A stretch of 62,053 nucleotides of DNA, filler included. It is 4 parts of 4 records of this genome, joined end to end, with 100 filler letters (N's around TTAATTAATTAA, not from the genome) between each part and the next. Parts side by side here need not be neighbours in the genome. Positions count along the whole stretch, not along the records: positions 7,609 to 32,109 come from DRR723986_5811; 3 more parts are not named here. One strand, 5' to 3'. The notes below the pieces were generated by a model. It worked only from the letters and a program-made list of their open reading frames with translations. It searched no databases and had not been told where the DNA came from. The translations under genes were made by a program, and so were the position numbers. Position 1 is the first letter of the stretch. Each line of letters opens with the position of its first letter. Shown in pieces: positions 1 through 62,053 of this stretch.

Positions 1-781
1 CCATGTCAGCATGGAGTTCAACCTCAAGGGGCCGTCCTTCACCGTTTCAACCGCCTGTGCCTCCTCCAATCACGCGATGGCGCAGGCATTTGCCATGGTC
101 CGCTCGGGTATGGCGCCTGCGATGGTGACCGGCGGATCAGAAAGCATGTTGTGCTTTGGCGGGGTCAAAGCATGGGAGGGATTGCGCGTGATGAGCCGCG
201 ATGCATGCCGCCCGTTTTCGGCCAATCGCAATGGCATGGTGCAGGGTGAAGGGGCAGGGATCTTTGTGTTCGAAGATTATGATCATGCCCATGCACGCGG
301 GGCAGATATCCTGTGTGAGGTGGCAGGTTTTGCCATGTCGTCAGACGCCTCCGACATCGTGATGCCGTCCAAGGCGGGCGCGGCGCGGGCGATCTCTGGG
401 GCATTGCAGGATGCAAAACTCAATCCCGAAGAGGTCGGCTATATCAACGCCCATGGCACCGGCACTGCGGCCAATGACAAGACCGAATGCGCCGCTGTGG
501 CGGATGTGTTTGGCCCGCATGCGGACAATCTGATGATGTCCTCAACCAAATCCATGCATGGTCATTTGATTGGCGGCACCGGCGCGGTGGAATTGCTGGC
601 TTGCATCATGGCGCTGCGGGATGGGGTGGTTGCGCCGACCATCGGCTATCAGGAACCGGACCCGGAATGCGCATTGGACGTGGTGCCCAACACCGCCCGC
701 GAGGCCAAGGTGGATGTGGCGCTCAGCAATGCATTTGCCTTTGGCGGCATGAATGCTGTGCTGGCGCTGCGGCGGGTCTGA
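1..781 (+). CDS. Beta-ketoacyl-ACP synthase II family (FabF/NodE-like), 5'-truncated by window edge
   Basis: Catalytic motifs TACASS, NAHGTGT and GHLIGG; C-terminal SNAFAFGG; frame is open upstream of position 11. Confidence 0.9.
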   Translation, partial: HVSMEFNLKGPSFTVSTACASSNHAMAQAFAMVRSGMAPAMVTGGSESMLCFGGVKAWEGLRVMSRDACRPFSANRNGMVQGEGAGIFVFEDYDHAHARGADILCEVAGFAMSSDASDIVMPSKAGAARAISGALQDAKLNPEEVGYINAHGTGTAANDKTECAAVADVFGPHADNLMMSSTKSMHGHLIGGTGAVELLACIMALRDGVVAPTIGYQEPDPECALDVVPNTAREAKVDVALSNAFAFGGMNAVLALRRV

Positions 782-788
782 TCCGGGG

Positions 789-1667
789 TTAAGTGGCGAG
801 AAAGCCTGCAATGTTCTCCAGCACAGGCCGCCGGGATTTGATGTCTGGCAAGGTCAGGATCAGGGCGCGTCCGGTTGTTGCTTTTGTGAGCCCAAGCGGC
901 ACCAGCGCACCGCTGTCCAGCGCGCTGCCCAGCAGGCACAGATGCCCCATCAATACCCCTGCACCTGATTTTGCCTCTTCCACCGCCAGACTATAAAGCG
1001 AATAGCCCGGCCCATCGGTTGGATCATCAATCTCAAGGCCCGAGGCCGCGCACCAATTCGGCCAGTCCTGCTGCCAAGTTCGATCCTGAAGCCGCGTTGC
1101 CGCGGCCAGATCCTCCGCTTGGCAGATTGAGGCGGCAAGCGCGGGTGCGGCAACCGGTGTGATCTCGTCTTTGGCAAGGGTGATGCATGTGTCGCTGGCG
1201 TTCGCAGTGCCAAAAAAAAGTGTCATATCAAACAGATCACGCCGAAGGCTGGGCGGTTTTTCCATCGCGGTGACCGAGAACTTTAGCTGTGGGAAATGGC
1301 TTCGGATTTTGCCCAAACGGGGCGGCAACCAAAGCTGTGCCACACTGGGCAAAGCGGCAATATGAATTTCGACCTCCGCGCTGAGATTGCGCAGCGCGTG
1401 GGTGGCATCGGCGAGCGCATCAAACGCCGATCTGAAACTGGGTTGCAACGTGCGGCCTGCCTCGGTCAGCACAACGCCCTGGGCGCTGCGATGAAACAGG
1501 GCCACACCGGCCCAGCCTTCCAACGCCTTGATTTGTTGCGACACCGCGCCAGCGGTCACATTCAATTCCTCGGCAGCGGCCACAAATCCACCCAGTCGCG
1601 CCGCCGCTTCGAACGCACGCATCGCGGTCAAGGGTGGCCCCTTTGGGCGCGGGGGTCGGACAGTCAT
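789..1667 (-). CDS. LysR-family transcriptional regulator (GcvA/AmpR-like)
   Basis: N-terminal PPLTAMRAFEAAARLGGFVAAAEELNVTAGAVSQQIKALE helix-turn-helix; start trimmed to ATG at 1667. Confidence 0.9.
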   Translation of the reverse strand: MTVRPPRPKGPPLTAMRAFEAAARLGGFVAAAEELNVTAGAVSQQIKALEGWAGVALFHRSAQGVVLTEAGRTLQPSFRSAFDALADATHALRNLSAEVEIHIAALPSVAQLWLPPRLGKIRSHFPQLKFSVTAMEKPPSLRRDLFDMTLFFGTANASDTCITLAKDEITPVAAPALAASICQAEDLAAATRLQDRTWQQDWPNWCAASGLEIDDPTDGPGYSLYSLAVEEAKSGAGVLMGHLCLLGSALDSGALVPLGLTKATTGRALILTLPDIKSRRPVLENIAGFLAT

Positions 1668-1675
1668 TGCAATAG

Positions 1676-1692
1676 CCTTAGTTTTTCTAGGG
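1676..1692. promoter_or_regulatory. Candidate LysR (GcvA-type) operator between divergent genes
   Basis: CCTTAGTTTTTCTAGGG: TAG-N5-CTA dyad just upstream of the LysR start. Confidence 0.45.
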
Positions 1693-1766
1693 CAAGAAAT
1701 AGCAAAACTGATTTGCGCTGTCCAACCCTGCCGCGCAGATTGGGTCAAACAGTAAAGGACGTGGAA

Positions 1767-3077
1767 ATGACTTTGGCCAAACGAAACTGGGTTCCGGCCC
1801 AATGTGAAACACGGTTGCAGGAGATTGCCGGTCAGACAACGCAGGCCGGTTCAGAGGCGCTGATGACGCAAATCGAACGCCTGGTACAGCACAACAAACA
1901 GATCCACGAGGCAGAGTGTTTCAATCTGAACCCTGCCACCAATGTGATGAACCCCAAGGCCGAGGCGCTCTTGGCCAGCGGTCTCGGCTCGCGGCCCTCT
2001 TTGGGCTATCCGGGGGACAAATACGAGATGGGGCTTGAGGCGATTGAAGAGATCGAGGTGATTTCTGCCGCCCTATGTGCCGAGGTCTTTGACGCAAAGT
2101 TTGCAGAAATTCGGGTGCCATCGGGCGCAATTGCAAATCTTTATGGCTTCATGGCGATTTGCAAACCCGGTGATATCGTCATCGTGCCGCCCGCAACCAT
2201 TGGCGGGCACGTGACCCACCACAACGCGGGCTGCGCCGGCCTATATGGATTGAGGATTGTCGAGGCGCCCGTGTTGGCGGATGGCTATACCGTGGATCTG
2301 GATGGATTGCGGGTTTTGGCGTTGAAAGAGCGACCCAAACTGATCACCATCGGCGGAAGTCTGAACCTCTTTGAACATCCCGTTGCCGGGGTTCGATCCA
2401 TTGCGGACGAGGTGGAGGCCAAGGTGCTATTTGATGCCGCACATCAATGCGGGATCATCGCGGGCAAAGCATGGTCCAATCCCCTTGCGGAAGGCGCACA
2501 TTTGATGACAATGAGCACCTACAAAAGCCTCGGCGGCCCCGCAGGTGGCCTGATCGTGAGCAATGATGAAGAAATTGCCAAAGCGTTGGATGCAATCGCT
2601 TTTCCCGGAATGACAGCCAATTTTGATGCGGCAAAATCGGCAGCTTTGGCGGTGACAATGCTGGATTGGCGCGACCATGGGCAGGCTTATGCGGCACAGA
2701 TGATTGCCATGGCCAAAGCACTGTCAAAGGCGTTGCAGGATCAGGGCGTGCCGGTCTTTTCCGGTGCTGGCGGGGCCACGCAATCCCATCAATTTGCGGT
2801 TCTCGCAGAGCGCTTTGGTGGGGGGCAAGCCGCATCCAAAACACTGCGGCAGGCCGGGTTTCTGGCCTGCGGGATCGGGCTGCCTGTTGCTCCGGTCAAG
2901 GGCGATCTGAACGGCTTGCGCATCGGCACGCCGGAGCTTGTACGCTGGGGCATGACAGAGGCAGACGCGCCGCGATTGGCCAGTTTGATCGCTGCAGGAC
3001 TGCGAGGAGAAGTGATCTTGCCAGAGGTATCACAGTGGCGCCAGAGCTTTGACAAAGTGCATTTTGTGCACGGCTAA
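1767..3077 (+). CDS. SHMT-fold PLP enzyme, alpha-methylserine aldolase-like (atypical GlyA)
   Basis: FNLNPATN, SRPSLGYPGDKYEMG, GGHVTHH, DAAH, PLP-lysine motif MSTYKSLGGPAGG, GLRIGT; RBS AAAGGA before ATG 1767. Confidence 0.8.
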   Translation: MTLAKRNWVPAQCETRLQEIAGQTTQAGSEALMTQIERLVQHNKQIHEAECFNLNPATNVMNPKAEALLASGLGSRPSLGYPGDKYEMGLEAIEEIEVISAALCAEVFDAKFAEIRVPSGAIANLYGFMAICKPGDIVIVPPATIGGHVTHHNAGCAGLYGLRIVEAPVLADGYTVDLDGLRVLALKERPKLITIGGSLNLFEHPVAGVRSIADEVEAKVLFDAAHQCGIIAGKAWSNPLAEGAHLMTMSTYKSLGGPAGGLIVSNDEEIAKALDAIAFPGMTANFDAAKSAALAVTMLDWRDHGQAYAAQMIAMAKALSKALQDQGVPVFSGAGGATQSHQFAVLAERFGGGQAASKTLRQAGFLACGIGLPVAPVKGDLNGLRIGTPELVRWGMTEADAPRLASLIAAGLRGEVILPEVSQWRQSFDKVHFVHG

Positions 3078-3085
3078 ACACCACT

Positions 3086-3117
3086 AAAAAGGGGCCGCCG
3101 ATCAGGCAGCCCCTTTT
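3086..3117. terminator. Bidirectional rho-independent terminator
   Basis: AAAAAGGGGCCGCC-GATCA-GGCAGCCCCTTTT between convergent genes. Confidence 0.75.
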
Positions 3118-3165
3118 GAAGGTCAGACAGTTCCGCGCCGTGGATACAGACCCGGCTGCGGCACT

Positions 3166-3783
3166 TTATTGTTCGATAACAGACACTTTGCCATAGCTGG
3201 CGGTGAACCCGTCAAGGGACACTTTCAGCTCAACCTTCTGGTCAGGGGCCAGCGCAGGCACAATTGTCACAACCGCTTCGTTGCCCTTCTTGAAGGCGGA
3301 GATATCCGCGGCCGTCAGGCCCATGCGCACGTAGCAGCCAACTGGATTACAGAATGCGTAAGGGTAGCGCCGTGCCTTGCCGCCATCCACCGACAGGGTC
3401 AGCTGCTGGGGCAATGCGGTTTCAAGCGGCACAACGATGGTTGCGCCCGCCTCGGCCTTGCCGGATCCGGGCAGGCGGAACAGGGACACTTCGGCCACGG
3501 GCGCGCCTTCGCCGTCATCCAGAAGCTGATACATCTGGCAGGGATCGACCTCTTCTTCGGTCTTGATGCAGCGCATTTCCCAGGCCCCGATCACTTCCTT
3601 GGTGTAGGGTTTGCCCAGTTCGGGGTCCGCATCGGCATCCTCACCAAGGCTCAGCTGGCTTTCGACCTGAGATGTGGTCGCTTCAGCGGGTTTCGTCTCG
3701 GTTGTGGTCTGCGCAAATGCGCCGGTTGGGGCGATCAACGCCAATGCTGCACAGAGCGGCAGCGCTTTGAATAAAATGCTCAT
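3166..3783 (-). CDS. ialB: Invasion-associated locus B (IalB) family periplasmic protein
   Basis: Signal peptide; W.MRC...CQMYQ, VPLETALPQ.L.L.VDG, FCNPVGC, VSLDGFTA motifs. Confidence 0.85.
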   Translation of the reverse strand: MSILFKALPLCAALALIAPTGAFAQTTTETKPAEATTSQVESQLSLGEDADADPELGKPYTKEVIGAWEMRCIKTEEEVDPCQMYQLLDDGEGAPVAEVSLFRLPGSGKAEAGATIVVPLETALPQQLTLSVDGGKARRYPYAFCNPVGCYVRMGLTAADISAFKKGNEAVVTIVPALAPDQKVELKVSLDGFTASYGKVSVIEQ

Positions 3784-4061
3784 GATCATTCCAGCTTTGT
3801 TAAGTTGCCGCCCAATACCATGCCCGTGCGGCAATGTCAGTGGCGATTGGTTGTTTTGGGGTCGATAATCCGGCAAGAACCCGCTGATCTCAAGGCATTG
3901 CGCAAAAATGAAAAAGAGGACGCAAAGCATCCTCTTTTTGCATTTGGTTCTCCCCGTCGGACTGGGCCGACTTATTGCCGTGACGTTACGAAAGGGGCGT
4001 GCGCGGGTCAACAGGGAAAATTGAATATTTTCCAATGCTCTCAAGCCACTACCATAGCGGG

Positions 4062-4140
4062 AAAAAGTGCCGCACCCGAAGGTGCGGCCAGTCTGACAGG
4101 GAGGATGTTCCGCCGCAAAAGGACTTTGCCAGCGGAACAA
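4062..4140 (-). ncRNA. Probable SuhB/MmgR (alpha-r8)-type small RNA
   Basis: Minus strand: 5' hairpin TGTTCCGC...GCGGAACA, unpaired TCCTCCCT, GACTGG, then terminator GCCGCACC-TTCG-GGTGCGGC + TTTTT; about 80 nt, intergenic. Confidence 0.65.
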
Positions 4141-4217
4141 TTAGACAGTGGCGCAAAAAGGTTAAGTAAGTATGCTCATTCCAAACGGACGCCCGACCGG
4201 GCCTGAGGAGTATCACA

Positions 4218-5768
4218 GTGACGCAAGACATTTTTATCGGCGGCGGCGGCGAAGACTACGCCACCAAACAATTCCTGAATATTGGCTATGCCAACCGCCA
4301 CGGGTTGATCGCCGGTGCCACGGGGACCGGTAAGACAGTCACTTTGCAAATTCTGGCTGAAGGGTTTGCAAATCAAGGGGTGCCGGTGTTCTTGTCCGAC
4401 GTCAAAGGTGATCTGTCCGGCCTCGCCAAATCGGGCAGTGCGGCACATAAACTGCATGACGCCTTCATCAGCCGCGCGGAAAAGATCGGGTTTGATGATT
4501 ACCGCTATGAGGCATTCCCCGTCACCTTTTGGGATCTTTATGGCAAGCAAGGCCACCCTGTCCGAACCACGGTGTCCGAGATGGGGCCGTTGTTGCTGGC
4601 GCAGCTTCTTGGCCTGACAGAGGCGCAGGAAGGCATTTTGAACATCGCCTTTCGGGTCGCGGATGAAGACGGTTTGGCGCTGCTTGATCTCAAGGATTTG
4701 CAAGCGCTGCTGGTCTGGATTGGTGAGAATGCCAAAGACCTCGCACTGCGTTACGGAAATGTTTCTGCTGCTTCGGTCGGGGCGATCCAGCGGCGATTGC
4801 TGGTGCTGGAAAATCAGGGCGCGGCGGATCTTTTTGGTGAACCGGCGCTTGCCCTCGGCGATCTGATGCGCACCGATGCGGATGGGCGCGGGGCGATCAA
4901 TATCCTTGCGGCGGACAAACTGATGGCCGCGCCCAAGCTGTACGCAACCTTTCTTTTGTGGCTGCTGTCCGAATTGTTCGAAGAACTGCCAGAGGTCGGC
5001 GACCCGGACAAACCCAAACTGGTGTTCTTTTTCGACGAGGCGCATTTGCTTTTTGATGACGCGCCCAAGGCGCTGGTGGATAAGGTCGAACAGGTGGCGC
5101 GATTGATCCGGTCCAAGGGGGTCGGTGTCTATTTCATCACCCAGAACCCTGCTGATGTGCCGGACGATATTCTGGGCCAGCTTGGCAACCGGGTGCAGCA
5201 TGCCTTGCGGGCGTTTACGGCCAAGGACCGCAAAGAGCTGCGCATGGCGGCGGAAACCTACCGCGAGAACCCGCGTTTTGACACCGAAGAGGCGATCCGT
5301 GAGGTTGGTGTGGGCGAAGCGGTGACGTCTTTTCTCCAAAAGAAAGGTGTGCCGGGCATTGTTGAGCGGACATTGATCCGCCCGCCGTCATCGCAGCTTG
5401 GCCCGATCACGCCGATGGAGCGGTCAGAGGTCATGGCCGCGTCGTCGATGTCGGGCAAATACGACAATCGGCTGGATCGCGAATCCGCCTTTGAGATTTT
5501 GCGCAAGCGGGCGGACGACGCCGCGAAAGAGGCGGCTGAGGCGGAAGAGAAGGCCGAAGAAGTGGAGACGCCAGCATTGCGCGAGTTCAACAATGCCCGC
5601 CGCTATGCGGGCAAGGGCGTGACCCGCTCCACCTCGCGGCGCCCCCGCCGCAAGTCGCAAGAAGGGTTCGGCGCAGCCGTGGCGCAGGTGGTGATCAAAG
5701 AATTGAAAGGCACAACCGGACGCCGCATCGTGCGCGGTATTCTGGGCGGCCTGTTCAAAGGGAGGTAA
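4218..5768 (+). CDS. YjgR/DUF853 HerA-like P-loop ATPase
   Basis: NRHGLIAGATGTGKT Walker A, DVKGDLSG, FFDEAH Walker B, NRVQHALRAFT, C-terminal RGILGGL; GAGGAG RBS and GTG start. Confidence 0.9.
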   Translation: MTQDIFIGGGGEDYATKQFLNIGYANRHGLIAGATGTGKTVTLQILAEGFANQGVPVFLSDVKGDLSGLAKSGSAAHKLHDAFISRAEKIGFDDYRYEAFPVTFWDLYGKQGHPVRTTVSEMGPLLLAQLLGLTEAQEGILNIAFRVADEDGLALLDLKDLQALLVWIGENAKDLALRYGNVSAASVGAIQRRLLVLENQGAADLFGEPALALGDLMRTDADGRGAINILAADKLMAAPKLYATFLLWLLSELFEELPEVGDPDKPKLVFFFDEAHLLFDDAPKALVDKVEQVARLIRSKGVGVYFITQNPADVPDDILGQLGNRVQHALRAFTAKDRKELRMAAETYRENPRFDTEEAIREVGVGEAVTSFLQKKGVPGIVERTLIRPPSSQLGPITPMERSEVMAASSMSGKYDNRLDRESAFEILRKRADDAAKEAAEAEEKAEEVETPALREFNNARRYAGKGVTRSTSRRPRRKSQEGFGAAVAQVVIKELKGTTGRRIVRGILGGLFKGR

Positions 5769-5776
5769 TAATTTCC

Positions 5777-6253
5777 ATGGAAAACCAAACTGTTGAAGTG
5801 ATCCTGCGCCCTGCGGAGGAAAATGACGCGCAGGGCATTTCGAATGTCTTGGCTGCCTTGAAGGCGGCAGGAAAGCGGCGCACAGCGGGGGATGCGGAGG
5901 AGGTGAAGGGCCATTACATCACCCATCCTGACCGCATCCAATGCACGGTGGCCGAAGTTGACGGGCAGGTGATCGGCTTTCAATCCTTGCGGTTGGCGAC
6001 GCTGGGCAACCCTTACGGCACACCGGAGGGGTGGGGCATCATCGGCACCCATATCCACCCCTCCGCGGCGCGTTGTGGGGTTGGCAAAAGGCTGGCTGGG
6101 CAGACGATCAAAGTGGCGCAGGTGGCGGGATTGCGACATGTGGAGGCGCGGATCGGGACGGAAAATGCAGCCGGGCTGGCGTATTATGGATCCATCGGTT
6201 TTGTCGAAAGTGATGAGGCCGGGGTGAAAGTGCTGAACCTGCCCGAGGTCTAG
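5777..6253 (+). CDS. GNAT family N-acetyltransferase
   Basis: HPSAARCGVGKRL acetyl-CoA motif A; N.AGLAYY.SIGF motif B. Confidence 0.8.
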   Translation: MENQTVEVILRPAEENDAQGISNVLAALKAAGKRRTAGDAEEVKGHYITHPDRIQCTVAEVDGQVIGFQSLRLATLGNPYGTPEGWGIIGTHIHPSAARCGVGKRLAGQTIKVAQVAGLRHVEARIGTENAAGLAYYGSIGFVESDEAGVKVLNLPEV

Positions 6254-6291
6254 GCGCAGGAGCATTGGACGGTCGGGGAAAGCGAGAATTT

Positions 6292-7140
6292 TCAAGATCT
6301 TGCGTACCGCAATAAAACCGCGCCAAGCAGGGCAGAGAAAGTTGAGAAGACCTTTATCAGATTTAACGGCTCTTTCAGAAAGAACACTCCGATCAGAAGG
6401 GCAAAGACAATGCTTGTCTCCCGCAATGCGGTGACCAATGCGATTGGGGCCTGGGTGAAGGCCCATGTCACAACAGCATAGGCGATGAAGGACGCGCCGC
6501 CACCAAGCACTAGAATGGGCAGGCCGGTTCGTGGGATTGCCCGCAGGGTTTGTGGTGATCTGGCCGCGAGATAGGCAATCATCAAGATCCCGTTGCCCAA
6601 TGAAAGCCAGCAATAGAACCCCAAGGAGGTGCCTGCGATCCGCGCACCGACGCCATCCACCAAGGAATAAGACGCAATAAACACGCCGGTCGTCAAAGCA
6701 AAGGCGGCGGCGTTTCTGTTCTGCTGGCCATCGCTTTGCCGGACCAGTGCCAGACTGATGATGCCAAGTCCAATGATCGCAATCGCAAGAAGTTCGAGCC
6801 CGTTGAGTTGAACCCCGAGAACCAGCACGGAGAAAACCGCAACGATCAATGGGGCAGAGCCGCGCGCAATCGGGTAAACCTGTGTCAGGTCGCCTGTTTT
6901 GTACGACTGGAGCAAAAACAGCTGATACCCAAAATGAAGCACAAGCCCGCCCGCTAGATATGGCAGGCTTTCGGCGGCTGGCAGCGGCACAAACGGAAGT
7001 GCCACAAGTGCAATGGGCAGATGCCCGATCACCACCGCACCCATGCTGAGCGTTTTGTCAGCTCCTCCCTTGACCAAGGCGTTCCACGCCGCATGGAGGA
7101 GGGCAGCTCCGATGACCGCGACAAAGACCAAACCGCTCAT
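6292..7140 (-). CDS. EamA/DMT family transporter
   Basis: LLHAAWNALVK, GDLTQVYPIARG, ALRETSIVFA; about 10 hydrophobic segments. Confidence 0.85.
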   Translation of the reverse strand: MSGLVFVAVIGAALLHAAWNALVKGGADKTLSMGAVVIGHLPIALVALPFVPLPAAESLPYLAGGLVLHFGYQLFLLQSYKTGDLTQVYPIARGSAPLIVAVFSVLVLGVQLNGLELLAIAIIGLGIISLALVRQSDGQQNRNAAAFALTTGVFIASYSLVDGVGARIAGTSLGFYCWLSLGNGILMIAYLAARSPQTLRAIPRTGLPILVLGGGASFIAYAVVTWAFTQAPIALVTALRETSIVFALLIGVFFLKEPLNLIKVFSTFSALLGAVLLRYARS

Positions 7141-7197
7141 TTGCAGACCTTTCGATAGGGCCGCGCCGGTCCTGGCATTGGCCGGTATCCGTCAGCC

Positions 7198-7230
7198 AAA
7201 AGAAAAGGCCCCGCAGTTTGCGGGGCCTTT
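7198..7230 (-). terminator. Rho-independent terminator after livM
   Basis: AAAGGCCCCGCA-AAC-TGCGGGGCCTTT plus T tract on minus strand. Confidence 0.8.
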
Positions 7231-7234
7231 GAGG

Positions 7235-7508
7235 TTATTTCTCAGGGATCAAACCGCGTGGGCTGAACCTGAGGACCAGGATCAGAACCAGACCCATGGT
7301 GAGCAAACGCATGTGCGCCGCGCTTTCCAGCAAGTGCGCCTTGAGCGCCGATCCTTCGGCCATGCCGGAGGTAACAAGGTTCATCAGCCACAGGCCCATC
7401 GGTTCAACCTGCACCCAAAGGAACCAGATCAGGAACCCGCCCAGAACCGCGCCAAGGTTGTTGCCCGATCCGCCAACGATCACCATCACCCAGATCAGGA
7501 AGGTAAAG
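7235..7508 (-). CDS. Branched-chain amino acid ABC permease LivM-type, C-terminal fragment (contig end)
   Basis: WVMVIVGGSGNNLGAVLG and PRGLIPEK C-terminal motifs. Confidence 0.8.
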
Positions 7509-7608
7509 NNNNNNNNNNNNNNNNNNNNNNNNNNNNNNNNNNNNNNNNNNNNTTAATTAATTAANNNNNNNNNNNNNNNNNNNNNNNNNNNNNNNNNNNN
7601 NNNNNNNN
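7509..7608. other. Artificial contig linker
   Basis: 44 N + TTAATTAATTAA + 44 N. Confidence 0.99.
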
Positions 7609-7636
7609 GGCTCGCGCTGCGCTTGGCCGGGATGAC
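7609..7636. repeat. Truncated alphaproteobacterial REP/RIME-like palindromic repeat at contig start
   Basis: Reverse complement GTCATCCCGGCCAAGCGCAGCGCGAGCC resembles GTCATCCCGG-type extragenic palindromes of Hyphomicrobiales. Confidence 0.5.
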
Positions 7637-7685
7637 GCCGGTGGGTGAAACCGGAGGCCCTGACTTCGAACCGGCCGACCTCGCT

Positions 7686-8036
7686 TTAAGCGAGTGCCGC
7701 GATGACGATGATCTCGACCTTGTATTCCGGGGCTGCCAGTTTGGCTTCACCGGTAGCGCGTGCCGGCGGGTTGGCCGGGTCGACCCAGGCGTCCCAGACC
7801 TTGTTCATCTCGGCAAAGTCCTTCATGTCGTCCATCCAGATAGTGGTCTGGAGAATGCGGCTCTTGTTGCTGCCAGCCTGCTCCAGAAGGGCATCGATGC
7901 GCTCCAGGATCGTCTGGGTCTGGTTGGTAACGGTGTCGCCTGGATTGCCGACCTGACCGGCAAGATAGACGATACCGCCGTGGATAACAGCCTGGCTCAT
8001 GCGCGGGCCAACTTCCAGCCGTTTGATGTCGGACAT
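7686..8036 (-). CDS. RidA family imine deaminase (YoaB/Rid2-like)
   Basis: RMSQAV.HGG.VYLAGQV, MNKVWDAW, PARAT, VEI motifs. Confidence 0.9.
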   Translation of the reverse strand: MSDIKRLEVGPRMSQAVIHGGIVYLAGQVGNPGDTVTNQTQTILERIDALLEQAGSNKSRILQTTIWMDDMKDFAEMNKVWDAWVDPANPPARATGEAKLAAPEYKVEIIVIAALA

Positions 8037-8072
8037 GATTGAATTCCTTCTTGTCTTGAAAGAGACGCCCGC

Positions 8073-9173
8073 TCAGAACAAGCGGGCGGGATCGAGAGCA
8101 GCCACTACCTTCTCGGGCAGTTCGCTCGGACGCTTGAGACAGAGATCCGCAACGAGCCGGGAGAGCGCTGGGGCCGTTTGTACGCCGTAGCCGCCCTGAC
8201 CGGCAAGCCAGAAAAACCCTTCCGCATCCGGTGCAAATCCAACCACAGGTGTGCGGTCTGAAACGAAGCTGCGCAGGCCTGCCCAATTGCGCTCGACGCG
8301 CGTGACGGGCATCGTCACGGCCTGCTCGAATCGGTGCAGACCTTCAGCCAGAACCATGTCATCTGCCCAGGCATCGTGCGGCTCCACCGGGTCTTCATCG
8401 GCAGGCGAAACCATGAACTTGCCGGCATCCGGCTTGGCATACCATTGCTCCGATGCGCTGGCGACGAGCGGCCATTTCGTGACATCGATACCATCCGGCG
8501 GCGGCACGATGGCCGCCGAGCGGCGCATGGGCACCAGGCCGACCTTGCGAACGCCCGCCAGACCCGCGATCTGATCCGCCCAGGCCCCGGCTGCATTGAT
8601 GAGGACCGGCGCTTCGAAGGCCCCCTTGGGCGTCTCGACACGCCACTGCCCGCCGCTTCTGAGAATGCGCTGTGCGGGCGCTTCCGTGACGAGCCGCGCC
8701 CCGGCCTTTCGTGCAAGCCGGGCAAAGCCCTGCAACAATCTGTCGACGTCGATATCTTGCGCGTCCCGCTCGATGGCAGCAGCGGCAATCGTTTCCTTGC
8801 GAAGCAGTGGAAACAGGGCAACAGCTTCTTCCGCCGTCAGGACTTCCATACCGTCGGCACCGTCCAGATAGGCCTTGAACGCGTCCAGTTCGTCCTCGGT
8901 CGCAATCAGCATTTCACCACGGGGTGACAGCAGGCTTTCCTCCGATATCCCTTCCGGGTTCTTCAGAACCGGCTCCGAAGCTGCATTCAAGGCCCGCAAC
9001 GTGGCATTACCGTAGTTGCGGATGAAGATGGCGGCGGAGCGACCGGTCGCGTGCCGGCCAAGCGCATCTTCCATTTCCAGCACGGTGACCTTTGCGTCCG
9101 GCGCAAGCCGTGCCGCAGCCCCGGTGCCGGCAATTCCACCGCCGATGATCAGAAAATCCGATGTCTCGATCAT
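8073..9173 (-). CDS. FAD-dependent D-amino acid dehydrogenase/oxidase, DauA-like
   Basis: GGGIAG Rossmann, HATGRSAA, NAAGAWAD, WAGLRSF, GQGGYGVQTAPA. Confidence 0.85.
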   Translation of the reverse strand: MIETSDFLIIGGGIAGTGAAARLAPDAKVTVLEMEDALGRHATGRSAAIFIRNYGNATLRALNAASEPVLKNPEGISEESLLSPRGEMLIATEDELDAFKAYLDGADGMEVLTAEEAVALFPLLRKETIAAAAIERDAQDIDVDRLLQGFARLARKAGARLVTEAPAQRILRSGGQWRVETPKGAFEAPVLINAAGAWADQIAGLAGVRKVGLVPMRRSAAIVPPPDGIDVTKWPLVASASEQWYAKPDAGKFMVSPADEDPVEPHDAWADDMVLAEGLHRFEQAVTMPVTRVERNWAGLRSFVSDRTPVVGFAPDAEGFFWLAGQGGYGVQTAPALSRLVADLCLKRPSELPEKVVAALDPARLF

Positions 9174-10192
9174 GCGTCCTGGAACCCTTTCAGGAAACTG
9201 GTGAGGTTCTGGCCGAGTTCTTCCGAAAGGTAACCGCCTTCCTGCACGAACAGCACCGGCAGGCCGAGCTTCGCGATGGCAGCACCAATCCGTCTGAACC
9301 CGGGTGTGGTGATGGCGAGTCCCTTGAGAGGATCTTTTTCATAAGCATCGAGCCCCAGGGCAACAACCAGAATATCGGTTCCAAAGGCCCGAATGTGGTC
9401 GAAGGCCGTTTCCAGGGTTTTCAGGTACTCGTCATCCCCGGTGCCGCGTGCCAAAGGCAGGTTGAGATTACAGCCCCGTCCCGCGCCTTCGCCGCGCTCA
9501 TGTCCGTGGCCCCAGAAGAACGGATAGAACCGCACCGGATCGGCATGTAGCGAAACGGTGAGAACGTCACCGCGCTCATAGAAGATGCCTTGCGTACCAT
9601 TGCCGTGGTGGACGTCGATGTCGAGGATCGCCGGACGCTTGCCTGCCTTCAGAAGCCTTTCGGCCGCAATGCCGGAGTTGTTGAGAAAACAGAAGCCGCC
9701 CGCCAGATCCGCAAATGCATGGTGACCGGGAGGGCGCGACAGCACATAGGCGGCCTGTTCCCCGGCCGCCATCAAGTCCGCGCCGTGGACCGCACTTTGG
9801 GCAGACCAATAGGCCGCTTCCCAGGTCCCGGCTGCGATGGGACAACTGGTATCGGCCTGATGGAACCCGGCCTGACCGACTGCGGAGCGCGGATAACTTG
9901 CCGTGCGCCGGTCCGGATGAATGTTCGGGATGACCTCGTCGGATGCGCCCTCGATCCGGCTCCAGCGTTCATGGATGGTCTGAAGAAAAACGAGGTATTC
10001 CGCAGAGTGGAGAGCCGCAATCGGGCCGAGGCCATGATCTTCCGGCGCTTCGAAGCGGCACCCTGCCGCCTTGGCACCTTCGGTCAGGACCTCGATGCGC
10101 TTCGGCTGTTCCGGATTGGCCAGCCTGGTGCCGTTCGCCATGAAATGCTTGGGATCGTGCATCCATTGGCGGTCGTCAAAAATGGCTTTCAT
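9170..10192 (-). CDS. Histone deacetylase family amidohydrolase (acetylpolyamine amidohydrolase-like)
   Basis: RPPGHHA, GGFCFLNN, DIDVHHGNGTQ, LGLD, QEGGY. Confidence 0.92.
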   Translation of the reverse strand: MKAIFDDRQWMHDPKHFMANGTRLANPEQPKRIEVLTEGAKAAGCRFEAPEDHGLGPIAALHSAEYLVFLQTIHERWSRIEGASDEVIPNIHPDRRTASYPRSAVGQAGFHQADTSCPIAAGTWEAAYWSAQSAVHGADLMAAGEQAAYVLSRPPGHHAFADLAGGFCFLNNSGIAAERLLKAGKRPAILDIDVHHGNGTQGIFYERGDVLTVSLHADPVRFYPFFWGHGHERGEGAGRGCNLNLPLARGTGDDEYLKTLETAFDHIRAFGTDILVVALGLDAYEKDPLKGLAITTPGFRRIGAAIAKLGLPVLFVQEGGYLSEELGQNLTSFLKGFQDA

Positions 10193-10677
10193 GAGCGGTC
10201 CCTCAATTTGTCGAGTGCCGGTGCGCGCAGATCGAAGACGGTTTCGCCTTCCCGAGGCGCAAAACCGAGCCGTTCATAGAAACGGCGTGCATCCGGATTG
10301 TCGTGATAAACGGCGAGCTTCAGAAAGATCGGCGTCCAGCTATCAGGCGCAAGATCCAGACTGGCGGCAAGCAGGCGCTGGCCCAGCCCTTCTCCGCGCG
10401 CTTCTCCATCGACCCAAAGATCGGAAACATAGAGACCGGTGCCACCACGCGTCGTCGAAAAGACAGGCGAGGCCTGCAATACACCGAGCGTGCGGTCGTC
10501 AGACGGCCGGATCGCTAGCAGCGCGAAGAAGGCGGGGGTTTCCGAGAAACCGTGACGGATCACATCATCAAGACTGGCGACATGAGTGTCGCCCATATCG
10601 GCCGAAAGCTGGAGCAGCGCTGCGTGAAGCCTTTCGGCATCAGCCCGCTCCGCCCGCCTGATCGTTATGTTGCTCAT
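10189..10677 (-). CDS. GNAT acetyltransferase (SSAT/diamine acetyltransferase-like)
   Basis: LYVSDLWV..EARGEGLG, N.DARRFYERLGF; 4-nt overlap with the deacetylase gene. Confidence 0.85.
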   Translation of the reverse strand: MSNITIRRAERADAERLHAALLQLSADMGDTHVASLDDVIRHGFSETPAFFALLAIRPSDDRTLGVLQASPVFSTTRGGTGLYVSDLWVDGEARGEGLGQRLLAASLDLAPDSWTPIFLKLAVYHDNPDARRFYERLGFAPREGETVFDLRAPALDKLRDRS

Positions 10678-10679
10678 GA

Positions 10680-11609
10680 TCAGAAGGCCGTCTCGCTGGC
10701 CCCTTTGAGGCCCAGCATCTGCCGGGCTTCTTCCGGTGTTGCGACCGTTCGCCCGAGTTCCTCGACAATCTTGCGGATCTTGGTGACCTGCTCAGCGTTG
10801 GAGCGGGCCAGCTCACCCTTGGCGATGTAGAGATTGTCCTCCAGCCCGACACGGACGTGCCCGCCCATGCTGGCAGCAATGGTGGCGAAAGGGATCTGCT
10901 GTCGGCCCGCAGCAAGAACGGAGAAGATATAGTCGTCGCCGAAAAGCTTGTCCGCCATCCGCTTCATGTGCTGCAGGTTTTCCGGGTCCGCACCGATACC
11001 GCCCAGAACGCCGAAGACGAACTGGATAAAGTACGGCGGCTTGACGAGCCCCCGGTCGGCGAAGTGGCGCAGCATGTAAAGATGCCCGACGTCGTAGCAT
11101 TCGAACTCGAAACGCGCACCGCGCTGCTGGCCCATCTGTATCAGCACGAATTCGATATCCCGCGGTGTGTTCTTGAAGACGAGATCATCCGTTCCGCGCA
11201 GGAAAGGCTGCTCCCAGTCATGCACCCACGCGTCGTAACGGTCGGCCAGCGGATAGAGCGCGAAATTCATTGTGCCCATGTTGAGTGAGCACATTTCCGG
11301 CTCTGCCTTCAGCGGACCGGCAAGCCTGTCCTCCAGGCTCATGATCGCGCTGCCACCGGTGGACAGGTTGAGCACCGCGCCGCAACCCGCCTTGATCTCC
11401 GGAAGGAAGGCCATGAAGTCGGCCTCCCGCGCCGACGGCTGGCCGGTTTCCGGATTTCGGGCATGAAGATGCAGGATTGCGGCGCCCGCCTCGGCAGCGC
11501 CTATCGCCTGGCCTGCAATCTCGGCAGGCGTCACCGGCAAGTGAGGTGACATGGTGGGTGTATGAATGGAGCCCGTGACGGCACAGGTGATGATGATCTT
11601 GTCTGTCAT
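10680..11609 (-). CDS. Beta-keto acid cleavage enzyme (BKACE/Kce, DUF849)
   Basis: IITCAVTG, HLHAR Zn ligands, STGG, PEMCSLNMG, FECYD, GGHVRVGLEDN, ATPEEAR. Confidence 0.93.
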   Translation of the reverse strand: MTDKIIITCAVTGSIHTPTMSPHLPVTPAEIAGQAIGAAEAGAAILHLHARNPETGQPSAREADFMAFLPEIKAGCGAVLNLSTGGSAIMSLEDRLAGPLKAEPEMCSLNMGTMNFALYPLADRYDAWVHDWEQPFLRGTDDLVFKNTPRDIEFVLIQMGQQRGARFEFECYDVGHLYMLRHFADRGLVKPPYFIQFVFGVLGGIGADPENLQHMKRMADKLFGDDYIFSVLAAGRQQIPFATIAASMGGHVRVGLEDNLYIAKGELARSNAEQVTKIRKIVEELGRTVATPEEARQMLGLKGASETAF

Positions 11610-11619
11610 GTCTTGAATG

Positions 11620-12975
11620 TCAGCTGGCTCTGGCCTGTTGCTGCGAAATCCTGTCGAGAAACTGGCGGAGAGAAAGGTCGAGACCTTCGATGATCTCGGC
11701 TACATGATCCGGTGTCGAGATCATGGGGGGCGCAATCAGGAAGTGGTCGCCGCTGTAGCCGCCCCGTGTCCGGCGGGAATAGATGATAAGGCCGTTCTCA
11801 TAAGCAATATCGACCAGTTCGTTGAAGGCGTTCAGTTCCTTTGCGAGCGGTCTCAGGCTTGCACGGTCCTCGACCAGTTCGAAGGCCAGCAACAGCCCTT
11901 CGCCGCGTACGTCGCCGATGATCGAATAGCGGTCCATCAGCTTCTTCAGTTCGCTCTTCAGGAGCGCCCCGGTCTCGGCCGCGTTCTGGCACAGGTTTTC
12001 CCGCTCGATCTCCTCCAGCACCGCCAGACCGGCAGAGCAGGCAAGCGGATTGCCGGCATATGTGAAACCATGCAGGAAACCGCCATTGTCGAGCACGTTG
12101 GTGACGATGTCCTTGTGCGCAATCATGGCGCCCAGAGGCGCATAACCAGCAGCAAAGCCTTTGGAGATCACCAGAATATCCGGATCGACATTCCAGTGTT
12201 CACCGGCGAAGAACTTTCCGGTCCTCCCGCCACCGGTCATGACCTCGTCATGGATCAGCAGGACGCCGTAACGCGTGCAGATCTCGCGAATGCGTTGCAT
12301 GTACCCCTTCGGCGGCACGAGCGCGCCGGTGGAGGCGCCACCGATCGGCTCGACAATAAAGGCCAGGATTGTTTCCGGGCCTTCGGACAGGATCTTTGCC
12401 TCCAGCATGTCGGCGTAGTGTCTACCCGTTGCCTCGTCGTCCGGATCCAACCCGTCGAGATAGGCGCGCGGTGCCGGGATCTTCGGCATCGGCCGCATCA
12501 TGGGGTCGAACGGCGCGGTAAGGGGTGCATAGCCTGTCAGGGCCAGAGCGCCAAGCGTGCAGCCGTGATAGCTCGGTTCGCGCGAGATGATCTTGTAACG
12601 CTGCGCCTGGCCGATCGCGATGGCGTTCTGGCGGGCCAGCTTGATGGCGCTCTCCACCGCTTCCGACCCACCGGAAACGAAGAAGACCTTTTCCAGTCCC
12701 TCGGGTGCCAGTGCGGCGGTCCTGGCGGCAAGCAGCTCCGCAGGCTCTGTCTCGAAATGGAGGCGGTAACCGAAGGTGGACTTGTCCATCTGCTTGCGCA
12801 TTGCCTCCAGCACGCGCGGGTTGGAATGGCCGATGTTGCAGACCATCGCCCCGGACGAACCGTCGAGATAGCGCTTGCCGTCGACGTCCCACATGTAGAC
12901 GCCGCGCGCCTGGTCCAGAACAGGCCGGCGCTGACGAGACTGATAGAACAGATGAGAGGTTTGCGGACGGCTCAT
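11620..12975 (-). CDS. Class III PLP aminotransferase (omega/beta-amino acid)
   Basis: SGGSEAVE, SYHG, IVEPIGG, DEVMTG.GRTG, ISKG, HGFTYAGNP. Confidence 0.92.
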   Translation of the reverse strand: MSRPQTSHLFYQSRQRRPVLDQARGVYMWDVDGKRYLDGSSGAMVCNIGHSNPRVLEAMRKQMDKSTFGYRLHFETEPAELLAARTAALAPEGLEKVFFVSGGSEAVESAIKLARQNAIAIGQAQRYKIISREPSYHGCTLGALALTGYAPLTAPFDPMMRPMPKIPAPRAYLDGLDPDDEATGRHYADMLEAKILSEGPETILAFIVEPIGGASTGALVPPKGYMQRIREICTRYGVLLIHDEVMTGGGRTGKFFAGEHWNVDPDILVISKGFAAGYAPLGAMIAHKDIVTNVLDNGGFLHGFTYAGNPLACSAGLAVLEEIERENLCQNAAETGALLKSELKKLMDRYSIIGDVRGEGLLLAFELVEDRASLRPLAKELNAFNELVDIAYENGLIIYSRRTRGGYSGDHFLIAPPMISTPDHVAEIIEGLDLSLRQFLDRISQQQARAS

Positions 12976-14057
12976 GAAGCAGCTCCAGGCAGGGCTGCGC
13001 AGTCGCGCGGACGGAAGCGAACGGAGACGTCCGAGCCTTCCTCGAAAGGGTGCTGATCGATCATGTTGATCACCTGAAGTTGCTGGTCGCCGACACGAAC
13101 GAAATACCGTGCCGCCTGACCCTGGTAGTCCACCGCCTCGACCTTGCCGTCGAGCGCGATGCGATCATCCGCCGGAGCGGATTTTTCCGCCAGCAGAAGT
13201 TTTTCAGCCCGGATAACAAGCTGTGCAGGACCGGCCTGTGAAAGATTGGGGGCCTTTTCCCTCGGCACGTTGATCTTGCCGAAGTAAGGCAGTTCAAGGG
13301 ACAGCTCCTGCCCGTTCACCGCCTGGCACGTCGCTGGCAGAATGTTGGAGATGCCCAGGAAGCGCGAAACGAACTCGCTTGCAGGCGTGTTGTAAACCTC
13401 CTGCGGCGTGCCGATCTGCTCCACCCGTCCGTTGGACATCACCACGATGCGGTCGGACATGGCGAGCGCTTCGGACTGGTCATGGGTAACGAAGACGGTG
13501 GTGATGCCGATCTGGTGCTGGATGCGTTTCAGCTCGACACGCATGTCCTCGCGCAGGTTGGCGTCGAGTGCGGACAGCGGTTCGTCCAGAAGCAGCACGT
13601 CCGGCTCGATGACGATGGCCCGCGCCAGCGCGATACGCTGCTGCTGACCACCGGAAAGCTGCTTGGGATAACGGTCGCTGACATGGGGCAGCTGAACCAG
13701 TTCCAGCGCATCGCGCACTTTCTTTTCGGCATCCGCCTTCGGGATATCGCGGTATTTCAGGCCAAAAGCCACATTTTCGGCGATCGTCTTGTGCGGAAAG
13801 AGCGCGTAGTTCTGGAACACGAGACCAAGGTTTCGCCTGTGGATCGGCACGTCGTTGATGCGTTGACCCTTGATGGTGATGTCGCCTTCGGAAGGGTCGA
13901 TGAGACCGGCGATCATCCTGAGGGTGGTCGTCTTGCCACATCCGGAAGGGCCGAGCAGCGTTACGAAGCTTCCGTCCGGGATGTCCATGCTCATCCGGTG
14001 AACGGCGGTAAAGCCACCGAACTTCTTGACGATATTGTTAAGGGAAACCGCGCTCAC
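12972..14057 (-). CDS. PotA-type ABC transporter ATP-binding protein
   Basis: GPSGCGKT, LSGGQQQR, LLDEP, TOBE C-terminus; GTG start with GGAG RBS. Confidence 0.93.
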   Translation of the reverse strand: MSAVSLNNIVKKFGGFTAVHRMSMDIPDGSFVTLLGPSGCGKTTTLRMIAGLIDPSEGDITIKGQRINDVPIHRRNLGLVFQNYALFPHKTIAENVAFGLKYRDIPKADAEKKVRDALELVQLPHVSDRYPKQLSGGQQQRIALARAIVIEPDVLLLDEPLSALDANLREDMRVELKRIQHQIGITTVFVTHDQSEALAMSDRIVVMSNGRVEQIGTPQEVYNTPASEFVSRFLGISNILPATCQAVNGQELSLELPYFGKINVPREKAPNLSQAGPAQLVIRAEKLLLAEKSAPADDRIALDGKVEAVDYQGQAARYFVRVGDQQLQVINMIDQHPFEEGSDVSVRFRPRDCAALPGAAS

Positions 14058-14087
14058 GCAAATTCTCCAAGTCCTGGGGAGAAGACG

Positions 14088-14114
14088 ACCTTCCGGCAGC
14101 AACTGCCGGAAGGT
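14088..14114. terminator. Intercistronic stem-loop downstream of the SBP gene
   Basis: ACCTTCCGGCAG-CAA-CTGCCGGAAGGT perfect 12-bp stem with no U tract (mRNA stabiliser or attenuator). Confidence 0.6.
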
Positions 14115-14143
14115 GCTGGGTCAGTGATGGGGCCGTACCTGGC

Positions 14144-15283
14144 TCAGTAACCCTTCTGGATCCGCCCGAACATCTTGGACCAATCCTGTTCGTGGCTGTT
14201 CCAGTATTCCGGATTGGCGAAGGTCAAACCGTCGAGCGTCCCTGTCGGATCGAACGCCGGAAGGGTCGGGATCTTCTTGCCGAGTTCAACCTTTGTCGGG
14301 TCAAGCGCCGGTGGGTAGTTCTGGCCTTCTGCGACCGCGATCGAGGTTTCCGGTGCCAGCATGAAGTTCAGAAGTTCCTCGCAAGCTTCCATGGGCGAGC
14401 CCTTGATCACGAACAGGCATTCCTGCCAGCCGAAACCGTTGGGCGGATCGATATAGCCGATGTCATGGCCCTGCTCCTGAAGGGCGTAGATCCGGCCGGA
14501 CCAGCCCTCGGTAACGTAGATTTCCTCTTCGGCCAGAAGGCTCATGAGTTCCGCGCCGGACTGCCAGTATTTCAACAGCAGATCGCGGTTGGTGCGCACT
14601 GCCTGCCAGACGGCATCCATATCCGTGGCGTTGTTCGGATCCTGGTCGGTCTGCAGCGATGCGTACCAGATGCGGGTGCGCCAGTCGGACCAGCCGCCGA
14701 TCTTGCCCTTGTAGGCTTCGTCGATCAGGAGCTTTGCACCCTTTTCCTTGGCTTCGTCGTCGGAGATGTATTTCCGGTTATAGGCAATGCCTGTGGTGCC
14801 GTAGTCATAAGGCACGCAGGACAGCTTGCCGTCGGTGACACCGCGGAAGACGTCGGTGAGTTTCGGGATCACGTATTTCAGGTTCGGGATGTTGTCCTCG
14901 TTGAGCGCCGAGTTCAGCCCGAGATTGACATAGCGTGCGTAGTCGAAGACGCCTGACAGGTGGGCGATATTGTATTCGCCTTCCTGGCTGGCCTTGACGC
15001 GCGACAGATATTCATCTCCGCCGCCGAACGTTCCATCGACAACCTTGATGCCGGTCTTTTCGGTGTAGGGATCGAAGGCATATTTGCGGAAGGCTTCCGA
15101 GACGACCCCGCCCCAGCCGTCGAAGCGGACTTCCTCCGTCGCAGCCATGGCATGGCGGGCAAAGGGTGTCTGCACACCGTAGGCGAGACCGGCTGCCCCG
15201 ATCAGGCCAAGGAACTTGCGGCGGTCGAGATCACCGTTGAGATAGCGTTCGCGCAGACGCTCATAGCGTTTGGTATTGTCCAT
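14144..15283 (-). CDS. PotD/PotF-type substrate-binding protein with Tat signal
   Basis: DRRKFLG twin-arginine motif, FDGWGG, VPYDYGTTGIAYN, WSGR. Confidence 0.88.
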   Translation of the reverse strand: MDNTKRYERLRERYLNGDLDRRKFLGLIGAAGLAYGVQTPFARHAMAATEEVRFDGWGGVVSEAFRKYAFDPYTEKTGIKVVDGTFGGGDEYLSRVKASQEGEYNIAHLSGVFDYARYVNLGLNSALNEDNIPNLKYVIPKLTDVFRGVTDGKLSCVPYDYGTTGIAYNRKYISDDEAKEKGAKLLIDEAYKGKIGGWSDWRTRIWYASLQTDQDPNNATDMDAVWQAVRTNRDLLLKYWQSGAELMSLLAEEEIYVTEGWSGRIYALQEQGHDIGYIDPPNGFGWQECLFVIKGSPMEACEELLNFMLAPETSIAVAEGQNYPPALDPTKVELGKKIPTLPAFDPTGTLDGLTFANPEYWNSHEQDWSKMFGRIQKGY

Positions 15284-15335
15284 CTTGTTTTCCACTCTGG
15301 TTCTTGTGTCGGTTTCTTGCTTTGATCGCGCGGTT

Positions 15336-16121
15336 CTAACCGCCGCGCTGCATGGCCATCCGCCGGGCGATTGCCAGCCCGAGAAGCGGCAGGCCGACGG
15401 TCAGGAAAATCATCACGGTGCCGAGCGCGTTGATCTCCGGGGAGATGGAATTGCGCAGCATGGCAAAGATCTGGGTGGGCACGGTTTCGACGCCGCCCGG
15501 CTTCCAGAACAAGGTGCCGGTGATATCGTCGAAGCTGATGGTGAACGCGAAGAGCATACCCGCGAAGACCGCCGGGGCCAGCAGTGGCAGCGTGATCTGG
15601 AAGAAGGCTTGCACGGGACTTGCGCCAAGGCTGAGTGCGGCTTCCTCGTAGTCGCGGCGGATGCCGACAAGGCGAGCCTGCACCACCAGGATGACAAAGG
15701 GCAGCGTGAAGATGACGTGCCCCATCAGGAGCAGGAAGAAGCTCTTGTTGATCGACAGGAAATTCAGGAACAGCAACAAGGCGACCGCCAGCACCACCTC
15801 CGGCACCAGGATCGGCGCAATCAGGAGGGTGGAGATCAGGTTGCGGCCGGGCACCTCGTAGCGCACCAGGGCAAGACTTGCCAGAACGCCAAGTGTCGTG
15901 GAAATCAGTGCGGTCAGGGCACCAAGGACAATCGAGGTCTGGAACGCCCGCAGGATGGCGTCGTTTCCGGCCAGTTCGACGAACCAGCGGAACGAGAAGC
16001 CGGTCATAGGAAAGCTGCCGAACTGGCTGGCGTTGAAGCTGAGCAGAACCACCACCGCGACCGGCAGGAACATGAACAGATAGACCAGCAGCGTGTAGGC
16101 CCGGATCAGTTGCCACCCCAT
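15336..16121 (-). CDS. PotC-type ABC permease
   Basis: EEAALSLGAS EAA loop, FTISFDD, SPEINAL. Confidence 0.92.
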   Translation of the reverse strand: MGWQLIRAYTLLVYLFMFLPVAVVVLLSFNASQFGSFPMTGFSFRWFVELAGNDAILRAFQTSIVLGALTALISTTLGVLASLALVRYEVPGRNLISTLLIAPILVPEVVLAVALLLFLNFLSINKSFFLLLMGHVIFTLPFVILVVQARLVGIRRDYEEAALSLGASPVQAFFQITLPLLAPAVFAGMLFAFTISFDDITGTLFWKPGGVETVPTQIFAMLRNSISPEINALGTVMIFLTVGLPLLGLAIARRMAMQRGG

Positions 16122-16987
16122 CAGCCAAGCCCCTTCATCAGTTGGCCCATGCCGAGATAGTGGTTGTAGATCAGCACCAGGGCGCCGAGGACGGCGAGCA
16201 GCATGAGCGAGAGCGCAGAGCCGAGCGGCCAGTTAAGCTGTGTGATGATCGCCTCGAAAACGAGATTGGCGAACATGGCGTCCGTCGGACCACCCAGAAC
16301 CAGCGGTGTGATGTAGGTGCCCGCACTCAGCACGAAACAGAGCAGGCCTCCTGCGGCGAGCCCCGGCAGGGACAGCGGCAAGGTGACTTCCCGGAATGCC
16401 TGCCAGCGGGTGGAGCCGAGGGAACAGGCCGCGTCCTCCAGCGAAACATCGATCCCTTCCAGCGCCACATAGACGTTCAACACCATGAAGGGCAGCAGGA
16501 AATGCACGAGGCCCAGGATCACGGTCGGCTCGTTGTAGAGCATCTGAACCGGTTCGGAGACGATGCCGAGGTTGAGCAGGGCCCAGTTGACCGCACCCGA
16601 TACACCCAGGATGTTGATCCAGGACATGGTCCGGATGATGTAGCTGATCCAGAACGGCAGCATCAGCAACAGCAGCAGCAAGGCCTTGTTGCCTCGTGAA
16701 CGGGCAATGAAATAAGCCGCAGGATAACCCATGACGGCGCAGGCAAATGTGGTGATGGCGGCAATCCGCAACGTACCGAGCAGGATGTCCCGATAGAAGG
16801 GATCGGTCAGCGCCTCGTTCCAGTTGTCCAGGTAAAAGCCCGCCTGGTCAGCGCCCGTGGCCGTGCGCAGCCAGAACGAATAGACGACAATAAAAACAAG
16901 CGGCACGAAAAGCAGCAGCCCCACTGCTGTGAGCGCAGGGGAAAGGAGTATCCATGGCTGTCGTTTTTCCCGCGCCTCGACGCTCAT
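16121..16987 (-). CDS. PotB-type ABC permease
   Basis: LPFWISYIIR, LPFMVL, EDAACSLG EAA loop, NWPLGSA. Confidence 0.92.
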   Translation of the reverse strand: MSVEAREKRQPWILLSPALTAVGLLLFVPLVFIVVYSFWLRTATGADQAGFYLDNWNEALTDPFYRDILLGTLRIAAITTFACAVMGYPAAYFIARSRGNKALLLLLLMLPFWISYIIRTMSWINILGVSGAVNWALLNLGIVSEPVQMLYNEPTVILGLVHFLLPFMVLNVYVALEGIDVSLEDAACSLGSTRWQAFREVTLPLSLPGLAAGGLLCFVLSAGTYITPLVLGGPTDAMFANLVFEAIITQLNWPLGSALSLMLLAVLGALVLIYNHYLGMGQLMKGLG

Positions 16988-17060
16988 GCGCTCAAACCCT
17001 GCCAGATGCCTTGTCAAAATTGCTTGACTTCAGCGTCGCAGGCAGGCCTTCATTGATCAA

Positions 17061-17097
17061 ATAGATAATGAAAATTATAACTATAGATCTAATCAAT
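17061..17097. promoter_or_regulatory. LysR binding region (T-N11-A dyad overlapping the LysR start)
   Basis: ATAGAT-CTA-ATCAAT at 17083-17097 and a second ATAGAT 22 bp away in an AT-rich divergent promoter. Confidence 0.55.
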
Positions 17098-18064
17098 GGC
17101 TGATGGATTACGCCCGATACAGGCGGAACGGCTTGCCCGCGAACTGGACTGGAACCTGCTGAGAACCTTCATCGTCCTGGCCCAGTCCGGAAGTGTGACG
17201 CGGGCGGCAGACAGACTGCGCCTCAAGCAGCCCACCGTTTCCAGCGCACTGAAGCGGCTGGAGGACCGGTTGGGACGCAAGCTCATCAATCGCAAGCCGG
17301 GTCAGTTCGAGCTGACGGAAGCCGGCCAATTGCTTTTGAAGGAAGCCATCGAGATCCAGGGTTCCATTCTGAGGCTCGGAACCCTGATGCGTGACGTCAC
17401 CGACGAGATCCGCGGCCACGTCGAAATCGCCATGGCCAGTCACGTGGTTTCGCCGCTCTATGACGACACCCTGCGCGAGTTTCACGAACGGCACCCGGCC
17501 GCAACACTCACCATCAACGTTTCGGCCAGCAAGGACGCACTGGAAGCCGTCACGTCCCGCCGGGCTTCGCTCGCCGTCTGCCTGGTGCGCGAACGCAATC
17601 CAAAGCTTGAGTACCTGCGCCTTTTCCGGGAGTTTTTCGGCCTCTTCTGCGGTCCGCCTCACCCGCTTTACGGCAAGACCAACCTGACAAAGGCCGATCT
17701 TGCCGGTCAGTCCGCCGTCAGCTTCGTGACCGACCGGCTGGAAGACGCCCTTCGTCCGGTGACGCTAATGCGGGCGGAAGCGGATCTCGAAGACCGGATC
17801 GTCGGCACATCGGCCAACCTGGAAGAAGTCCGACGCATGATCATTGCCGGACTGGGCATCGGCCCCTTGCCTGTCCACGTTGCCAAGCGGGATATTCGAG
17901 AGGGTCTTTTGTGGCAACTCCCACCCTATGACGCGCTGCCGGAGATCGACGTTCATGTGGTCTGGAACCCGAAGGCGAAACTGAACCGCGCCGAACAGGC
18001 TCTTCTGGACATGCTGCTGGAAAAGATAAGGCTGACGCCGATAGAGGAGCGGACCTATCGCTGA
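17096..18064 (+). CDS. LysR-family transcriptional regulator of the divergent operon
   Basis: LDWNLLRTF...GSVTRAA.RL.LKQPTVSSALKRLE HTH. Confidence 0.93.
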   Translation: MADGLRPIQAERLARELDWNLLRTFIVLAQSGSVTRAADRLRLKQPTVSSALKRLEDRLGRKLINRKPGQFELTEAGQLLLKEAIEIQGSILRLGTLMRDVTDEIRGHVEIAMASHVVSPLYDDTLREFHERHPAATLTINVSASKDALEAVTSRRASLAVCLVRERNPKLEYLRLFREFFGLFCGPPHPLYGKTNLTKADLAGQSAVSFVTDRLEDALRPVTLMRAEADLEDRIVGTSANLEEVRRMIIAGLGIGPLPVHVAKRDIREGLLWQLPPYDALPEIDVHVVWNPKAKLNRAEQALLDMLLEKIRLTPIEERTYR

Positions 18065-18226
18065 CACATATCGCGGAGCATTGGCCTGCCGGCTTCTTTA
18101 CCAACCCGAGCGACCAATACGGGAAACCCGGCAGCGGCCCGTTGCATTCCCCCGCTGACGTTGTAAAACTTTCAGGACGCTACGAAAATTGGCGATCAAC
18201 GCCGTCCAGGTTGAAGGGGTAGGAAG

Positions 18227-19309
18227 ATGAATGGTGTGCGGTTCGCCTGGAAAATGCTCTTCCTTGCGCTGGTGACAGTGGTCCTTGTTCAGTCGCCTGC
18301 CAATGCATCGGAAGAATTCTTTGAAGGCGGCTGGACCCTGCAACGGGATGCTTCTTCCCTGCGCTTCCAGTCGGTCAAGAACCTGACCATCGTTGAATCC
18401 AGCTCTTTCGCGGAATTTGAAGGCGGCATTGACGATACCGGCAACGCCAGCGTCCGCGTCTTTCTTGACTCGATCGATACGAAAATCGACCTTAGAAACG
18501 TGCGCATGCGGTTTCTCTTCTTCGAAACGTTCGAGTTCCCTGAAGCCGTCATCTCGACGAAAATTGATGCGTCAGCCCTCGCTGATCTTCCGACCGTCAA
18601 ACGCAAGACGATCCCGCTTGCCTTCAATCTCGACCTTCACGGCGTCTCAAAACCGTTCGAGGCCAATGTTACGGTGACCTATCTGAGCGAAGACCTGGTT
18701 GCCGTTTCGAGCACCGCGCCGGTGTCTGTCGCAGCTTCCGACTTCGCCCTCGGTGGCGGTATCAAGAAGCTCGAGGAAGCCGCCGGCGTCGTCATCGTGC
18801 CATCGGCAACGGTCTCCTTCGATTTCGTCTTCGCCCGCAAATCGGGCGAAACGGACGAGGACGATGCCGACGACCAGACCCAGCAGGCGGCCGCTTCTCA
18901 GCCAGCTGCAAGCACCGCGCTTGAACCGGAAGGCAACCTGGACAACGAGGCTTGCACCGGCCGGTTCGAGATCCTGTCCCGCACGGACAACATTTACTTT
19001 CCAAGCGGCAGTTCGCAGCTTGATCCGCGAAGCCAGCCACTCCTGAACAGCCTCGTTGACATCATCATGAGATGCCCGGAGCTGACCATTGAAGTCGGAG
19101 GACATACCGACAGTGATGGCAGCGATACATCAAACCTGGCTCTGTCCGAACGCCGGGCGGGCGCGGTCAAGCAGTATCTTGTCTCCAAGAACGTTCCCGA
19201 CAGCAGGATCAGGAGTGTCGGGTATGGCGAAAGCCGTCCCGTAGCTCCGAACACCTCCGCGGAAGGAAAGCAACGCAACCGGCGGATAGAGTTTGTCGTT
19301 GTCGAATAG
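18227..19309 (+). CDS. Secreted YceI-like domain fused to OmpA/MotB C-terminal peptidoglycan-binding domain
   Basis: Signal peptide; WTL...SS.RF, IDTKIDLRN.RMR, LDLHGV (YceI); GHTD, NLALSERRA, GYGE.RP, NRRIEF (OmpA_C). Confidence 0.85.
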   Translation: MNGVRFAWKMLFLALVTVVLVQSPANASEEFFEGGWTLQRDASSLRFQSVKNLTIVESSSFAEFEGGIDDTGNASVRVFLDSIDTKIDLRNVRMRFLFFETFEFPEAVISTKIDASALADLPTVKRKTIPLAFNLDLHGVSKPFEANVTVTYLSEDLVAVSSTAPVSVAASDFALGGGIKKLEEAAGVVIVPSATVSFDFVFARKSGETDEDDADDQTQQAAASQPAASTALEPEGNLDNEACTGRFEILSRTDNIYFPSGSSQLDPRSQPLLNSLVDIIMRCPELTIEVGGHTDSDGSDTSNLALSERRAGAVKQYLVSKNVPDSRIRSVGYGESRPVAPNTSAEGKQRNRRIEFVVVE

Positions 19310-19316
19310 GTCCAAC

Positions 19317-20822
19317 ATGCACCGCTTTGCAATCGCAATCCTCCTGGCACTGACAGTGACCATTGGCGCGCTGTCTGAGAGGGCTCACGCGGAACCGCGG
19401 CTGGCTCTGGTTGTCGGCAATGGCGCTTACACGACCGTGACGCCGCTGGACAATCCGGTGAACGACGCAAGCCTGATGGCCGACGCGCTGCGCAAGGTCG
19501 GCTTCGAGGTAACCCTCGTCACCGATTCCAGCCAGAACGAGATGATCACGGCGATTTCGCAATTCGGCAGCAAGTTGCGGGCCGCGGGCGAGGATGCAAC
19601 AGGGCTGTTCTATTATGCCGGCCACGGCGTGCAATCGTTCGGTGCAAACTTTCTCCTTCCAGTCGATATCGAACTTCAGGACGCTGCCGACCTCAGCCTG
19701 GTCGGTGTCCCTGCGCAGGCCGTTCTGCGGCAGATGTTCTCGGCACGGAACCGGACCAACATCGTCATTCTGGATGCCTGCCGAAACAATCCGTTCGTTT
19801 CCATCCCGGACCTCAGCGACAACGGTCTGGCAGAAATGAAGGCCCCCAGAGGTACTTTCCTCTCCTATTCCACCGCACCGGGCGACATCGCGCTCGATGG
19901 TATCGGCGGCAACAGCCCCTTCACCGAAGCGCTGGCCCGGCACATGCCGACACCCGGCATGCCCGTCGAAACCCTTTTCAAGGCAGTGCGGGTCGATGTT
20001 CTGAAGGAGACCGGCAACCAGCAGACCCCGTGGGATACATCCTCCCTCACCGTTGATTTCCAGTTTGTCCCGGCCAAGGCTCCCTCTGCCGAGGAAGTCG
20101 AATTGCGCCAGATCTGGGACACGGTGAAACTCAGCAAGGACCCCTTGCAGGTTCTCCTGTTCCTGCGCGCGCACCCGGACAGCCGATACTCCGCAGAAGC
20201 CAGGGAACTCCTGACGGCTCTGATGGAGAAGGAAACGCAGCCCACCGCGCAGGCGACACCTGCCCCACAACAGGAATCCGAACCAGCCACGCCCCAGACA
20301 AGCGAGCGTGACATGATCGAAACAGCGCGCCGAGAGGGAACCGCAAGCGCCTATCAAACCTATCTGGACGCATATCCGAACGGTGCCTTTGCCGAACTCG
20401 CACGCCTGGAGCTGCAAACGATCGTCAACAAGGAGCAGAGCACGGATCCGGTCGCCAGTCAGCCGCAGCAGGAAGACGCGCCAGCCATCGCCGAGCAAGG
20501 CTCACCTGCCGCCGAGCCGGGGGAACCGTCAGCCGTCATAGCATTCAACGCCCCCCTTGCCATGGGAGAGCCGGATATCGCCACCCGAAGCATTTCGGAG
20601 CTGATCACCGGATCGCCGAAGTTCCCGCCGATCGAGGGCCTGCCGGAAGCGGTCTGGAAGGACAAGACTTGTGCCGCCTGTCATCAATGGGAGCAGGCGA
20701 ACCTGTGCGATCAGGCCAAGACCTATGTCGCAGACAAGTCCAGAACCATCGAGAAACAGCACCCCTACGGCGGCACTTTCAAGAATGCGTTGCGGCTTTG
20801 GGCCGAACAGGGGTGTCCGTAA
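19317..20822 (+). CDS. Secreted caspase-family (peptidase C14) protein with helical repeats and a C-terminal Cys-rich CxxCH domain
   Basis: Signal peptide; RLALVVGN..Y, L.NP.NDA, YYAGHG and ILDACR catalytic dyad, NSPFT, QQTPW; CAACH at 20670-20684. Confidence 0.88.
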   Translation: MHRFAIAILLALTVTIGALSERAHAEPRLALVVGNGAYTTVTPLDNPVNDASLMADALRKVGFEVTLVTDSSQNEMITAISQFGSKLRAAGEDATGLFYYAGHGVQSFGANFLLPVDIELQDAADLSLVGVPAQAVLRQMFSARNRTNIVILDACRNNPFVSIPDLSDNGLAEMKAPRGTFLSYSTAPGDIALDGIGGNSPFTEALARHMPTPGMPVETLFKAVRVDVLKETGNQQTPWDTSSLTVDFQFVPAKAPSAEEVELRQIWDTVKLSKDPLQVLLFLRAHPDSRYSAEARELLTALMEKETQPTAQATPAPQQESEPATPQTSERDMIETARREGTASAYQTYLDAYPNGAFAELARLELQTIVNKEQSTDPVASQPQQEDAPAIAEQGSPAAEPGEPSAVIAFNAPLAMGEPDIATRSISELITGSPKFPPIEGLPEAVWKDKTCAACHQWEQANLCDQAKTYVADKSRTIEKQHPYGGTFKNALRLWAEQGCP

Positions 20823-20870
20823 CTTCGACGCCGGTTTTGTAGCGATCCGACGTGTTTTTGCGTGCCTCGG

Positions 20871-21527
20871 TTACTGCGATTTCGAGATCACCGCATAGTC
20901 CGAGTAGCCGGCATAAAGGCGATGGAAAGAGGTAACTGCGCCGATGCTGGCAGCCAGGGCCTTCAACTCGTCTTCCAGGTCGGCTCGCGGAGATACGTGG
21001 AAGGATTTGAGCCAGGCAAACAGCACGCGCTTGAACCAGCCAGGCAAGCGTTCCTGCTGACCGAAATCGACCACGTGGATCCGCCCGTCCGGCGCCAGCC
21101 GCGCGGCACCTGCCGCCAATGCTTCGCGCCAGATCGGGATCATGGACAGCGTATAGGAATAAAAGACGCGGTCGAAAGCCGGAACTCCAAATCCTTCCGT
21201 TGCCGCCGGGTTTGCGGCATCGCCTTCCACAAGCGCGATCCGGTCTGTCAGGCCTGCCTTGTCGATGTTCTTCTGGGCGGTTTCCAGCATGTTCCTGGAA
21301 ATGTCGAGACCGTAGAAACGAACGTCCGGATAGGCTTTTGCAGCCGCAATCAGGTTCCGGCCGGTGCCGCAGCCAAGTTCCAGCACGACGCCATCTCGCG
21401 GCGGCTGAAGCTCGCGGATCAGCTTGTCGCGCCCGAGCAGATAGAACTTGCGGGTCAGGTCGTAAAAATGGCGCTGATGGCGATAGACGGCATCCATCAG
21501 CCGGGCTGTTTCGACGGCTTGGGTCAT
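20871..21527 (-). CDS. btaB: DGTS betaine-lipid N-methyltransferase
   Basis: YDLTRKFYLLGRD, ELGCGTGRN SAM motif, SYTLSMIP, VVDFG; follows btaA. Confidence 0.9.
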   Translation of the reverse strand: MTQAVETARLMDAVYRHQRHFYDLTRKFYLLGRDKLIRELQPPRDGVVLELGCGTGRNLIAAAKAYPDVRFYGLDISRNMLETAQKNIDKAGLTDRIALVEGDAANPAATEGFGVPAFDRVFYSYTLSMIPIWREALAAGAARLAPDGRIHVVDFGQQERLPGWFKRVLFAWLKSFHVSPRADLEDELKALAASIGAVTSFHRLYAGYSDYAVISKSQ

Positions 21528-21559
21528 AACGCTATGTTTCCGTACGCAGGACGGCCAGC

Positions 21560-22822
21560 TTAGCCGTTGAACACATAAAGATGGAAGCCACCATAAATGG
21601 AGGAGCGGTCCTGACGGCCAAGCTCCAGGCTTTCCTCTTCCTCGTAGGTCCAGCGGCTCAGGATCTGGTCGGATACGCGGCCCGGCAGAAGGGTCGGTTC
21701 GGCAGCGGTGCGGAAGATGACCCGGGCACCTGGAAGCGCGGTCCGCGTTATCTCGGTCCAGAGTGCATTGAGCTGATGGTCTGTCATCCAGTCCTGCGCA
21801 TCTAACAGCACATAGGCGTCAAGCGTATTGTCCTGAACCGACTGAAGGTGTTCGGTAAAATTGCGATTGAGCACACGGACCCGGCCCGCACGCTGACGGA
21901 TTTCCTCGAAATGCTCGCGCTTTAGGTAAGGCGGCAAAGGCCCGGCCGGACCGGTGCTGTCCTGACCGCTTGGAGCATAGCCACGACCGAAGGCCTGCCA
22001 GGCGAAATAGTTGTCCTGCATGGAGAAGTCGCAAGCGAGTTTCTCAAGCCGCTGACGCAGAACCGCAGACATGTCGCGTTCGGCACTGGCCGATACCAGG
22101 GCGTCATACTGAGCTGGCGGAATGCCGAGGCCGTAGAGCGACATCTTCTTGGACGTAGCCCAGCGCACCAGACGCTTGTCGAACAGCGGTGCCAGTGCGG
22201 TATCGAAGAAGGTGCGCTGTTCTTCCAGCGACCTGGTCTTGACCATGTGCTTCGGGTCGATGCCATAGAGCCTTGCGACCAGGTGTCCCGCGCCGATGCA
22301 ATAGCCCAGCAGACCGTGGTGATAGAGATCGCGCGAGAACAGCGTGATCCTCTTGCGGCCCCAATTGGCCATGTCACGGCCTTCCCAGTAGGCGACCGTT
22401 TCAGGATCGAGCTTGTCTTTCAGGAACCGCTGATAGGCGGCAACATTGGCCTTTTCGTCTGCTTCGCCGAAGAACCTGTAGAAGACCTCGTAATTCGGCA
22501 GATGCTTGGCTGCGGCCAGTTTCAGCCGGCCCAGCGCCACATGTGCACGGTTGAGGTCCACCGCAGTGATCTCGGCCGGATTTGCCGTCAGGTAGGACAT
22601 GACGTTGCAGCCGCCCGACGCGATCGTGATCATTCGGGAGTCCGGCGTCAGGCGAAGAGCCCTCATGTCGACATCCGGATCTTCCCAGATCTGCGGATAG
22701 ACAAGGCCCTTGAAAGCGAATGTGAACAGGCGCTCGAGAAAACCGTCCTTGGAGGTGGCTTCGGAACGGTGAACCGCATTCTTGAGACGTTTCTTCGATG
22801 CGGTAAGCGTGCTCTGCGCCAT
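21560..22822 (-). CDS. btaA: DGTS biosynthesis 3-amino-3-carboxypropyl transferase (DUF3419)
   Basis: LVYPQIWEDP, IASGGCN, DNYFAWQAF, LDAQDWM, DRSSIYGGFH. Confidence 0.93.
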   Translation of the reverse strand: MAQSTLTASKKRLKNAVHRSEATSKDGFLERLFTFAFKGLVYPQIWEDPDVDMRALRLTPDSRMITIASGGCNVMSYLTANPAEITAVDLNRAHVALGRLKLAAAKHLPNYEVFYRFFGEADEKANVAAYQRFLKDKLDPETVAYWEGRDMANWGRKRITLFSRDLYHHGLLGYCIGAGHLVARLYGIDPKHMVKTRSLEEQRTFFDTALAPLFDKRLVRWATSKKMSLYGLGIPPAQYDALVSASAERDMSAVLRQRLEKLACDFSMQDNYFAWQAFGRGYAPSGQDSTGPAGPLPPYLKREHFEEIRQRAGRVRVLNRNFTEHLQSVQDNTLDAYVLLDAQDWMTDHQLNALWTEITRTALPGARVIFRTAAEPTLLPGRVSDQILSRWTYEEEESLELGRQDRSSIYGGFHLYVFNG

Positions 22823-22876
22823 GTCTTTCTCCCGAGTCACCTGCGCCAATAAACTGCCTTCCGATACGTGACGGAC

Positions 22877-22894
22877 GCGACAGTTTGGTGACGT
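22877..22894 (-). promoter_or_regulatory. Pho box upstream of btaAB
   Basis: ACGTCAC-CAAA-CTGTCGC on minus strand: two half-sites with an 11-bp period. Confidence 0.65.
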
Positions 22895-23005
22895 TTGCGG
22901 AGAATCGAGCCGTTATCCGGATAATAAACCGCCAGTGAAGACCTGCCTCGGCAGTCAGGAGCGTCTTCATCGATGGGAAGCCTTCCTCCCCGGCGGAAAC
23001 GAAAC

Positions 23006-23032
23006 AAAAAAGCCCCCGCCGAAGCGGGGGCT
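23006..23032 (-). terminator. Rho-independent terminator
   Basis: AGCCCCCGC-TTCG-GCGGGGGCT-TTTTT. Confidence 0.85.
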
Positions 23033-23065
23033 GTGTTTCCGTCCAGACCGTTGGGAGATCCGAAC

Positions 23066-24289
23066 CTAGCGCGTGATAACCACGAAGTCGGTGCCAAGAC
23101 CCGTGTTGCGGGTGAAGTTTCGGTCCGTGACCGTCAGGGACGAACCCGGGGTCAGCATCCTGGAAACTTCAAGCGCGACCTTCTTGGACATCTCGATCCG
23201 GTCGAGAACGTCCATCGACGCGCCACCGCGTTCACCTTCGGCAGATACCGCCATCCACTCGACCGACGAGTCACCGGGCTTGAAATCCATGGCAGTGAAA
23301 ACGTGCGTTCCGATTTCCTGGTCGATATCCTTGATCGAGACAGGGGCGGAATAGACATCGCGGAACTTGCGACGGATCCGCAGCGTTGCATTCTTCGGCT
23401 CTTCGTATCCGGCATCGGCATGGATGCGGAACTCAAGCGCATTGGTCAGCTGACCGGTTACCGGCAGTTCGGCACCTTCCTGGTACAGGCTGATCGCTGC
23501 ACGGGTCTTGCGGCCCATGACACCGTCTTCCGGACCGGCATTGAAGCCCATCTGGTTGAGCAGCTGTTGCAGCACCTGGATACGGCTTGGTGCTTTCTGC
23601 GGCGTGATGATCATCCGAAGAGGCTGATCGAAATAAGGATTTTCCGGCTGTACTGCCGGCAGGTTAGCCTGCAGGGGCGCTTCCTGAATGGCACCACGCA
23701 GAGCCGGATCGGCTGCAATGGTCTCGTCCGTCAGGCTTGCGACCTCGGTTTCAGGCACATAGGGCTGCGGCAATACAGCGTGATGCACACCAAGCGGGTT
23801 CGCCTCACCCCGTGTCACGACAACATGCATGCCGCGCTCGGTCATGCTGTAAAGCGACTGTGCGAAGGCCTTCGGAAGACGAATGCAACCGTGCGAAGCC
23901 GGATAGCCGGGCAACCTTCCCACATGCAGGGCAATACCCGACCATGTCAGACGTTGCATGAATGGCATCGGCGCATTGTCGTAGAGGTTGGAAAAGTGCT
24001 TGCGCCTCTTTTCCAGAATGGAAAACACACCGGTCGGTGTGCTGTGGCCACGCTTCCCGGAGGAAATCGACGACACTTCGATTAGATCAAGGCCGCGGTA
24101 GACCTTGATCTTCTGCTCGTCCAGCGACACCAGCATGTGCAATGGCGGTTCGCTTGCCACATCCGTTTCCGGAGCGGCATCACGCGCGAATGCGGCCGAC
24201 ATGGCGGCGAACGAAATAACTGCGGCACCGGTCAAGTTGAGCAGCGAGCGCTTGTGCCTGCTCCGGCTATTCATTTCCAATGACAACAT
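23066..24289 (-). CDS. L,D-transpeptidase (YkuD) with peptidoglycan-binding domain
   Basis: TPTGVF, APMPFMQRLTWSGIALH..LPGYPASHGCIRL; LQQLL..GF..GPEDGVMG PG-binding motif. Confidence 0.9.
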   Translation of the reverse strand: MLSLEMNSRSRHKRSLLNLTGAAVISFAAMSAAFARDAAPETDVASEPPLHMLVSLDEQKIKVYRGLDLIEVSSISSGKRGHSTPTGVFSILEKRRKHFSNLYDNAPMPFMQRLTWSGIALHVGRLPGYPASHGCIRLPKAFAQSLYSMTERGMHVVVTRGEANPLGVHHAVLPQPYVPETEVASLTDETIAADPALRGAIQEAPLQANLPAVQPENPYFDQPLRMIITPQKAPSRIQVLQQLLNQMGFNAGPEDGVMGRKTRAAISLYQEGAELPVTGQLTNALEFRIHADAGYEEPKNATLRIRRKFRDVYSAPVSIKDIDQEIGTHVFTAMDFKPGDSSVEWMAVSAEGERGGASMDVLDRIEMSKKVALEVSRMLTPGSSLTVTDRNFTRNTGLGTDFVVITR

Positions 24290-24538
24290 CCCTGAGCTCC
24301 CCAACGCAAATACCCATAAAGCTCGATTAAAACTGTAACCAACATCTGTGTAGATCGGGTTAGGAAACACGGTTACTTATTGGTTTCCTTCGACCTTTCA
24401 GCCGCAAAGTCGCACATTACCCAGCTCGCGGCTGTTATTCACATCACATTTTGTACAGCTAGCAGCCACAACGTGAACGGGGCCTGAATGGGGAAAACGG
24501 CCCATTCACGCCAACGGTTCCGGCAGGAGTGGCTTTTC

Positions 24539-25870
24539 TCAGGCTTTCAGTCCGTCCAGGAAACGGACGGGTTCGCCGCGCGAGGGTGTCGTCAGTTCAC
24601 CGTCCCACATGACGCGCTGCCCGCGGACAACAGTCCCAACCGGCCAGCCGGTGACGTCCTTGCCGTCATAAGGTGTCCAGCCGCACTTGGAGGCGATCCA
24701 CTCGTTGCGGATCGTTTCCTTGCGCTTCATGTCCACCACGGTGAAGTCGGCATCGTAGCCGACTGCGATCCGGCCCTTGAGTGCCGTCTGGAAGAGACGG
24801 GCCGGGCCTGCACTGGTCATGTCGACAAAACGCGCGAGGCTGAGACGGCCTGCGTTGACGTGATCCAGCATGATCGGCACCAGCGTCTGGACACCGGTCA
24901 TTCCGGACGGAGACGCCGGATAGGGCTTCTGCTTTTCTTCCAGAAGATGCGGGGCATGATCGGAACCGAAGATGTCGAGAATGCCCTGCTGCAAAGCCCA
25001 CCAGAGACGTTCCGAGTGGCGCGGTGCACGCACCGGCGGGTTCATCTGAACCAGCGTGCCCAGCCGGTGGTAGGCTTCGTCCGTCAATGTCAGGTGGTGC
25101 GGTGTCACCTCTATGGAGGCGACATCCTTGTGGTCGATCAGGAAATCGACCTCCTCTGCCGTAGACAGATGCAGAATGTGGATCTTGGCGCCGGTTTCGC
25201 GCGCGATGCCCACAAGACGCTGGGTGCACTGAAGCGCTGCGATCTCGTCACGCCAGATCGGATGGGAACTTGGGTCGCCTTCAACACGTTCTCCCTGACG
25301 TTCGCGCAGGCGAAATTCGTCCTCGGAGTGGAAGGCCGCCCGGCGGCGGGTCACGGACAGGATTTCCTTCACGCCCTGGTCGTCTTCCACCAGAAGGTCG
25401 CCGGTGGAAGACCCCATGAACACCTTGATGCCCGCTGCCGCCGGCAGGCGCTCCAGGTCAGGAATGTCCTTGACGTTATCCCGCGTACCGCCAACCCAGA
25501 AGGCAAAGTCGCAGTGCATGCGGTGGTGTCCGCGCTGCACCTTGTCGGCAAGGGCTGCCTCGGAAGTCGTCAGCGGATTGGTGTTCGGCATCTCGAAGAC
25601 CGCGGTAACGCCGCCCATGACGGCAGCACGGGAACCGGATTCCAGGTCTTCCTTGTGGTCGAGACCGGGCTCGCGGAAATGCACCTGGGTGTCCATGACG
25701 CCCGGCAGGACATGCAGCCCCGTGCAATCGAGCGTTTCGCCTGCCTGTGAAGCGTCGAAGGAGCCTATGCCGACAATCCGGCCGCCGCGAACAGCGACAT
25801 CACGCTGCCCCTCGCCGTCCTGATTGACTACGGTTCCGCCCTTCAGGATCAGGTCATAGGTCGCGCTCAT
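24539..25870 (-). CDS. pyrC: Dihydroorotase (multifunctional-complex type)
   Basis: DTQVHFREPG, EMPNT, KVFMGSSTG, MNPPVR, GSDHAPH, SKCGWTPY. Confidence 0.9.
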   Translation of the reverse strand: MSATYDLILKGGTVVNQDGEGQRDVAVRGGRIVGIGSFDASQAGETLDCTGLHVLPGVMDTQVHFREPGLDHKEDLESGSRAAVMGGVTAVFEMPNTNPLTTSEAALADKVQRGHHRMHCDFAFWVGGTRDNVKDIPDLERLPAAAGIKVFMGSSTGDLLVEDDQGVKEILSVTRRRAAFHSEDEFRLRERQGERVEGDPSSHPIWRDEIAALQCTQRLVGIARETGAKIHILHLSTAEEVDFLIDHKDVASIEVTPHHLTLTDEAYHRLGTLVQMNPPVRAPRHSERLWWALQQGILDIFGSDHAPHLLEEKQKPYPASPSGMTGVQTLVPIMLDHVNAGRLSLARFVDMTSAGPARLFQTALKGRIAVGYDADFTVVDMKRKETIRNEWIASKCGWTPYDGKDVTGWPVGTVVRGQRVMWDGELTTPSRGEPVRFLDGLKA

Positions 25871-26053
25871 GTGGCTCCTCCGCGTTAATTCGGGTCTATC
25901 GGCAGGTCGGTTTAACGGGCTTATACGCGGCCCGGCGGCAAAGGACCAGACAGGGGTCGACAGATTCAGAACCTTGCCCACGGTGGGGAAAGCGCCTATG
26001 TGGCATTCAAGTGAAACTGGCCAGTCAACCTGTCTGAATCAGTCATCCGTTCC

Positions 26054-26980
26054 ATGGAGCCTGCCGTGTCGACCCTGTCCTATGCCCACCTGTCCGACCG
26101 CTCGTTGATCCGCGTTGGCGGTGCCGAGGCACAGCATTTCCTGCAAAACCTGGTGACGGCAGATATCGACGGCATGACGGAAGGTGGCGCTCGCGCAGGT
26201 GCCCTGCTGACGCCCCAGGGCAAGATCCTGTTCGATTTCCTGATTTACCGCGTCGAAACCGGGTACCTGCTGGATGCCCCATCAGAAACGGCAGCTGACC
26301 TTCTGAAACGGCTGACATTCTATCGGCTGCGGGCAAAGGTGGAACTGGAAATGCTGCCGGAAGACATCGGTGTGATTGCGGTTTGGGATGACGCTTCGGA
26401 AGCGGGCAACGCTTCGAACCTTGGTCTGGAAGCTGCCCTGGCCTGCGTCACGGATCCGCGGCTGCCAGCGCTCGGGATGCGCATTTCCGGTTCAGTGGCT
26501 GATGTTTCCGCAATGCTCGACGGTTCACCCGCGGACGTTGCAGCCTATGATCTTCACCGCATTTCAAAAGGCGTGCCGGAAGGTCTGAAAGACTACGACT
26601 ACTCGGATATTTTCCCTCACGATGCCGATCTAGATCAGCTTGGCGGCGTCTCCTTTTCCAAGGGATGTTACGTCGGTCAGGAAGTGGTTTCGCGCATGCA
26701 GCACCGGGGCAGCGCCCGCAAGCGGTTCGTTCAGATCGAAAGCGGCGCGATGCTTCCTGAAAAGGGTGCTGATATCATGGCCGGCGGCAAATCCGTCGGG
26801 GCGCTCGGGTCCAGTGCCGGTACCGGTGACAGCGCTGTGGGCCTTGCCCTGCTCCGTCTTGACAAGGTAGCCCAAGCCAAGGACAACGGCATCCCTCTGC
26901 AATGCGGTGACGCGGAGATTCTGGTCAAGGTGCCCGACTGGGCATCGTTTTCCTTGCCGGAGCCCAGCACCGCGGACTGA
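26054..26980 (+). CDS. ygfZ: Folate-binding Fe-S cluster repair protein YgfZ
   Basis: LLTPQGK and KGCYVGQEVVSRM signature. Confidence 0.93.
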   Translation: MEPAVSTLSYAHLSDRSLIRVGGAEAQHFLQNLVTADIDGMTEGGARAGALLTPQGKILFDFLIYRVETGYLLDAPSETAADLLKRLTFYRLRAKVELEMLPEDIGVIAVWDDASEAGNASNLGLEAALACVTDPRLPALGMRISGSVADVSAMLDGSPADVAAYDLHRISKGVPEGLKDYDYSDIFPHDADLDQLGGVSFSKGCYVGQEVVSRMQHRGSARKRFVQIESGAMLPEKGADIMAGGKSVGALGSSAGTGDSAVGLALLRLDKVAQAKDNGIPLQCGDAEILVKVPDWASFSLPEPSTAD

Positions 26981-27003
26981 AACCGCGAGACCTTTGAGGA
27001 CCG

Positions 27004-27666
27004 ATGGCCTCTGCCCGAACCGACCAGCCCCCGCGCGCCTGGCAGCGCATGTTGTCCGGCAGACGGCTCAATCTTCTGGACCCCTCACCGCTCGACGTCG
27101 AGATCTCCGACATCGCCCATGGCCTTGCCCGTGTCGCCCGCTGGAACGGACAGACCTATGGCAACCATGCCTTCTCGGTCGCGGAACATTCGCTGATCGT
27201 TGAAGACATCGCCATGATGCTGAAACCGGACCTGCCGCCGCACTGGCGCCTGGCTGTTCTGCTCCATGATGCACCGGAATATGTCATCGGTGACATGATA
27301 TCCCCCTTCAAGTCCGTCATCGGTGAAGCCTACAAGGGGGTGGAATCACGCCTGCAGGGGGCAATCCACTTGCGGTTCGGTCTGCCCGCAGCAATTCCCG
27401 TGGCCGTGAAGAAGCTCGCAAAGCGCGCCGACATCATCTGTGCCTATTTCGAGGCGGTGGAACTGGCCGGTTTCGACGAAGACGAAGCTGCCAAGATATT
27501 CGGCAAGCCACGTGGTTTTCCGCTCGATGCGAACGGCAAGTTGCGTTACGGCCTTGAGCCTCTGCCGGTGAAATCTGCCCAGGAAATGTTCATGCAGCGC
27601 TTTGAAGAGATCGAAGCCCTGCGCGAAGCTGGGAACAACCCGAAAAGCAGACAAGCTAACGGGTGA
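27004..27666 (+). CDS. HD-domain hydrolase (YfbR/YfdR-like 5'-deoxynucleotidase)
   Basis: DIAHGL.R..RWNGQ, SVAEHS, LLHDAPEY.IGD. Confidence 0.85.
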   Translation: MASARTDQPPRAWQRMLSGRRLNLLDPSPLDVEISDIAHGLARVARWNGQTYGNHAFSVAEHSLIVEDIAMMLKPDLPPHWRLAVLLHDAPEYVIGDMISPFKSVIGEAYKGVESRLQGAIHLRFGLPAAIPVAVKKLAKRADIICAYFEAVELAGFDEDEAAKIFGKPRGFPLDANGKLRYGLEPLPVKSAQEMFMQRFEEIEALREAGNNPKSRQANG

Positions 27667-27720
27667 CCTTGCCCACGAATGACCCTAGTTTATTGACGGA
27701 TGCGAAGAACCGGTTCTGTC

Positions 27721-28227
27721 ATGCTGCACGTTTGTTCCCTGTCGAAATTGCCCGAAACGGTGGTCTCCACCGGCGCCAAATCCGTGATCACCCTGATCAA
27801 CGCCGAAATGAGCGTGCCGACACCCGTCGGTATCTTGCCGGAACGCCATCTGTTTCTTGCCTTCAACGACATTGTAACGCCGGTGAAGGGGCTGGTTCCG
27901 GCCAGTGAAAGGCAAGTGGAGGCTTTTCTGTCCTTCGTGAGATCCTGGGACCGGCAGGAACCACTGGTGATACACTGCTGGGCAGGCATCAGCCGCTCGA
28001 CGGCCGGTGCCTATGTGGCAGCTTGTGCGCTCAACCCGAATGCGGATGAATACGATCTTGCGAAGATCCTTCGGGCGCGGTCGCCGTCGGCCACACCGAA
28101 CGCCCGGATTGTTGCGATGGGCGACAAGATCCTCGGCCGTGATGGCCGCATGATCGACGCCATCCGGGGCATCGGCCGCGGTGCAAATGCCTTTGAAGGC
28201 AACCCCTTTGTCATGCCGATCGACTGA
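27721..28227 (+). CDS. Protein-tyrosine-phosphatase-like protein
   Basis: CX5R P-loop IHCWAGISRS; FNDI acid loop; ATPN. Confidence 0.85.
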   Translation: MLHVCSLSKLPETVVSTGAKSVITLINAEMSVPTPVGILPERHLFLAFNDIVTPVKGLVPASERQVEAFLSFVRSWDRQEPLVIHCWAGISRSTAGAYVAACALNPNADEYDLAKILRARSPSATPNARIVAMGDKILGRDGRMIDAIRGIGRGANAFEGNPFVMPID

Positions 28228-28247
28228 CGACCAACCACGGAGACGCA

Positions 28248-29291
28248 ATGCCCCACCGGCAAGCCAATATTGAAATCGGATTGAATGCCGTCATCGTATC
28301 GGTTGCCGGAGGCCTGCCCCAGATCGTTCACGTGAACGATGCGAAGGAGGCCAGTACACAGACAGGCCAGCAAACCGGAGCAGAGAGCGGCACGAACGCG
28401 CCGGGTGAGGCAACACTCGACAGCCTTCCGTTTGGTCCATTCGACCCGATCCGTCACCGCACCTTCGAAATCGGCCTGCGTTCCTGGGTGGAAAACCAGA
28501 CCGCGCTGAGGTTGGGATATGTCGAACAGCTTTACACTTTCGGCGACCGTGGCCGGCACCGGGTCTTCGGTGATGAAGGACCGCATGTGGTTTCGGTCGG
28601 GTATCTGGCTTTGACACGTCAGACCCCGGATTCGGAAAGCATGCTTCTGCGGCACGATTCGGCATGGCGTTCCTGGTACGACTATTTCCCCTGGGAAGAC
28701 TGGCGCACCGGGCGTCCCGAGGTCCTGGATCGGGACATCCTGCCTGCTCTCGACGCCTGGTCCAGCGAACCACCGCCTTCGGGTGAGCCGCCCAAACCAC
28801 TTGGGCGTCAGGAACGGGTGCGCCTTGCCTTTGGCACCGGCGGGACTTCCTGGGATGAAGAAAGGGCGCTGGAGCGGTTCGAACTTCTTTATGAGGCTGG
28901 CCTCGTCGAAGAAGCCCGGACCGATGGACGGCCAGCGGCCCTGCGGCGGTCAAACCTGCCTTTTCTCGGCGCGTCGATGCGCTTCGACCATCGCCGGGTG
29001 CTGGCGACAGCCATTTCCCGGTTGCGCGGCAAGTTGAAATACCGACCGGTGATCTTCGAACTGATGCCGGAGACCTTCACGCTCACCGAGCTTCAAACCT
29101 CTGTCGAGGCCATTTCGGGACGCCATCTGCACAAGCAGAATTTCCGCCGCCTGGTAGAAAACGCCGACCTTGTCGAACCGACCGGTGCAACGTCGACCGC
29201 GACCGGGGGCCGCCCGGCCGCCCTGTTCCGGTTCCGCCACCAATTGTTGAGCGAACGGCCTGCCCCCGGGCTTCGTGTAGGCGGGCGCTGA
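28248..29291 (+). CDS. NadQ/NrtR-like Nudix plus winged-helix regulator
   Basis: LPFGPF...LR.WV..QT...GYVEQLYTFGDR; FDH, RLRGKLKY, FTLTELQ, HKQNFRR, GGRPA.LF. Confidence 0.8.
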   Translation: MPHRQANIEIGLNAVIVSVAGGLPQIVHVNDAKEASTQTGQQTGAESGTNAPGEATLDSLPFGPFDPIRHRTFEIGLRSWVENQTALRLGYVEQLYTFGDRGRHRVFGDEGPHVVSVGYLALTRQTPDSESMLLRHDSAWRSWYDYFPWEDWRTGRPEVLDRDILPALDAWSSEPPPSGEPPKPLGRQERVRLAFGTGGTSWDEERALERFELLYEAGLVEEARTDGRPAALRRSNLPFLGASMRFDHRRVLATAISRLRGKLKYRPVIFELMPETFTLTELQTSVEAISGRHLHKQNFRRLVENADLVEPTGATSTATGGRPAALFRFRHQLLSERPAPGLRVGGR

Positions 29292-29526
29292 CGGCTTTCT
29301 GCGATTTTTTTCGACACGGCCATTAAAGTTAAGTCCTTAGTAATATTAACCATAACTCCTCCTATCGGCGCGAAAACTTCCACGATTTTCCACGAATTCC
29401 AGTCTTATTAACGCTCTTTCAAGGTTAAGCAGACATCTTCAATTTCAGCGTCGTTGTTTACACAGCGTTCACGCTGTTCGTCCGGCGTTTTCGGGACGAT
29501 GTGTAACGAGTTGGAGTTGGCTGCGT

Positions 29527-30774
29527 ATGTCTGGCCTTAAGTCCCGCAACGGAAAGCGGTTTTCTTCTAAAGTGACACAAGATTTCGGCCCGGTCCGTGC
29601 GCGTATGCGCCGGCTCAAATATGTTCTTGTTGCCTGCCCACTGGTCTGGCTCGGTATCGGCGGATCGGTTGGAAACCAGGACATCTTTTCGCTCGTCAAC
29701 TCGCGCAAGGCGGAATCGCCGCGCTGGATGATGTATCTTGAGCCAGCGAATTTCACGACGAAGGTTGCACCGAAACTGGCGCTCGGCACGACGCCGGTAC
29801 CCGACCATATCTCTGCACCGATCCTGACACTGACGTCGGCAGATGAAGATTTCGAGGCCAGGCCACTCGTCGGTTTTGAAGAGGTCGCCATGAACGCCAG
29901 GCCGACCGAAGTGCCCGATACGATCCTCACCAACAGCACCGCCAAAAGCGACCGCCTGATCACGATGGCGCCGGACCGCCAGATGGTCGACAGGGCAGCC
30001 GGCAATCTCTACGCCATGTCGAGCCTGATCTCGACGGAGAAGAAACACGAGGATCTGCCGCGCGTCGCCTTCGTCAAAGCACAGCCGCTCAACTCCCAGG
30101 AAACCAGCATGCTCGCCAGCAACGGCAAGGATGGTTTCCCGGAAGGTGGGCCGTTGGACCTGCAAAAGGTCATGATGGCGCGCAATGCCGCTGCCGCCAG
30201 CTTCTCCCTCGTTTCCGCCTACGCTCCTGAAAGCGTGAAGGAAACCAAGGAACCCTTCGACGCGCTGTTCGGCGCTGCCATGTACGAGCAGGAGCTGCCG
30301 CCGCCGGAAGATCCCGACAACCCGCATTGGTGGGCGCAAAAGCCCCTGCCACTGTCCGTTGGAGACAAGAAAGAGCAGCGCTGCCTTGCCGAGGCCATCT
30401 ACTTCGAAGCTCGCGGTGAAAGCGAAGATGGCCAGGTGGCCGTCGCGCAGGTCGTGTTGAACCGAGTCAAGAACCCGGCCTACCCGGACAGCATCTGCGG
30501 CGTCGTTTACCAGAACCGCCACAAACGCAACCGCTGCCAGTTCTCCTTTGCCTGCGATGGTATCAAGGATCGCATTTCCAGCCCGACCGCCTGGGCAACC
30601 GCCCAGAAGCTGGCAAGGGATGTCGCTGACGGCAAGCGCTATTCGAAGATGGTCGACGCTTCGACCCACTATCATGCGACCTACGTCAACCCGCGGTGGG
30701 CGAAGTCCATGGCAAAACGCGGCAAAGTCGGCCTGCACATCTTTTACAAGACCTACGCCGGCGGCTGGAACTGA
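29527..30774 (+). CDS. Cell wall hydrolase SleB (Hydrolase_2) family
   Basis: [25 protein letters not shown]...[31 protein letters not shown]. Confidence 0.92.
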
Positions 30775-30861
30775 TCCTGCCGCCCGGGGCCTTCCCCACG
30801 TCCTTCTTCGGCCTGCTCGTGCCATAGGCGTCCTCAGATGCCTGTGGCCCGTGCTTTCCCG

Positions 30862-31365
30862 TCAGTCGCTCGACTTGAAGACGTTGGTGACCACATAGGT
30901 TGCCAGAAGGACGAGATGAAACCCCAGAAGGGCGGCAACCTGAAGCGGTGTGGTCTGGGAAAATTCCAGAAGTTCGCTCAATACGTGGATCGATGAGATG
31001 ATGATGATCGTCGAAACGATCCGGTGCTTCATCCGCCTGTAGGCCTTCTCGCCCTGCTGGATGTAGTCATCGCCCTGCACAAGGGCCTTCAGCCGGAAGG
31101 TGTTGTAGGTGTTGGTCGCCACCATGATCACCAGATTGGCGATGAACACCATGTCGAGCAGATTGAGAATCAGCAGGATCGTCTTCTTGCGGTCCAGAAA
31201 CTCGAAGCTCTGGATCGCGTCGTAGATATCGACGAAGAAGGTGACGAGAAACAGCACCATGGCAACAGACAGACCGGCCAGGATCGGAACCTGCGCGTAG
31301 CGGGTCAGCCTGATTACCGGATCGCTTGCCGAGATCTTGCGGTCTTCGTTCTCACGTTCACTCAT
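30862..31365 (-). CDS. YqhA (UPF0114)-like membrane protein
   Basis: LNLLDMVFIANLVIMV, Y..F, K...STIIIISSIHVL pattern. Confidence 0.65.
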   Translation of the reverse strand: MSERENEDRKISASDPVIRLTRYAQVPILAGLSVAMVLFLVTFFVDIYDAIQSFEFLDRKKTILLILNLLDMVFIANLVIMVATNTYNTFRLKALVQGDDYIQQGEKAYRRMKHRIVSTIIIISSIHVLSELLEFSQTTPLQVAALLGFHLVLLATYVVTNVFKSSD

Positions 31366-31490
31366 GTGCCTGCCCCGACTGTCCTTCTTCAGAGCTAGCA
31401 CGAGTATGGATTGCAGACCAACCCGGAAGGTCGGCCTGCAAACTGCATTCACGGCCGGCATCTAACGCCGGCCGGATCAAACGGTTGAGA

Positions 31491-32109
31491 TCAAGCGGTT
31501 GCGAAAGTGTCCTTGAACTGCTCGCGAAGAACGTTCTTCTGGACCTTGCCCATGGTGTTGCGCGGCAGGCTGTCGACCAGAACAAGCTTCCGCGGATGCT
31601 TGAAACGGGCGAGCGATGTTCCGGCAACAGCAAGGATCGCGTCCAGATCGGGCGTTTCCGGGCTATCCGGCACCACCAGGCCCAGCACTGTTTCTCCGAA
31701 ATCGGAATGCGGCACACCAATGACGGCGCTTTCCCGAACCCCGGGCTGGGCATCCAGGATCAACTCGATTTCCTTCGGGTAGATGTTGTAGCCGCCGGAA
31801 ATGATCAGGTCCTTGTTGCGCCCGACGATATGGACATAGCCGTCTGCGTCGATCATCCCGAGATCACCGGTGATGAAGAAGCTGTCCTCCCGCAATTCGG
31901 CAGCGGTCTTCTCCGGCATCTGCCAATACCCCTTGAAGACGTTCGGGCCGCGCACCTCTATCTGGCCAACCGTTTCGGCCGGCAACGTGTCGCCCGTCGC
32001 GGGGTCCGTGATCTTCAGTTCCACGCCCGGGAGCGGGAAACCGACCGTCCCGGCGCGGCGCTCGCCTTCATACGGGTTGGAGGTGTTCATATTGGTTTCG
32101 GTCATGCCG
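31491..32109 (-). CDS. matB: Malonyl-CoA synthetase, C-terminal part (contig end)
   Basis: GMTETNMNTSNPY, GPNVFKGYWQMPEKT, GRNKDLIISGG.N.YPKE, PRNTMGKVQKN. Confidence 0.88.
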
Positions 32110-32209
32110 NNNNNNNNNNNNNNNNNNNNNNNNNNNNNNNNNNNNNNNNNNNNTTAATTAATTAANNNNNNNNNNNNNNNNNNNNNNNNNNNNNNNNNNN
32201 NNNNNNNNN
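32110..32209. other. Artificial contig linker
   Basis: N44-TTAATTAATTAA-N44. Confidence 0.99.
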
Positions 32210-32528
32210 GCGAGGTCATCGGCTCCTGGAAGATCATGGTGATCTTGGCACCGCGGATCTTGTTGAGCTTGCCCACCGGCATGCCGAGAATATTCCGGCC
32301 TTCGTAGATCACCTCGCCGCGTGTGCGCCCGTTGGACGCCAGAAGGCCCATAGCCGCCATCATGGTCTGGCTCTTGCCCGAGCCGCTTTCCCCGACGATC
32401 GCAACGGTTTCACCCGCCTGGACGTGAATGTCGACGCCCTGAACCGCATTGACGGTACCCGTCGCGGTTTCAAAGTCGACCTTCAGATCCTTGATTGAGA
32501 GGACCGTTTTCTTGGTTTCGCTGGTCAT
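32210..32528 (-). CDS. oppD: Oligopeptide ABC ATP-binding protein, N-terminal fragment
   Basis: VGESGSGKS, MIFQEPMTS. Confidence 0.85.
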
Positions 32529-32538
32529 GGTCTTCTCC

Positions 32539-33666
32539 TCACCGGTCCTTCGGGTCCAGGGCATCGCGCAGGCCGTCGCCGATGAAGTTCAGCGCAAACA
32601 GGGTCGATGTCAGGAAGATGGACGGGAAAATCAGCATCCAGGGAGCCCCTTGCAGATTTCGCGCGCCTTCGGAAATCAATACGCCCCAGCTGGTCATCGG
32701 CTCCTGAATGCCGAGGCCAAGGAAGGACAGGAAACTTTCCAGCAGGATCACCTTCGGCACCAGAAGTGTCATGTAGACCACGACCGGACCAAGCGTATTC
32801 GGGATGATGTGCCGGCGCACGATACCGCCATCGGCCACACCGAGTGCTTCCGCCGCCTGCACATATTCCTGGCGTTTGATGGTCAGCGTCTGCCCGCGCA
32901 CGATGCGCGCCATGTCGAGCCATTCCACGGCACCGACGGCGATGAACATCAGGATGAAGTTCCGGCCGAAGAACACGACGAGCATGATCACGAAGAAGAT
33001 GAACGGCAGCGAATAGAGGATATCCACGACGCGCATCATCATCTGGTCGACCCGGCCACCGAGATATCCTGAAGTCGCCCCGTAGAGAACACCGATTGAG
33101 ATCGCAACGATGGTTGCCAACAGACCGATGGTCAGCGACACGCGGCCGGCGATGAAGGTCCGGGTCATCATGTCACGACCATTGGCGTCGGTGCCGAAAT
33201 AGAAATGCATGAAGTTGATGTCAGCCCTGACCGTTGCAGACTTGTTGTCTGCGGACATGTCTGTCAGCTCGGTATTCTTGAACAGGTCGCTACGGTCAAA
33301 ATACAGCACTGACCGGGGATCGATATCTCGGCTGGAGGTGACCTTGGCGACAATCGTGTCGCCTTCGCGCTCAAACGCTTCCACGGTCAGACGCGCCCGT
33401 TTGGCGGAAGACATGAACCCGGGCTCGACCTGCTCAGGCTTCGGATAGGCCTCCAGGCTGGCCGGCACCTTCACGTAGTCACGATAGACTGTGTCGTAGT
33501 GATGAGGCGACAGGATCGGACCAAGAATCGAGATCAGGCCGATTGTCAGAAGCACGATGATGGAGGCGACCGCCGCACGGTTGGCGAGCAACCGGTCGCG
33601 TGCGTCGTCCCACAGGGAACGCCCCTTCGCAGGCGCCCCGGTGAATGAAGTTGCAGTGAGGGTCAC
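32539..33666 (-). CDS. oppC: Oligopeptide ABC permease
   Basis: FGTDANGRD, ARIVRGQ, HIIPN, ESFLSFLGLG, GDGLRDALDP; GTG start with GAGGAG. Confidence 0.9.
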   Translation of the reverse strand: MTLTATSFTGAPAKGRSLWDDARDRLLANRAAVASIIVLLTIGLISILGPILSPHHYDTVYRDYVKVPASLEAYPKPEQVEPGFMSSAKRARLTVEAFEREGDTIVAKVTSSRDIDPRSVLYFDRSDLFKNTELTDMSADNKSATVRADINFMHFYFGTDANGRDMMTRTFIAGRVSLTIGLLATIVAISIGVLYGATSGYLGGRVDQMMMRVVDILYSLPFIFFVIMLVVFFGRNFILMFIAVGAVEWLDMARIVRGQTLTIKRQEYVQAAEALGVADGGIVRRHIIPNTLGPVVVYMTLLVPKVILLESFLSFLGLGIQEPMTSWGVLISEGARNLQGAPWMLIFPSIFLTSTLFALNFIGDGLRDALDPKDR

Positions 33667-33679
33667 AGTCGTCTCCTCC

Positions 33680-34603
33680 TCAGTCGTAGCGCACACGCGG
33701 ATCGAGCAGCGCATAGAGCAGATCCACGACGAGGTTGAACAGGATAACAAAGCAGGCAACGACAACAACCGTCCCCATGACCAGGGTGTAGTCACGGTTG
33801 AGAGCGCCCTGCACGAAGTAGCGGCCGATGCCTGGGATACCGAAGATGGTTTCGATCACGACGGAACCGGTGAGCAGCGCTGCCGCAGCCGGGCCGAGAT
33901 AGGAAACGACCGGCAGGATCGCCCCTCTGAGCGCATGCACCACCACAATCATGTAGGAGGTCAGCCCATAGGCCCTTGCAGTGCGAACATGGTTGGACCT
34001 GAGCGCCTCGATCATCGAGCCGCGCGTCAGACGTGCCACGACTGCGATCTGAGGCAGCGCGAGTGTCACGACCGGCAGCACCCGGTTGACGAAAGCCCCA
34101 CCATTCCAGCCCCCCACGGGCAGCCAGCCGAGCCACACGCCGAGGATCAGGGTCAGGATCGGCGCAACGACGAAGTTGGGGATCGTGACACCGAGCGTTG
34201 CCGCAGCCATGATCGAATAGTCTGCCGGTTTGTTCTGGCGCAGCGCCGCCGCCACGCCCAGGAAACCGCCGACCACCAGAGCCAGGCAGAGCGCGGACAA
34301 GCCCAGCTGGATGGAGATGGGAAGACTTTCCGCAAACAGTTCATTGATCGAGAAGTCGCGGAAGTAGAAACTCGGACCGAAATCCAGACGGGCCACGCTC
34401 TGCAGGTACAACAGGTACTGGTTCCACAGGGGCTCGTTGAGATGGTAGATCTTGTTCAGGTTTTCCATCACCTTTGCTTCCAGGGGACGTTCCAGATCGA
34501 ACGGTCCACCCGGCGCGATGCGGATGAGGAAAAAGGAAATCGTGACAATCAGAAAAAGCGTCGGGATTGCGCCGAGCAATCGTCCGAGGACATATCGGAG
34601 CAT
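33680..34603 (-). CDS. oppB: Oligopeptide ABC permease
   Basis: APGGPF, DFGPS, RTARAYGL, IETIFGIPGIG, LDPRVR. Confidence 0.92.
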   Translation of the reverse strand: MLRYVLGRLLGAIPTLFLIVTISFFLIRIAPGGPFDLERPLEAKVMENLNKIYHLNEPLWNQYLLYLQSVARLDFGPSFYFRDFSINELFAESLPISIQLGLSALCLALVVGGFLGVAAALRQNKPADYSIMAAATLGVTIPNFVVAPILTLILGVWLGWLPVGGWNGGAFVNRVLPVVTLALPQIAVVARLTRGSMIEALRSNHVRTARAYGLTSYMIVVVHALRGAILPVVSYLGPAAAALLTGSVVIETIFGIPGIGRYFVQGALNRDYTLVMGTVVVVACFVILFNLVVDLLYALLDPRVRYD

Positions 34604-34673
34604 AGGCTTTGCCTCTGTTTGTTAAACGGCGGTCTTTCGGTCAATCTTGATTGATTGATGCCGCCTTGCAAGA

Positions 34674-34696
34674 ACCGGCAGGGAAGCCCTGCCGGT
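34674..34696. terminator. Intercistronic stem-loop after oppA
   Basis: ACCGGCAGGG-AAG-CCCTGCCGGT. Confidence 0.55.
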
Positions 34697-34711
34697 CTCG
34701 ATGTTGTCAGG

Positions 34712-36298
34712 TTATTCGGAGATGCTCATCCAGCGGGACGGATGGATATTGAGGAGGTTGTCCTCAAATCCTGCCATCTTGTCGGAGACCAGGTTCATGG
34801 AACCGTAGTACATCATCGGAATGAACGGCAGGTCCCGCATGAAGAGCTCTTCAGCCTTCTTCAGGATGTCCGCACGCTTCTCCAGATCCACCGTGACGGC
34901 CGCTTCGTCCATGAGTGCATCATACTCAGGATTGTTGTAGCGGGCGTAGTTGAAGCCGTCGTTGTCGCTCTCGACCATGAACAGGAAGTTCTGCGGGTCG
35001 GAGTAGTCGCCGATCCAGCCGGCGCGTGCGACGTCGAAGTCCTGACGGTCACGCAGCATGGCGTAATGCGTCTTGGTGTCGGTGTTGATCAGCTTGACGT
35101 TGACGCCGAGAGGTTTCCACATGTCGGCAATCGCGACTGCCGTGTTCTTGTGGTTTTCGGACGTGTTGTAGTTGATCGTCAGTTCGACAGGATTGTCCGG
35201 GCCGAAACCTGCATTGGTCAGAAGTTCGATCGCTTTTTCTTCGCGGTCGATCTGGGACATGTCCTTGTAGTCGGCATAGGCCGGTTCACCGTAGTTACCG
35301 ATGCCCGGCGGCACGAAGGAATAGCCGGCCACCATGGTGGAGCCCCAGATTTCGTCGGCCAGGAACTCACGGTCAATCGCCATGGACAGAGCCTGGCGGA
35401 CGTCCGGGTTCTTCAGGACTTCGTCTTCGTGATTAAGCGCGTAATAGTAGGTGCCCAGATACGGCGCCACGTGGAACTGGTCGCCCAGGTTCTCACGCAT
35501 GAAGGCGACCTGCTCGGTCGGCGCATCGTTGTTGGTGTGCAGCTCACCGGCCTGGAACCGGCGCAGAGCCGCGCCACGGTCTTCGGTCGGATAGAAGAAG
35601 ACAGTGTCGATCTTCACCTGATCGGCGTCATGGAAATGCGGGTTCTTGACCGCTTTCACATGTGCGTTCGGCACGAATTCTGCGAGGGTAAAGGCACCGT
35701 TGGTGACGATGTTTTCGGCTTTCACGAAATCGGAGCCGAATTTTTCAACGGAAGCCGGATGGACCGGAAGGCCGGTCTGGTGGCCCAGAAGGTCAATGAA
35801 ATACGGCGTCGGGGACTCCAGAGCGATCTCGAGCGTATGATCGTCAAGCGCCTTCACGCCGAGTTCTTCCGGCTTGGCTTCGCCCTTGTTGACCTTTTCG
35901 GCGTTCAGGATCGGATACAGAACGTTGGCGTATTTCGCGCCTGTTTCCGGGTTCATGATGCGCTGAAGCGAAAAGACGAAATCGCCGGCAACAACCGGAT
36001 CCCCATTGGACCACTTGGCATCATCGCGCAGCATGAAGGTATAGGTCTTGCCGTCGTCGGAAACCTTCCACTCCGAAGCCACGCCCGGAATGATCTGGCC
36101 ATCGGCGCCATAGGCAACCAGGCCCTCGTAAAGATCACGCAGGATATGCGCTTCATAGGTTGTGGAGGTCTTGTGCTGATCCAGGGTTTCCGGGTCGGCA
36201 GTGTTGCCGCGGTGGTAGACCACCTCTGCAACCGCAGTAATAGATGTAGCAGCCATCAAGGCAGCCGCAAGCGCTGTCACACGCATGGACTTGAACAT
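34712..36298 (-). CDS. oppA: Oligopeptide ABC substrate-binding protein
   Basis: Signal peptide; PETLD, LYEGLV, AKWSNGDPV.A.DF, RAGWIGDY.DP. Confidence 0.92.
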   Translation of the reverse strand: MFKSMRVTALAAALMAATSITAVAEVVYHRGNTADPETLDQHKTSTTYEAHILRDLYEGLVAYGADGQIIPGVASEWKVSDDGKTYTFMLRDDAKWSNGDPVVAGDFVFSLQRIMNPETGAKYANVLYPILNAEKVNKGEAKPEELGVKALDDHTLEIALESPTPYFIDLLGHQTGLPVHPASVEKFGSDFVKAENIVTNGAFTLAEFVPNAHVKAVKNPHFHDADQVKIDTVFFYPTEDRGAALRRFQAGELHTNNDAPTEQVAFMRENLGDQFHVAPYLGTYYYALNHEDEVLKNPDVRQALSMAIDREFLADEIWGSTMVAGYSFVPPGIGNYGEPAYADYKDMSQIDREEKAIELLTNAGFGPDNPVELTINYNTSENHKNTAVAIADMWKPLGVNVKLINTDTKTHYAMLRDRQDFDVARAGWIGDYSDPQNFLFMVESDNDGFNYARYNNPEYDALMDEAAVTVDLEKRADILKKAEELFMRDLPFIPMMYYGSMNLVSDKMAGFEDNLLNIHPSRWMSISE

Positions 36299-36520
36299 AT
36301 CGCTCTCCCCTCTTGGGTTATAGTTGAAGCAAATGGAACGATGGGTCACAAGATTCCACGCTCTTTGCGAGCAATCAAGCATCCCCCAACGGCACATTTC
36401 GACCTTAGTCGCAAAAAGGCGATGTTTTTGCTTGTTTTTAAACGAAACCGGAAAATTTTTCCGTTGTTTTACTCGGCGGTCAAATAATTTGACCTCAACA
36501 CGCGCAATTATGTTTCAATC

Positions 36521-37003
36521 CTAGCGGCAAAATCGATATTTTCCACTATGAGCCAGATACATGCCCGTATCAGGGTTGAAAGACTTGAATTTCCGCGCGC
36601 AATAGGCCGTCCACTGAGGGGTAAAAGGAGCCAGTCCGGTCTTGGTATAGGGGACACGCTGCGGTTGTCCGCGATAGCGCGGCGGGTTCACATAGACCCG
36701 CGACCGGTAGGGATAGGCCCGCATGTCGTAGGGGTGGTAATAGTAAGGTGCGCCATAGGGACGGTAAGGCGGGCCGTAAAGACCATAAGGTGCGTAGAAG
36801 GCGCCGCCGCGATAACCACGATTGCCGAAACCGAAGCCGATACCGACACCATTGAAATAGATCCCGTCGGCACGTGCGGGCGATGTGCCGGTCAAGCCGG
36901 CGACTGCCCCGGCCAGACACATGGCGACAGCGGCAAGACAGATCCGAAACCGCTTGCGGGCAAGAGCGCCCCTTTCGCGTTTCGCCAGGTTCAGGTCAGA
37001 CAT
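36521..37003 (-). CDS. BA14K family lectin-like protein
   Basis: Signal peptide, Y/P-rich middle, W.AYCARKFKSFNP.TG.Y....G.Y.FCR C-terminus. Confidence 0.85.
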   Translation of the reverse strand: MSDLNLAKRERGALARKRFRICLAAVAMCLAGAVAGLTGTSPARADGIYFNGVGIGFGFGNRGYRGGAFYAPYGLYGPPYRPYGAPYYYHPYDMRAYPYRSRVYVNPPRYRGQPQRVPYTKTGLAPFTPQWTAYCARKFKSFNPDTGMYLAHSGKYRFCR

Positions 37004-37206
37004 GATGCTCTCTCCTGTCGGCGCACGCCCCGCGCCTGTTGGTCGCCCCTGTCCACACGCTGCCCAGAATAACGCATTCGGGCACCAAAATCTCTCCGAT
37101 CCCGATCAAAAATGCTGGGCGTTCTTTCCGGGCCGCTTGCGCGGTTCACGCGCGGCCAGTAAACCGGGCGCCGATCCGACATTCCGACCGGGAAAACAAG
37201 ACCCTC

Positions 37207-39018
37207 ATGGCTCCACCGCTGCTGATACTTCGCGACGTTCATCTGACCTTTGGCGGCACGCCACTTCTTACCGGTGCCGAGCTTTCCGTTTCCGAAGGTG
37301 AGCGCATGTGCCTTGTCGGCCGCAACGGCTCCGGCAAGTCGACCCTTTTGAAGATTGCTGCCGGCATGGTGGAGATGGACAAGGGCGAACGCTTCTTCCA
37401 GCCCGGCCGCACGGTGCGCTATCTCCCGCAGGATCCGGACCTTTCCGCCTATGCCTCCACACTGGAGTATGTCAACGAAGGCCTGACCGAGGGCGACGAT
37501 CCCTATCGCGGCGCTTATCTTCTGGAAGTCCTCGGCCTTAGCGGCACGGAAGACCCAAAGTCCCTTTCCGGCGGCGAAGCCCGCCGAGCTGCCCTCGCCC
37601 GGACGCTCGCCCCCGAGCCGGATATCCTGTTGCTCGACGAGCCAACCAACCACCTGGACCTTCCCGCCATCGAATGGCTGGAACAGGAGCTGAAGAGCCT
37701 GAAGTCTGCCCTGGTGCTGATTTCCCACGACCGTCGCTTCCTGGAAAACCTGTCGCGCACCACTGTCTGGATCGACCGCGGCGTCGCCCGCCGGCTCGAC
37801 AAGGGCTTTGCCCACTTCGAAGCCTGGCGCGACGAGGTGTTCGAGCAGGAAGAGGTCGACCAGCAGAAACTGGCGCAGAAGATCAAGCGCGAAGAGCACT
37901 GGATGACCTACGGTGTCACCGCCCGGCGCAAGCGCAATATGCGGCGCGTGCGCGAGCTTGCCGACCTTCGCAAACAGAAGCGGGAACATCGCGGGCCTCA
38001 AGGCACCGCCAAGCTTGCTGCCACGGATGCCGAAGTTTCGGGCAAGCTGGTGATCGAAGCCAAAAGCATTTCCAAGACCTATGGCGACCGTGCCATCGTC
38101 AAGGACTTCTCAACCCGCATCCAGCGCGGTGACAGGATCGGTTTTGTCGGCCCGAACGGCGCCGGCAAGACGACGCTTCTGAAGATGCTGACAGGCGAAC
38201 TGGCACCGGACACGGGCACGACACGGCTCGGCACCAATCTGGAAATGGTCACACTCGACCAGAAGCGCGAGAACCTGAACCTCAACGACACGCTGTCCTC
38301 GGTCCTGACCGGCGGGCGCGGCGATACGGTGGTGATCGGCGACGAGACCAAGCATGTCATGTCCTACATGAAGGACTTTCTGTTCTCGCCGGAACAGGCC
38401 CGTACGCCGGTGGGTGTGCTGTCGGGTGGTGAACGCGCCCGCGCCATGCTCGCCCGGGCACTGGCCAACAAGTCGAACCTGATGGTGCTCGACGAACCGA
38501 CCAACGACCTCGACCTTGAAACGCTCGACCTGCTGCAGGAACTGCTGGCCGACTATCCCGGCACGGCCCTGATCGTCTCGCACGACCGCGATTTTCTCGA
38601 CCGGGTGGCAACCTCCGTGATCGTCTCGGAGGGCGACGGCCTGTGGCGTGAATATGCCGGTGGCTACACCGACATGCTGGCACAGCGCGGCGAAGGCGTG
38701 ACCGCCCGCAAGGCCGACAAGGCAGCGCCCGTGAAGAAGGAAAAGCCTTCCGCTCCAGAGGCTTCGCCGCAAAAGCCTCAGGCAAAATCAAAACTGAGCT
38801 TCACCCAACAGCATCTTCTGAAAACCCTGCCGGACACGATCGAGAAACTTGAAGCGCGTCTCGAAACGCTTCAGGCGGAAATGAACGACCCGCAGCTCTA
38901 CGTGAAGAACCCTAACAAATTTGCCAAGATATCCCAGCAAATTACTGATCTCACGAACGAAAAGGATGCTGCGGAAGAGCAGTGGCTGGAGCTGGAAATG
39001 CTGAACGAGGCGGGTTAG
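37207..39018 (+). CDS. uup: ABC-F ATPase Uup
   Basis: Two ABC cassettes (GRNGSGKS, GPNGAGKT, DEPTNHLD, DEPTNDLD), GVTARRKRN, C-terminal WLELE. Confidence 0.9.
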   Translation: MAPPLLILRDVHLTFGGTPLLTGAELSVSEGERMCLVGRNGSGKSTLLKIAAGMVEMDKGERFFQPGRTVRYLPQDPDLSAYASTLEYVNEGLTEGDDPYRGAYLLEVLGLSGTEDPKSLSGGEARRAALARTLAPEPDILLLDEPTNHLDLPAIEWLEQELKSLKSALVLISHDRRFLENLSRTTVWIDRGVARRLDKGFAHFEAWRDEVFEQEEVDQQKLAQKIKREEHWMTYGVTARRKRNMRRVRELADLRKQKREHRGPQGTAKLAATDAEVSGKLVIEAKSISKTYGDRAIVKDFSTRIQRGDRIGFVGPNGAGKTTLLKMLTGELAPDTGTTRLGTNLEMVTLDQKRENLNLNDTLSSVLTGGRGDTVVIGDETKHVMSYMKDFLFSPEQARTPVGVLSGGERARAMLARALANKSNLMVLDEPTNDLDLETLDLLQELLADYPGTALIVSHDRDFLDRVATSVIVSEGDGLWREYAGGYTDMLAQRGEGVTARKADKAAPVKKEKPSAPEASPQKPQAKSKLSFTQQHLLKTLPDTIEKLEARLETLQAEMNDPQLYVKNPNKFAKISQQITDLTNEKDAAEEQWLELEMLNEAG

Positions 39019-39236
39019 GCAAGCCGTTCGGCACATCAACTTCAGAAATTGATTCAACTCAGGGACCGCCCAGCTCTGCACTCCGGCACCACGATTAAGT
39101 GGTCCACGAGTACTGGGCGCCCGCCGGGCTCATTGCACCAAATCAGGCCCTATGGCACCCAGCCGGGACACCGTGTTCTGGCGGAACCTGCCGCCACCTG
39201 CCGCGTTTCCTTTTCGAGCAAGAAGGAGACGCACAG

Positions 39237-39899
39237 ATGCACAAGGCGACCATTCTCAAGATCGACCAGGTCACTCACGATGTGAAACGCTTCCGTCTTG
39301 TCGAGCCTGAAGGGTTCGACTTCAAGGTCGGTGACGCGACAGAGATTGCGCTCGATGAAGTCGGTTGGCGGGACGAGACTCGCCCCTTCACCATGACGTC
39401 CTTGCCCGAAGAGCGAACTCTCGAATTCACCATCAAGGGATACCCCGATCATGACGGGGTTACGGAGCGCCTTCACAAGCTGAAGGAGGGCGACCACGTG
39501 CTGATCGCCGATCCGTTCAAGACTTTCCGCTATGACGAGCCGGGTGTGTTCATTGCCGGCGGCGCCGGCATCACGCCGTTCCTTGCGATATTCCGGGACC
39601 TGGAGAAGAAGGGAAAGCTGAACGGCAACCAGCTGATCTTTGCCAACAAGACCTCGGAGGACATTATCTACCGCAAGGAACTTGAGGCTATGGACGGCCT
39701 GAAGATCGATCACGTTCTGTCAGACGAAGACACGGCCGGCAGCCACCACGGCATGATCGACGCGGACATGATCAAGGAATTCGTGCCTGATCTGGACCGC
39801 CGCTTCTACCTTTGCGGACCGCCGCCCATGATGGAGGCGGTTCAGGAAGTGCTCGAGGAACTTGGCGTCAAGGCGGACTCTGTGGAATTCAGCGACTAG
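39237..39899 (+). CDS. Ferredoxin-NADP reductase-like FAD-binding oxidoreductase
   Basis: RPFTMTS, IAGGAGITPF, YLCGPPPM; AGGAG RBS. Confidence 0.85.
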   Translation: MHKATILKIDQVTHDVKRFRLVEPEGFDFKVGDATEIALDEVGWRDETRPFTMTSLPEERTLEFTIKGYPDHDGVTERLHKLKEGDHVLIADPFKTFRYDEPGVFIAGGAGITPFLAIFRDLEKKGKLNGNQLIFANKTSEDIIYRKELEAMDGLKIDHVLSDEDTAGSHHGMIDADMIKEFVPDLDRRFYLCGPPPMMEAVQEVLEELGVKADSVEFSD

Positions 39900-40023
39900 C
39901 GCAGGCGTGGCGGGTCTGCTCCCTCAGCTGAGCCACCTTGGCGACTGGCAAACCAGTCAAAGCCCAGCGGAGACCCGGGCCTCGGGCCTCCGCCGCCTGT
40001 ACTGCGGAGCAAATCGCTTCCCC

Positions 40024-40596
40024 TCACCGTAAATCCTTGAAGAACACGGTTGTCGCGTCCAGATGGCCGTGGCTGTTATAGGCGTAGTCCGGAATGACGC
40101 CGACCTTCTGGTATCCGCAAGTCGGGTAGAGCTTTTCCGCCCGATCTCCGGTGACCGTATCCAGCACCAGCATCCAGCGGTTCTCGGAACGTGCAAGGCC
40201 ATCGATGGCCGACATGAGCTTTCTGGCAAGTCCCTTGCGCCGATGTTCCGGATGAACCATCAGCTTGGCGACGTCCGCCCGATGGGGCTGGTTGTCGGCT
40301 CCTGCCTTCACAAGCATCACCACTCCCGCGATGTCCGCCCCTTGATGCGCGGCAAGCAGAAAAGCCTCCCCACTTTCGATGGCGGGCAGCTTGCTCGCCC
40401 AGAAGGCTTCCGCCTTGTCCTGCGGCATCGGCAACAGGAAGCCGATCCCTGCACCATCTTCGACACATGCTTTCAAAATCTGCCCCAGGGCGGGAAGCGA
40501 CCTGCGCACCTCATCTGCGGTCAACAGACCGACGGGGGCTTCAGGCGTGAACGGCTGGACTTGCAGAGGACCGGTCTCGGTAACGGGAAGTGTCAT
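40024..40596 (-). CDS. GNAT acetyltransferase (Ttr-like)
   Basis: NQPHRADVAKLMVHP..RRKGLAR, LVLDTVTG, G.IPDYA. Confidence 0.88.
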   Translation of the reverse strand: MTLPVTETGPLQVQPFTPEAPVGLLTADEVRRSLPALGQILKACVEDGAGIGFLLPMPQDKAEAFWASKLPAIESGEAFLLAAHQGADIAGVVMLVKAGADNQPHRADVAKLMVHPEHRRKGLARKLMSAIDGLARSENRWMLVLDTVTGDRAEKLYPTCGYQKVGVIPDYAYNSHGHLDATTVFFKDLR

Positions 40597-41150
40597 GGCG
40601 TGATCACCGTCAGGAAATAGCGTGCCGAAACCGGTCCAGACGCGTGGTAACTGTTGGGGGCGTTGAGACGAAACCGCAGGGCATCACCAGGCTCCAGGTC
40701 GTAGACATCCGGGCCAATGACCATCCTCAGGCTCCCCTCCAGAAGCACAAGTTGATGCTCCAGATCCGGAACCGGCGGAGCGGCATAGGCAACGGTGGCA
40801 CCCGGGGGAATGCAACCTTCGATCATGGCCCCGCGATACCCGCTTGCTGCAGGCGTTAATGTGCGGCGGACATAACCTGTCTCCGGGTCCGTCCAGACGG
40901 CCTGCACGTCCCGAGGAACAAGGTGCTCGATCGTAGCGGAGGCTGCTCCGAATAGTTCGGCCATTGAGAGGCCGAATACCGCGGCAAGTTTTCCGAGAAC
41001 GCTTGCGGTCGGGCTGGTATCGCCGCGCTCGATCCGCGACAGGGTGGCCCGGCTGATACCGGTGCGTTCGGCCAGATCTTCCAGTGGCCAGTTTCTGGCC
41101 CGTCGCAGCTCGGTCAGCCGCCGGGCAAGATCTTGATCAAGGTTCGACAT
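40593..41150 (-). CDS. XRE-family HTH plus cupin regulator
   Basis: LEDLAERTGISRATLSRIERGDTSPT; LEPGDALRF cupin. Confidence 0.9.
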   Translation of the reverse strand: MSNLDQDLARRLTELRRARNWPLEDLAERTGISRATLSRIERGDTSPTASVLGKLAAVFGLSMAELFGAASATIEHLVPRDVQAVWTDPETGYVRRTLTPAASGYRGAMIEGCIPPGATVAYAAPPVPDLEHQLVLLEGSLRMVIGPDVYDLEPGDALRFRLNAPNSYHASGPVSARYFLTVITP

Positions 41151-41155
41151 CAAAA

Positions 41156-41191
41156 AATCCCATAAATGAGAATTTTCTCATATATGGGATT
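41156..41191. promoter_or_regulatory. Palindromic operator of the XRE-cupin gene
   Basis: AATCCCATAAATGAGAA-TT-TTCTCATATATGGGATT: 17-bp arms, one mismatch, directly upstream of the ATG. Confidence 0.7.
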
Positions 41192-41242
41192 CTTCATTTT
41201 ACAAAGCTCAAAGAATGAGCAGTGTCTGACGGTCTTTTAGTT

Positions 41243-42505
41243 TCACACCTTCGAGAACACCGCGCTGGCGTTCACACCGCCGAAACCAAAGCCATTGGTG
41301 AGGATGTGGTTGACGTCACGAGCAATGGCCTTGCCGGGAATCATTTCGAACCGGCTCATGGCCTCGTCGGCCGCTTCCAGATTGCGGGAAGGCGGCAGCA
41401 GACCGCTCATCAGGGCCTTGACGCAAGCGATTGCCTCCACGGCTCCCGCGGCCCCCAGCAGGTGGCCGAACATCGACTTTGACGAGGACACCGCAAGGTC
41501 TTTGCCACGGTTTTCGAAAAGCGTTGTCAATGCAGCAATTTCGGCAGCATCGCCGACGGGCGTCGATGTGGAGTGCGCATTGACGTAACCGATTTCACCG
41601 GGCGAGAGATTGGCCGTCGACAAGGCCTGCCGCATTGCCCGCAGACCACCCTCACCGTCCGGCGAAGACGCGGTAACGTGATAGGCGTCGGCACTGGTGC
41701 CGTAACCGGCCAACTCGGCCAGGATCGTCGCACCGCGGGCTGTCGCGTGGTCACGGTCTTCCAGGATCAGGATGCCAGCGCCTTCGCCCATGATGAAGCC
41801 GTCACGGTCCTGGTCAAATGGCCGGGACGCATGGGCCGGATCGCCATTGCGTTTGGAGGACATGGCCTTCGCGGCACAGAACCCGGCGTAGGAAACCTTG
41901 TCGATACAGGCTTCTGACCCGCCTGCCACCATCACGTCGGCTTCTCCCGAACGGATAATACGGGCGGCATCGCCCAGGGCCTGAAGGCTGGCGGCACAGG
42001 CAGTCACCGGCGCGCCAATCGGCCCCTTGAGGCCATGCCGGATGGAGACCTGCCCGGCAGCCAGGTTGGCCAGGAACGACGGCACCAGAAAAGGCGACGC
42101 GCGGCGGGGGCCTTTTTCGTCCACCAGCCGCGTACCGGCGGTCATGGCCGGAAACCCGCCAACCCCGGTCGCGATGATCGTGCCTGTGCGTTCCTTGTCC
42201 CTGTCGGACTTCGGCTCCCAACCCGCATGGGCCAGCGCTTCCTGAACCGCCCCCATGGCAAAATGGATGAACCGGTCAGAGCGGCGCTGTTCGCGCGGAT
42301 CCATCACTGCATCGACATCAAAGCCATGCGCGTCTTCTGCTTTCGAAGGAACCTCGCCTGCAATCTGGCAAGCCAGCTCACCTGCATCGAAGTGGGTGAT
42401 CTGGCGAATGCCGTTGCTCCCGTCTTTCACCCGGTTCCAGAAGGCATCTACCCCGGTGCCCAGCGGGGAAACGATCCCCAGTCCCGTCACGACCACACGT
42501 CGCAT
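41243..42505 (-). CDS. fabF: Beta-ketoacyl-ACP synthase II (additional copy)
   Basis: MRRVVVTGLG, TACAAS, NAHSTST, GHLLGAAG, NGFGFGG. Confidence 0.92.
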   Translation of the reverse strand: MRRVVVTGLGIVSPLGTGVDAFWNRVKDGSNGIRQITHFDAGELACQIAGEVPSKAEDAHGFDVDAVMDPREQRRSDRFIHFAMGAVQEALAHAGWEPKSDRDKERTGTIIATGVGGFPAMTAGTRLVDEKGPRRASPFLVPSFLANLAAGQVSIRHGLKGPIGAPVTACAASLQALGDAARIIRSGEADVMVAGGSEACIDKVSYAGFCAAKAMSSKRNGDPAHASRPFDQDRDGFIMGEGAGILILEDRDHATARGATILAELAGYGTSADAYHVTASSPDGEGGLRAMRQALSTANLSPGEIGYVNAHSTSTPVGDAAEIAALTTLFENRGKDLAVSSSKSMFGHLLGAAGAVEAIACVKALMSGLLPPSRNLEAADEAMSRFEMIPGKAIARDVNHILTNGFGFGGVNASAVFSKV

Positions 42506-42605
42506 GTCTTACCTCACATTGGTTTGCCAGCGCCCCCGCCCCGGCAGTTAAGATGTGTCGAGGCGGTTTGCCAGTCCGCCCGAAATGGAAATCCTTTTTG
42601 CCCGG

Positions 42606-43025
42606 CTATAGCTCCGAGAGCCGTTTCAGGGTGTCGATGGCACGCAGAAATTCATCGCTGCCGAGATGTCCCTTCACGTCTGCCTGGGCCTGCCGCCACA
42701 ACGGGACGGCAGTATCAAGAAGCTCCGCACCCTTCGGGGTCAGCCGATACTGTTTGCTGCGGCCGTCCCGGACGGGTTGCGATGCGACCAGCCCCTTGCG
42801 CTCCAGAAGAGCGACATTGCGCACCAGTGTCGTTCGTTCCATGGACAGCCGCTTGGCCAGTGCTGCCGTCGTCACGCCTTCGTATTTTCGGATCGAAACA
42901 AGAACGGAGAACTGACCAGCCGTCATGCCAACCTGCCGCGCCAGCTTGTCGTAGTGCCGGCTGACGGCACGTGCGGCCTTGCGCGCGTTGTCGAGAACGC
43001 AGAGCGAGAAATCGTCTTCTTCCAT
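42606..43025 (-). CDS. MarR-family regulator
   Basis: C...ARKAARAVSRHYD, QFSVL, MERTTL.RN...L, LTPKG. Confidence 0.88.
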   Translation of the reverse strand: MEEDDFSLCVLDNARKAARAVSRHYDKLARQVGMTAGQFSVLVSIRKYEGVTTAALAKRLSMERTTLVRNVALLERKGLVASQPVRDGRSKQYRLTPKGAELLDTAVPLWRQAQADVKGHLGSDEFLRAIDTLKRLSEL

Positions 43026-43035
43026 GCGGGCTTTG

Positions 43036-43049
43036 TGTGCATATACACA
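43036..43049. promoter_or_regulatory. Candidate MarR operator
   Basis: TGTGCATATACACA near-palindrome (12/14) just upstream of the MarR start. Confidence 0.55.
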
Positions 43050-43167
43050 TCAAAAGTCAAGTCACAGTCGAACGATCCCCTTCCCGGGCAATTTGTCATC
43101 AGGATATTGCGTTTATTTGCAAAGGGGTTACGGTCAACAACGGCAACCGGAGCGTGAGGAGGTCAAA

Positions 43168-43731
43168 ATGACAGATGCTGTTCAGGCCGTAGAGAATATG
43201 AGAAGAAAGATCCAGGACAACTGGGGCTGGTTTCTGGCGCTCGGCATTGCGCTGGTCATAGGTGGCATCATCCTGATCGCCGCTCCCCTGGCAACGTCGA
43301 TTGCCGTGACGATCCTGATCGCGGCCGTGCTATTCGTCGGCGGCCTGGTTCAGATCTACAATTCCTTCAAGACCCATGGTACCGCCAGTTTCCTCTGGAA
43401 CCTGATCACCGGCATTATCGCTGTCATCGGCGGGATCGTGATTTATGTGAACCCGCTCGCGGGAACCATCGCGCTGACACTGGTGATTGCCGCCATCTTC
43501 GTGGCGCAGGGCATCAGCCAGATCCTGCTGGCCTTCAAACTGAAGCCGCATGACGGCTGGGTCTGGGTGCTGATCGCAGGGCTCGTGTCCCTGGTGGCCG
43601 GTGCCATGATCTGGCTGGAGCTGCCGAGTTCGGCCGCCTGGGCGCTTGGCCTACTGGCCGGCATTTCGGTGCTGATCAACGGCTGGAGCTACATCGCCAT
43701 TGCCCTTGCAGCCAAGGCATCCAAGAACTGA
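43168..43731 (+). CDS. HdeD (DUF308) family membrane protein
   Basis: WGWFLALGIAL..GG, GWVWVL..G, WALGLLAGI; GAGGAGG RBS. Confidence 0.85.
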   Translation: MTDAVQAVENMRRKIQDNWGWFLALGIALVIGGIILIAAPLATSIAVTILIAAVLFVGGLVQIYNSFKTHGTASFLWNLITGIIAVIGGIVIYVNPLAGTIALTLVIAAIFVAQGISQILLAFKLKPHDGWVWVLIAGLVSLVAGAMIWLELPSSAAWALGLLAGISVLINGWSYIAIALAAKASKN

Positions 43732-43754
43732 ACCTGAATTTATTTGAGATGACT

Positions 43755-43792
43755 GGCACCCGGCAGAATTTCATTTGCCGGGTGCTTTTTTT
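43755..43792 (+). terminator. Rho-independent terminator
   Basis: GCACCCGGCA...TGCCGGGTGC-TTTTTTT. Confidence 0.85.
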
Positions 43793-43986
43793 GATGTAGC
43801 GTTTTTCAGGTTCAACAGCAGGCATCGCCTGCGTTCAGGCTGTTCCGTGGATGGTTTCTGTTCTCGGCCGCAACGGCGGCAATCCGCATAACAAGGCCTA
43901 TTGGTGGTGGCCGCCCCCGCCGACCGTTGATGTTTGCCGGCTCTTGCCGGCGTCTTTCCCCTCCAAGACATCAACGGATTTTAGAA

Positions 43987-45105
43987 ATGACGAACGTGAC
44001 CTTGCGCGGTGAAGACCGCATGCTTTCTGTCGCCTGGACCGATGGCACCAGCACCGACTTTCCCTTCATCTGGCTTCGCGACAACTGCCCGAGCGGGTTT
44101 CATCCGCAAACGCAGGAACGCCAGTTCGACCTGACCGGCATTGCGGTGGATATTTCCATCGCGAAGATCGAACAGGATGCGGATGAAATTATTCTAACCT
44201 GGTCCGGCGACGGCCATGTCAGCCGCTACAGGGCCGACTGGCTGTTCGATCACCGGCCAGGGGTCGGACTTGCCGATCCAGCCGAGATCGAACCTGCGCT
44301 GTGGCGCGGTGATCTCGCCCCGGAAAGCCTTCCGCGAGCGGCGGCCGCCGACTTGATGGTCAACGACGATCTCCTTCTCGCTTTCCTGATCGAAGCCAAG
44401 AAAACCGGCCTTGCTCTTGTCGACGGCATGGCTGACGACGTGGAGGCAGGTGTCGATGTCGCCCGCAGGATCGGTTTTCTTCGGGAGACCAATTTCGGCA
44501 CGACGTTTGAGGTCATTTCCAAACCGAACCCGAATAACCTGGCCTATACGTCCCATGCCCTTCCTTTGCATACGGACCTGGCCAATCAGGAACTGCCACC
44601 AGGCTTCCAGTTCCTGCATTGTCTTGCCAATGAAGCAGAAGGTGGCGGTTCGACCTTTTGTGACGGCTTCGCGATTGCGGACGATCTCGCCCGTCTCGAT
44701 CCGGAGGCCTTCCGGCTCCTTGCCGAGACGCCGGTGCCCTTTCGCTTTCACGACGAGGACTACGACATCCGCCGCCATCACACGGTGATCGAACTCGATC
44801 TGTTCGCACGCGTGCAGGAGCTCCATTTCAACGCTCATCTCGCCGGGATCTTCGATCTGCCGGCCGATCGAATGGAAGCTTATTACGGGGCGTATCGCAC
44901 CTTGATGCAGATGACCCGATCAAGGAATTACGTCATCACCACACGGCTGAAAGGCGGAGAGATGGTGATCTTTGACAATCGGCGGGTCCTGCATGGCCGA
45001 GCCGCTTTCGACCCTGGCACCGGGTTCCGCCATCTGCGCGGCTGTTATGTTGACCGCGGCGAATTCGACAGCCGCATACGAGTCCTCAGCCGAAAAAGAA
45101 ATTAA
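43987..45105 (+). CDS. Gamma-butyrobetaine hydroxylase-like Fe(II)/2OG dioxygenase (TauD family)
   Basis: WLRDNC N-terminal domain, NLAYT..LPLHTD, DGF, DNRRVLHGR, LRGCY. Confidence 0.85.
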   Translation: MTNVTLRGEDRMLSVAWTDGTSTDFPFIWLRDNCPSGFHPQTQERQFDLTGIAVDISIAKIEQDADEIILTWSGDGHVSRYRADWLFDHRPGVGLADPAEIEPALWRGDLAPESLPRAAAADLMVNDDLLLAFLIEAKKTGLALVDGMADDVEAGVDVARRIGFLRETNFGTTFEVISKPNPNNLAYTSHALPLHTDLANQELPPGFQFLHCLANEAEGGGSTFCDGFAIADDLARLDPEAFRLLAETPVPFRFHDEDYDIRRHHTVIELDLFARVQELHFNAHLAGIFDLPADRMEAYYGAYRTLMQMTRSRNYVITTRLKGGEMVIFDNRRVLHGRAAFDPGTGFRHLRGCYVDRGEFDSRIRVLSRKRN

Positions 45106-45120
45106 GGGTCTCATAGTCAA

Positions 45121-45146
45121 GAGCGCCCGAACATGTCCGGGCGCTC
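45121..45146. terminator. Hairpin between convergent genes
   Basis: GAGCGCCCG-N8-CGGGCGCTC. Confidence 0.55.
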
Positions 45147-45186
45147 TCCAGTTCTTTACACCTTCCGGTGCTTTTCACACCGATGA

Positions 45187-45924
45187 TCAGCGAGGCTCCC
45201 TGGCAAGACCCTTGCCGAGGATGGGGCCGGTCGGCAACCCGGTGGGAGAGCCTCCCGGCTGTTCGAAGGTGATTTCATAAAGCTGGTCAGGCTTGGGAAC
45301 CGGCAACCCGGCAGCTTGCAGGATCGTTTGTTTGGGCTCATCGAAGATGCCCAGGGAAACCGGCGGCCCATCCGGATCCGGTTTGGTCCAGAGCTGAAGG
45401 ATCGTTCCTGCCGGAACATCGGTCTGCCCCAGAAGCGTGACCTGGGTCGCGTTGTTCTCAGCCCCTTCGATCATCGCAACAGGCTGCCCGGCATCGTTGA
45501 CAAGCACGGCAATCACCTGCGGTTCAACTGTCGTCATCAGGTTCCAGACAAGCGCGATGGCAAGTACGAGGCTCGCTGCCAGGCTGGCTGCCGCCGTCCA
45601 CATCATTGGCCTGCTGCGCTTTTCTCTCTCGGACTTGAGATCCACCGGCGCTTCAATACGACTGTCTTTCGTCTCGGGAGCGGCAATACTCTCTTCCACC
45701 GCGTCCAGACGCCTTTCAACGCGATGCCAAAGGCTCTCCGGCACGGCTTCACGGGGCGTCGCGGCGTCCAGAGCGGCGAACCGCTGACGGGCAAGTTCCA
45801 CGAGAACGGCCAATTCCGGCTCCTTCATCAGGCGATCTTCCACTTCGCGCTGTTCTTCTGGGTCGCACAGGCCAATGACGAATTCGTCGGCAAGTTCAGC
45901 AAGATTTCGGCGGGCCGTTCTCAT
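45187..45924 (-). CDS. RskA-type membrane anti-sigma factor
   Basis: LADEFVIG, VPESLW..V, single TM, QLW, EITFEQPGGSPTGLPTGP; ATGA overlap with the sigma gene. Confidence 0.88.
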   Translation of the reverse strand: MRTARRNLAELADEFVIGLCDPEEQREVEDRLMKEPELAVLVELARQRFAALDAATPREAVPESLWHRVERRLDAVEESIAAPETKDSRIEAPVDLKSEREKRSRPMMWTAAASLAASLVLAIALVWNLMTTVEPQVIAVLVNDAGQPVAMIEGAENNATQVTLLGQTDVPAGTILQLWTKPDPDGPPVSLGIFDEPKQTILQAAGLPVPKPDQLYEITFEQPGGSPTGLPTGPILGKGLAREPR

Positions 45925-46469
45925 GACATGCACTCCCGCAAGGAAGTCAGGCCACGGCGCACCCACGCCTTTACCGTTCCAAGAGGGGCCGACAGCCGGC
46001 CGGCAATTTCACCGTGGGTGTAGCCCCAGATATAGGACATCAGCACGGCACTGCGCTTTTCCGTTTCCAGTCGTCCGAGACAACGGCGCAACTCGCTGTC
46101 ATGGCCCAGCATTTCCCACGCCTCGTTCAGTTCGCTGCCGTCGATCTGGCGTTCCAGCTTGTCGTCATCGGTTGCCGCTTCCCGGGCCCCGTCACGAAGC
46201 ATGTTCAAGGTCCTGTTCCGCAGAACGGCGAAGATCCACGCGCGTCCGGATCCCTTCGCAGGATCAAACTGGGAAGCCTTGCGCCAGATCAGGACCAACG
46301 CATCCTGGAGGGCATCTTCAGCAAGGTCCTGCCGGCGCAACATGCGCTTGGCAATGCCCAGCATCTTGGGGCCTTCCAGTTCCAGGATCTGTCGCAGGGC
46401 CTGCCGGTCCTTGCGTGCACAGGCGGCCAGTAGGGCCGCGTGATCCACTTCGCTTACGCTTTCCGGCAT
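45921..46469 (-). CDS. ECF RNA polymerase sigma factor (SigK-like)
   Basis: AEDALQD..V.IW.KA..FD, WIFAV.RN, GYTHGEIA..L..PLGTVKAW.RR. Confidence 0.92.
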   Translation of the reverse strand: MPESVSEVDHAALLAACARKDRQALRQILELEGPKMLGIAKRMLRRQDLAEDALQDALVLIWRKASQFDPAKGSGRAWIFAVLRNRTLNMLRDGAREAATDDDKLERQIDGSELNEAWEMLGHDSELRRCLGRLETEKRSAVLMSYIWGYTHGEIAGRLSAPLGTVKAWVRRGLTSLRECMS

Positions 46470-46519
46470 ATCCAGCACGTTGGTCTCACTTGTTCAATCT
46501 CACCAGGGCTCCTGACTGC

Positions 46520-46545
46520 TACGCATCAGAAGCGTTGCCGGACCA
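46520..46545 (-). promoter_or_regulatory. Putative ECF autoregulatory promoter
   Basis: TGGTCC-N15-GCGTA on minus strand upstream of the sigma gene. Confidence 0.5.
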
Positions 46546-46562
46546 GTCGTACCGGTAAGGGA

Positions 46563-46600
46563 CCGGAGCAGCCTGGGGTGGGTGGTCCAGGCTGCTCCGG
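46563..46600. terminator. Strong hairpin between the DUF4394 gene and the sigma promoter
   Basis: CCGGAGCAGCCTGG-N10-CCAGGCTGCTCCGG. Confidence 0.55.
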
Positions 46601-46704
46601 CAATCGGCTTTGCGAACCAGGTGGGACGGGGCCGCAAAGCCCAGAGCATCCTTGTTCATTCAGCGGGCTGAAGATGCTCTGTCAGTATGTGTTTTGGATG
46701 GGGC

Positions 46705-47493
46705 TTACATCGCGGTCATGAACGTGATGTCGCGCAGCGGCCATTCCAGGCCACCCAGTTCCCAGCTATCGGTCACCTTGCCGGTTTCCAGCGAAACGGT
46801 GTGCAGCCACGTGCCGGTCGCCAGCCAGGCCTTGTTGTTGCCTTCCGCGTCGGTGGCGACATCAAAGGCGTAGGTTTCGGCAGCGTCCACACCCAGTTTG
46901 CCAACGGCCGCAAGGGTGCCATCGTTCGGTGAAGTCTGACGGATGACGGCACCAATGGTCGCGTCGATGTCATACATCGCTGTCGTTTCCGGCTGGCCAT
47001 AGGAGTTGATGTAGGCGGCAGCAACGATGTTCGGCGCTTCGCCCGCATGCATGTCCTTTTCCTCAAAGGCCAGGCTGCCGTCGACGGTCACCTTGCCGCT
47101 TTCGATATCAACCCGGTGGTTGGTCACACCGGTCATGAAGCGCAACTTGTTGGCCTTGGGGTTGAAGTCGACGATGACAGGCTGCCCGTCTTTCAGCGGC
47201 AGCATCTTGTCCATCTTGGAAATCACCGTTGCCGCACCGGTCTTCGGATCAATCTCGACGATTTCATGAGCGCCGCTGACGCCGATCAGCTGCCCCGTCG
47301 CCGGCCGCAGGTCAATACCGAGCAGGCTGTCGACACCGGAAACTTCCATCGTGTCGGTGACCTTGCCGGAATTGCTGTCGATCACCACCAGGGTCTTTTC
47401 ACCGGCAAGACCGATCGCAGGGGTCGCGTGAGCAGCGCCAGCGGCAAGAACAAGGGCGGATGCTGTCAAAAGGCTACGTGCAATAAGGGGCAT
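46705..47493 (-). CDS. Secreted DUF4394 domain protein
   Basis: Signal peptide; LLGIDLRPATG.L, VDFNP.A..LR, AAAY.NS, MYDID, PNDGTL..VG.LG. Confidence 0.8.
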   Translation of the reverse strand: MPLIARSLLTASALVLAAGAAHATPAIGLAGEKTLVVIDSNSGKVTDTMEVSGVDSLLGIDLRPATGQLIGVSGAHEIVEIDPKTGAATVISKMDKMLPLKDGQPVIVDFNPKANKLRFMTGVTNHRVDIESGKVTVDGSLAFEEKDMHAGEAPNIVAAAYINSYGQPETTAMYDIDATIGAVIRQTSPNDGTLAAVGKLGVDAAETYAFDVATDAEGNNKAWLATGTWLHTVSLETGKVTDSWELGGLEWPLRDITFMTAM

Positions 47494-47712
47494 TTCAGAT
47501 CTCCGTCTTTCAAAGGCAGGAGGCATCGGATTGGCCTCACTTCCCGGAAACACGGCAGATCGAATTTTGGATGCAGCAGGGGGAATTTTTTTGGAATTTT
47601 TCAGAAATTGGCGGTCAGTTGAAATATAAGCGCCTGAATTTATTGAACTTAAGAGAGAAACCTCTCAACACAAAAAATTCCTGGTTCGCAGCAGAAACAG
47701 GATACCGTGACC

Positions 47713-48417
47713 TCATCCGGCTTCGAAAATGCGTGTCTTTTCTTCTTCGGACAGCACTTTCCATTTGCCCTCTTCGAGACCTTCCAGACCGAGGCCGCCG
47801 ATGTGACTGCGGGTCAAGTCGGTGACATGATTGCCCGTTGCTGCAAACATGCGGCGTACCTGGTGATACCGGCCTTCATGCAGGGTCAGCCGGGCATGGG
47901 TTTCGTCCAGAACCTGAAGCTCCGCCGGCTTCAGCGGCTTGTCTTCACTTTCCAGCATCATGTCGCCGGAGGCAAACAGCGCGCCTTCGTCGCCCTTCAT
48001 CGGGCGGTCGAGTGCCACTTCGTAAATCTTGGGAACTTCGGACTTCGGCGAGATGACACGATGAAGGAATGTGCCGTCGTCGGTAAACAGCAAGGCACCG
48101 GAAGTTTCCTTGTCCAGCCGACCGATGGTGGACAGAACCGGCTTGCGCATGCGGAACCTGTCCGGCAACAGGTCATAGACCAGCCGGCCCTGATCCTTGA
48201 TGGAGCAGGTGTAGCCAAGCGGCTTGTTCATCAGGATCACCACCCCGTGTGCGGGGTCGAGCGGTTCATCGTCGAAGAGGATGTCCTCGTGAGCGGTCTT
48301 GGCATCCGCCTTCAAACGGCTGCCCTCGCGGTCTGTGAGCCACCCGTTGCGGATGGCGACCTGCATTTCCTTCCGGCTGCCATAGCCGAGATTGGCAAGG
48401 AGTTTTACAAGACGCAT
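47713..48417 (-). CDS. rsuA: 16S rRNA pseudouridine synthase RsuA family
   Basis: S4-like MRL.K.LANLGYGSR, GRLD catalytic motif, EGRYHQVRRMF. Confidence 0.88.
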   Translation of the reverse strand: MRLVKLLANLGYGSRKEMQVAIRNGWLTDREGSRLKADAKTAHEDILFDDEPLDPAHGVVILMNKPLGYTCSIKDQGRLVYDLLPDRFRMRKPVLSTIGRLDKETSGALLFTDDGTFLHRVISPKSEVPKIYEVALDRPMKGDEGALFASGDMMLESEDKPLKPAELQVLDETHARLTLHEGRYHQVRRMFAATGNHVTDLTRSHIGGLGLEGLEEGKWKVLSEEEKTRIFEAG

Positions 48418-48418
48418 C

Positions 48419-49462
48419 TTACCGACCTCCCTTGGCTTTGACGGCCCGGATCACCTTGTAGCCACCTTCGTCGGCGAGCTGTTTCACATCGGCGAAGACT
48501 TCGCCCAGCGTGTGCTCGTAGGGAAGATGCCGGTTCGCGACCATGAAGAACTCGCCACCCGGCCGCAGTCCGCGGGCAGCGGCGCGAATGAAGCCCTGAC
48601 CGACGTCGGCGCGATCTGCCTTGCCGGCCTGGTGGAACGGCGGGTTGGAGACGATGAAGTCGTAAGGCCCTTCGATGCCCTGGGTCACATCCGACCAGAT
48701 GCCGTTCATCGTTCTGAGGCCCTTGAAGGCAGCCAGGTTCTGTTCGGCCAGATCCAGCGCACGCTTTTCCGCCTCGTAGAGATCCATCGAAGTGACCTTC
48801 GGAGCCTTCTCGAAAACGGCACGGGTCAGATAACCGAAGCCCGCTCCAAGATCAGCGCCTCTGCCCTTCAGCGTTGCCGGCACAAGGTCTGCCAGAAGTC
48901 TGGAGGCCGGGTCGATCCTGTCCCAGGCGAAGATGCCCGGCCGGCTGACGAATGTGCCGTCAAGCACGGTCCGCGGCGCATCCAGTACCAGCCATTCGGC
49001 GAGAAGCGCGGTGTTCAGGCTGTCATCGGAAACTTCACTCCAGACAACCCGGCACTTGTTCTTGGTCATTTTCTCGGCGCTGCCCAGAAGCTCCTGAAGG
49101 TCGCTTTCCAGCGTCTTGGCACCTTCGGTGTTGGGCGCGCAGGCAATCACGGTTCCACCCGGCCGTGTCTTTGAAACCGCACGGGCAAGCTGCGCCCTTG
49201 CTTCCTGCCGTTGACGACCGGGAAGAACGAGAACAGCGTCGAAGCTGTTGTCTTCCGTCTCCGCGTCTACCTTCAGCCCTGCCTTTTGCAGCGCATCCCG
49301 GTCTGGTGCGAAACTCTGTTCGCAAACAAGATCTACGTCCGCAAGCGCTGCAAGCGGACGCCCTGTCCTTGCGCGCAGGAACAGAACGCGGCTCTTGTCG
49401 GCAAGCTCGACAGCCCCGGTTTCAAGAGGCAATACGAGTGTATCGAGCGCGGGATCGGACAT
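48419..49462 (-). CDS. rsmC: RsmC-like class I SAM-dependent methyltransferase
   Basis: PGIFAWDRID.AS.LL, DLGAGFG, SNPPFH, VANRHLPYE. Confidence 0.82.
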   Translation of the reverse strand: MSDPALDTLVLPLETGAVELADKSRVLFLRARTGRPLAALADVDLVCEQSFAPDRDALQKAGLKVDAETEDNSFDAVLVLPGRQRQEARAQLARAVSKTRPGGTVIACAPNTEGAKTLESDLQELLGSAEKMTKNKCRVVWSEVSDDSLNTALLAEWLVLDAPRTVLDGTFVSRPGIFAWDRIDPASRLLADLVPATLKGRGADLGAGFGYLTRAVFEKAPKVTSMDLYEAEKRALDLAEQNLAAFKGLRTMNGIWSDVTQGIEGPYDFIVSNPPFHQAGKADRADVGQGFIRAAARGLRPGGEFFMVANRHLPYEHTLGEVFADVKQLADEGGYKVIRAVKAKGGR

Positions 49463-49519
49463 GGCGGTCTTTCAGACGGGTTTCAGCTGACGCGCTCATA
49501 CCGCCAGAATGGCCGAAGG

Positions 49520-50092
49520 TCAAAAGATCGCATCAGACCGGAAAGCTTTTCCATCCACCAGCAAGTTTACGGGCAGCGACCGGCCGTCTTCGGTCAACGA
49601 GATTTCAAGAAGAATGCGCGATGTGTCCATGCGTTCGATTTCAAGTCCCTCGCCCTCGGGCAGGAAGAAGGCATCGATACCGTAGTCCACCCGTATTTCG
49701 TCACCAAGAACGGAGCGAACGGTACCGGCGATGGCCAGATCGCCGGCGTCAGCTCTTTCCTTCGCGATCAGCACCGGCACGGCAGCACCCGTTCCTTCTG
49801 ACTTCAGACCGACGAAGATGCTGTCTCCCGACTGGACCTTGTCGGCACCGGGCACCGTCCTGGAAATGGTACCGATCGAAAGATTGATCACTACATAGTC
49901 GCCACGGAGCAGGTCTCTCGGGTCAACCGGCACCACGGCAAGCGAAACAGCGCTTCCGCTGTGTTGCACGTCCAGCCGGTCGAACAACGGGATTGAGATG
50001 AGGCCAAGCTGGATCAGGGCCAGAAGTCCCCAAAGCAGCCATGGGGCGCGGGACTGCGGCTTTGAAACGGGAGTTGCAGTTGCCGTGGTCAT
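49520..50092 (-). CDS. GDYXXLXY domain membrane-anchored protein
   Basis: PVDPRDLLRGDYV, YGIDAFFLPEG. Confidence 0.82.
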   Translation of the reverse strand: MTTATATPVSKPQSRAPWLLWGLLALIQLGLISIPLFDRLDVQHSGSAVSLAVVPVDPRDLLRGDYVVINLSIGTISRTVPGADKVQSGDSIFVGLKSEGTGAAVPVLIAKERADAGDLAIAGTVRSVLGDEIRVDYGIDAFFLPEGEGLEIERMDTSRILLEISLTEDGRSLPVNLLVDGKAFRSDAIF

Positions 50093-51450
50093 TCCTGAAC
50101 CTCCCCGGTGACGTCACCTTGTTCCGGCGTCCGGCCACCGCGCCTCATCAGACGCGCCAGCCAAAGGGCCATTCCCAGCAGCAGAACTCCTGCCACCAGG
50201 AAGAACAGCGACTGCCCCAGCAAACTGCCGATGGTGACCTGAAGCAGCCAGAGCGCGACGGCGGTCAGGCCGAAATAGGCACAAAGCATCCAGAACCTGT
50301 TGTTATACCATGTCCCCAGTGCGCACAGACCGATCAGTGCCGCCAGAACAAAGGCTGCCAGCACGAGAACGTTGGCTGTCAGAACCGGCATCAGCACGGC
50401 CACAAGCGCCAGGCCGGTTGCCCCGAAGAGCGCCCCCGACTTCACGGTCTTGTAGGATAGCAGCAGGCCAGTCACCAGGAGAGCCAGAGCGGCGGCCAAC
50501 GGCACCATGGCAGGGAGTGTTGCAAGGCCGCCCAAGGACGGTTCATCCGCGACCTCGGGAACAAACACGAGCGCCAGGACGACCAGCACCGACAAGACCA
50601 GAATACCGACATCCTGAAGGGACCTTGCCATCAGCCAATGCCCATGACTGCGCGTCGGCCGGTCGCTTGACCACTTCACGAAAAGATCGGCAACGGGATC
50701 GAGCAACATCATCGCGGCCGCCATTCCACCGGTTCCGGCTAGGAACATTGCAGTGATGAAATCATCGCTGGAGCTCATCAGTTCCGCTGTTTCGCCAAAC
50801 CAGCGGCCATAGGTTACACAGAGCAGCGAAATCGCGGCCCAGCGCGAAAGCCGTGCGGGATGGATGACCGGATGTGCAAACACCGCGACAAGAAGGAGAA
50901 GCCCGATCAGATCTTCCATCAGCGGTGCCGAACCGAATTCGGACCGCATGACCTGCCAGGTTATGGCAGCACCGGCAGCGACGATCAGGGATGTTTTCGA
51001 ACCGGTGAGCCACGCGGCAGCCAGCGCACCGAGACAGACAAGGAAAGCGCCACCGGGCCAGTCGGCGGGCAAGTGGAAGATCTGTCCGACCAGCGCCATG
51101 CCACCGAGAAAAACCAGCGTGGCAAAGCCAGTGGCAAGATCCGCGATACCCTTGCGCCCTCTTGTTGCGGCAAAGGCCGCAAGACCGTTGCTCGCAACGA
51201 CAAGCAGTGCAATGCCGACGAGCTTCACGGACTTCGGGATAGCTCCCCAGTTTGCCGCAATGAACGCCAGCAGCGCCAAAGCCACGCAGACCATTCCAAT
51301 TCCGGCAAGGGCCATGGGCAGGCGTGAACGACCGTCGTCCTGATCCTGCTCCTTCAATATGGCCATTGCACCGGCAGAACTCACCCAGCCCTTCTCGACC
51401 CAAAGTTCCAGGTCGTCCTTCAAGCGTTTCTTATAGGCCCAGTCGAACAT
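50089..51450 (-). CDS. DUF2157 polytopic membrane protein
   Basis: DL..WV..G, LAFIAANW..IP, ALVGQIFH; 4-nt overlap with the GDYXXLXY gene. Confidence 0.82.
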   Translation of the reverse strand: MFDWAYKKRLKDDLELWVEKGWVSSAGAMAILKEQDQDDGRSRLPMALAGIGMVCVALALLAFIAANWGAIPKSVKLVGIALLVVASNGLAAFAATRGRKGIADLATGFATLVFLGGMALVGQIFHLPADWPGGAFLVCLGALAAAWLTGSKTSLIVAAGAAITWQVMRSEFGSAPLMEDLIGLLLLVAVFAHPVIHPARLSRWAAISLLCVTYGRWFGETAELMSSSDDFITAMFLAGTGGMAAAMMLLDPVADLFVKWSSDRPTRSHGHWLMARSLQDVGILVLSVLVVLALVFVPEVADEPSLGGLATLPAMVPLAAALALLVTGLLLSYKTVKSGALFGATGLALVAVLMPVLTANVLVLAAFVLAALIGLCALGTWYNNRFWMLCAYFGLTAVALWLLQVTIGSLLGQSLFFLVAGVLLLGMALWLARLMRRGGRTPEQGDVTGEVQE

Positions 51451-51841
51451 GCGGCTCCGCCAGTTTTCTCTTCATTTTTCTCTCGCAGCAGGGTTTTCCC
51501 TCACCCAGGCACACGGGATTCCGAACCGCGAGCGGCTCTGCTTCGGACAAGAAGTAGGCATTCGGGTGGCGAATAGGAAGTTTGTCTTTCGCCATCACGC
51601 TGGAGCGTAGCGAAAAATGCAATAAAAACAGAGTTCGAAATTCGGCAGCTCAAATTCCTGCCGGAAGCAGCGTTCCGGCACTTGTGAGCACCACCGATCT
51701 TGCTATGCTTAACGGACAAATCCGGCGGCTGGACATCGGCACCACCTGTGCCGGATTGCCGCCAACATGTCTTAGCCTGCTAAGCGAAACACCGTTTCAG
51801 ATCAGAGCCAAACTCCAAAAATAATTCCAGGGGGGCTCTGT

Positions 51842-51874
51842 GGGGGCGTCCGAGAGGCCCGGACGCCCCCTTTT
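51842..51874. terminator. GC-rich hairpin terminator next to the DUF3141 stop
   Basis: GGGGGCGTCCG-N7-CGGACGCCCCC-TTTT. Confidence 0.65.
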
Positions 51875-51875
51875 A

Positions 51876-54515
51876 TTATTCAGCCGGTTCCTGAGGTTTT
51901 TTCGCTCTGCTGCGTGATTTGCGCGGAGCCGTCGTCTTGCGCCCCGCTGCCTTTCGCGTTGCAGTCTTGCGAGGAGACGATTTGCTCGGCACCGCCGCAG
52001 CCGAGGCCGCCCTAACGGGAGCTGTCCGCGTTGGCGTGGACTTCGCGGGGGCCTTGCTCGCCGCCTCTTCCTGTGCCGCTCGGGCGTCTTCCTTGCCCGG
52101 CTCGACGACTACATCGGTCACTGCAAGGGGATCTTCCGTGATGTCTCCCGAAACAGGCGGCAGACCCAGCACCTTGTGGAACTGCTGCAGCGTTTCCAGT
52201 GTATGCGGCGTCATTTCGTCTATTGCGCCGGGAATGAACCGCACAACCTTGGCCGCAAGTTCCCTCTCTTCCGGGGTTTTCAGAAGCTTTGGCAAGGTTT
52301 CGATTGCCAGTTCGGGGGCAAATTCGACGATCAGCGTCTGTTCCTGAAGAATGAAACTGCGTTCGTCCGCATTGAGTGATTTGAACGGTTCGTCCTGTGT
52401 CAGGACACGGGCCGAGCGTTCCAGACGGTCGCGGCGAACATTGCCCCGGCTGTCGGCAAGCAGGATCAGCATACGGATCACCGCTTCGCAGAAACCACCT
52501 TCCTCGATATGCATCAGGGCTGCCTGGACCGGCGGCAAGCTGCGCAACTCGTCCTTGCGCTTCAGCGTCCGGCCCGGTTGCTTGGTCCGGCCGAACCAGC
52601 GCATGTAGGGCGTGCCCCAAATGGAATAGAAGAGGTTCTCGTAGGCTGTGTCGCGCAAATCCCGGAAAAGATCCATGGACTGCTCGATCAAGGCTGCATT
52701 GACCTTTTCCAGTTCGACAAACGGATTGCCTGCAGCGGCCGGAGACCTTTCGTTCCTTGCACGTTCGGCAATGCCAGGCAACCAGCCGAGAGCCGGATTT
52801 AGGCTGGAGAACAGCGCACGCTGCATTCTGAGCGGATGGCTCTTGCGACGCAGATCCGCGCTCTGCTCGGTGACGAAAGCCTGCACGAAAGGCCGTACGC
52901 AAACATCGTAGAATTCGGCCTGCTGCTCGGATGCACGGGCAACAGCGGCAAAGGGTATTTCATCGTCCCGGCCATCATCGATCTTCGTCAGGTCTTCCAT
53001 CTTGCGCTCATGGAAGCTGACCGTGAATTCCCGCTCCAGCAGCGGGCCTTCATAGTCGTCGATGGTCATTTCGTAGAGGCCTGGCGCCAGCGCCTCGATT
53101 GTCTTCAGTGTCGAGGTGACTTCCGTGTGCTCCTTCTTCGCAATCTTGGAGGACACGAAAATGCCGAGATGGCCAACCTGTTCGTGGATCATATAGATGA
53201 TCCGCTGGCCACGAATGGCGATTTCCCGCTCATCCGTGTAGGTGTCGATGATCCAGTTGAGGGCCTGCTGCGGCGGTGTGATGTTGTCGCCATAGCTGGC
53301 GAAAACGATGATCGGCGCGCGAATATGCTTGATGTCGACGTTTCGGCCGGGCTCAAGCTGTGCCTCATTCTTGGAAAGACGGTTGCCGACGAAGAGCTGC
53401 TCGACAATCCACTTCATCTCAGCTTCGTTCAGCAGGAAATACCCGCCCCACCAGCGTTCGAACTCCAGGAAACGCTTTGGCTCGGTATCTACCTTGGCAT
53501 AGAGATCGTAGTACTTGCCGAAGTAGTTCCGGGCCGGATTGAGCAGTTCGAAATTCTGCACGATGTCGGCGCCATCGAAGATGCCATGACCAAGGTCGGA
53601 GTAATACATCGCGTTCCAGGTCCCACCCAGGACACCGGCATTATAACGCATCGGGTTTTCACCGACCCGGCCGGACCATGTGGACACAGGCGCCCCATTG
53701 AGGATGACCGGCCCGGTCAGATCCGGGTTCATGGCAGCCAGCAGCAGCGTCGCCCAACCACCCTGGCAATTCCCTGTCACCACCGGGTTCGGAGCTTCGG
53801 GGTGAAGCTCCATGACCTTGCGCACAAAGGCCGCCTCGGCATGGGTCACGTCCGCCAGTGTCTGGCCTTTCTCCGGCATGCGCTTGAAGGCAACGAAGTA
53901 GACCGGGTGACCGTCATGCAGGGCAACGCCCACCTGACTGTCCGGTTTGAAACCACCGATCCCGGCTCCGTGTCCGGCCCGTGGATCGATGATGATATAG
54001 GGCCGTTTCCAGGGTTTCGGATCACGGCATGGCAGATCTGCGGGCGGAATGATTTTCAGCAGCATGTAACAGCTGGGGCGCGGCAGATCGGCACCATCCA
54101 GAACCACTTCATAGTCATAGATCAGGACAGGTGGACAGCCGGCCTCTTCGTGATCCAGGAAGATGTCACCGCGCTGACGAAGCGTGTCCATTGTGAGAAC
54201 CATGCGCTGGGCCGCATCCTTCCAGTAGTCTTCCCAGGCCTCGTATAAAGACCCTTTTTCCTGCGCACCGCCCATGGCTTCCACGGCTTTGCCGAACTCG
54301 GAAATATTCGACTGCCAACGGGTCTTGTGATCGTCCGAGATCCGGGTCAGGTGCTTCGTCAGTCCCCTGCCAATCAGTTCCGCAAGGTTGGACAGCTCCG
54401 TCGCCTGGGCCTGCAGTGCCGTAAAACGCTCCGAGGGGCCCCAGGCGGTGGCATCATGCAGCGATTCCAGAAATTCGTTCTGGCCTTTTTCAAGCGCGTC
54501 AAAAATGTCCTTCAT
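51876..54515 (-). CDS. DUF3141 alpha/beta-hydrolase, PHA-synthase-like, with basic C-terminal tail
   Basis: DPRAGHG.GIGGFK, lipase box GNCQGG, GDNITPP, VGHLGIF. Confidence 0.85.
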   Translation of the reverse strand: MKDIFDALEKGQNEFLESLHDATAWGPSERFTALQAQATELSNLAELIGRGLTKHLTRISDDHKTRWQSNISEFGKAVEAMGGAQEKGSLYEAWEDYWKDAAQRMVLTMDTLRQRGDIFLDHEEAGCPPVLIYDYEVVLDGADLPRPSCYMLLKIIPPADLPCRDPKPWKRPYIIIDPRAGHGAGIGGFKPDSQVGVALHDGHPVYFVAFKRMPEKGQTLADVTHAEAAFVRKVMELHPEAPNPVVTGNCQGGWATLLLAAMNPDLTGPVILNGAPVSTWSGRVGENPMRYNAGVLGGTWNAMYYSDLGHGIFDGADIVQNFELLNPARNYFGKYYDLYAKVDTEPKRFLEFERWWGGYFLLNEAEMKWIVEQLFVGNRLSKNEAQLEPGRNVDIKHIRAPIIVFASYGDNITPPQQALNWIIDTYTDEREIAIRGQRIIYMIHEQVGHLGIFVSSKIAKKEHTEVTSTLKTIEALAPGLYEMTIDDYEGPLLEREFTVSFHERKMEDLTKIDDGRDDEIPFAAVARASEQQAEFYDVCVRPFVQAFVTEQSADLRRKSHPLRMQRALFSSLNPALGWLPGIAERARNERSPAAAGNPFVELEKVNAALIEQSMDLFRDLRDTAYENLFYSIWGTPYMRWFGRTKQPGRTLKRKDELRSLPPVQAALMHIEEGGFCEAVIRMLILLADSRGNVRRDRLERSARVLTQDEPFKSLNADERSFILQEQTLIVEFAPELAIETLPKLLKTPEERELAAKVVRFIPGAIDEMTPHTLETLQQFHKVLGLPPVSGDITEDPLAVTDVVVEPGKEDARAAQEEAASKAPAKSTPTRTAPVRAASAAAVPSKSSPRKTATRKAAGRKTTAPRKSRSRAKKPQEPAE

Positions 54516-54524
54516 CAGGACCTC

Positions 54525-55289
54525 CTATCCAAGAATGCTGTAGCCACCGTCGATCGGGTGCACGGCCCCGGTGACGTTGAACGCCTCCCGGCTGGCAAGA
54601 AAGGCGGCATAGGCCCCGACATCGTCGATCGTGGCCAGTTGGTGTGTCGGCGCGCGTTCAGCCGCGTCGTTCAGTAATGCGTCGAATTCGGCAATGCCCG
54701 ATGCGGCGCGGGTCTTGAGCGGACCTGGCGACAGCGCATGGACCGAGATTCCCTTCGATCCGAGCTCGGCTGCCGCATAGCGGGTGGCCGCCTCCAGCGC
54801 GGCCTTGACCGGGCCCATGACGCCATAGTTCTCGACGACCTTCTGCGCGCCCATGAAAGAGACTGTCATGCAGGTACCGCCATGGGGCATGAGCGGCTCC
54901 GCCCTTTTGATAAGCCGCAGGAAGGAGTGGACGGAAACGTCCATGGCCAGCGAAAAGCCGTCCGCGGAACAGTCGATCACACGGCCATGCAGGTCTTCCT
55001 TTTTGGAGAAGGCGATGGAATGGAGCAAAGTGTCGAGACGGCCCCATTTGGCCTCAATCTCGGAAAACAGCGCGTCCATCTGCTCTGTATCGCGCACGTC
55101 GAGCGGGGCAATGATCTCCGCATCGAGCTGTTCGGCCAGAGGCCGCACGTAGGCTTCGGCCCGCTCATTCAGATAAGTGATCGCCAGATCTGCTCCCTGC
55201 GCACGGAAGGCCTTGGCGCAGCCATAGGCGATGGACTGATCGTTGGCGACCCCGACAACAAGGGCCTTGTGGCCCGTCAAATCAAACAT
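54525..55289 (-). CDS. fabI: Enoyl-ACP reductase FabI
   Basis: GVANDQSIAYG, HSIAF, YGVMGPVKAALE, SPGPLKTRAASGI. Confidence 0.9.
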   Translation of the reverse strand: MFDLTGHKALVVGVANDQSIAYGCAKAFRAQGADLAITYLNERAEAYVRPLAEQLDAEIIAPLDVRDTEQMDALFSEIEAKWGRLDTLLHSIAFSKKEDLHGRVIDCSADGFSLAMDVSVHSFLRLIKRAEPLMPHGGTCMTVSFMGAQKVVENYGVMGPVKAALEAATRYAAAELGSKGISVHALSPGPLKTRAASGIAEFDALLNDAAERAPTHQLATIDDVGAYAAFLASREAFNVTGAVHPIDGGYSILG

Positions 55290-55503
55290 ATGCGCACAGC
55301 TCCCGAAACCTTGGGCAGCCAGGACGGAGGGACACCGGCCGACCACCACACTTTGCTGTCTCAAGCGCAACCTGAAACTGCTTCGCAGTGCAACATAAAC
55401 CTTGTGACGGAACAATGACCTTTTCAAGGAGATAAGGGTTAGTGCTGATGAAAATGATCTGCTGCAGCGCAAAATCAGCACCAGACGGAAAGCCCGCCTA
55501 AAG

Positions 55504-55535
55504 AAAACGGCGCCCCGGGAAACCCCAGGGCGCCG
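55504..55535 (-). terminator. Terminator after katG
   Basis: CGGCGCCC...GGGCGCCG followed by TTTT on minus strand. Confidence 0.65.
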
Positions 55536-55564
55536 CCATCTGTCTCAAATTGCAGATACCGTTC

Positions 55565-56513
<949 letters not shown>

Positions 56514-56613
56514 NNNNNNNNNNNNNNNNNNNNNNNNNNNNNNNNNNNNNNNNNNNNTTAATTAATTAANNNNNNNNNNNNNNNNNNNNNNNNNNNNNNN
56601 NNNNNNNNNNNNN
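56514..56613. other. Artificial contig linker
   Basis: N44-TTAATTAATTAA-N44. Confidence 0.99.
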
Positions 56614-57450
56614 GGGTGCCGAGCCTGAAATAAACAGCCGCATCCCCGATGCCAGCTGCGCGGTGAATTCGGGCTGGTCTAGCAGGCGGGTGTAAAAGGT
56701 GGGCACGCCCATCATGGTGGTGGCGCGGGGCATATCGCGCAAAATTGCCTGCACATCGAAGCCGGGGTAGAAAAGCATCTGCGCGCCCGACAAAAGGCAG
56801 ATATTTGTCGCCACAAACAGGCCATGGGTGTGAAAGATGGGCAAGGCATGCATCAGCACATCTTTGTCAGAAAACTGCCAGCTATCAGCCAGCACCTCGG
56901 CGTTGGATAGCAGGTTGGCATGGGTTAGCATCGCCCCTTTCGAGCGCCCAGTGGTGCCCGATGTATATAAAAACGCGGCCAAATCATCGGGTTGGCGGGG
57001 CACGGTGGCAAATTCCAGGGGCTGATCTGCGGCCAGATCGGCAAAACTGCCTGTGCCATTGGCGTTCAACACCTCAAGCTGGGCACCAGCGGCCTGCGCC
57101 ACTGGCAAAAGGGTGCTGGCATTGGCGGCATCGCAAATCAGCAGTTTGGCACCGCTGTTTTCCACGAAATAGGCCACTTCGGCGGCGGTATAGGCTGTGT
57201 TCAAGGGCAGAAAAATAACCCCCGCCTGAACACAGGCTGCATAGACCGCCAAGGCCTGGGGTGATTTGGCAATTTGCACGGCCAGCCTGTCGCCGGGCTG
57301 CAGGCCCAACTGCCCCAAAACATGCGCAAACTGCGCCGCCATTCCCACAAACGCCCCATGCGACAGCACGCTACCATCGGCCAAGGTGATAAACGCCGTC
57401 TTTTGGCCCTGATAGCGTTGGAATAGCGCGTCGTAGAGTGTGTTTGCCAT
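56614..57450 (-). CDS. matB: Malonyl-CoA synthetase, N-terminal part (contig end)
   Basis: LPLNTAYT, LYTSGTTGRSKGAMLTH, HALPIFHTHGLFVA, MGVPTFYTRLL, LFISGSAP. Confidence 0.88.
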
Positions 57451-57568
57451 GGTCTGCCCCCTATTTCTGCAGCTGTTATAGGCCGGGCGCCTGCCCTTGG
57501 TCTAGCCGGGGCATTGACGATTTCACCCGCCCAGATAAGCATGCGCACAAAGCGACAGGAGACAGGCC

Positions 57569-58492
57569 ATGAACCCGCTGCGGGGCATTTTGTTTAAACT
57601 GGCATCTGTCAGCATGTTCATCACCATGGCCTCGCTGATTAAGGCAACAGCCGATCATGTGCCGCCGGGACAGGCGGTGTTTTTTCGCTCGTTCTTTGCC
57701 ATTCCGGTTATTTTGGCCTGGCTGTGGCTGCGGCGCGATCTGTCTACGGGGCTGCGTGTGGCCAGCCCGATGGGCCATTTCTGGCGCGGCTTTGTGGGCA
57801 CCAGCGCCATGGGGCTTGGCTTTGCCGGCCTGGGCCTGTTGCCCCTGCCCGAGGTCACCGCCATCGGCTATGCCGCGCCGCTGCTGACGGTGGTGTTTGC
57901 CGCTATGTTTTTGGGCGAAGAGGTGCGGGCCTTTCGCCTGGCTGCGGTGTTTTTGGGGCTGGTGGGCGTGGGCGTGGTGCTGGGCCCCCGCCTGACAGTG
58001 TTTTCTAGCGACACGATCGAAACCGCAGCCGCCTTTGGTGCCATGCTGGTGCTGATGGGGGCGGTTTGTGCGGCTTTGGCGCAGATTTACGTGCGCAAAA
58101 TGGTCCAGACCGAACAAACCTCGGCGATCGTTTTTTACTTTTCGCTTACTGCGACGCTGCTATCGCTGCTGACCTTGCCATTTGGCTGGGTTGTGCCTGC
58201 CCCTACCGAGGCCGGCTTGCTGGTGGTGGCGGGTGTTTTGGGCGGTATGGGGCAGATTTTTCTGACCTCGGCCTATCGCTATGCCGCGGCCAGCGTGGTG
58301 GCACCGATTGATTATGCCTCGATGGTGATGGCCATTGGCATTGGCTATTTCGTCTTTTCCGAAGTGCCCACACTGCAAATGCTGGCAGGCGCGGGGCTAA
58401 TCATTTTTGCCGGGGTGCTGATTATCTGGCGCGAACAGGCCCTGGGCCTGCGCCGGGAGAAAGCGCGCCAAGGGATTACGCCGCAAGGCTGA
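57569..58492 (+). CDS. EamA/DMT family transporter
   Basis: FFRSFF, FLGEEV...R, AYRYA.AS..APIDY; about 10 TM segments. Confidence 0.85.
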   Translation: MNPLRGILFKLASVSMFITMASLIKATADHVPPGQAVFFRSFFAIPVILAWLWLRRDLSTGLRVASPMGHFWRGFVGTSAMGLGFAGLGLLPLPEVTAIGYAAPLLTVVFAAMFLGEEVRAFRLAAVFLGLVGVGVVLGPRLTVFSSDTIETAAAFGAMLVLMGAVCAALAQIYVRKMVQTEQTSAIVFYFSLTATLLSLLTLPFGWVVPAPTEAGLLVVAGVLGGMGQIFLTSAYRYAAASVVAPIDYASMVMAIGIGYFVFSEVPTLQMLAGAGLIIFAGVLIIWREQALGLRREKARQGITPQG

Positions 58493-59824
58493 TCAGCGCA
58501 GATCTGCCATCGCCGCACCCGCATAGACAAAGGGCATCCACACCCGCCGCAACCGCCCAAGGGCAAACCGCGGGGGCACGATCTGCATGGCCTTGGGCAC
58601 GGCACTGGGCCGGCCCAACACCAGATCGGCCAACAGCTGGCCCGTGAAACTGCCCATCGCCACGCCATTACCATGATAGGCAAACCCGGCCCAAGCCTGC
58701 GCAATACCGGGCACCGGGCCACAATAGGGCAGCAAATGCGCGCTTAGGCACACCATGCCAGACCAGCCCCAAGGCACCTCGACATGGGCCCATGCGGGGA
58801 ACATGCGGCGAAAATGGCGCTGGGTAACAGCGGCGGCGGCCCTGTCGGCGCGCGGCGATGACACCAGCCCGCCGCGGCGCCCAAACAGAAACCGGCCATC
58901 GGGCATCAGGCGGAAATAGTGCAGCAAATGGCGGCTATCAAAAGCCATCTGGGCGCTGGTCCAGCCGGCCTGTTGCTGCTCGTCTGCGGTTAATACCCGC
59001 GTCACCAGCACATTTGATTGCGCCGGCATGTAGCGCGCCGCCATCCAGGGTGGCACATCCTCGGATGCATAGCCATTGGTGGCCAAGACCAGCCGCCGTG
59101 CCCGCACATGGCCTTGGGGCAGGTGCAGGCTGTGGCCGGCATTATCGCTATCAATGCGCTGCACGGGGCTGGCCCCAAAAACCCGCACGCCGGCCTGTTG
59201 GGCGGCCTGTAGCAGGCCCAACAGGTATTTGCGCGGGTTCAATGCAAAGCCCAAGGGCAGTGTCATGCCACCATGAAACGGGCCGTTCAGTCCCAAACCT
59301 GCCAATTCGGCCCTGTCATGCAGCACCGGATCCACGCCATAGGCCTGCGCCACATCGGCCGCCCCCGCCACGATCTGGGCCATGGCGCGGGGGCTGTGGG
59401 CCAGCAGGGTTTCCCCCTGCGAATGGCAATCGGCATCGATATGATGGGCCCGCAACAGCCCTGCCACGGTATCAATTGCGCGGCTTTCGGCGCGCTGCCA
59501 TTGTGCCAAACCATCAGCACCCACGCGCGCCGCAATTTGCGCCGTGCTGGCCTTGGCGCCACCCAGGCAACAAAAACCGCCATTGCGCCCAGATGCCCCC
59601 CAGCCCGGGTGCCCCGCGTCTAACACCACAACATCGGCCCCGGCCTGTGCCAGGGCCAACGCGGCTGACAGGCCGGTAAACCCGGCGCCCACCACCGCCA
59701 CATCGGCCTGGCCCACGCCCGCCCAAGCAGGGCACGCCAGCTGCGCATCGGGCACGGTGCTGGCCCAAAAATTGTGCTGTGCTGGCCCCGGCCCGTAGGC
59801 ATGGGCGCCAAAAATACGCCTCAT
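58493..59824 (-). CDS. FAD-dependent oxidoreductase, PuuB/DadA-like
   Basis: GAGFTGLSAA, GASGRNGG, LATNGY, YHGNGVA; last gene of the pot operon. Confidence 0.82.
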   Translation of the reverse strand: MRRIFGAHAYGPGPAQHNFWASTVPDAQLACPAWAGVGQADVAVVGAGFTGLSAALALAQAGADVVVLDAGHPGWGASGRNGGFCCLGGAKASTAQIAARVGADGLAQWQRAESRAIDTVAGLLRAHHIDADCHSQGETLLAHSPRAMAQIVAGAADVAQAYGVDPVLHDRAELAGLGLNGPFHGGMTLPLGFALNPRKYLLGLLQAAQQAGVRVFGASPVQRIDSDNAGHSLHLPQGHVRARRLVLATNGYASEDVPPWMAARYMPAQSNVLVTRVLTADEQQQAGWTSAQMAFDSRHLLHYFRLMPDGRFLFGRRGGLVSSPRADRAAAAVTQRHFRRMFPAWAHVEVPWGWSGMVCLSAHLLPYCGPVPGIAQAWAGFAYHGNGVAMGSFTGQLLADLVLGRPSAVPKAMQIVPPRFALGRLRRVWMPFVYAGAAMADLR

Positions 59825-60639
59825 TGCGCCCGCGCGGCGGCCTGCGCATCGCGCTGTTGGGCCAGGCTGGCGCGTTTCGATATCAGCGAGGCGGTAATGA
59901 CCCCAACTGTGACAATGGCGATCATGATGGTGGATAGCGCGTTGATTTCCGGGCTGACCCCCAGCCGCACCGCCGAGAAAATCTTGATAGGCAGGGTGGT
60001 GGCCGATGGCCCGGCGGTGAACGAGGCAATCACCAGATCATCCAGCGACAGGGTAAAGGCCAGCAGCCAGCCCGACACAACCGCCGGCGCGATAATTGGC
60101 AAAGTCACCAGACGAAAGGCCGTGAACGGCGTGCAGCCCAGATCTAGCGCCGCCTCTTCCAGCGAGCGATCAAAGCTAACCAAACGCGACGACACAACCA
60201 CCGAAACATAGCACATGGCAAAGGTGGTATGCGCCAAGATGATGGTGAGCACACCACGATCCAGCCCGATGCCAATGAACAACAGCAACAGCGACAGGCC
60301 GGTAATAACCTCGGGCATCACCAGGGGCGCGTAGATCATGCCAGAAAATAATGTGCGCCCGGCAAACCGCCCGCTGCGCACCAAAACATAAGCCGCCATC
60401 GTGCCCAATACGGTGGCCAAACTAGACGAGGCAACCGCCACTTTCAGCGTTACCCATGCCGCATCGAGAAAGGCCTGGTTGCCCAGCAACTCGCCATACC
60501 AGCGGGTGGAAAACCCGGCCCAAACAGTGACCAGCTTTGAGGCGTTGAAGCTGTAGATCACCAAGATGACCATGGGCAGGTACAAAAAGGCAAATCCCAA
60601 TGTCAGCGATGTGGCGTTGAACCATGTAAAGCGCCGCAT
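59821..60639 (-). CDS. potI: Putrescine ABC permease
   Basis: YSFNASKLVTVW.GFS.RWY, EEAALDLG, LSLDDLVIASF, SPEINAL. Confidence 0.88.
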   Translation of the reverse strand: MRRFTWFNATSLTLGFAFLYLPMVILVIYSFNASKLVTVWAGFSTRWYGELLGNQAFLDAAWVTLKVAVASSSLATVLGTMAAYVLVRSGRFAGRTLFSGMIYAPLVMPEVITGLSLLLLFIGIGLDRGVLTIILAHTTFAMCYVSVVVSSRLVSFDRSLEEAALDLGCTPFTAFRLVTLPIIAPAVVSGWLLAFTLSLDDLVIASFTAGPSATTLPIKIFSAVRLGVSPEINALSTIMIAIVTVGVITASLISKRASLAQQRDAQAAARAQ

Positions 60640-60641
60640 GA

Positions 60642-61532
60642 TCAGCCCTCGCGCTCGCGTTGTTTTTGTTCGTTACGCTGAAACAGGATGATGGGAATGA
60701 TCAAGATCAGCAGCAAGATCACCGCCACAGCCGAGGCCACGGGCCAATCGCGGTTGTTGAAAAACTCTTCCCACAGCACCTTGCCAATCATCAGCGTGCC
60801 CGAGCCGCCCAAAAGCGATGGAATAACAAATTCGCCCAGCGCCGGGATGAACACCAAAAAGCACCCGGCAATAATGCCCTGGCGCGACAGCGGCACTGTG
60901 ACCAGCCAAAAGGCCGTGAGCCGCGAGCACCCCAGATCTTCGGCGGCTTCCAGCAGGGCATCATCCATCTTTTCCAGCGCCGCGTAGATCGGCAAGATCA
61001 TAAAGGGCAGGTAGGTGTAGACGATACCGATATAAACGGCTGTGTTGGTGTTCAAAATGGTCAGCGGCTGGTCGATCAGGCCCAGCCCTTGCAGCAGCTG
61101 GTTTAGCAGCCCCTCGTTCGACAAAATGCCCATCCACGAATAAACCCGGATCAGGAAGCTGGTCCAAAAGGGCAAAATCACCAGCATCATCAGCGTGGCA
61201 CGCCAATGTTCGGGCGCGCTGGCCATGCCATAGGCAATGGGGTAGCCCACCAGCAGCGTCAGCAGCGTGGAAATCAGCGCGATTTGCACCGACGACAGAT
61301 AGGCGCGCCAATACAGCTCGTCTTGGGTGAGAAAGGTAAAGTTTTCAAAATCAAGCTGTTGCAAAAACCCCCAGATACCTGCCCAGCCTTCGGAAAAATC
61401 GAGCGTGGGCAGATAGGGTGGAATGGCCAGCGCGGTGTCGGACAGGCTGATTTTCAGCACAATCAGAAACGGCACCAAAAACAGCGCCAGCAGCCAAAGA
61501 TAGGGAACCGCAATCAGCAAAGCGCGCCGCAT
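60642..61532 (-). CDS. potH: Putrescine ABC permease
   Basis: LPFWTSFLIRVY, LLEAAEDLG, EFFNNRDWPVASA. Confidence 0.88.
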   Translation of the reverse strand: MRRALLIAVPYLWLLALFLVPFLIVLKISLSDTALAIPPYLPTLDFSEGWAGIWGFLQQLDFENFTFLTQDELYWRAYLSSVQIALISTLLTLLVGYPIAYGMASAPEHWRATLMMLVILPFWTSFLIRVYSWMGILSNEGLLNQLLQGLGLIDQPLTILNTNTAVYIGIVYTYLPFMILPIYAALEKMDDALLEAAEDLGCSRLTAFWLVTVPLSRQGIIAGCFLVFIPALGEFVIPSLLGGSGTLMIGKVLWEEFFNNRDWPVASAVAVILLLILIIPIILFQRNEQKQREREG

Positions 61533-61536
61533 GTGC

Positions 61537-62053
61537 CTAGCCCTCTAGCACGGCGGCGGCCGTGTCTGTCCAGCTGAGCCAAACCGCGTCTTCCCATGTC
61601 AGGCTGCGGCGCGACAGGCGGCGTGTATTGGCGGTTTGGGCCTTCATCATCGTGCCGTTGGGCAGGCGCACATGATAGGTCGAGATATTGCCCAAATAGG
61701 CGATATCGATGATCTTGCCCTGAATGCAATTTGCCGCCTCGTCAGGCGGTTCGGCGGAAATGGCCACTTTTTCAGGGCGCAGCGCCAAAAAGCATTTCTG
61801 CCCCGGCGCAAAGGCGCGGTTGGTTTTTGCGTGAAACTGCGGCTGCCCCTCGGCCCATGCAACGGTATATCCATCGCCTGCGGGGTGCGGGGTGGCGGCG
61901 CCCTCGATGATGTTCACATCGCCAATAAAATCAGCCACATAAACGGAATTGGGCTGTTCATAGATCACCGCGGGCGTGGCCACCTGCATGATACGGCCCT
62001 CGTCCATCACCGCCACGCGGCTGGCCACTGTCATGGCTTCTTCCTGGTCGTGG
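61537..62053 (-). CDS. potG: Putrescine ABC ATP-binding protein, C-terminal part (window edge)
   Basis: HDQEEAMT, YE.P...VADFIG, ALRPEK, IAYLG TOBE. Confidence 0.85.
   Translation of the reverse strand, partial: HDQEEAMTVASRVAVMDEGRIMQVATPAVIYEQPNSVYVADFIGDVNIIEGAATPHPAGDGYTVAWAEGQPQFHAKTNRAFAPGQKCFLALRPEKVAISAEPPDEAANCIQGKIIDIAYLGNISTYHVRLPNGTMMKAQTANTRRLSRRSLTWEDAVWLSWTDTAAAVLEG

Follow-up and report, generated by a model that had tools for sequence, protein, structure and literature searches.

We describe a gene cluster of a marine Roseibium bacterium that may be a catabolic operon under LysR control that serves to take up and break down a lysine-like beta-amino acid, with beta-lysine and/or N6-acetyl-beta-lysine as the likeliest substrate; for this reading as a whole, our belief and doubt are about evenly balanced. 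The logic of the pathway, in which a substrate is imported, protected, transaminated, cleaved and deprotected, is well supported. The choice of beta-lysine or N6-acetyl-beta-lysine draws on chemistry and analogy, and could about equally prove right or wrong. Gene families, gene order, conservation and an altered ligand site in the binding protein are observed directly.

The window, the whole 62,053-nucleotide stretch that we analysed, is a pseudo-molecule of draft contigs with joints (44 N, TTAATTAATTAA, 44 N) at 7509–7608, 32110–32209 and 56514–56613. An earlier note had described a minus-strand operon of named gene families divergent from a LysR gene, and all eleven genes were confirmed by profile matches at the coordinates first given, ten on the minus strand (7686–17017) and one opposite:

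17096–18064, plus strand: LysR-family regulator, divergent from the operon (PF00126, 74.4 bits; PF03466, 109.3 bits)
17018–17095, no strand: divergent control region of 78 bases with an imperfect 24-nt dyad (arms 17051–17074 and 17075–17098)
16121–17017, minus strand: PotB-like ABC permease (PF00528; NF007044 PotB, 194 bits, below the cut-off of 348)
15336–16121, minus strand: PotC-like ABC permease (PF00528; NF007047 PotC, 206.7 bits, below the cut-off of 326)
14144–15295, minus strand: PotD/PotF-fold substrate-binding protein, Tat-exported, with an altered ligand site (PF13416)
12972–14102, minus strand: PotA-type ABC ATPase with TOBE domain (PF00005; PF08402; TIGR01187, 364.3, above the cut-off of 355.6)
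11620–12975, minus strand: class III (omega/beta-type) aminotransferase (PF00202, 344.3 bits)
10680–11609, minus strand: BKACE (PF05853, 369.5 bits; NF053538, 504 bits, above the cut-off of 430)
10189–10677, minus strand: GNAT acetyltransferase (PF00583)
9170–10192, minus strand: HDAC-fold amidohydrolase of the acetylpolyamine amidohydrolase type (PF00850, 232.9 bits)
8073–9173, minus strand: DauA-like FAD dehydrogenase (DAO-type flavoenzyme), accessory (PDB 3nyc, E 5e-89)
7686–8036, minus strand: Rid-family imine deaminase, accessory, last operon gene (PF01042, 98.8 bits; TIGR00004, 66.8, below the cut-off of 106)

Four gene junctions overlap, by 4, 4, 4 and 1 bases, and the remaining gaps are 2 to 41 bases. 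The arms of the dyad are 71% complementary, making it a candidate LysR site; no match to the sigma-70 consensus was found within the control region. One contig joint lies 78 bases past the last operon gene, so bases 1–7508 are no true neighbours of the operon. In the nearest genome compared (G001), where the operon proteins are 98–100% identical, Rid closes the operon and opposite-strand genes follow.

We infer all substrates and all reactions of the operon's enzymes, in five steps. The substrate would be taken up via the Tat-exported binding protein and the PotABC-type importer, and its distal N6 amine, if free, would be acetylated by the GNAT. The aminotransferase would turn the 3-amino group into a ketone, converting N6-acetyl-beta-lysine to 6-acetamido-3-oxohexanoate; BKACE would then transfer the acyl part to acetyl-CoA, yielding 4-acetamidobutyryl-CoA and acetoacetate. 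Finally, the HDAC-type amidohydrolase would deacetylate the 4-acetamidobutyryl product, with GABA or its CoA ester passing to central metabolism. On chemical grounds, an amine left unprotected at a distance of four carbons should react with the newly formed ketone to give a five-membered cyclic imine, so acetylation would be needed, and that need would fit a 3,6-diamino C6 acid in particular.

The closest described pathway, aerobic L-beta-lysine breakdown in Pseudomonas B4, is attributed to the Barker laboratory (about 1979–81) and reportedly comprises EC 2.6.1.65, a 3-keto-6-acetamidohexanoate cleavage enzyme and EC 3.5.1.51/3.5.1.63. Its N6-acetylation would correspond to the GNAT, its C3 transamination to the class III aminotransferase, its acetyl-CoA-dependent beta-keto-acid cleavage to the BKACE and its deacetylation to the HDAC-type amidohydrolase. 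To our knowledge its genes were never assigned, and we liken the operon to it by chemical steps, not by sequence. The operon differs in a transaminase with pyruvate-type relatives, in a deacetylase without an evident thioesterase part, in its alphaproteobacterial hosts and in the attached DauA-like and Rid genes.

Co-occurrence of the four enzymes elsewhere had been set beforehand as a test that could refute this interpretation, and it came out in its favor. Of the 80 loci that hold the best relatives of the operon BKACE, 52 place one or more partners (aminotransferase, GNAT, deacetylase) next to it, which is how we define linkage, and 32 of the 80 have all four enzymes in the same order. The aminotransferase lies immediately upstream of BKACE in 44 of 75 assessable loci, the GNAT follows it in 41 of 80 and the deacetylase occurs in 47 of the 77 loci that could be assessed for it; most linked loci also have a LysR relative upstream on the opposite strand. 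Every locus with a BKACE at least 69% identical is linked (43/43), as are 9 of the 37 at lower identity. On the BKACE tree the partner label changes twice, as few changes occurring in none of 500 shuffles, and 27 unlinked rows form a single clade (SH-aLRT 97); one locus without a partner (L064) nonetheless sits inside the linked clade. Loci with this gene order come from several alphaproteobacterial orders and from a few gammaproteobacterial MAGs, so the arrangement exceeds chance; Pseudomonas is named in none of the 80 record titles. In an evenly drawn sample of 401 alphaproteobacterial genomes, all five additional genomes with a BKACE of at least 71% identity have the aminotransferase, deacetylase, importer and LysR gene.

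Seven loci keep the deacetylase and have no GNAT, and loci without the HDAC-type gene carry another amidase: FmdA/AmdA (L034), creatininase-family (L038), DMFA2-like (L101) or M20 (L098 and L102). These patterns suggest that amide hydrolysis is intrinsic to the pathway. Amidases of other families also turn up in loci without the GNAT, several amidases sit alongside the HDAC-type gene, and the deacetylase is missing from L016. The amidase variety (HDAC, M20, DMFA2-like, FmdA, creatininase-like) could mirror lineage-specific acyl groups or skeletons, and the comparative evidence backs the scheme, not the exact carbon skeleton. The same four operations could thus serve beta-homolysine, 3,5-diaminohexanoate or a natural-product or osmolyte N-acyl beta-amino acid, which we consider unlikely, though it deserves real weight. 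However, protection should be needed only where a five- or six-membered ring can close onto the 3-keto group, pointing to C6/C7 3,omega-diamino acids; beta-lysine is the sole widespread one known to us, and its pathway is said to follow exactly this step order.

Alternatively, one promoter could drive a mosaic of independent modules: aminotransferase–BKACE for a simple beta-amino acid, GNAT–deacetylase for another purpose and DauA–Rid for D-arginine or D-lysine. Five loci with upstream room (L041, L042, L047, L048 and L053) have BKACE–GNAT–deacetylase sets without the aminotransferase, aminotransferase–BKACE pairs occur without GNAT or HDAC in L034, L038, L101 and L103–L105, and only a minority of linked loci carry DauA or carry Rid. 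Even so, we judge a mosaic improbable, because the order aminotransferase–BKACE–GNAT–deacetylase is fixed, with overlapping stop and start codons, in 32 loci of several orders, and because loci losing the HDAC gene gain another amidase, as expected of one pathway with non-orthologous replacement.

The aminotransferase has as its best solved relatives 3i4j and 6io1, omega-transaminases and putrescine/polyamine:pyruvate transaminases, and the Pseudomonas beta-lysine transaminase (EC 2.6.1.65) was reportedly described with 2-oxoglutarate. These pyruvate-type relatives count against the beta-lysine reading.

Among solved structures the BKACE is closest to 3e02 (E 5e-123), 3e49 and 8RIO (E 4e-110). 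As we read PMC4922564, the substrates of the ASMC group with the templates 3E49/3E02/3LOT are hydrophobic or polar without charge. The operon BKACE falls in this neutral-substrate group, the subgroup placement that the earlier note had proposed as a check. Relatives are reported to use neutral C5–C6 beta-keto acids, with a physiological role described as unknown (PMC11961710 and PMC4922564). Against the beta-lysine reading, the matching family model, NF053538, is named for 3,5-dioxohexanoate ('3,5-dioxohexanoate:acetyl-CoA acetone transferase'), and we found no record in the literature searched of relatives assayed on 6-acetamido-3-oxohexanoate. BKACE15 of Paracoccus denitrificans (8RIO/8RIP/9HNF) is, like that family, closely related to the operon BKACE and accepts neutral beta-keto acids; its role is likewise called unknown, with a gene context read as aromatic degradation (PMC11961710). 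The operon BKACE differs by its place on the tree, in the branch whose members accompany an aminotransferase, a GNAT and a deacetylase. With Kce it shares the BKACE fold and, presumably, the reaction type, in which an acyl group passes to acetyl-CoA and acetoacetate is set free (PF05853; 2y7d, E 1e-46). However, it scores 253.8 bits on NF052387 (cut-off 382), a transaminase would supply its beta-keto acid instead of an NAD-dependent 3,5-diaminohexanoate dehydrogenase, and no aminomutases accompany the operon.

The GNAT's best solved relatives are a thialysine N-acetyltransferase (12jc, E 6e-9, residues 4–158) and diamine acetyltransferase 2 (2bei, E 1.7e-6, residues 4–140), which acetylate distal amines of lysine analogues and diamines; this kinship is consistent with the predicted distal-amine role. 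Against the beta-lysine reading, none of its seven NCBIfam matches is a beta-lysine acetyltransferase model. The deacetylase is closest to the acetylpolyamine amidohydrolases 3men, 9gkz and 3q9b (E 1e-88 to 3e-84), two of which, MrApaH (3q9b) and PsApaH (9gkz), belong to cluster 4 (PMC11532494). It shares their catalytic motifs RPPGHH and EGGY, kept in 47 of 47 orthologues, but the PIS motif is P-(F/L)-x in its group. It also lacks MrApaH Glu106, which selects long polyamines by a salt bridge to the distal nitrogen; the position is Val105 here and hydrophobic in 46 of 47 orthologues.

The binding protein has a twin-arginine motif (DRRKFLG; RR pair kept in 29/29 orthologues). It shares with PotD/PotF of PotABC systems the fold and the aromatic box, PotD Trp34, Trp229, Trp255 and Tyr293 corresponding to Trp61, Trp265, Trp290 and Tyr327 (invariant, 29/29). 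Unlike PotD/PotF it is Tat-signalled, keeps two of the four PotD acidic ligand residues, and has Arg208 at Glu171 in all 29 orthologues, Gly62-Gly63 at Thr35-Glu36 and an extra Arg268, invariant in the 29; it fails the PotD model (NF007048, 41.7 bits, cut-off 582). The aromatic box together with an invariant Arg at Glu171 argues against a polyamine-only reading, on which the earlier interpretation would have foundered. In some loci the PotABC-type importer is replaced by a polar amino-acid ABC importer, and the binding protein of this importer most resembles those for Gln, Gln/Arg and Lys/Arg/Orn (6h30, 4zv1, 3vv5). These alternative importers and the altered ligand site point to import of an amino acid and not of a polyamine. 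No KamA-family aminomutase was found in G001 (99% complete), so any beta-lysine would be scavenged, in agreement with the presence of an importer.

Use of polyamines or acetylpolyamines, with BKACE acting on a side product, would suit the PotABCD-type importer with its ATPase above the polyamine PotA cut-off, the diamine acetyltransferase (SSAT)-like GNAT, the SpuC-like transaminase and the amidohydrolase, but is very improbable given the binding-protein changes, the substituted importers, the missing Glu106, the lack of any aldehyde dehydrogenase found and the linkage of all partners to BKACE, whereas polyamine breakdown gives no beta-keto acid.

The earlier description of the beta-lysine cluster as complete went too far. 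The operon contains no thioesterase, CoA-transferase, GABA transaminase or acetoacetate-activating gene, and thus does not encode thioester hydrolysis, GABA use or acetoacetate use. Conversely, the DauA-like and Rid genes, in 22 and 16 of the 52 linked loci, lie outside the four-step scheme. Against 3nyc, the DauA-like protein keeps Tyr53, Glu87, Arg222, Tyr249, Arg305 and Gly332, which we take to bind the alpha-carboxylate and cationic side chain, and has Ile at His48; these residues suggest a D-alpha-amino acid, absent from the scheme. In the Rid protein the conserved Arg is retained within a PPARAT motif. Both genes are accessory; our guess is that they may open the pathway to a second isomer, either D-lysine or the opposite enantiomer of beta-lysine.

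Overall, the interpretation holds on enzyme co-occurrence, BKACE group, binding-protein site and GNAT kinship, and gives way on completeness and transaminase kinship. We found no gene assignment for the aerobic beta-lysine pathway in the literature searched; if the beta-lysine reading is true, this operon would supply genes for a pathway known only from the enzymology of the 1970s–80s.

The operon reads as a catabolic route centred on a BKACE (an enzyme that cleaves beta-keto acids), with acetyl protection and deprotection. Its ten minus-strand genes and the divergent gene beside them lie exactly at the coordinates that the earlier note had set out, and every gene family named there is borne out by Pfam and NCBIfam:

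7686–17017, minus strand: ten genes, encoding PotB-like and PotC-like permeases, a PotD/PotF-fold binding protein, a PotA-type ATPase, a class III aminotransferase, a BKACE, a GNAT, an HDAC-fold amidohydrolase (the deacetylase), a DAO-type flavoenzyme and a Rid protein
7686–8036, minus strand: Rid protein
8073–9173, minus strand: DAO-type flavoenzyme, a DauA-like FAD dehydrogenase
10189–10677, minus strand: GNAT
17096–18064, divergent: LysR regulator

Neighbouring genes of the operon overlap at four junctions, by 4, 4, 4 and 1 bases; elsewhere they stand 2 to 41 bases apart. At least four draft contigs are joined in the window, with linkers (44 N, TTAATTAATTAA, 44 N) at 7509–7608, 32110–32209 and 56514–56613, and gene neighbourhoods across these joints are not real. 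The first linker lies 78 bases past the Rid stop codon, and the sequence to its left comes from another contig. A strong hairpin at 7204–7230 and an 84-codon frame at 7235–7489 were ruled out as the end of the operon, since the contig joint separates both from Rid. The coding signal of that minus-strand frame is strong, and the frame weakly matches branched-chain amino-acid permeases at their C-terminus (PF02653, E = 0.019). Truncated by the contig end and followed by the hairpin, which has a 12-bp stem, it is the end portion of an unrelated transporter gene. As a stand-in for the window's own genome we used G001, the nearest genome for comparison (6.7 Mb, 99% complete), whose operon proteins are 98–100% identical to those of the window and whose alignment with the window starts only at base 7609. 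Opposite-strand genes come after Rid in G001, so Rid is the operon's last gene. Assembled RNA-library contigs (four of four runs, from four studies) span all 30 bins of 7610–18300 at 90–99% likeness, one of those over the operon region being 32 kb long, and they stem from related strains, with DNA carry-over possible, so that we draw nothing from them on transcription or the ends of the operon. Adjoining the LysR gene is a pair that encodes a YceI-OmpA fusion protein (18227–19309) and a 509-residue caspase-domain (Peptidase_C14) protein (19293–20822), the start of which the former overlaps; relatives of this pair recur in the closest Roseibium/Stappia loci.

In the proposed pathway, the importer would bring the compound into the cell, N6-acetylation would follow if needed, transamination would take place at C3, the BKACE would cleave the product with acetyl-CoA and deacetylation would come last. 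N6-acetyl protection would be needed because a free C6 amine would attack the C3 ketone to give a five-membered cyclic imine; such a need would be limited to 3,6- or 3,7-diamino acids and therefore points to beta-lysine. An aerobic beta-lysine pathway with these same steps, in this order, was reportedly worked out by the Barker laboratory in Pseudomonas B4. Genes of the families that such a pathway would use (N6-acetyltransferase, beta-transaminase, cleavage enzyme and deacetylase) are adjacent at 9170–12975, and the operon would work like the Pseudomonas B4 pathway step for step. Because we know of no sequences for that pathway, the operon cannot be filed as a member of it. Our literature search found no gene assignment for these steps; the NetSyn supplement, which lay outside the search, may describe this gene context. 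The operon itself contains no thioesterase and no GABA or acetoacetate gene. We consider the pathway logic well supported and probably right.

The earlier note had read the operon as a candidate complete catabolic cluster for beta-lysine or N6-acetyl-beta-lysine and had staked this in advance on the four enzymes occurring together in other genomes, which they do. With all eleven window proteins, we searched the best 80 loci that carry a BKACE relative (identity 61–97%; all locus counts are from tblastn), the top BKACE matches being Roseibium aggregatum IAM 12614 (97% identical) and a Stappia strain. Fifty-two of the 80 loci are linked, that is, have at least one of the aminotransferase, GNAT and deacetylase beside the BKACE, and 32 hold all four genes in the window's order. 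The aminotransferase lies directly upstream of the BKACE in 44 of the 75 loci with enough upstream DNA, and the GNAT and the deacetylase come after the BKACE in 41 of 80 and 47 of 77 loci, respectively. At a BKACE identity of at least 69%, all 43 loci are linked, 29 of them with all four genes; below 69%, only 9 of 37 are. Partial sets also occur among the best 80 loci: seven have the aminotransferase and the deacetylase without the GNAT, five have the GNAT and the deacetylase without the aminotransferase, with upstream room present (L041, L042, L047, L048 and L053), L016 is without the deacetylase, the aminotransferase is the sole partner in L034 and L038 and the deacetylase in L050 and L052, and 28 loci have none of the three partners. 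Rhizobial and Roseobacter-group genomes contain the gene set, and Pseudomonas is named in none of the record titles of the 80 best loci.

On a quick maximum-likelihood tree (IQ-TREE) of 80 BKACE rows, with L054 excluded for an internal stop codon in its BKACE match, the linkage label changes twice, and 0 of 500 shuffles gave a count as low. Twenty-seven unlinked rows form one clade (SH-aLRT 97); L064 is unlinked, yet falls inside the linked group. As a check independent of the list of the best 80 loci, we searched 401 evenly sampled alphaproteobacterial genomes. A BKACE relative at E 1e-100 or better is found in 79 of them (including the sampled genome G241, left out afterwards), and its identity is at least 71% in six. 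Among 20 stretches analysed around the best BKACE matches of this sample, the aminotransferase adjoins the BKACE in 12. The LysR gene, Pot-type importer, aminotransferase, deacetylase and DauA-like gene are present in all five genomes other than G001 whose BKACE identity is 72% or more, and the GNAT is present in three of the five (G001 not counted). The combination of aminotransferase, BKACE and deacetylase was seen in some 7 of the 401 genomes (G271, another sampled genome, in addition to the six at 71% identity or more). From the locus counts, the tree and the genome sample, we conclude that the gene set is real, conserved and rare.

Full-length family matches place the BKACE above the cut-offs of PF05853 (369.5 versus 24.8) and NF053538 (504 versus 430), and it falls below that of Kce of lysine fermentation (NF052387; 253.8 bits versus 382). 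By these profile scores, it belongs to the BKACE family and to NF053538 and lies outside the Kce family. Among solved structures, it is nearest to 3e02, 3e49 and the Paracoccus denitrificans enzyme BKACE15 (8RIO). The physiological role of BKACE15 is given as unknown in a 2025 structural paper (PMC11961710), and that paper and a 2026 preprint version call the in vivo function of BKACE relatives unknown or yet to be discovered. A re-analysis of the family distinguishes seven groups, of which G1 accepts substrates that are hydrophobic or polar without charge, and counts 3E49, 3E02 and 3LOT among its modelling templates (PMC4922564); on our reading of that text, these templates belong with G1. 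With its neutral, polar tail, 6-acetamido-3-oxohexanoate would fit a G1-type BKACE group.

Other BKACE genes occur in other settings. Contig C1 of G001 carries about five more paralogues (26–47% identity, several of the matches in two pieces). A sister BKACE clade in Azospirillum and relatives (L056–L058, L061, L063, L065, L066 and L074) has its own conserved context, made up of a sigma-54 activator, a 3-hydroxyacyl-CoA-dehydrogenase-like gene, the BKACE, a short-chain dehydrogenase and a Peripla_BP_6 binding protein, and this is a different BKACE pathway. In the unlinked loci L055, L062 and L078, two CoA-transferase subunits (PF01144) come directly after the BKACE and would activate the acetoacetate that it releases.

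The deacetylase and the binding protein are related to their counterparts in polyamine systems but fail the polyamine-specific features. Among solved structures, the deacetylase is nearest to the acetylpolyamine amidohydrolases 3men, 9gkz and 3q9b (E 1e-88 to 3e-84). A 2024 survey of bacterial deacylases assigns MrApaH and PsApaH to cluster 4 and names as features the motifs RPPGHH and EGGY, a PIS motif and MrApaH Glu106, which forms a salt bridge to the distal nitrogen of acetylspermidine or acetylspermine (PMC11532494). Of these marks of an acetylpolyamine amidohydrolase, RPPGHH and EGGY are present in the window enzyme, which is close to MrApaH and PsApaH, and in 47 of 47 orthologues. Position 106 has no acidic residue or histidine, being valine in the window enzyme and hydrophobic in 46 of 47 orthologues, and the PIS motif is absent, with PLK in the window enzyme and P-(F/L)-x in orthologues. 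Because RPPGHH and EGGY are retained and the Glu106 position and PIS are changed, the protein should be an active acetyl-amide hydrolase of a slender-substrate type that lacks the means of selecting long polyamines, with 4-acetamidobutyryl-CoA, 4-acetamidobutyrate and N6-acetyl-beta-lysine as candidate substrates. The entrance lysine of PLK was ruled out as an anchor for a carboxylate or CoA, as only 17 of 47 orthologues have it.

The binding protein, which bears a twin-arginine motif (DRRKFLG) at its N-terminus, scores 41.7 bits on the PotD model (NF007048) against a cut-off of 582; the ATPase lies above the cut-off of the polyamine PotA subfamily (364.3 versus 355.6, NCBIfam). We aligned the binding protein to E. 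coli PotD (chain 8y5h_E) and used 29 orthologues for conservation. Four acidic residues of PotD (Glu36, Asp168, Glu171 and Asp257) are those that we take to grip the polyamine nitrogens; all of the ligand residues that we assumed match the expected residue types in chain 8y5h_E, which supports the numbering. The aromatic box is retained (PotD Trp34, Trp229, Trp255 and Tyr293 as Trp61, Trp265, Trp290 and Tyr327), as are Ser83 and two of the four acidic residues (Asp168 as Asp204, Asp257 as Glu292); Glu171 has become Arg208, and Thr35-Glu36 has become Gly62-Gly63. Invariant in all 29 orthologues are Arg208, Gly62-Gly63, the four aromatics, Glu292 and an extra Arg268. The protein fails both marks of a polyamine-binding PotD/PotF protein, the four acidic residues and the model cut-off, and, to judge from these residues, it is no ordinary polyamine binder. 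With two acids, two arginines and an aromatic box to grip methylenes, its pocket would suit a long-chain amino acid better than putrescine or spermidine.

The nearest solved relatives of the GNAT are thialysine N-acetyltransferase and diamine acetyltransferase 2, both weak matches (E = 6e-9 and 1.7e-6, over residues 4–158 and 4–140), and no AblB-type beta-lysine acetyltransferase model is among the seven NCBIfam families that match it (E up to 0.001). Its gene has a third-position G+C of 0.63 versus 0.69–0.77 in the neighbours, and it is by far the least conserved of the set (33–92% identity versus 57–96% for the deacetylase). The aminotransferase is nearest to solved pyruvate-type omega/amine, putrescine and polyamine transaminases, and its acceptor is not reliably readable from sequence; the EC 2.6.1.65 transaminase uses 2-oxoglutarate.

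The flavoenzyme is clearly related to DauA, a D-arginine dehydrogenase (3nyc, E 5e-89). It keeps all six DauA residues that we take to hold the alpha-carboxylate and the cationic side chain (Tyr53, Glu87, Arg222, Tyr249, Arg305 and Gly332), and His48 is Ile. The Rid protein retains an arginine of its family that is presumably the mark of active imine deaminases. Of the 52 linked loci, only 22 carry the DauA-like gene and only 16 the Rid gene, and neither protein has a role in the four-step scheme. Recycling of the amino acceptor by the two was set aside (the products of fold-type-I transaminases are L-amino acids, and the substrates of DauA are D-amino acids); our guess is that they form a side entrance for D-lysine, D-arginine or the other beta-lysine enantiomer.

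Variants of the locus bear on which steps are fixed. The Pot-type system gives way in many loci of Roseobacter-type and rhizobial genomes to an ABC system for polar amino acids (SBP_bac_3, two permeases and an ATPase), whose binding protein is nearest to glutamine-binding, ancestral Gln/Arg-binding and Lys/Arg/Orn-type proteins (6h30, 4zv1 and 3vv5; E 4e-48 to 9e-42). Judged by gene content, the importer of the pathway is exchangeable. An amide hydrolase of some family accompanies the aminotransferase-BKACE pair nearly always, and it is of the HDAC type in most loci.

Alternative amidases and where they occur (L numbers denote BKACE-bearing loci from other genomes)
M20 peptidase: Thalassospira, L098, L102
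DMFA2-like: L050, L052, L072, L101
FmdA/AmdA acetamidase: L034
Creatininase-family: L021, L038

These shifts between amidase families resemble the filling of a single step by non-orthologous replacement and so suggest that acyl removal from nitrogen belongs to the pathway. The seven loci with the deacetylase and no GNAT suggest that some lineages import an already acetylated compound. In L042 and L047 (about 5600–12400), the BKACE-GNAT-deacetylase trio without aminotransferase adjoins an M19 dipeptidase, and in L047 also a TetR/BetI regulator, an MttB-family methyltransferase and an FMN/FAD oxidoreductase, a context that hints at a link to quaternary-amine metabolism.

As for the substrate, no KamA-family lysine 2,3-aminomutase was found in G001 (six candidates scored, none matched, and control genomes responded); the cell would therefore have to obtain any beta-lysine from its surroundings, consistent with the importer. 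The amino-acid-type ligand site, the neutral-substrate BKACE group and the lysine-analogue-type GNAT lend indirect support to beta-lysine or N6-acetyl-beta-lysine, an identification to which we give about an even chance. N6-acetyl-beta-lysine is an osmolyte of methanogens and some halophiles. More tentatively still, the operon may supply the missing genes of aerobic beta-lysine catabolism (the orphan EC 2.6.1.65, the 3-keto-6-acetamidohexanoate cleavage enzyme and EC 3.5.1.51), so that marine and soil Alphaproteobacteria would feed on N6-acetyl-beta-lysine, with GNAT-less loci specialised for the acetylated form and the DauA-like and Rid proteins admitting a second lysine isomer.

The operon is compact, and strains that can be cultured carry it, Roseibium aggregatum IAM 12614 among them, which makes this idea directly testable. 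If true, it would provide sequences for three or four enzyme activities that have been without genes for more than 40 years despite EC numbers or descriptions, a physiological role for one branch of the BKACE family and a clear case of acetyl protection and deprotection in catabolism. It would also identify consumers of beta-lysine-type osmolytes in sea and soil and, with them, an osmolyte food link across domains.
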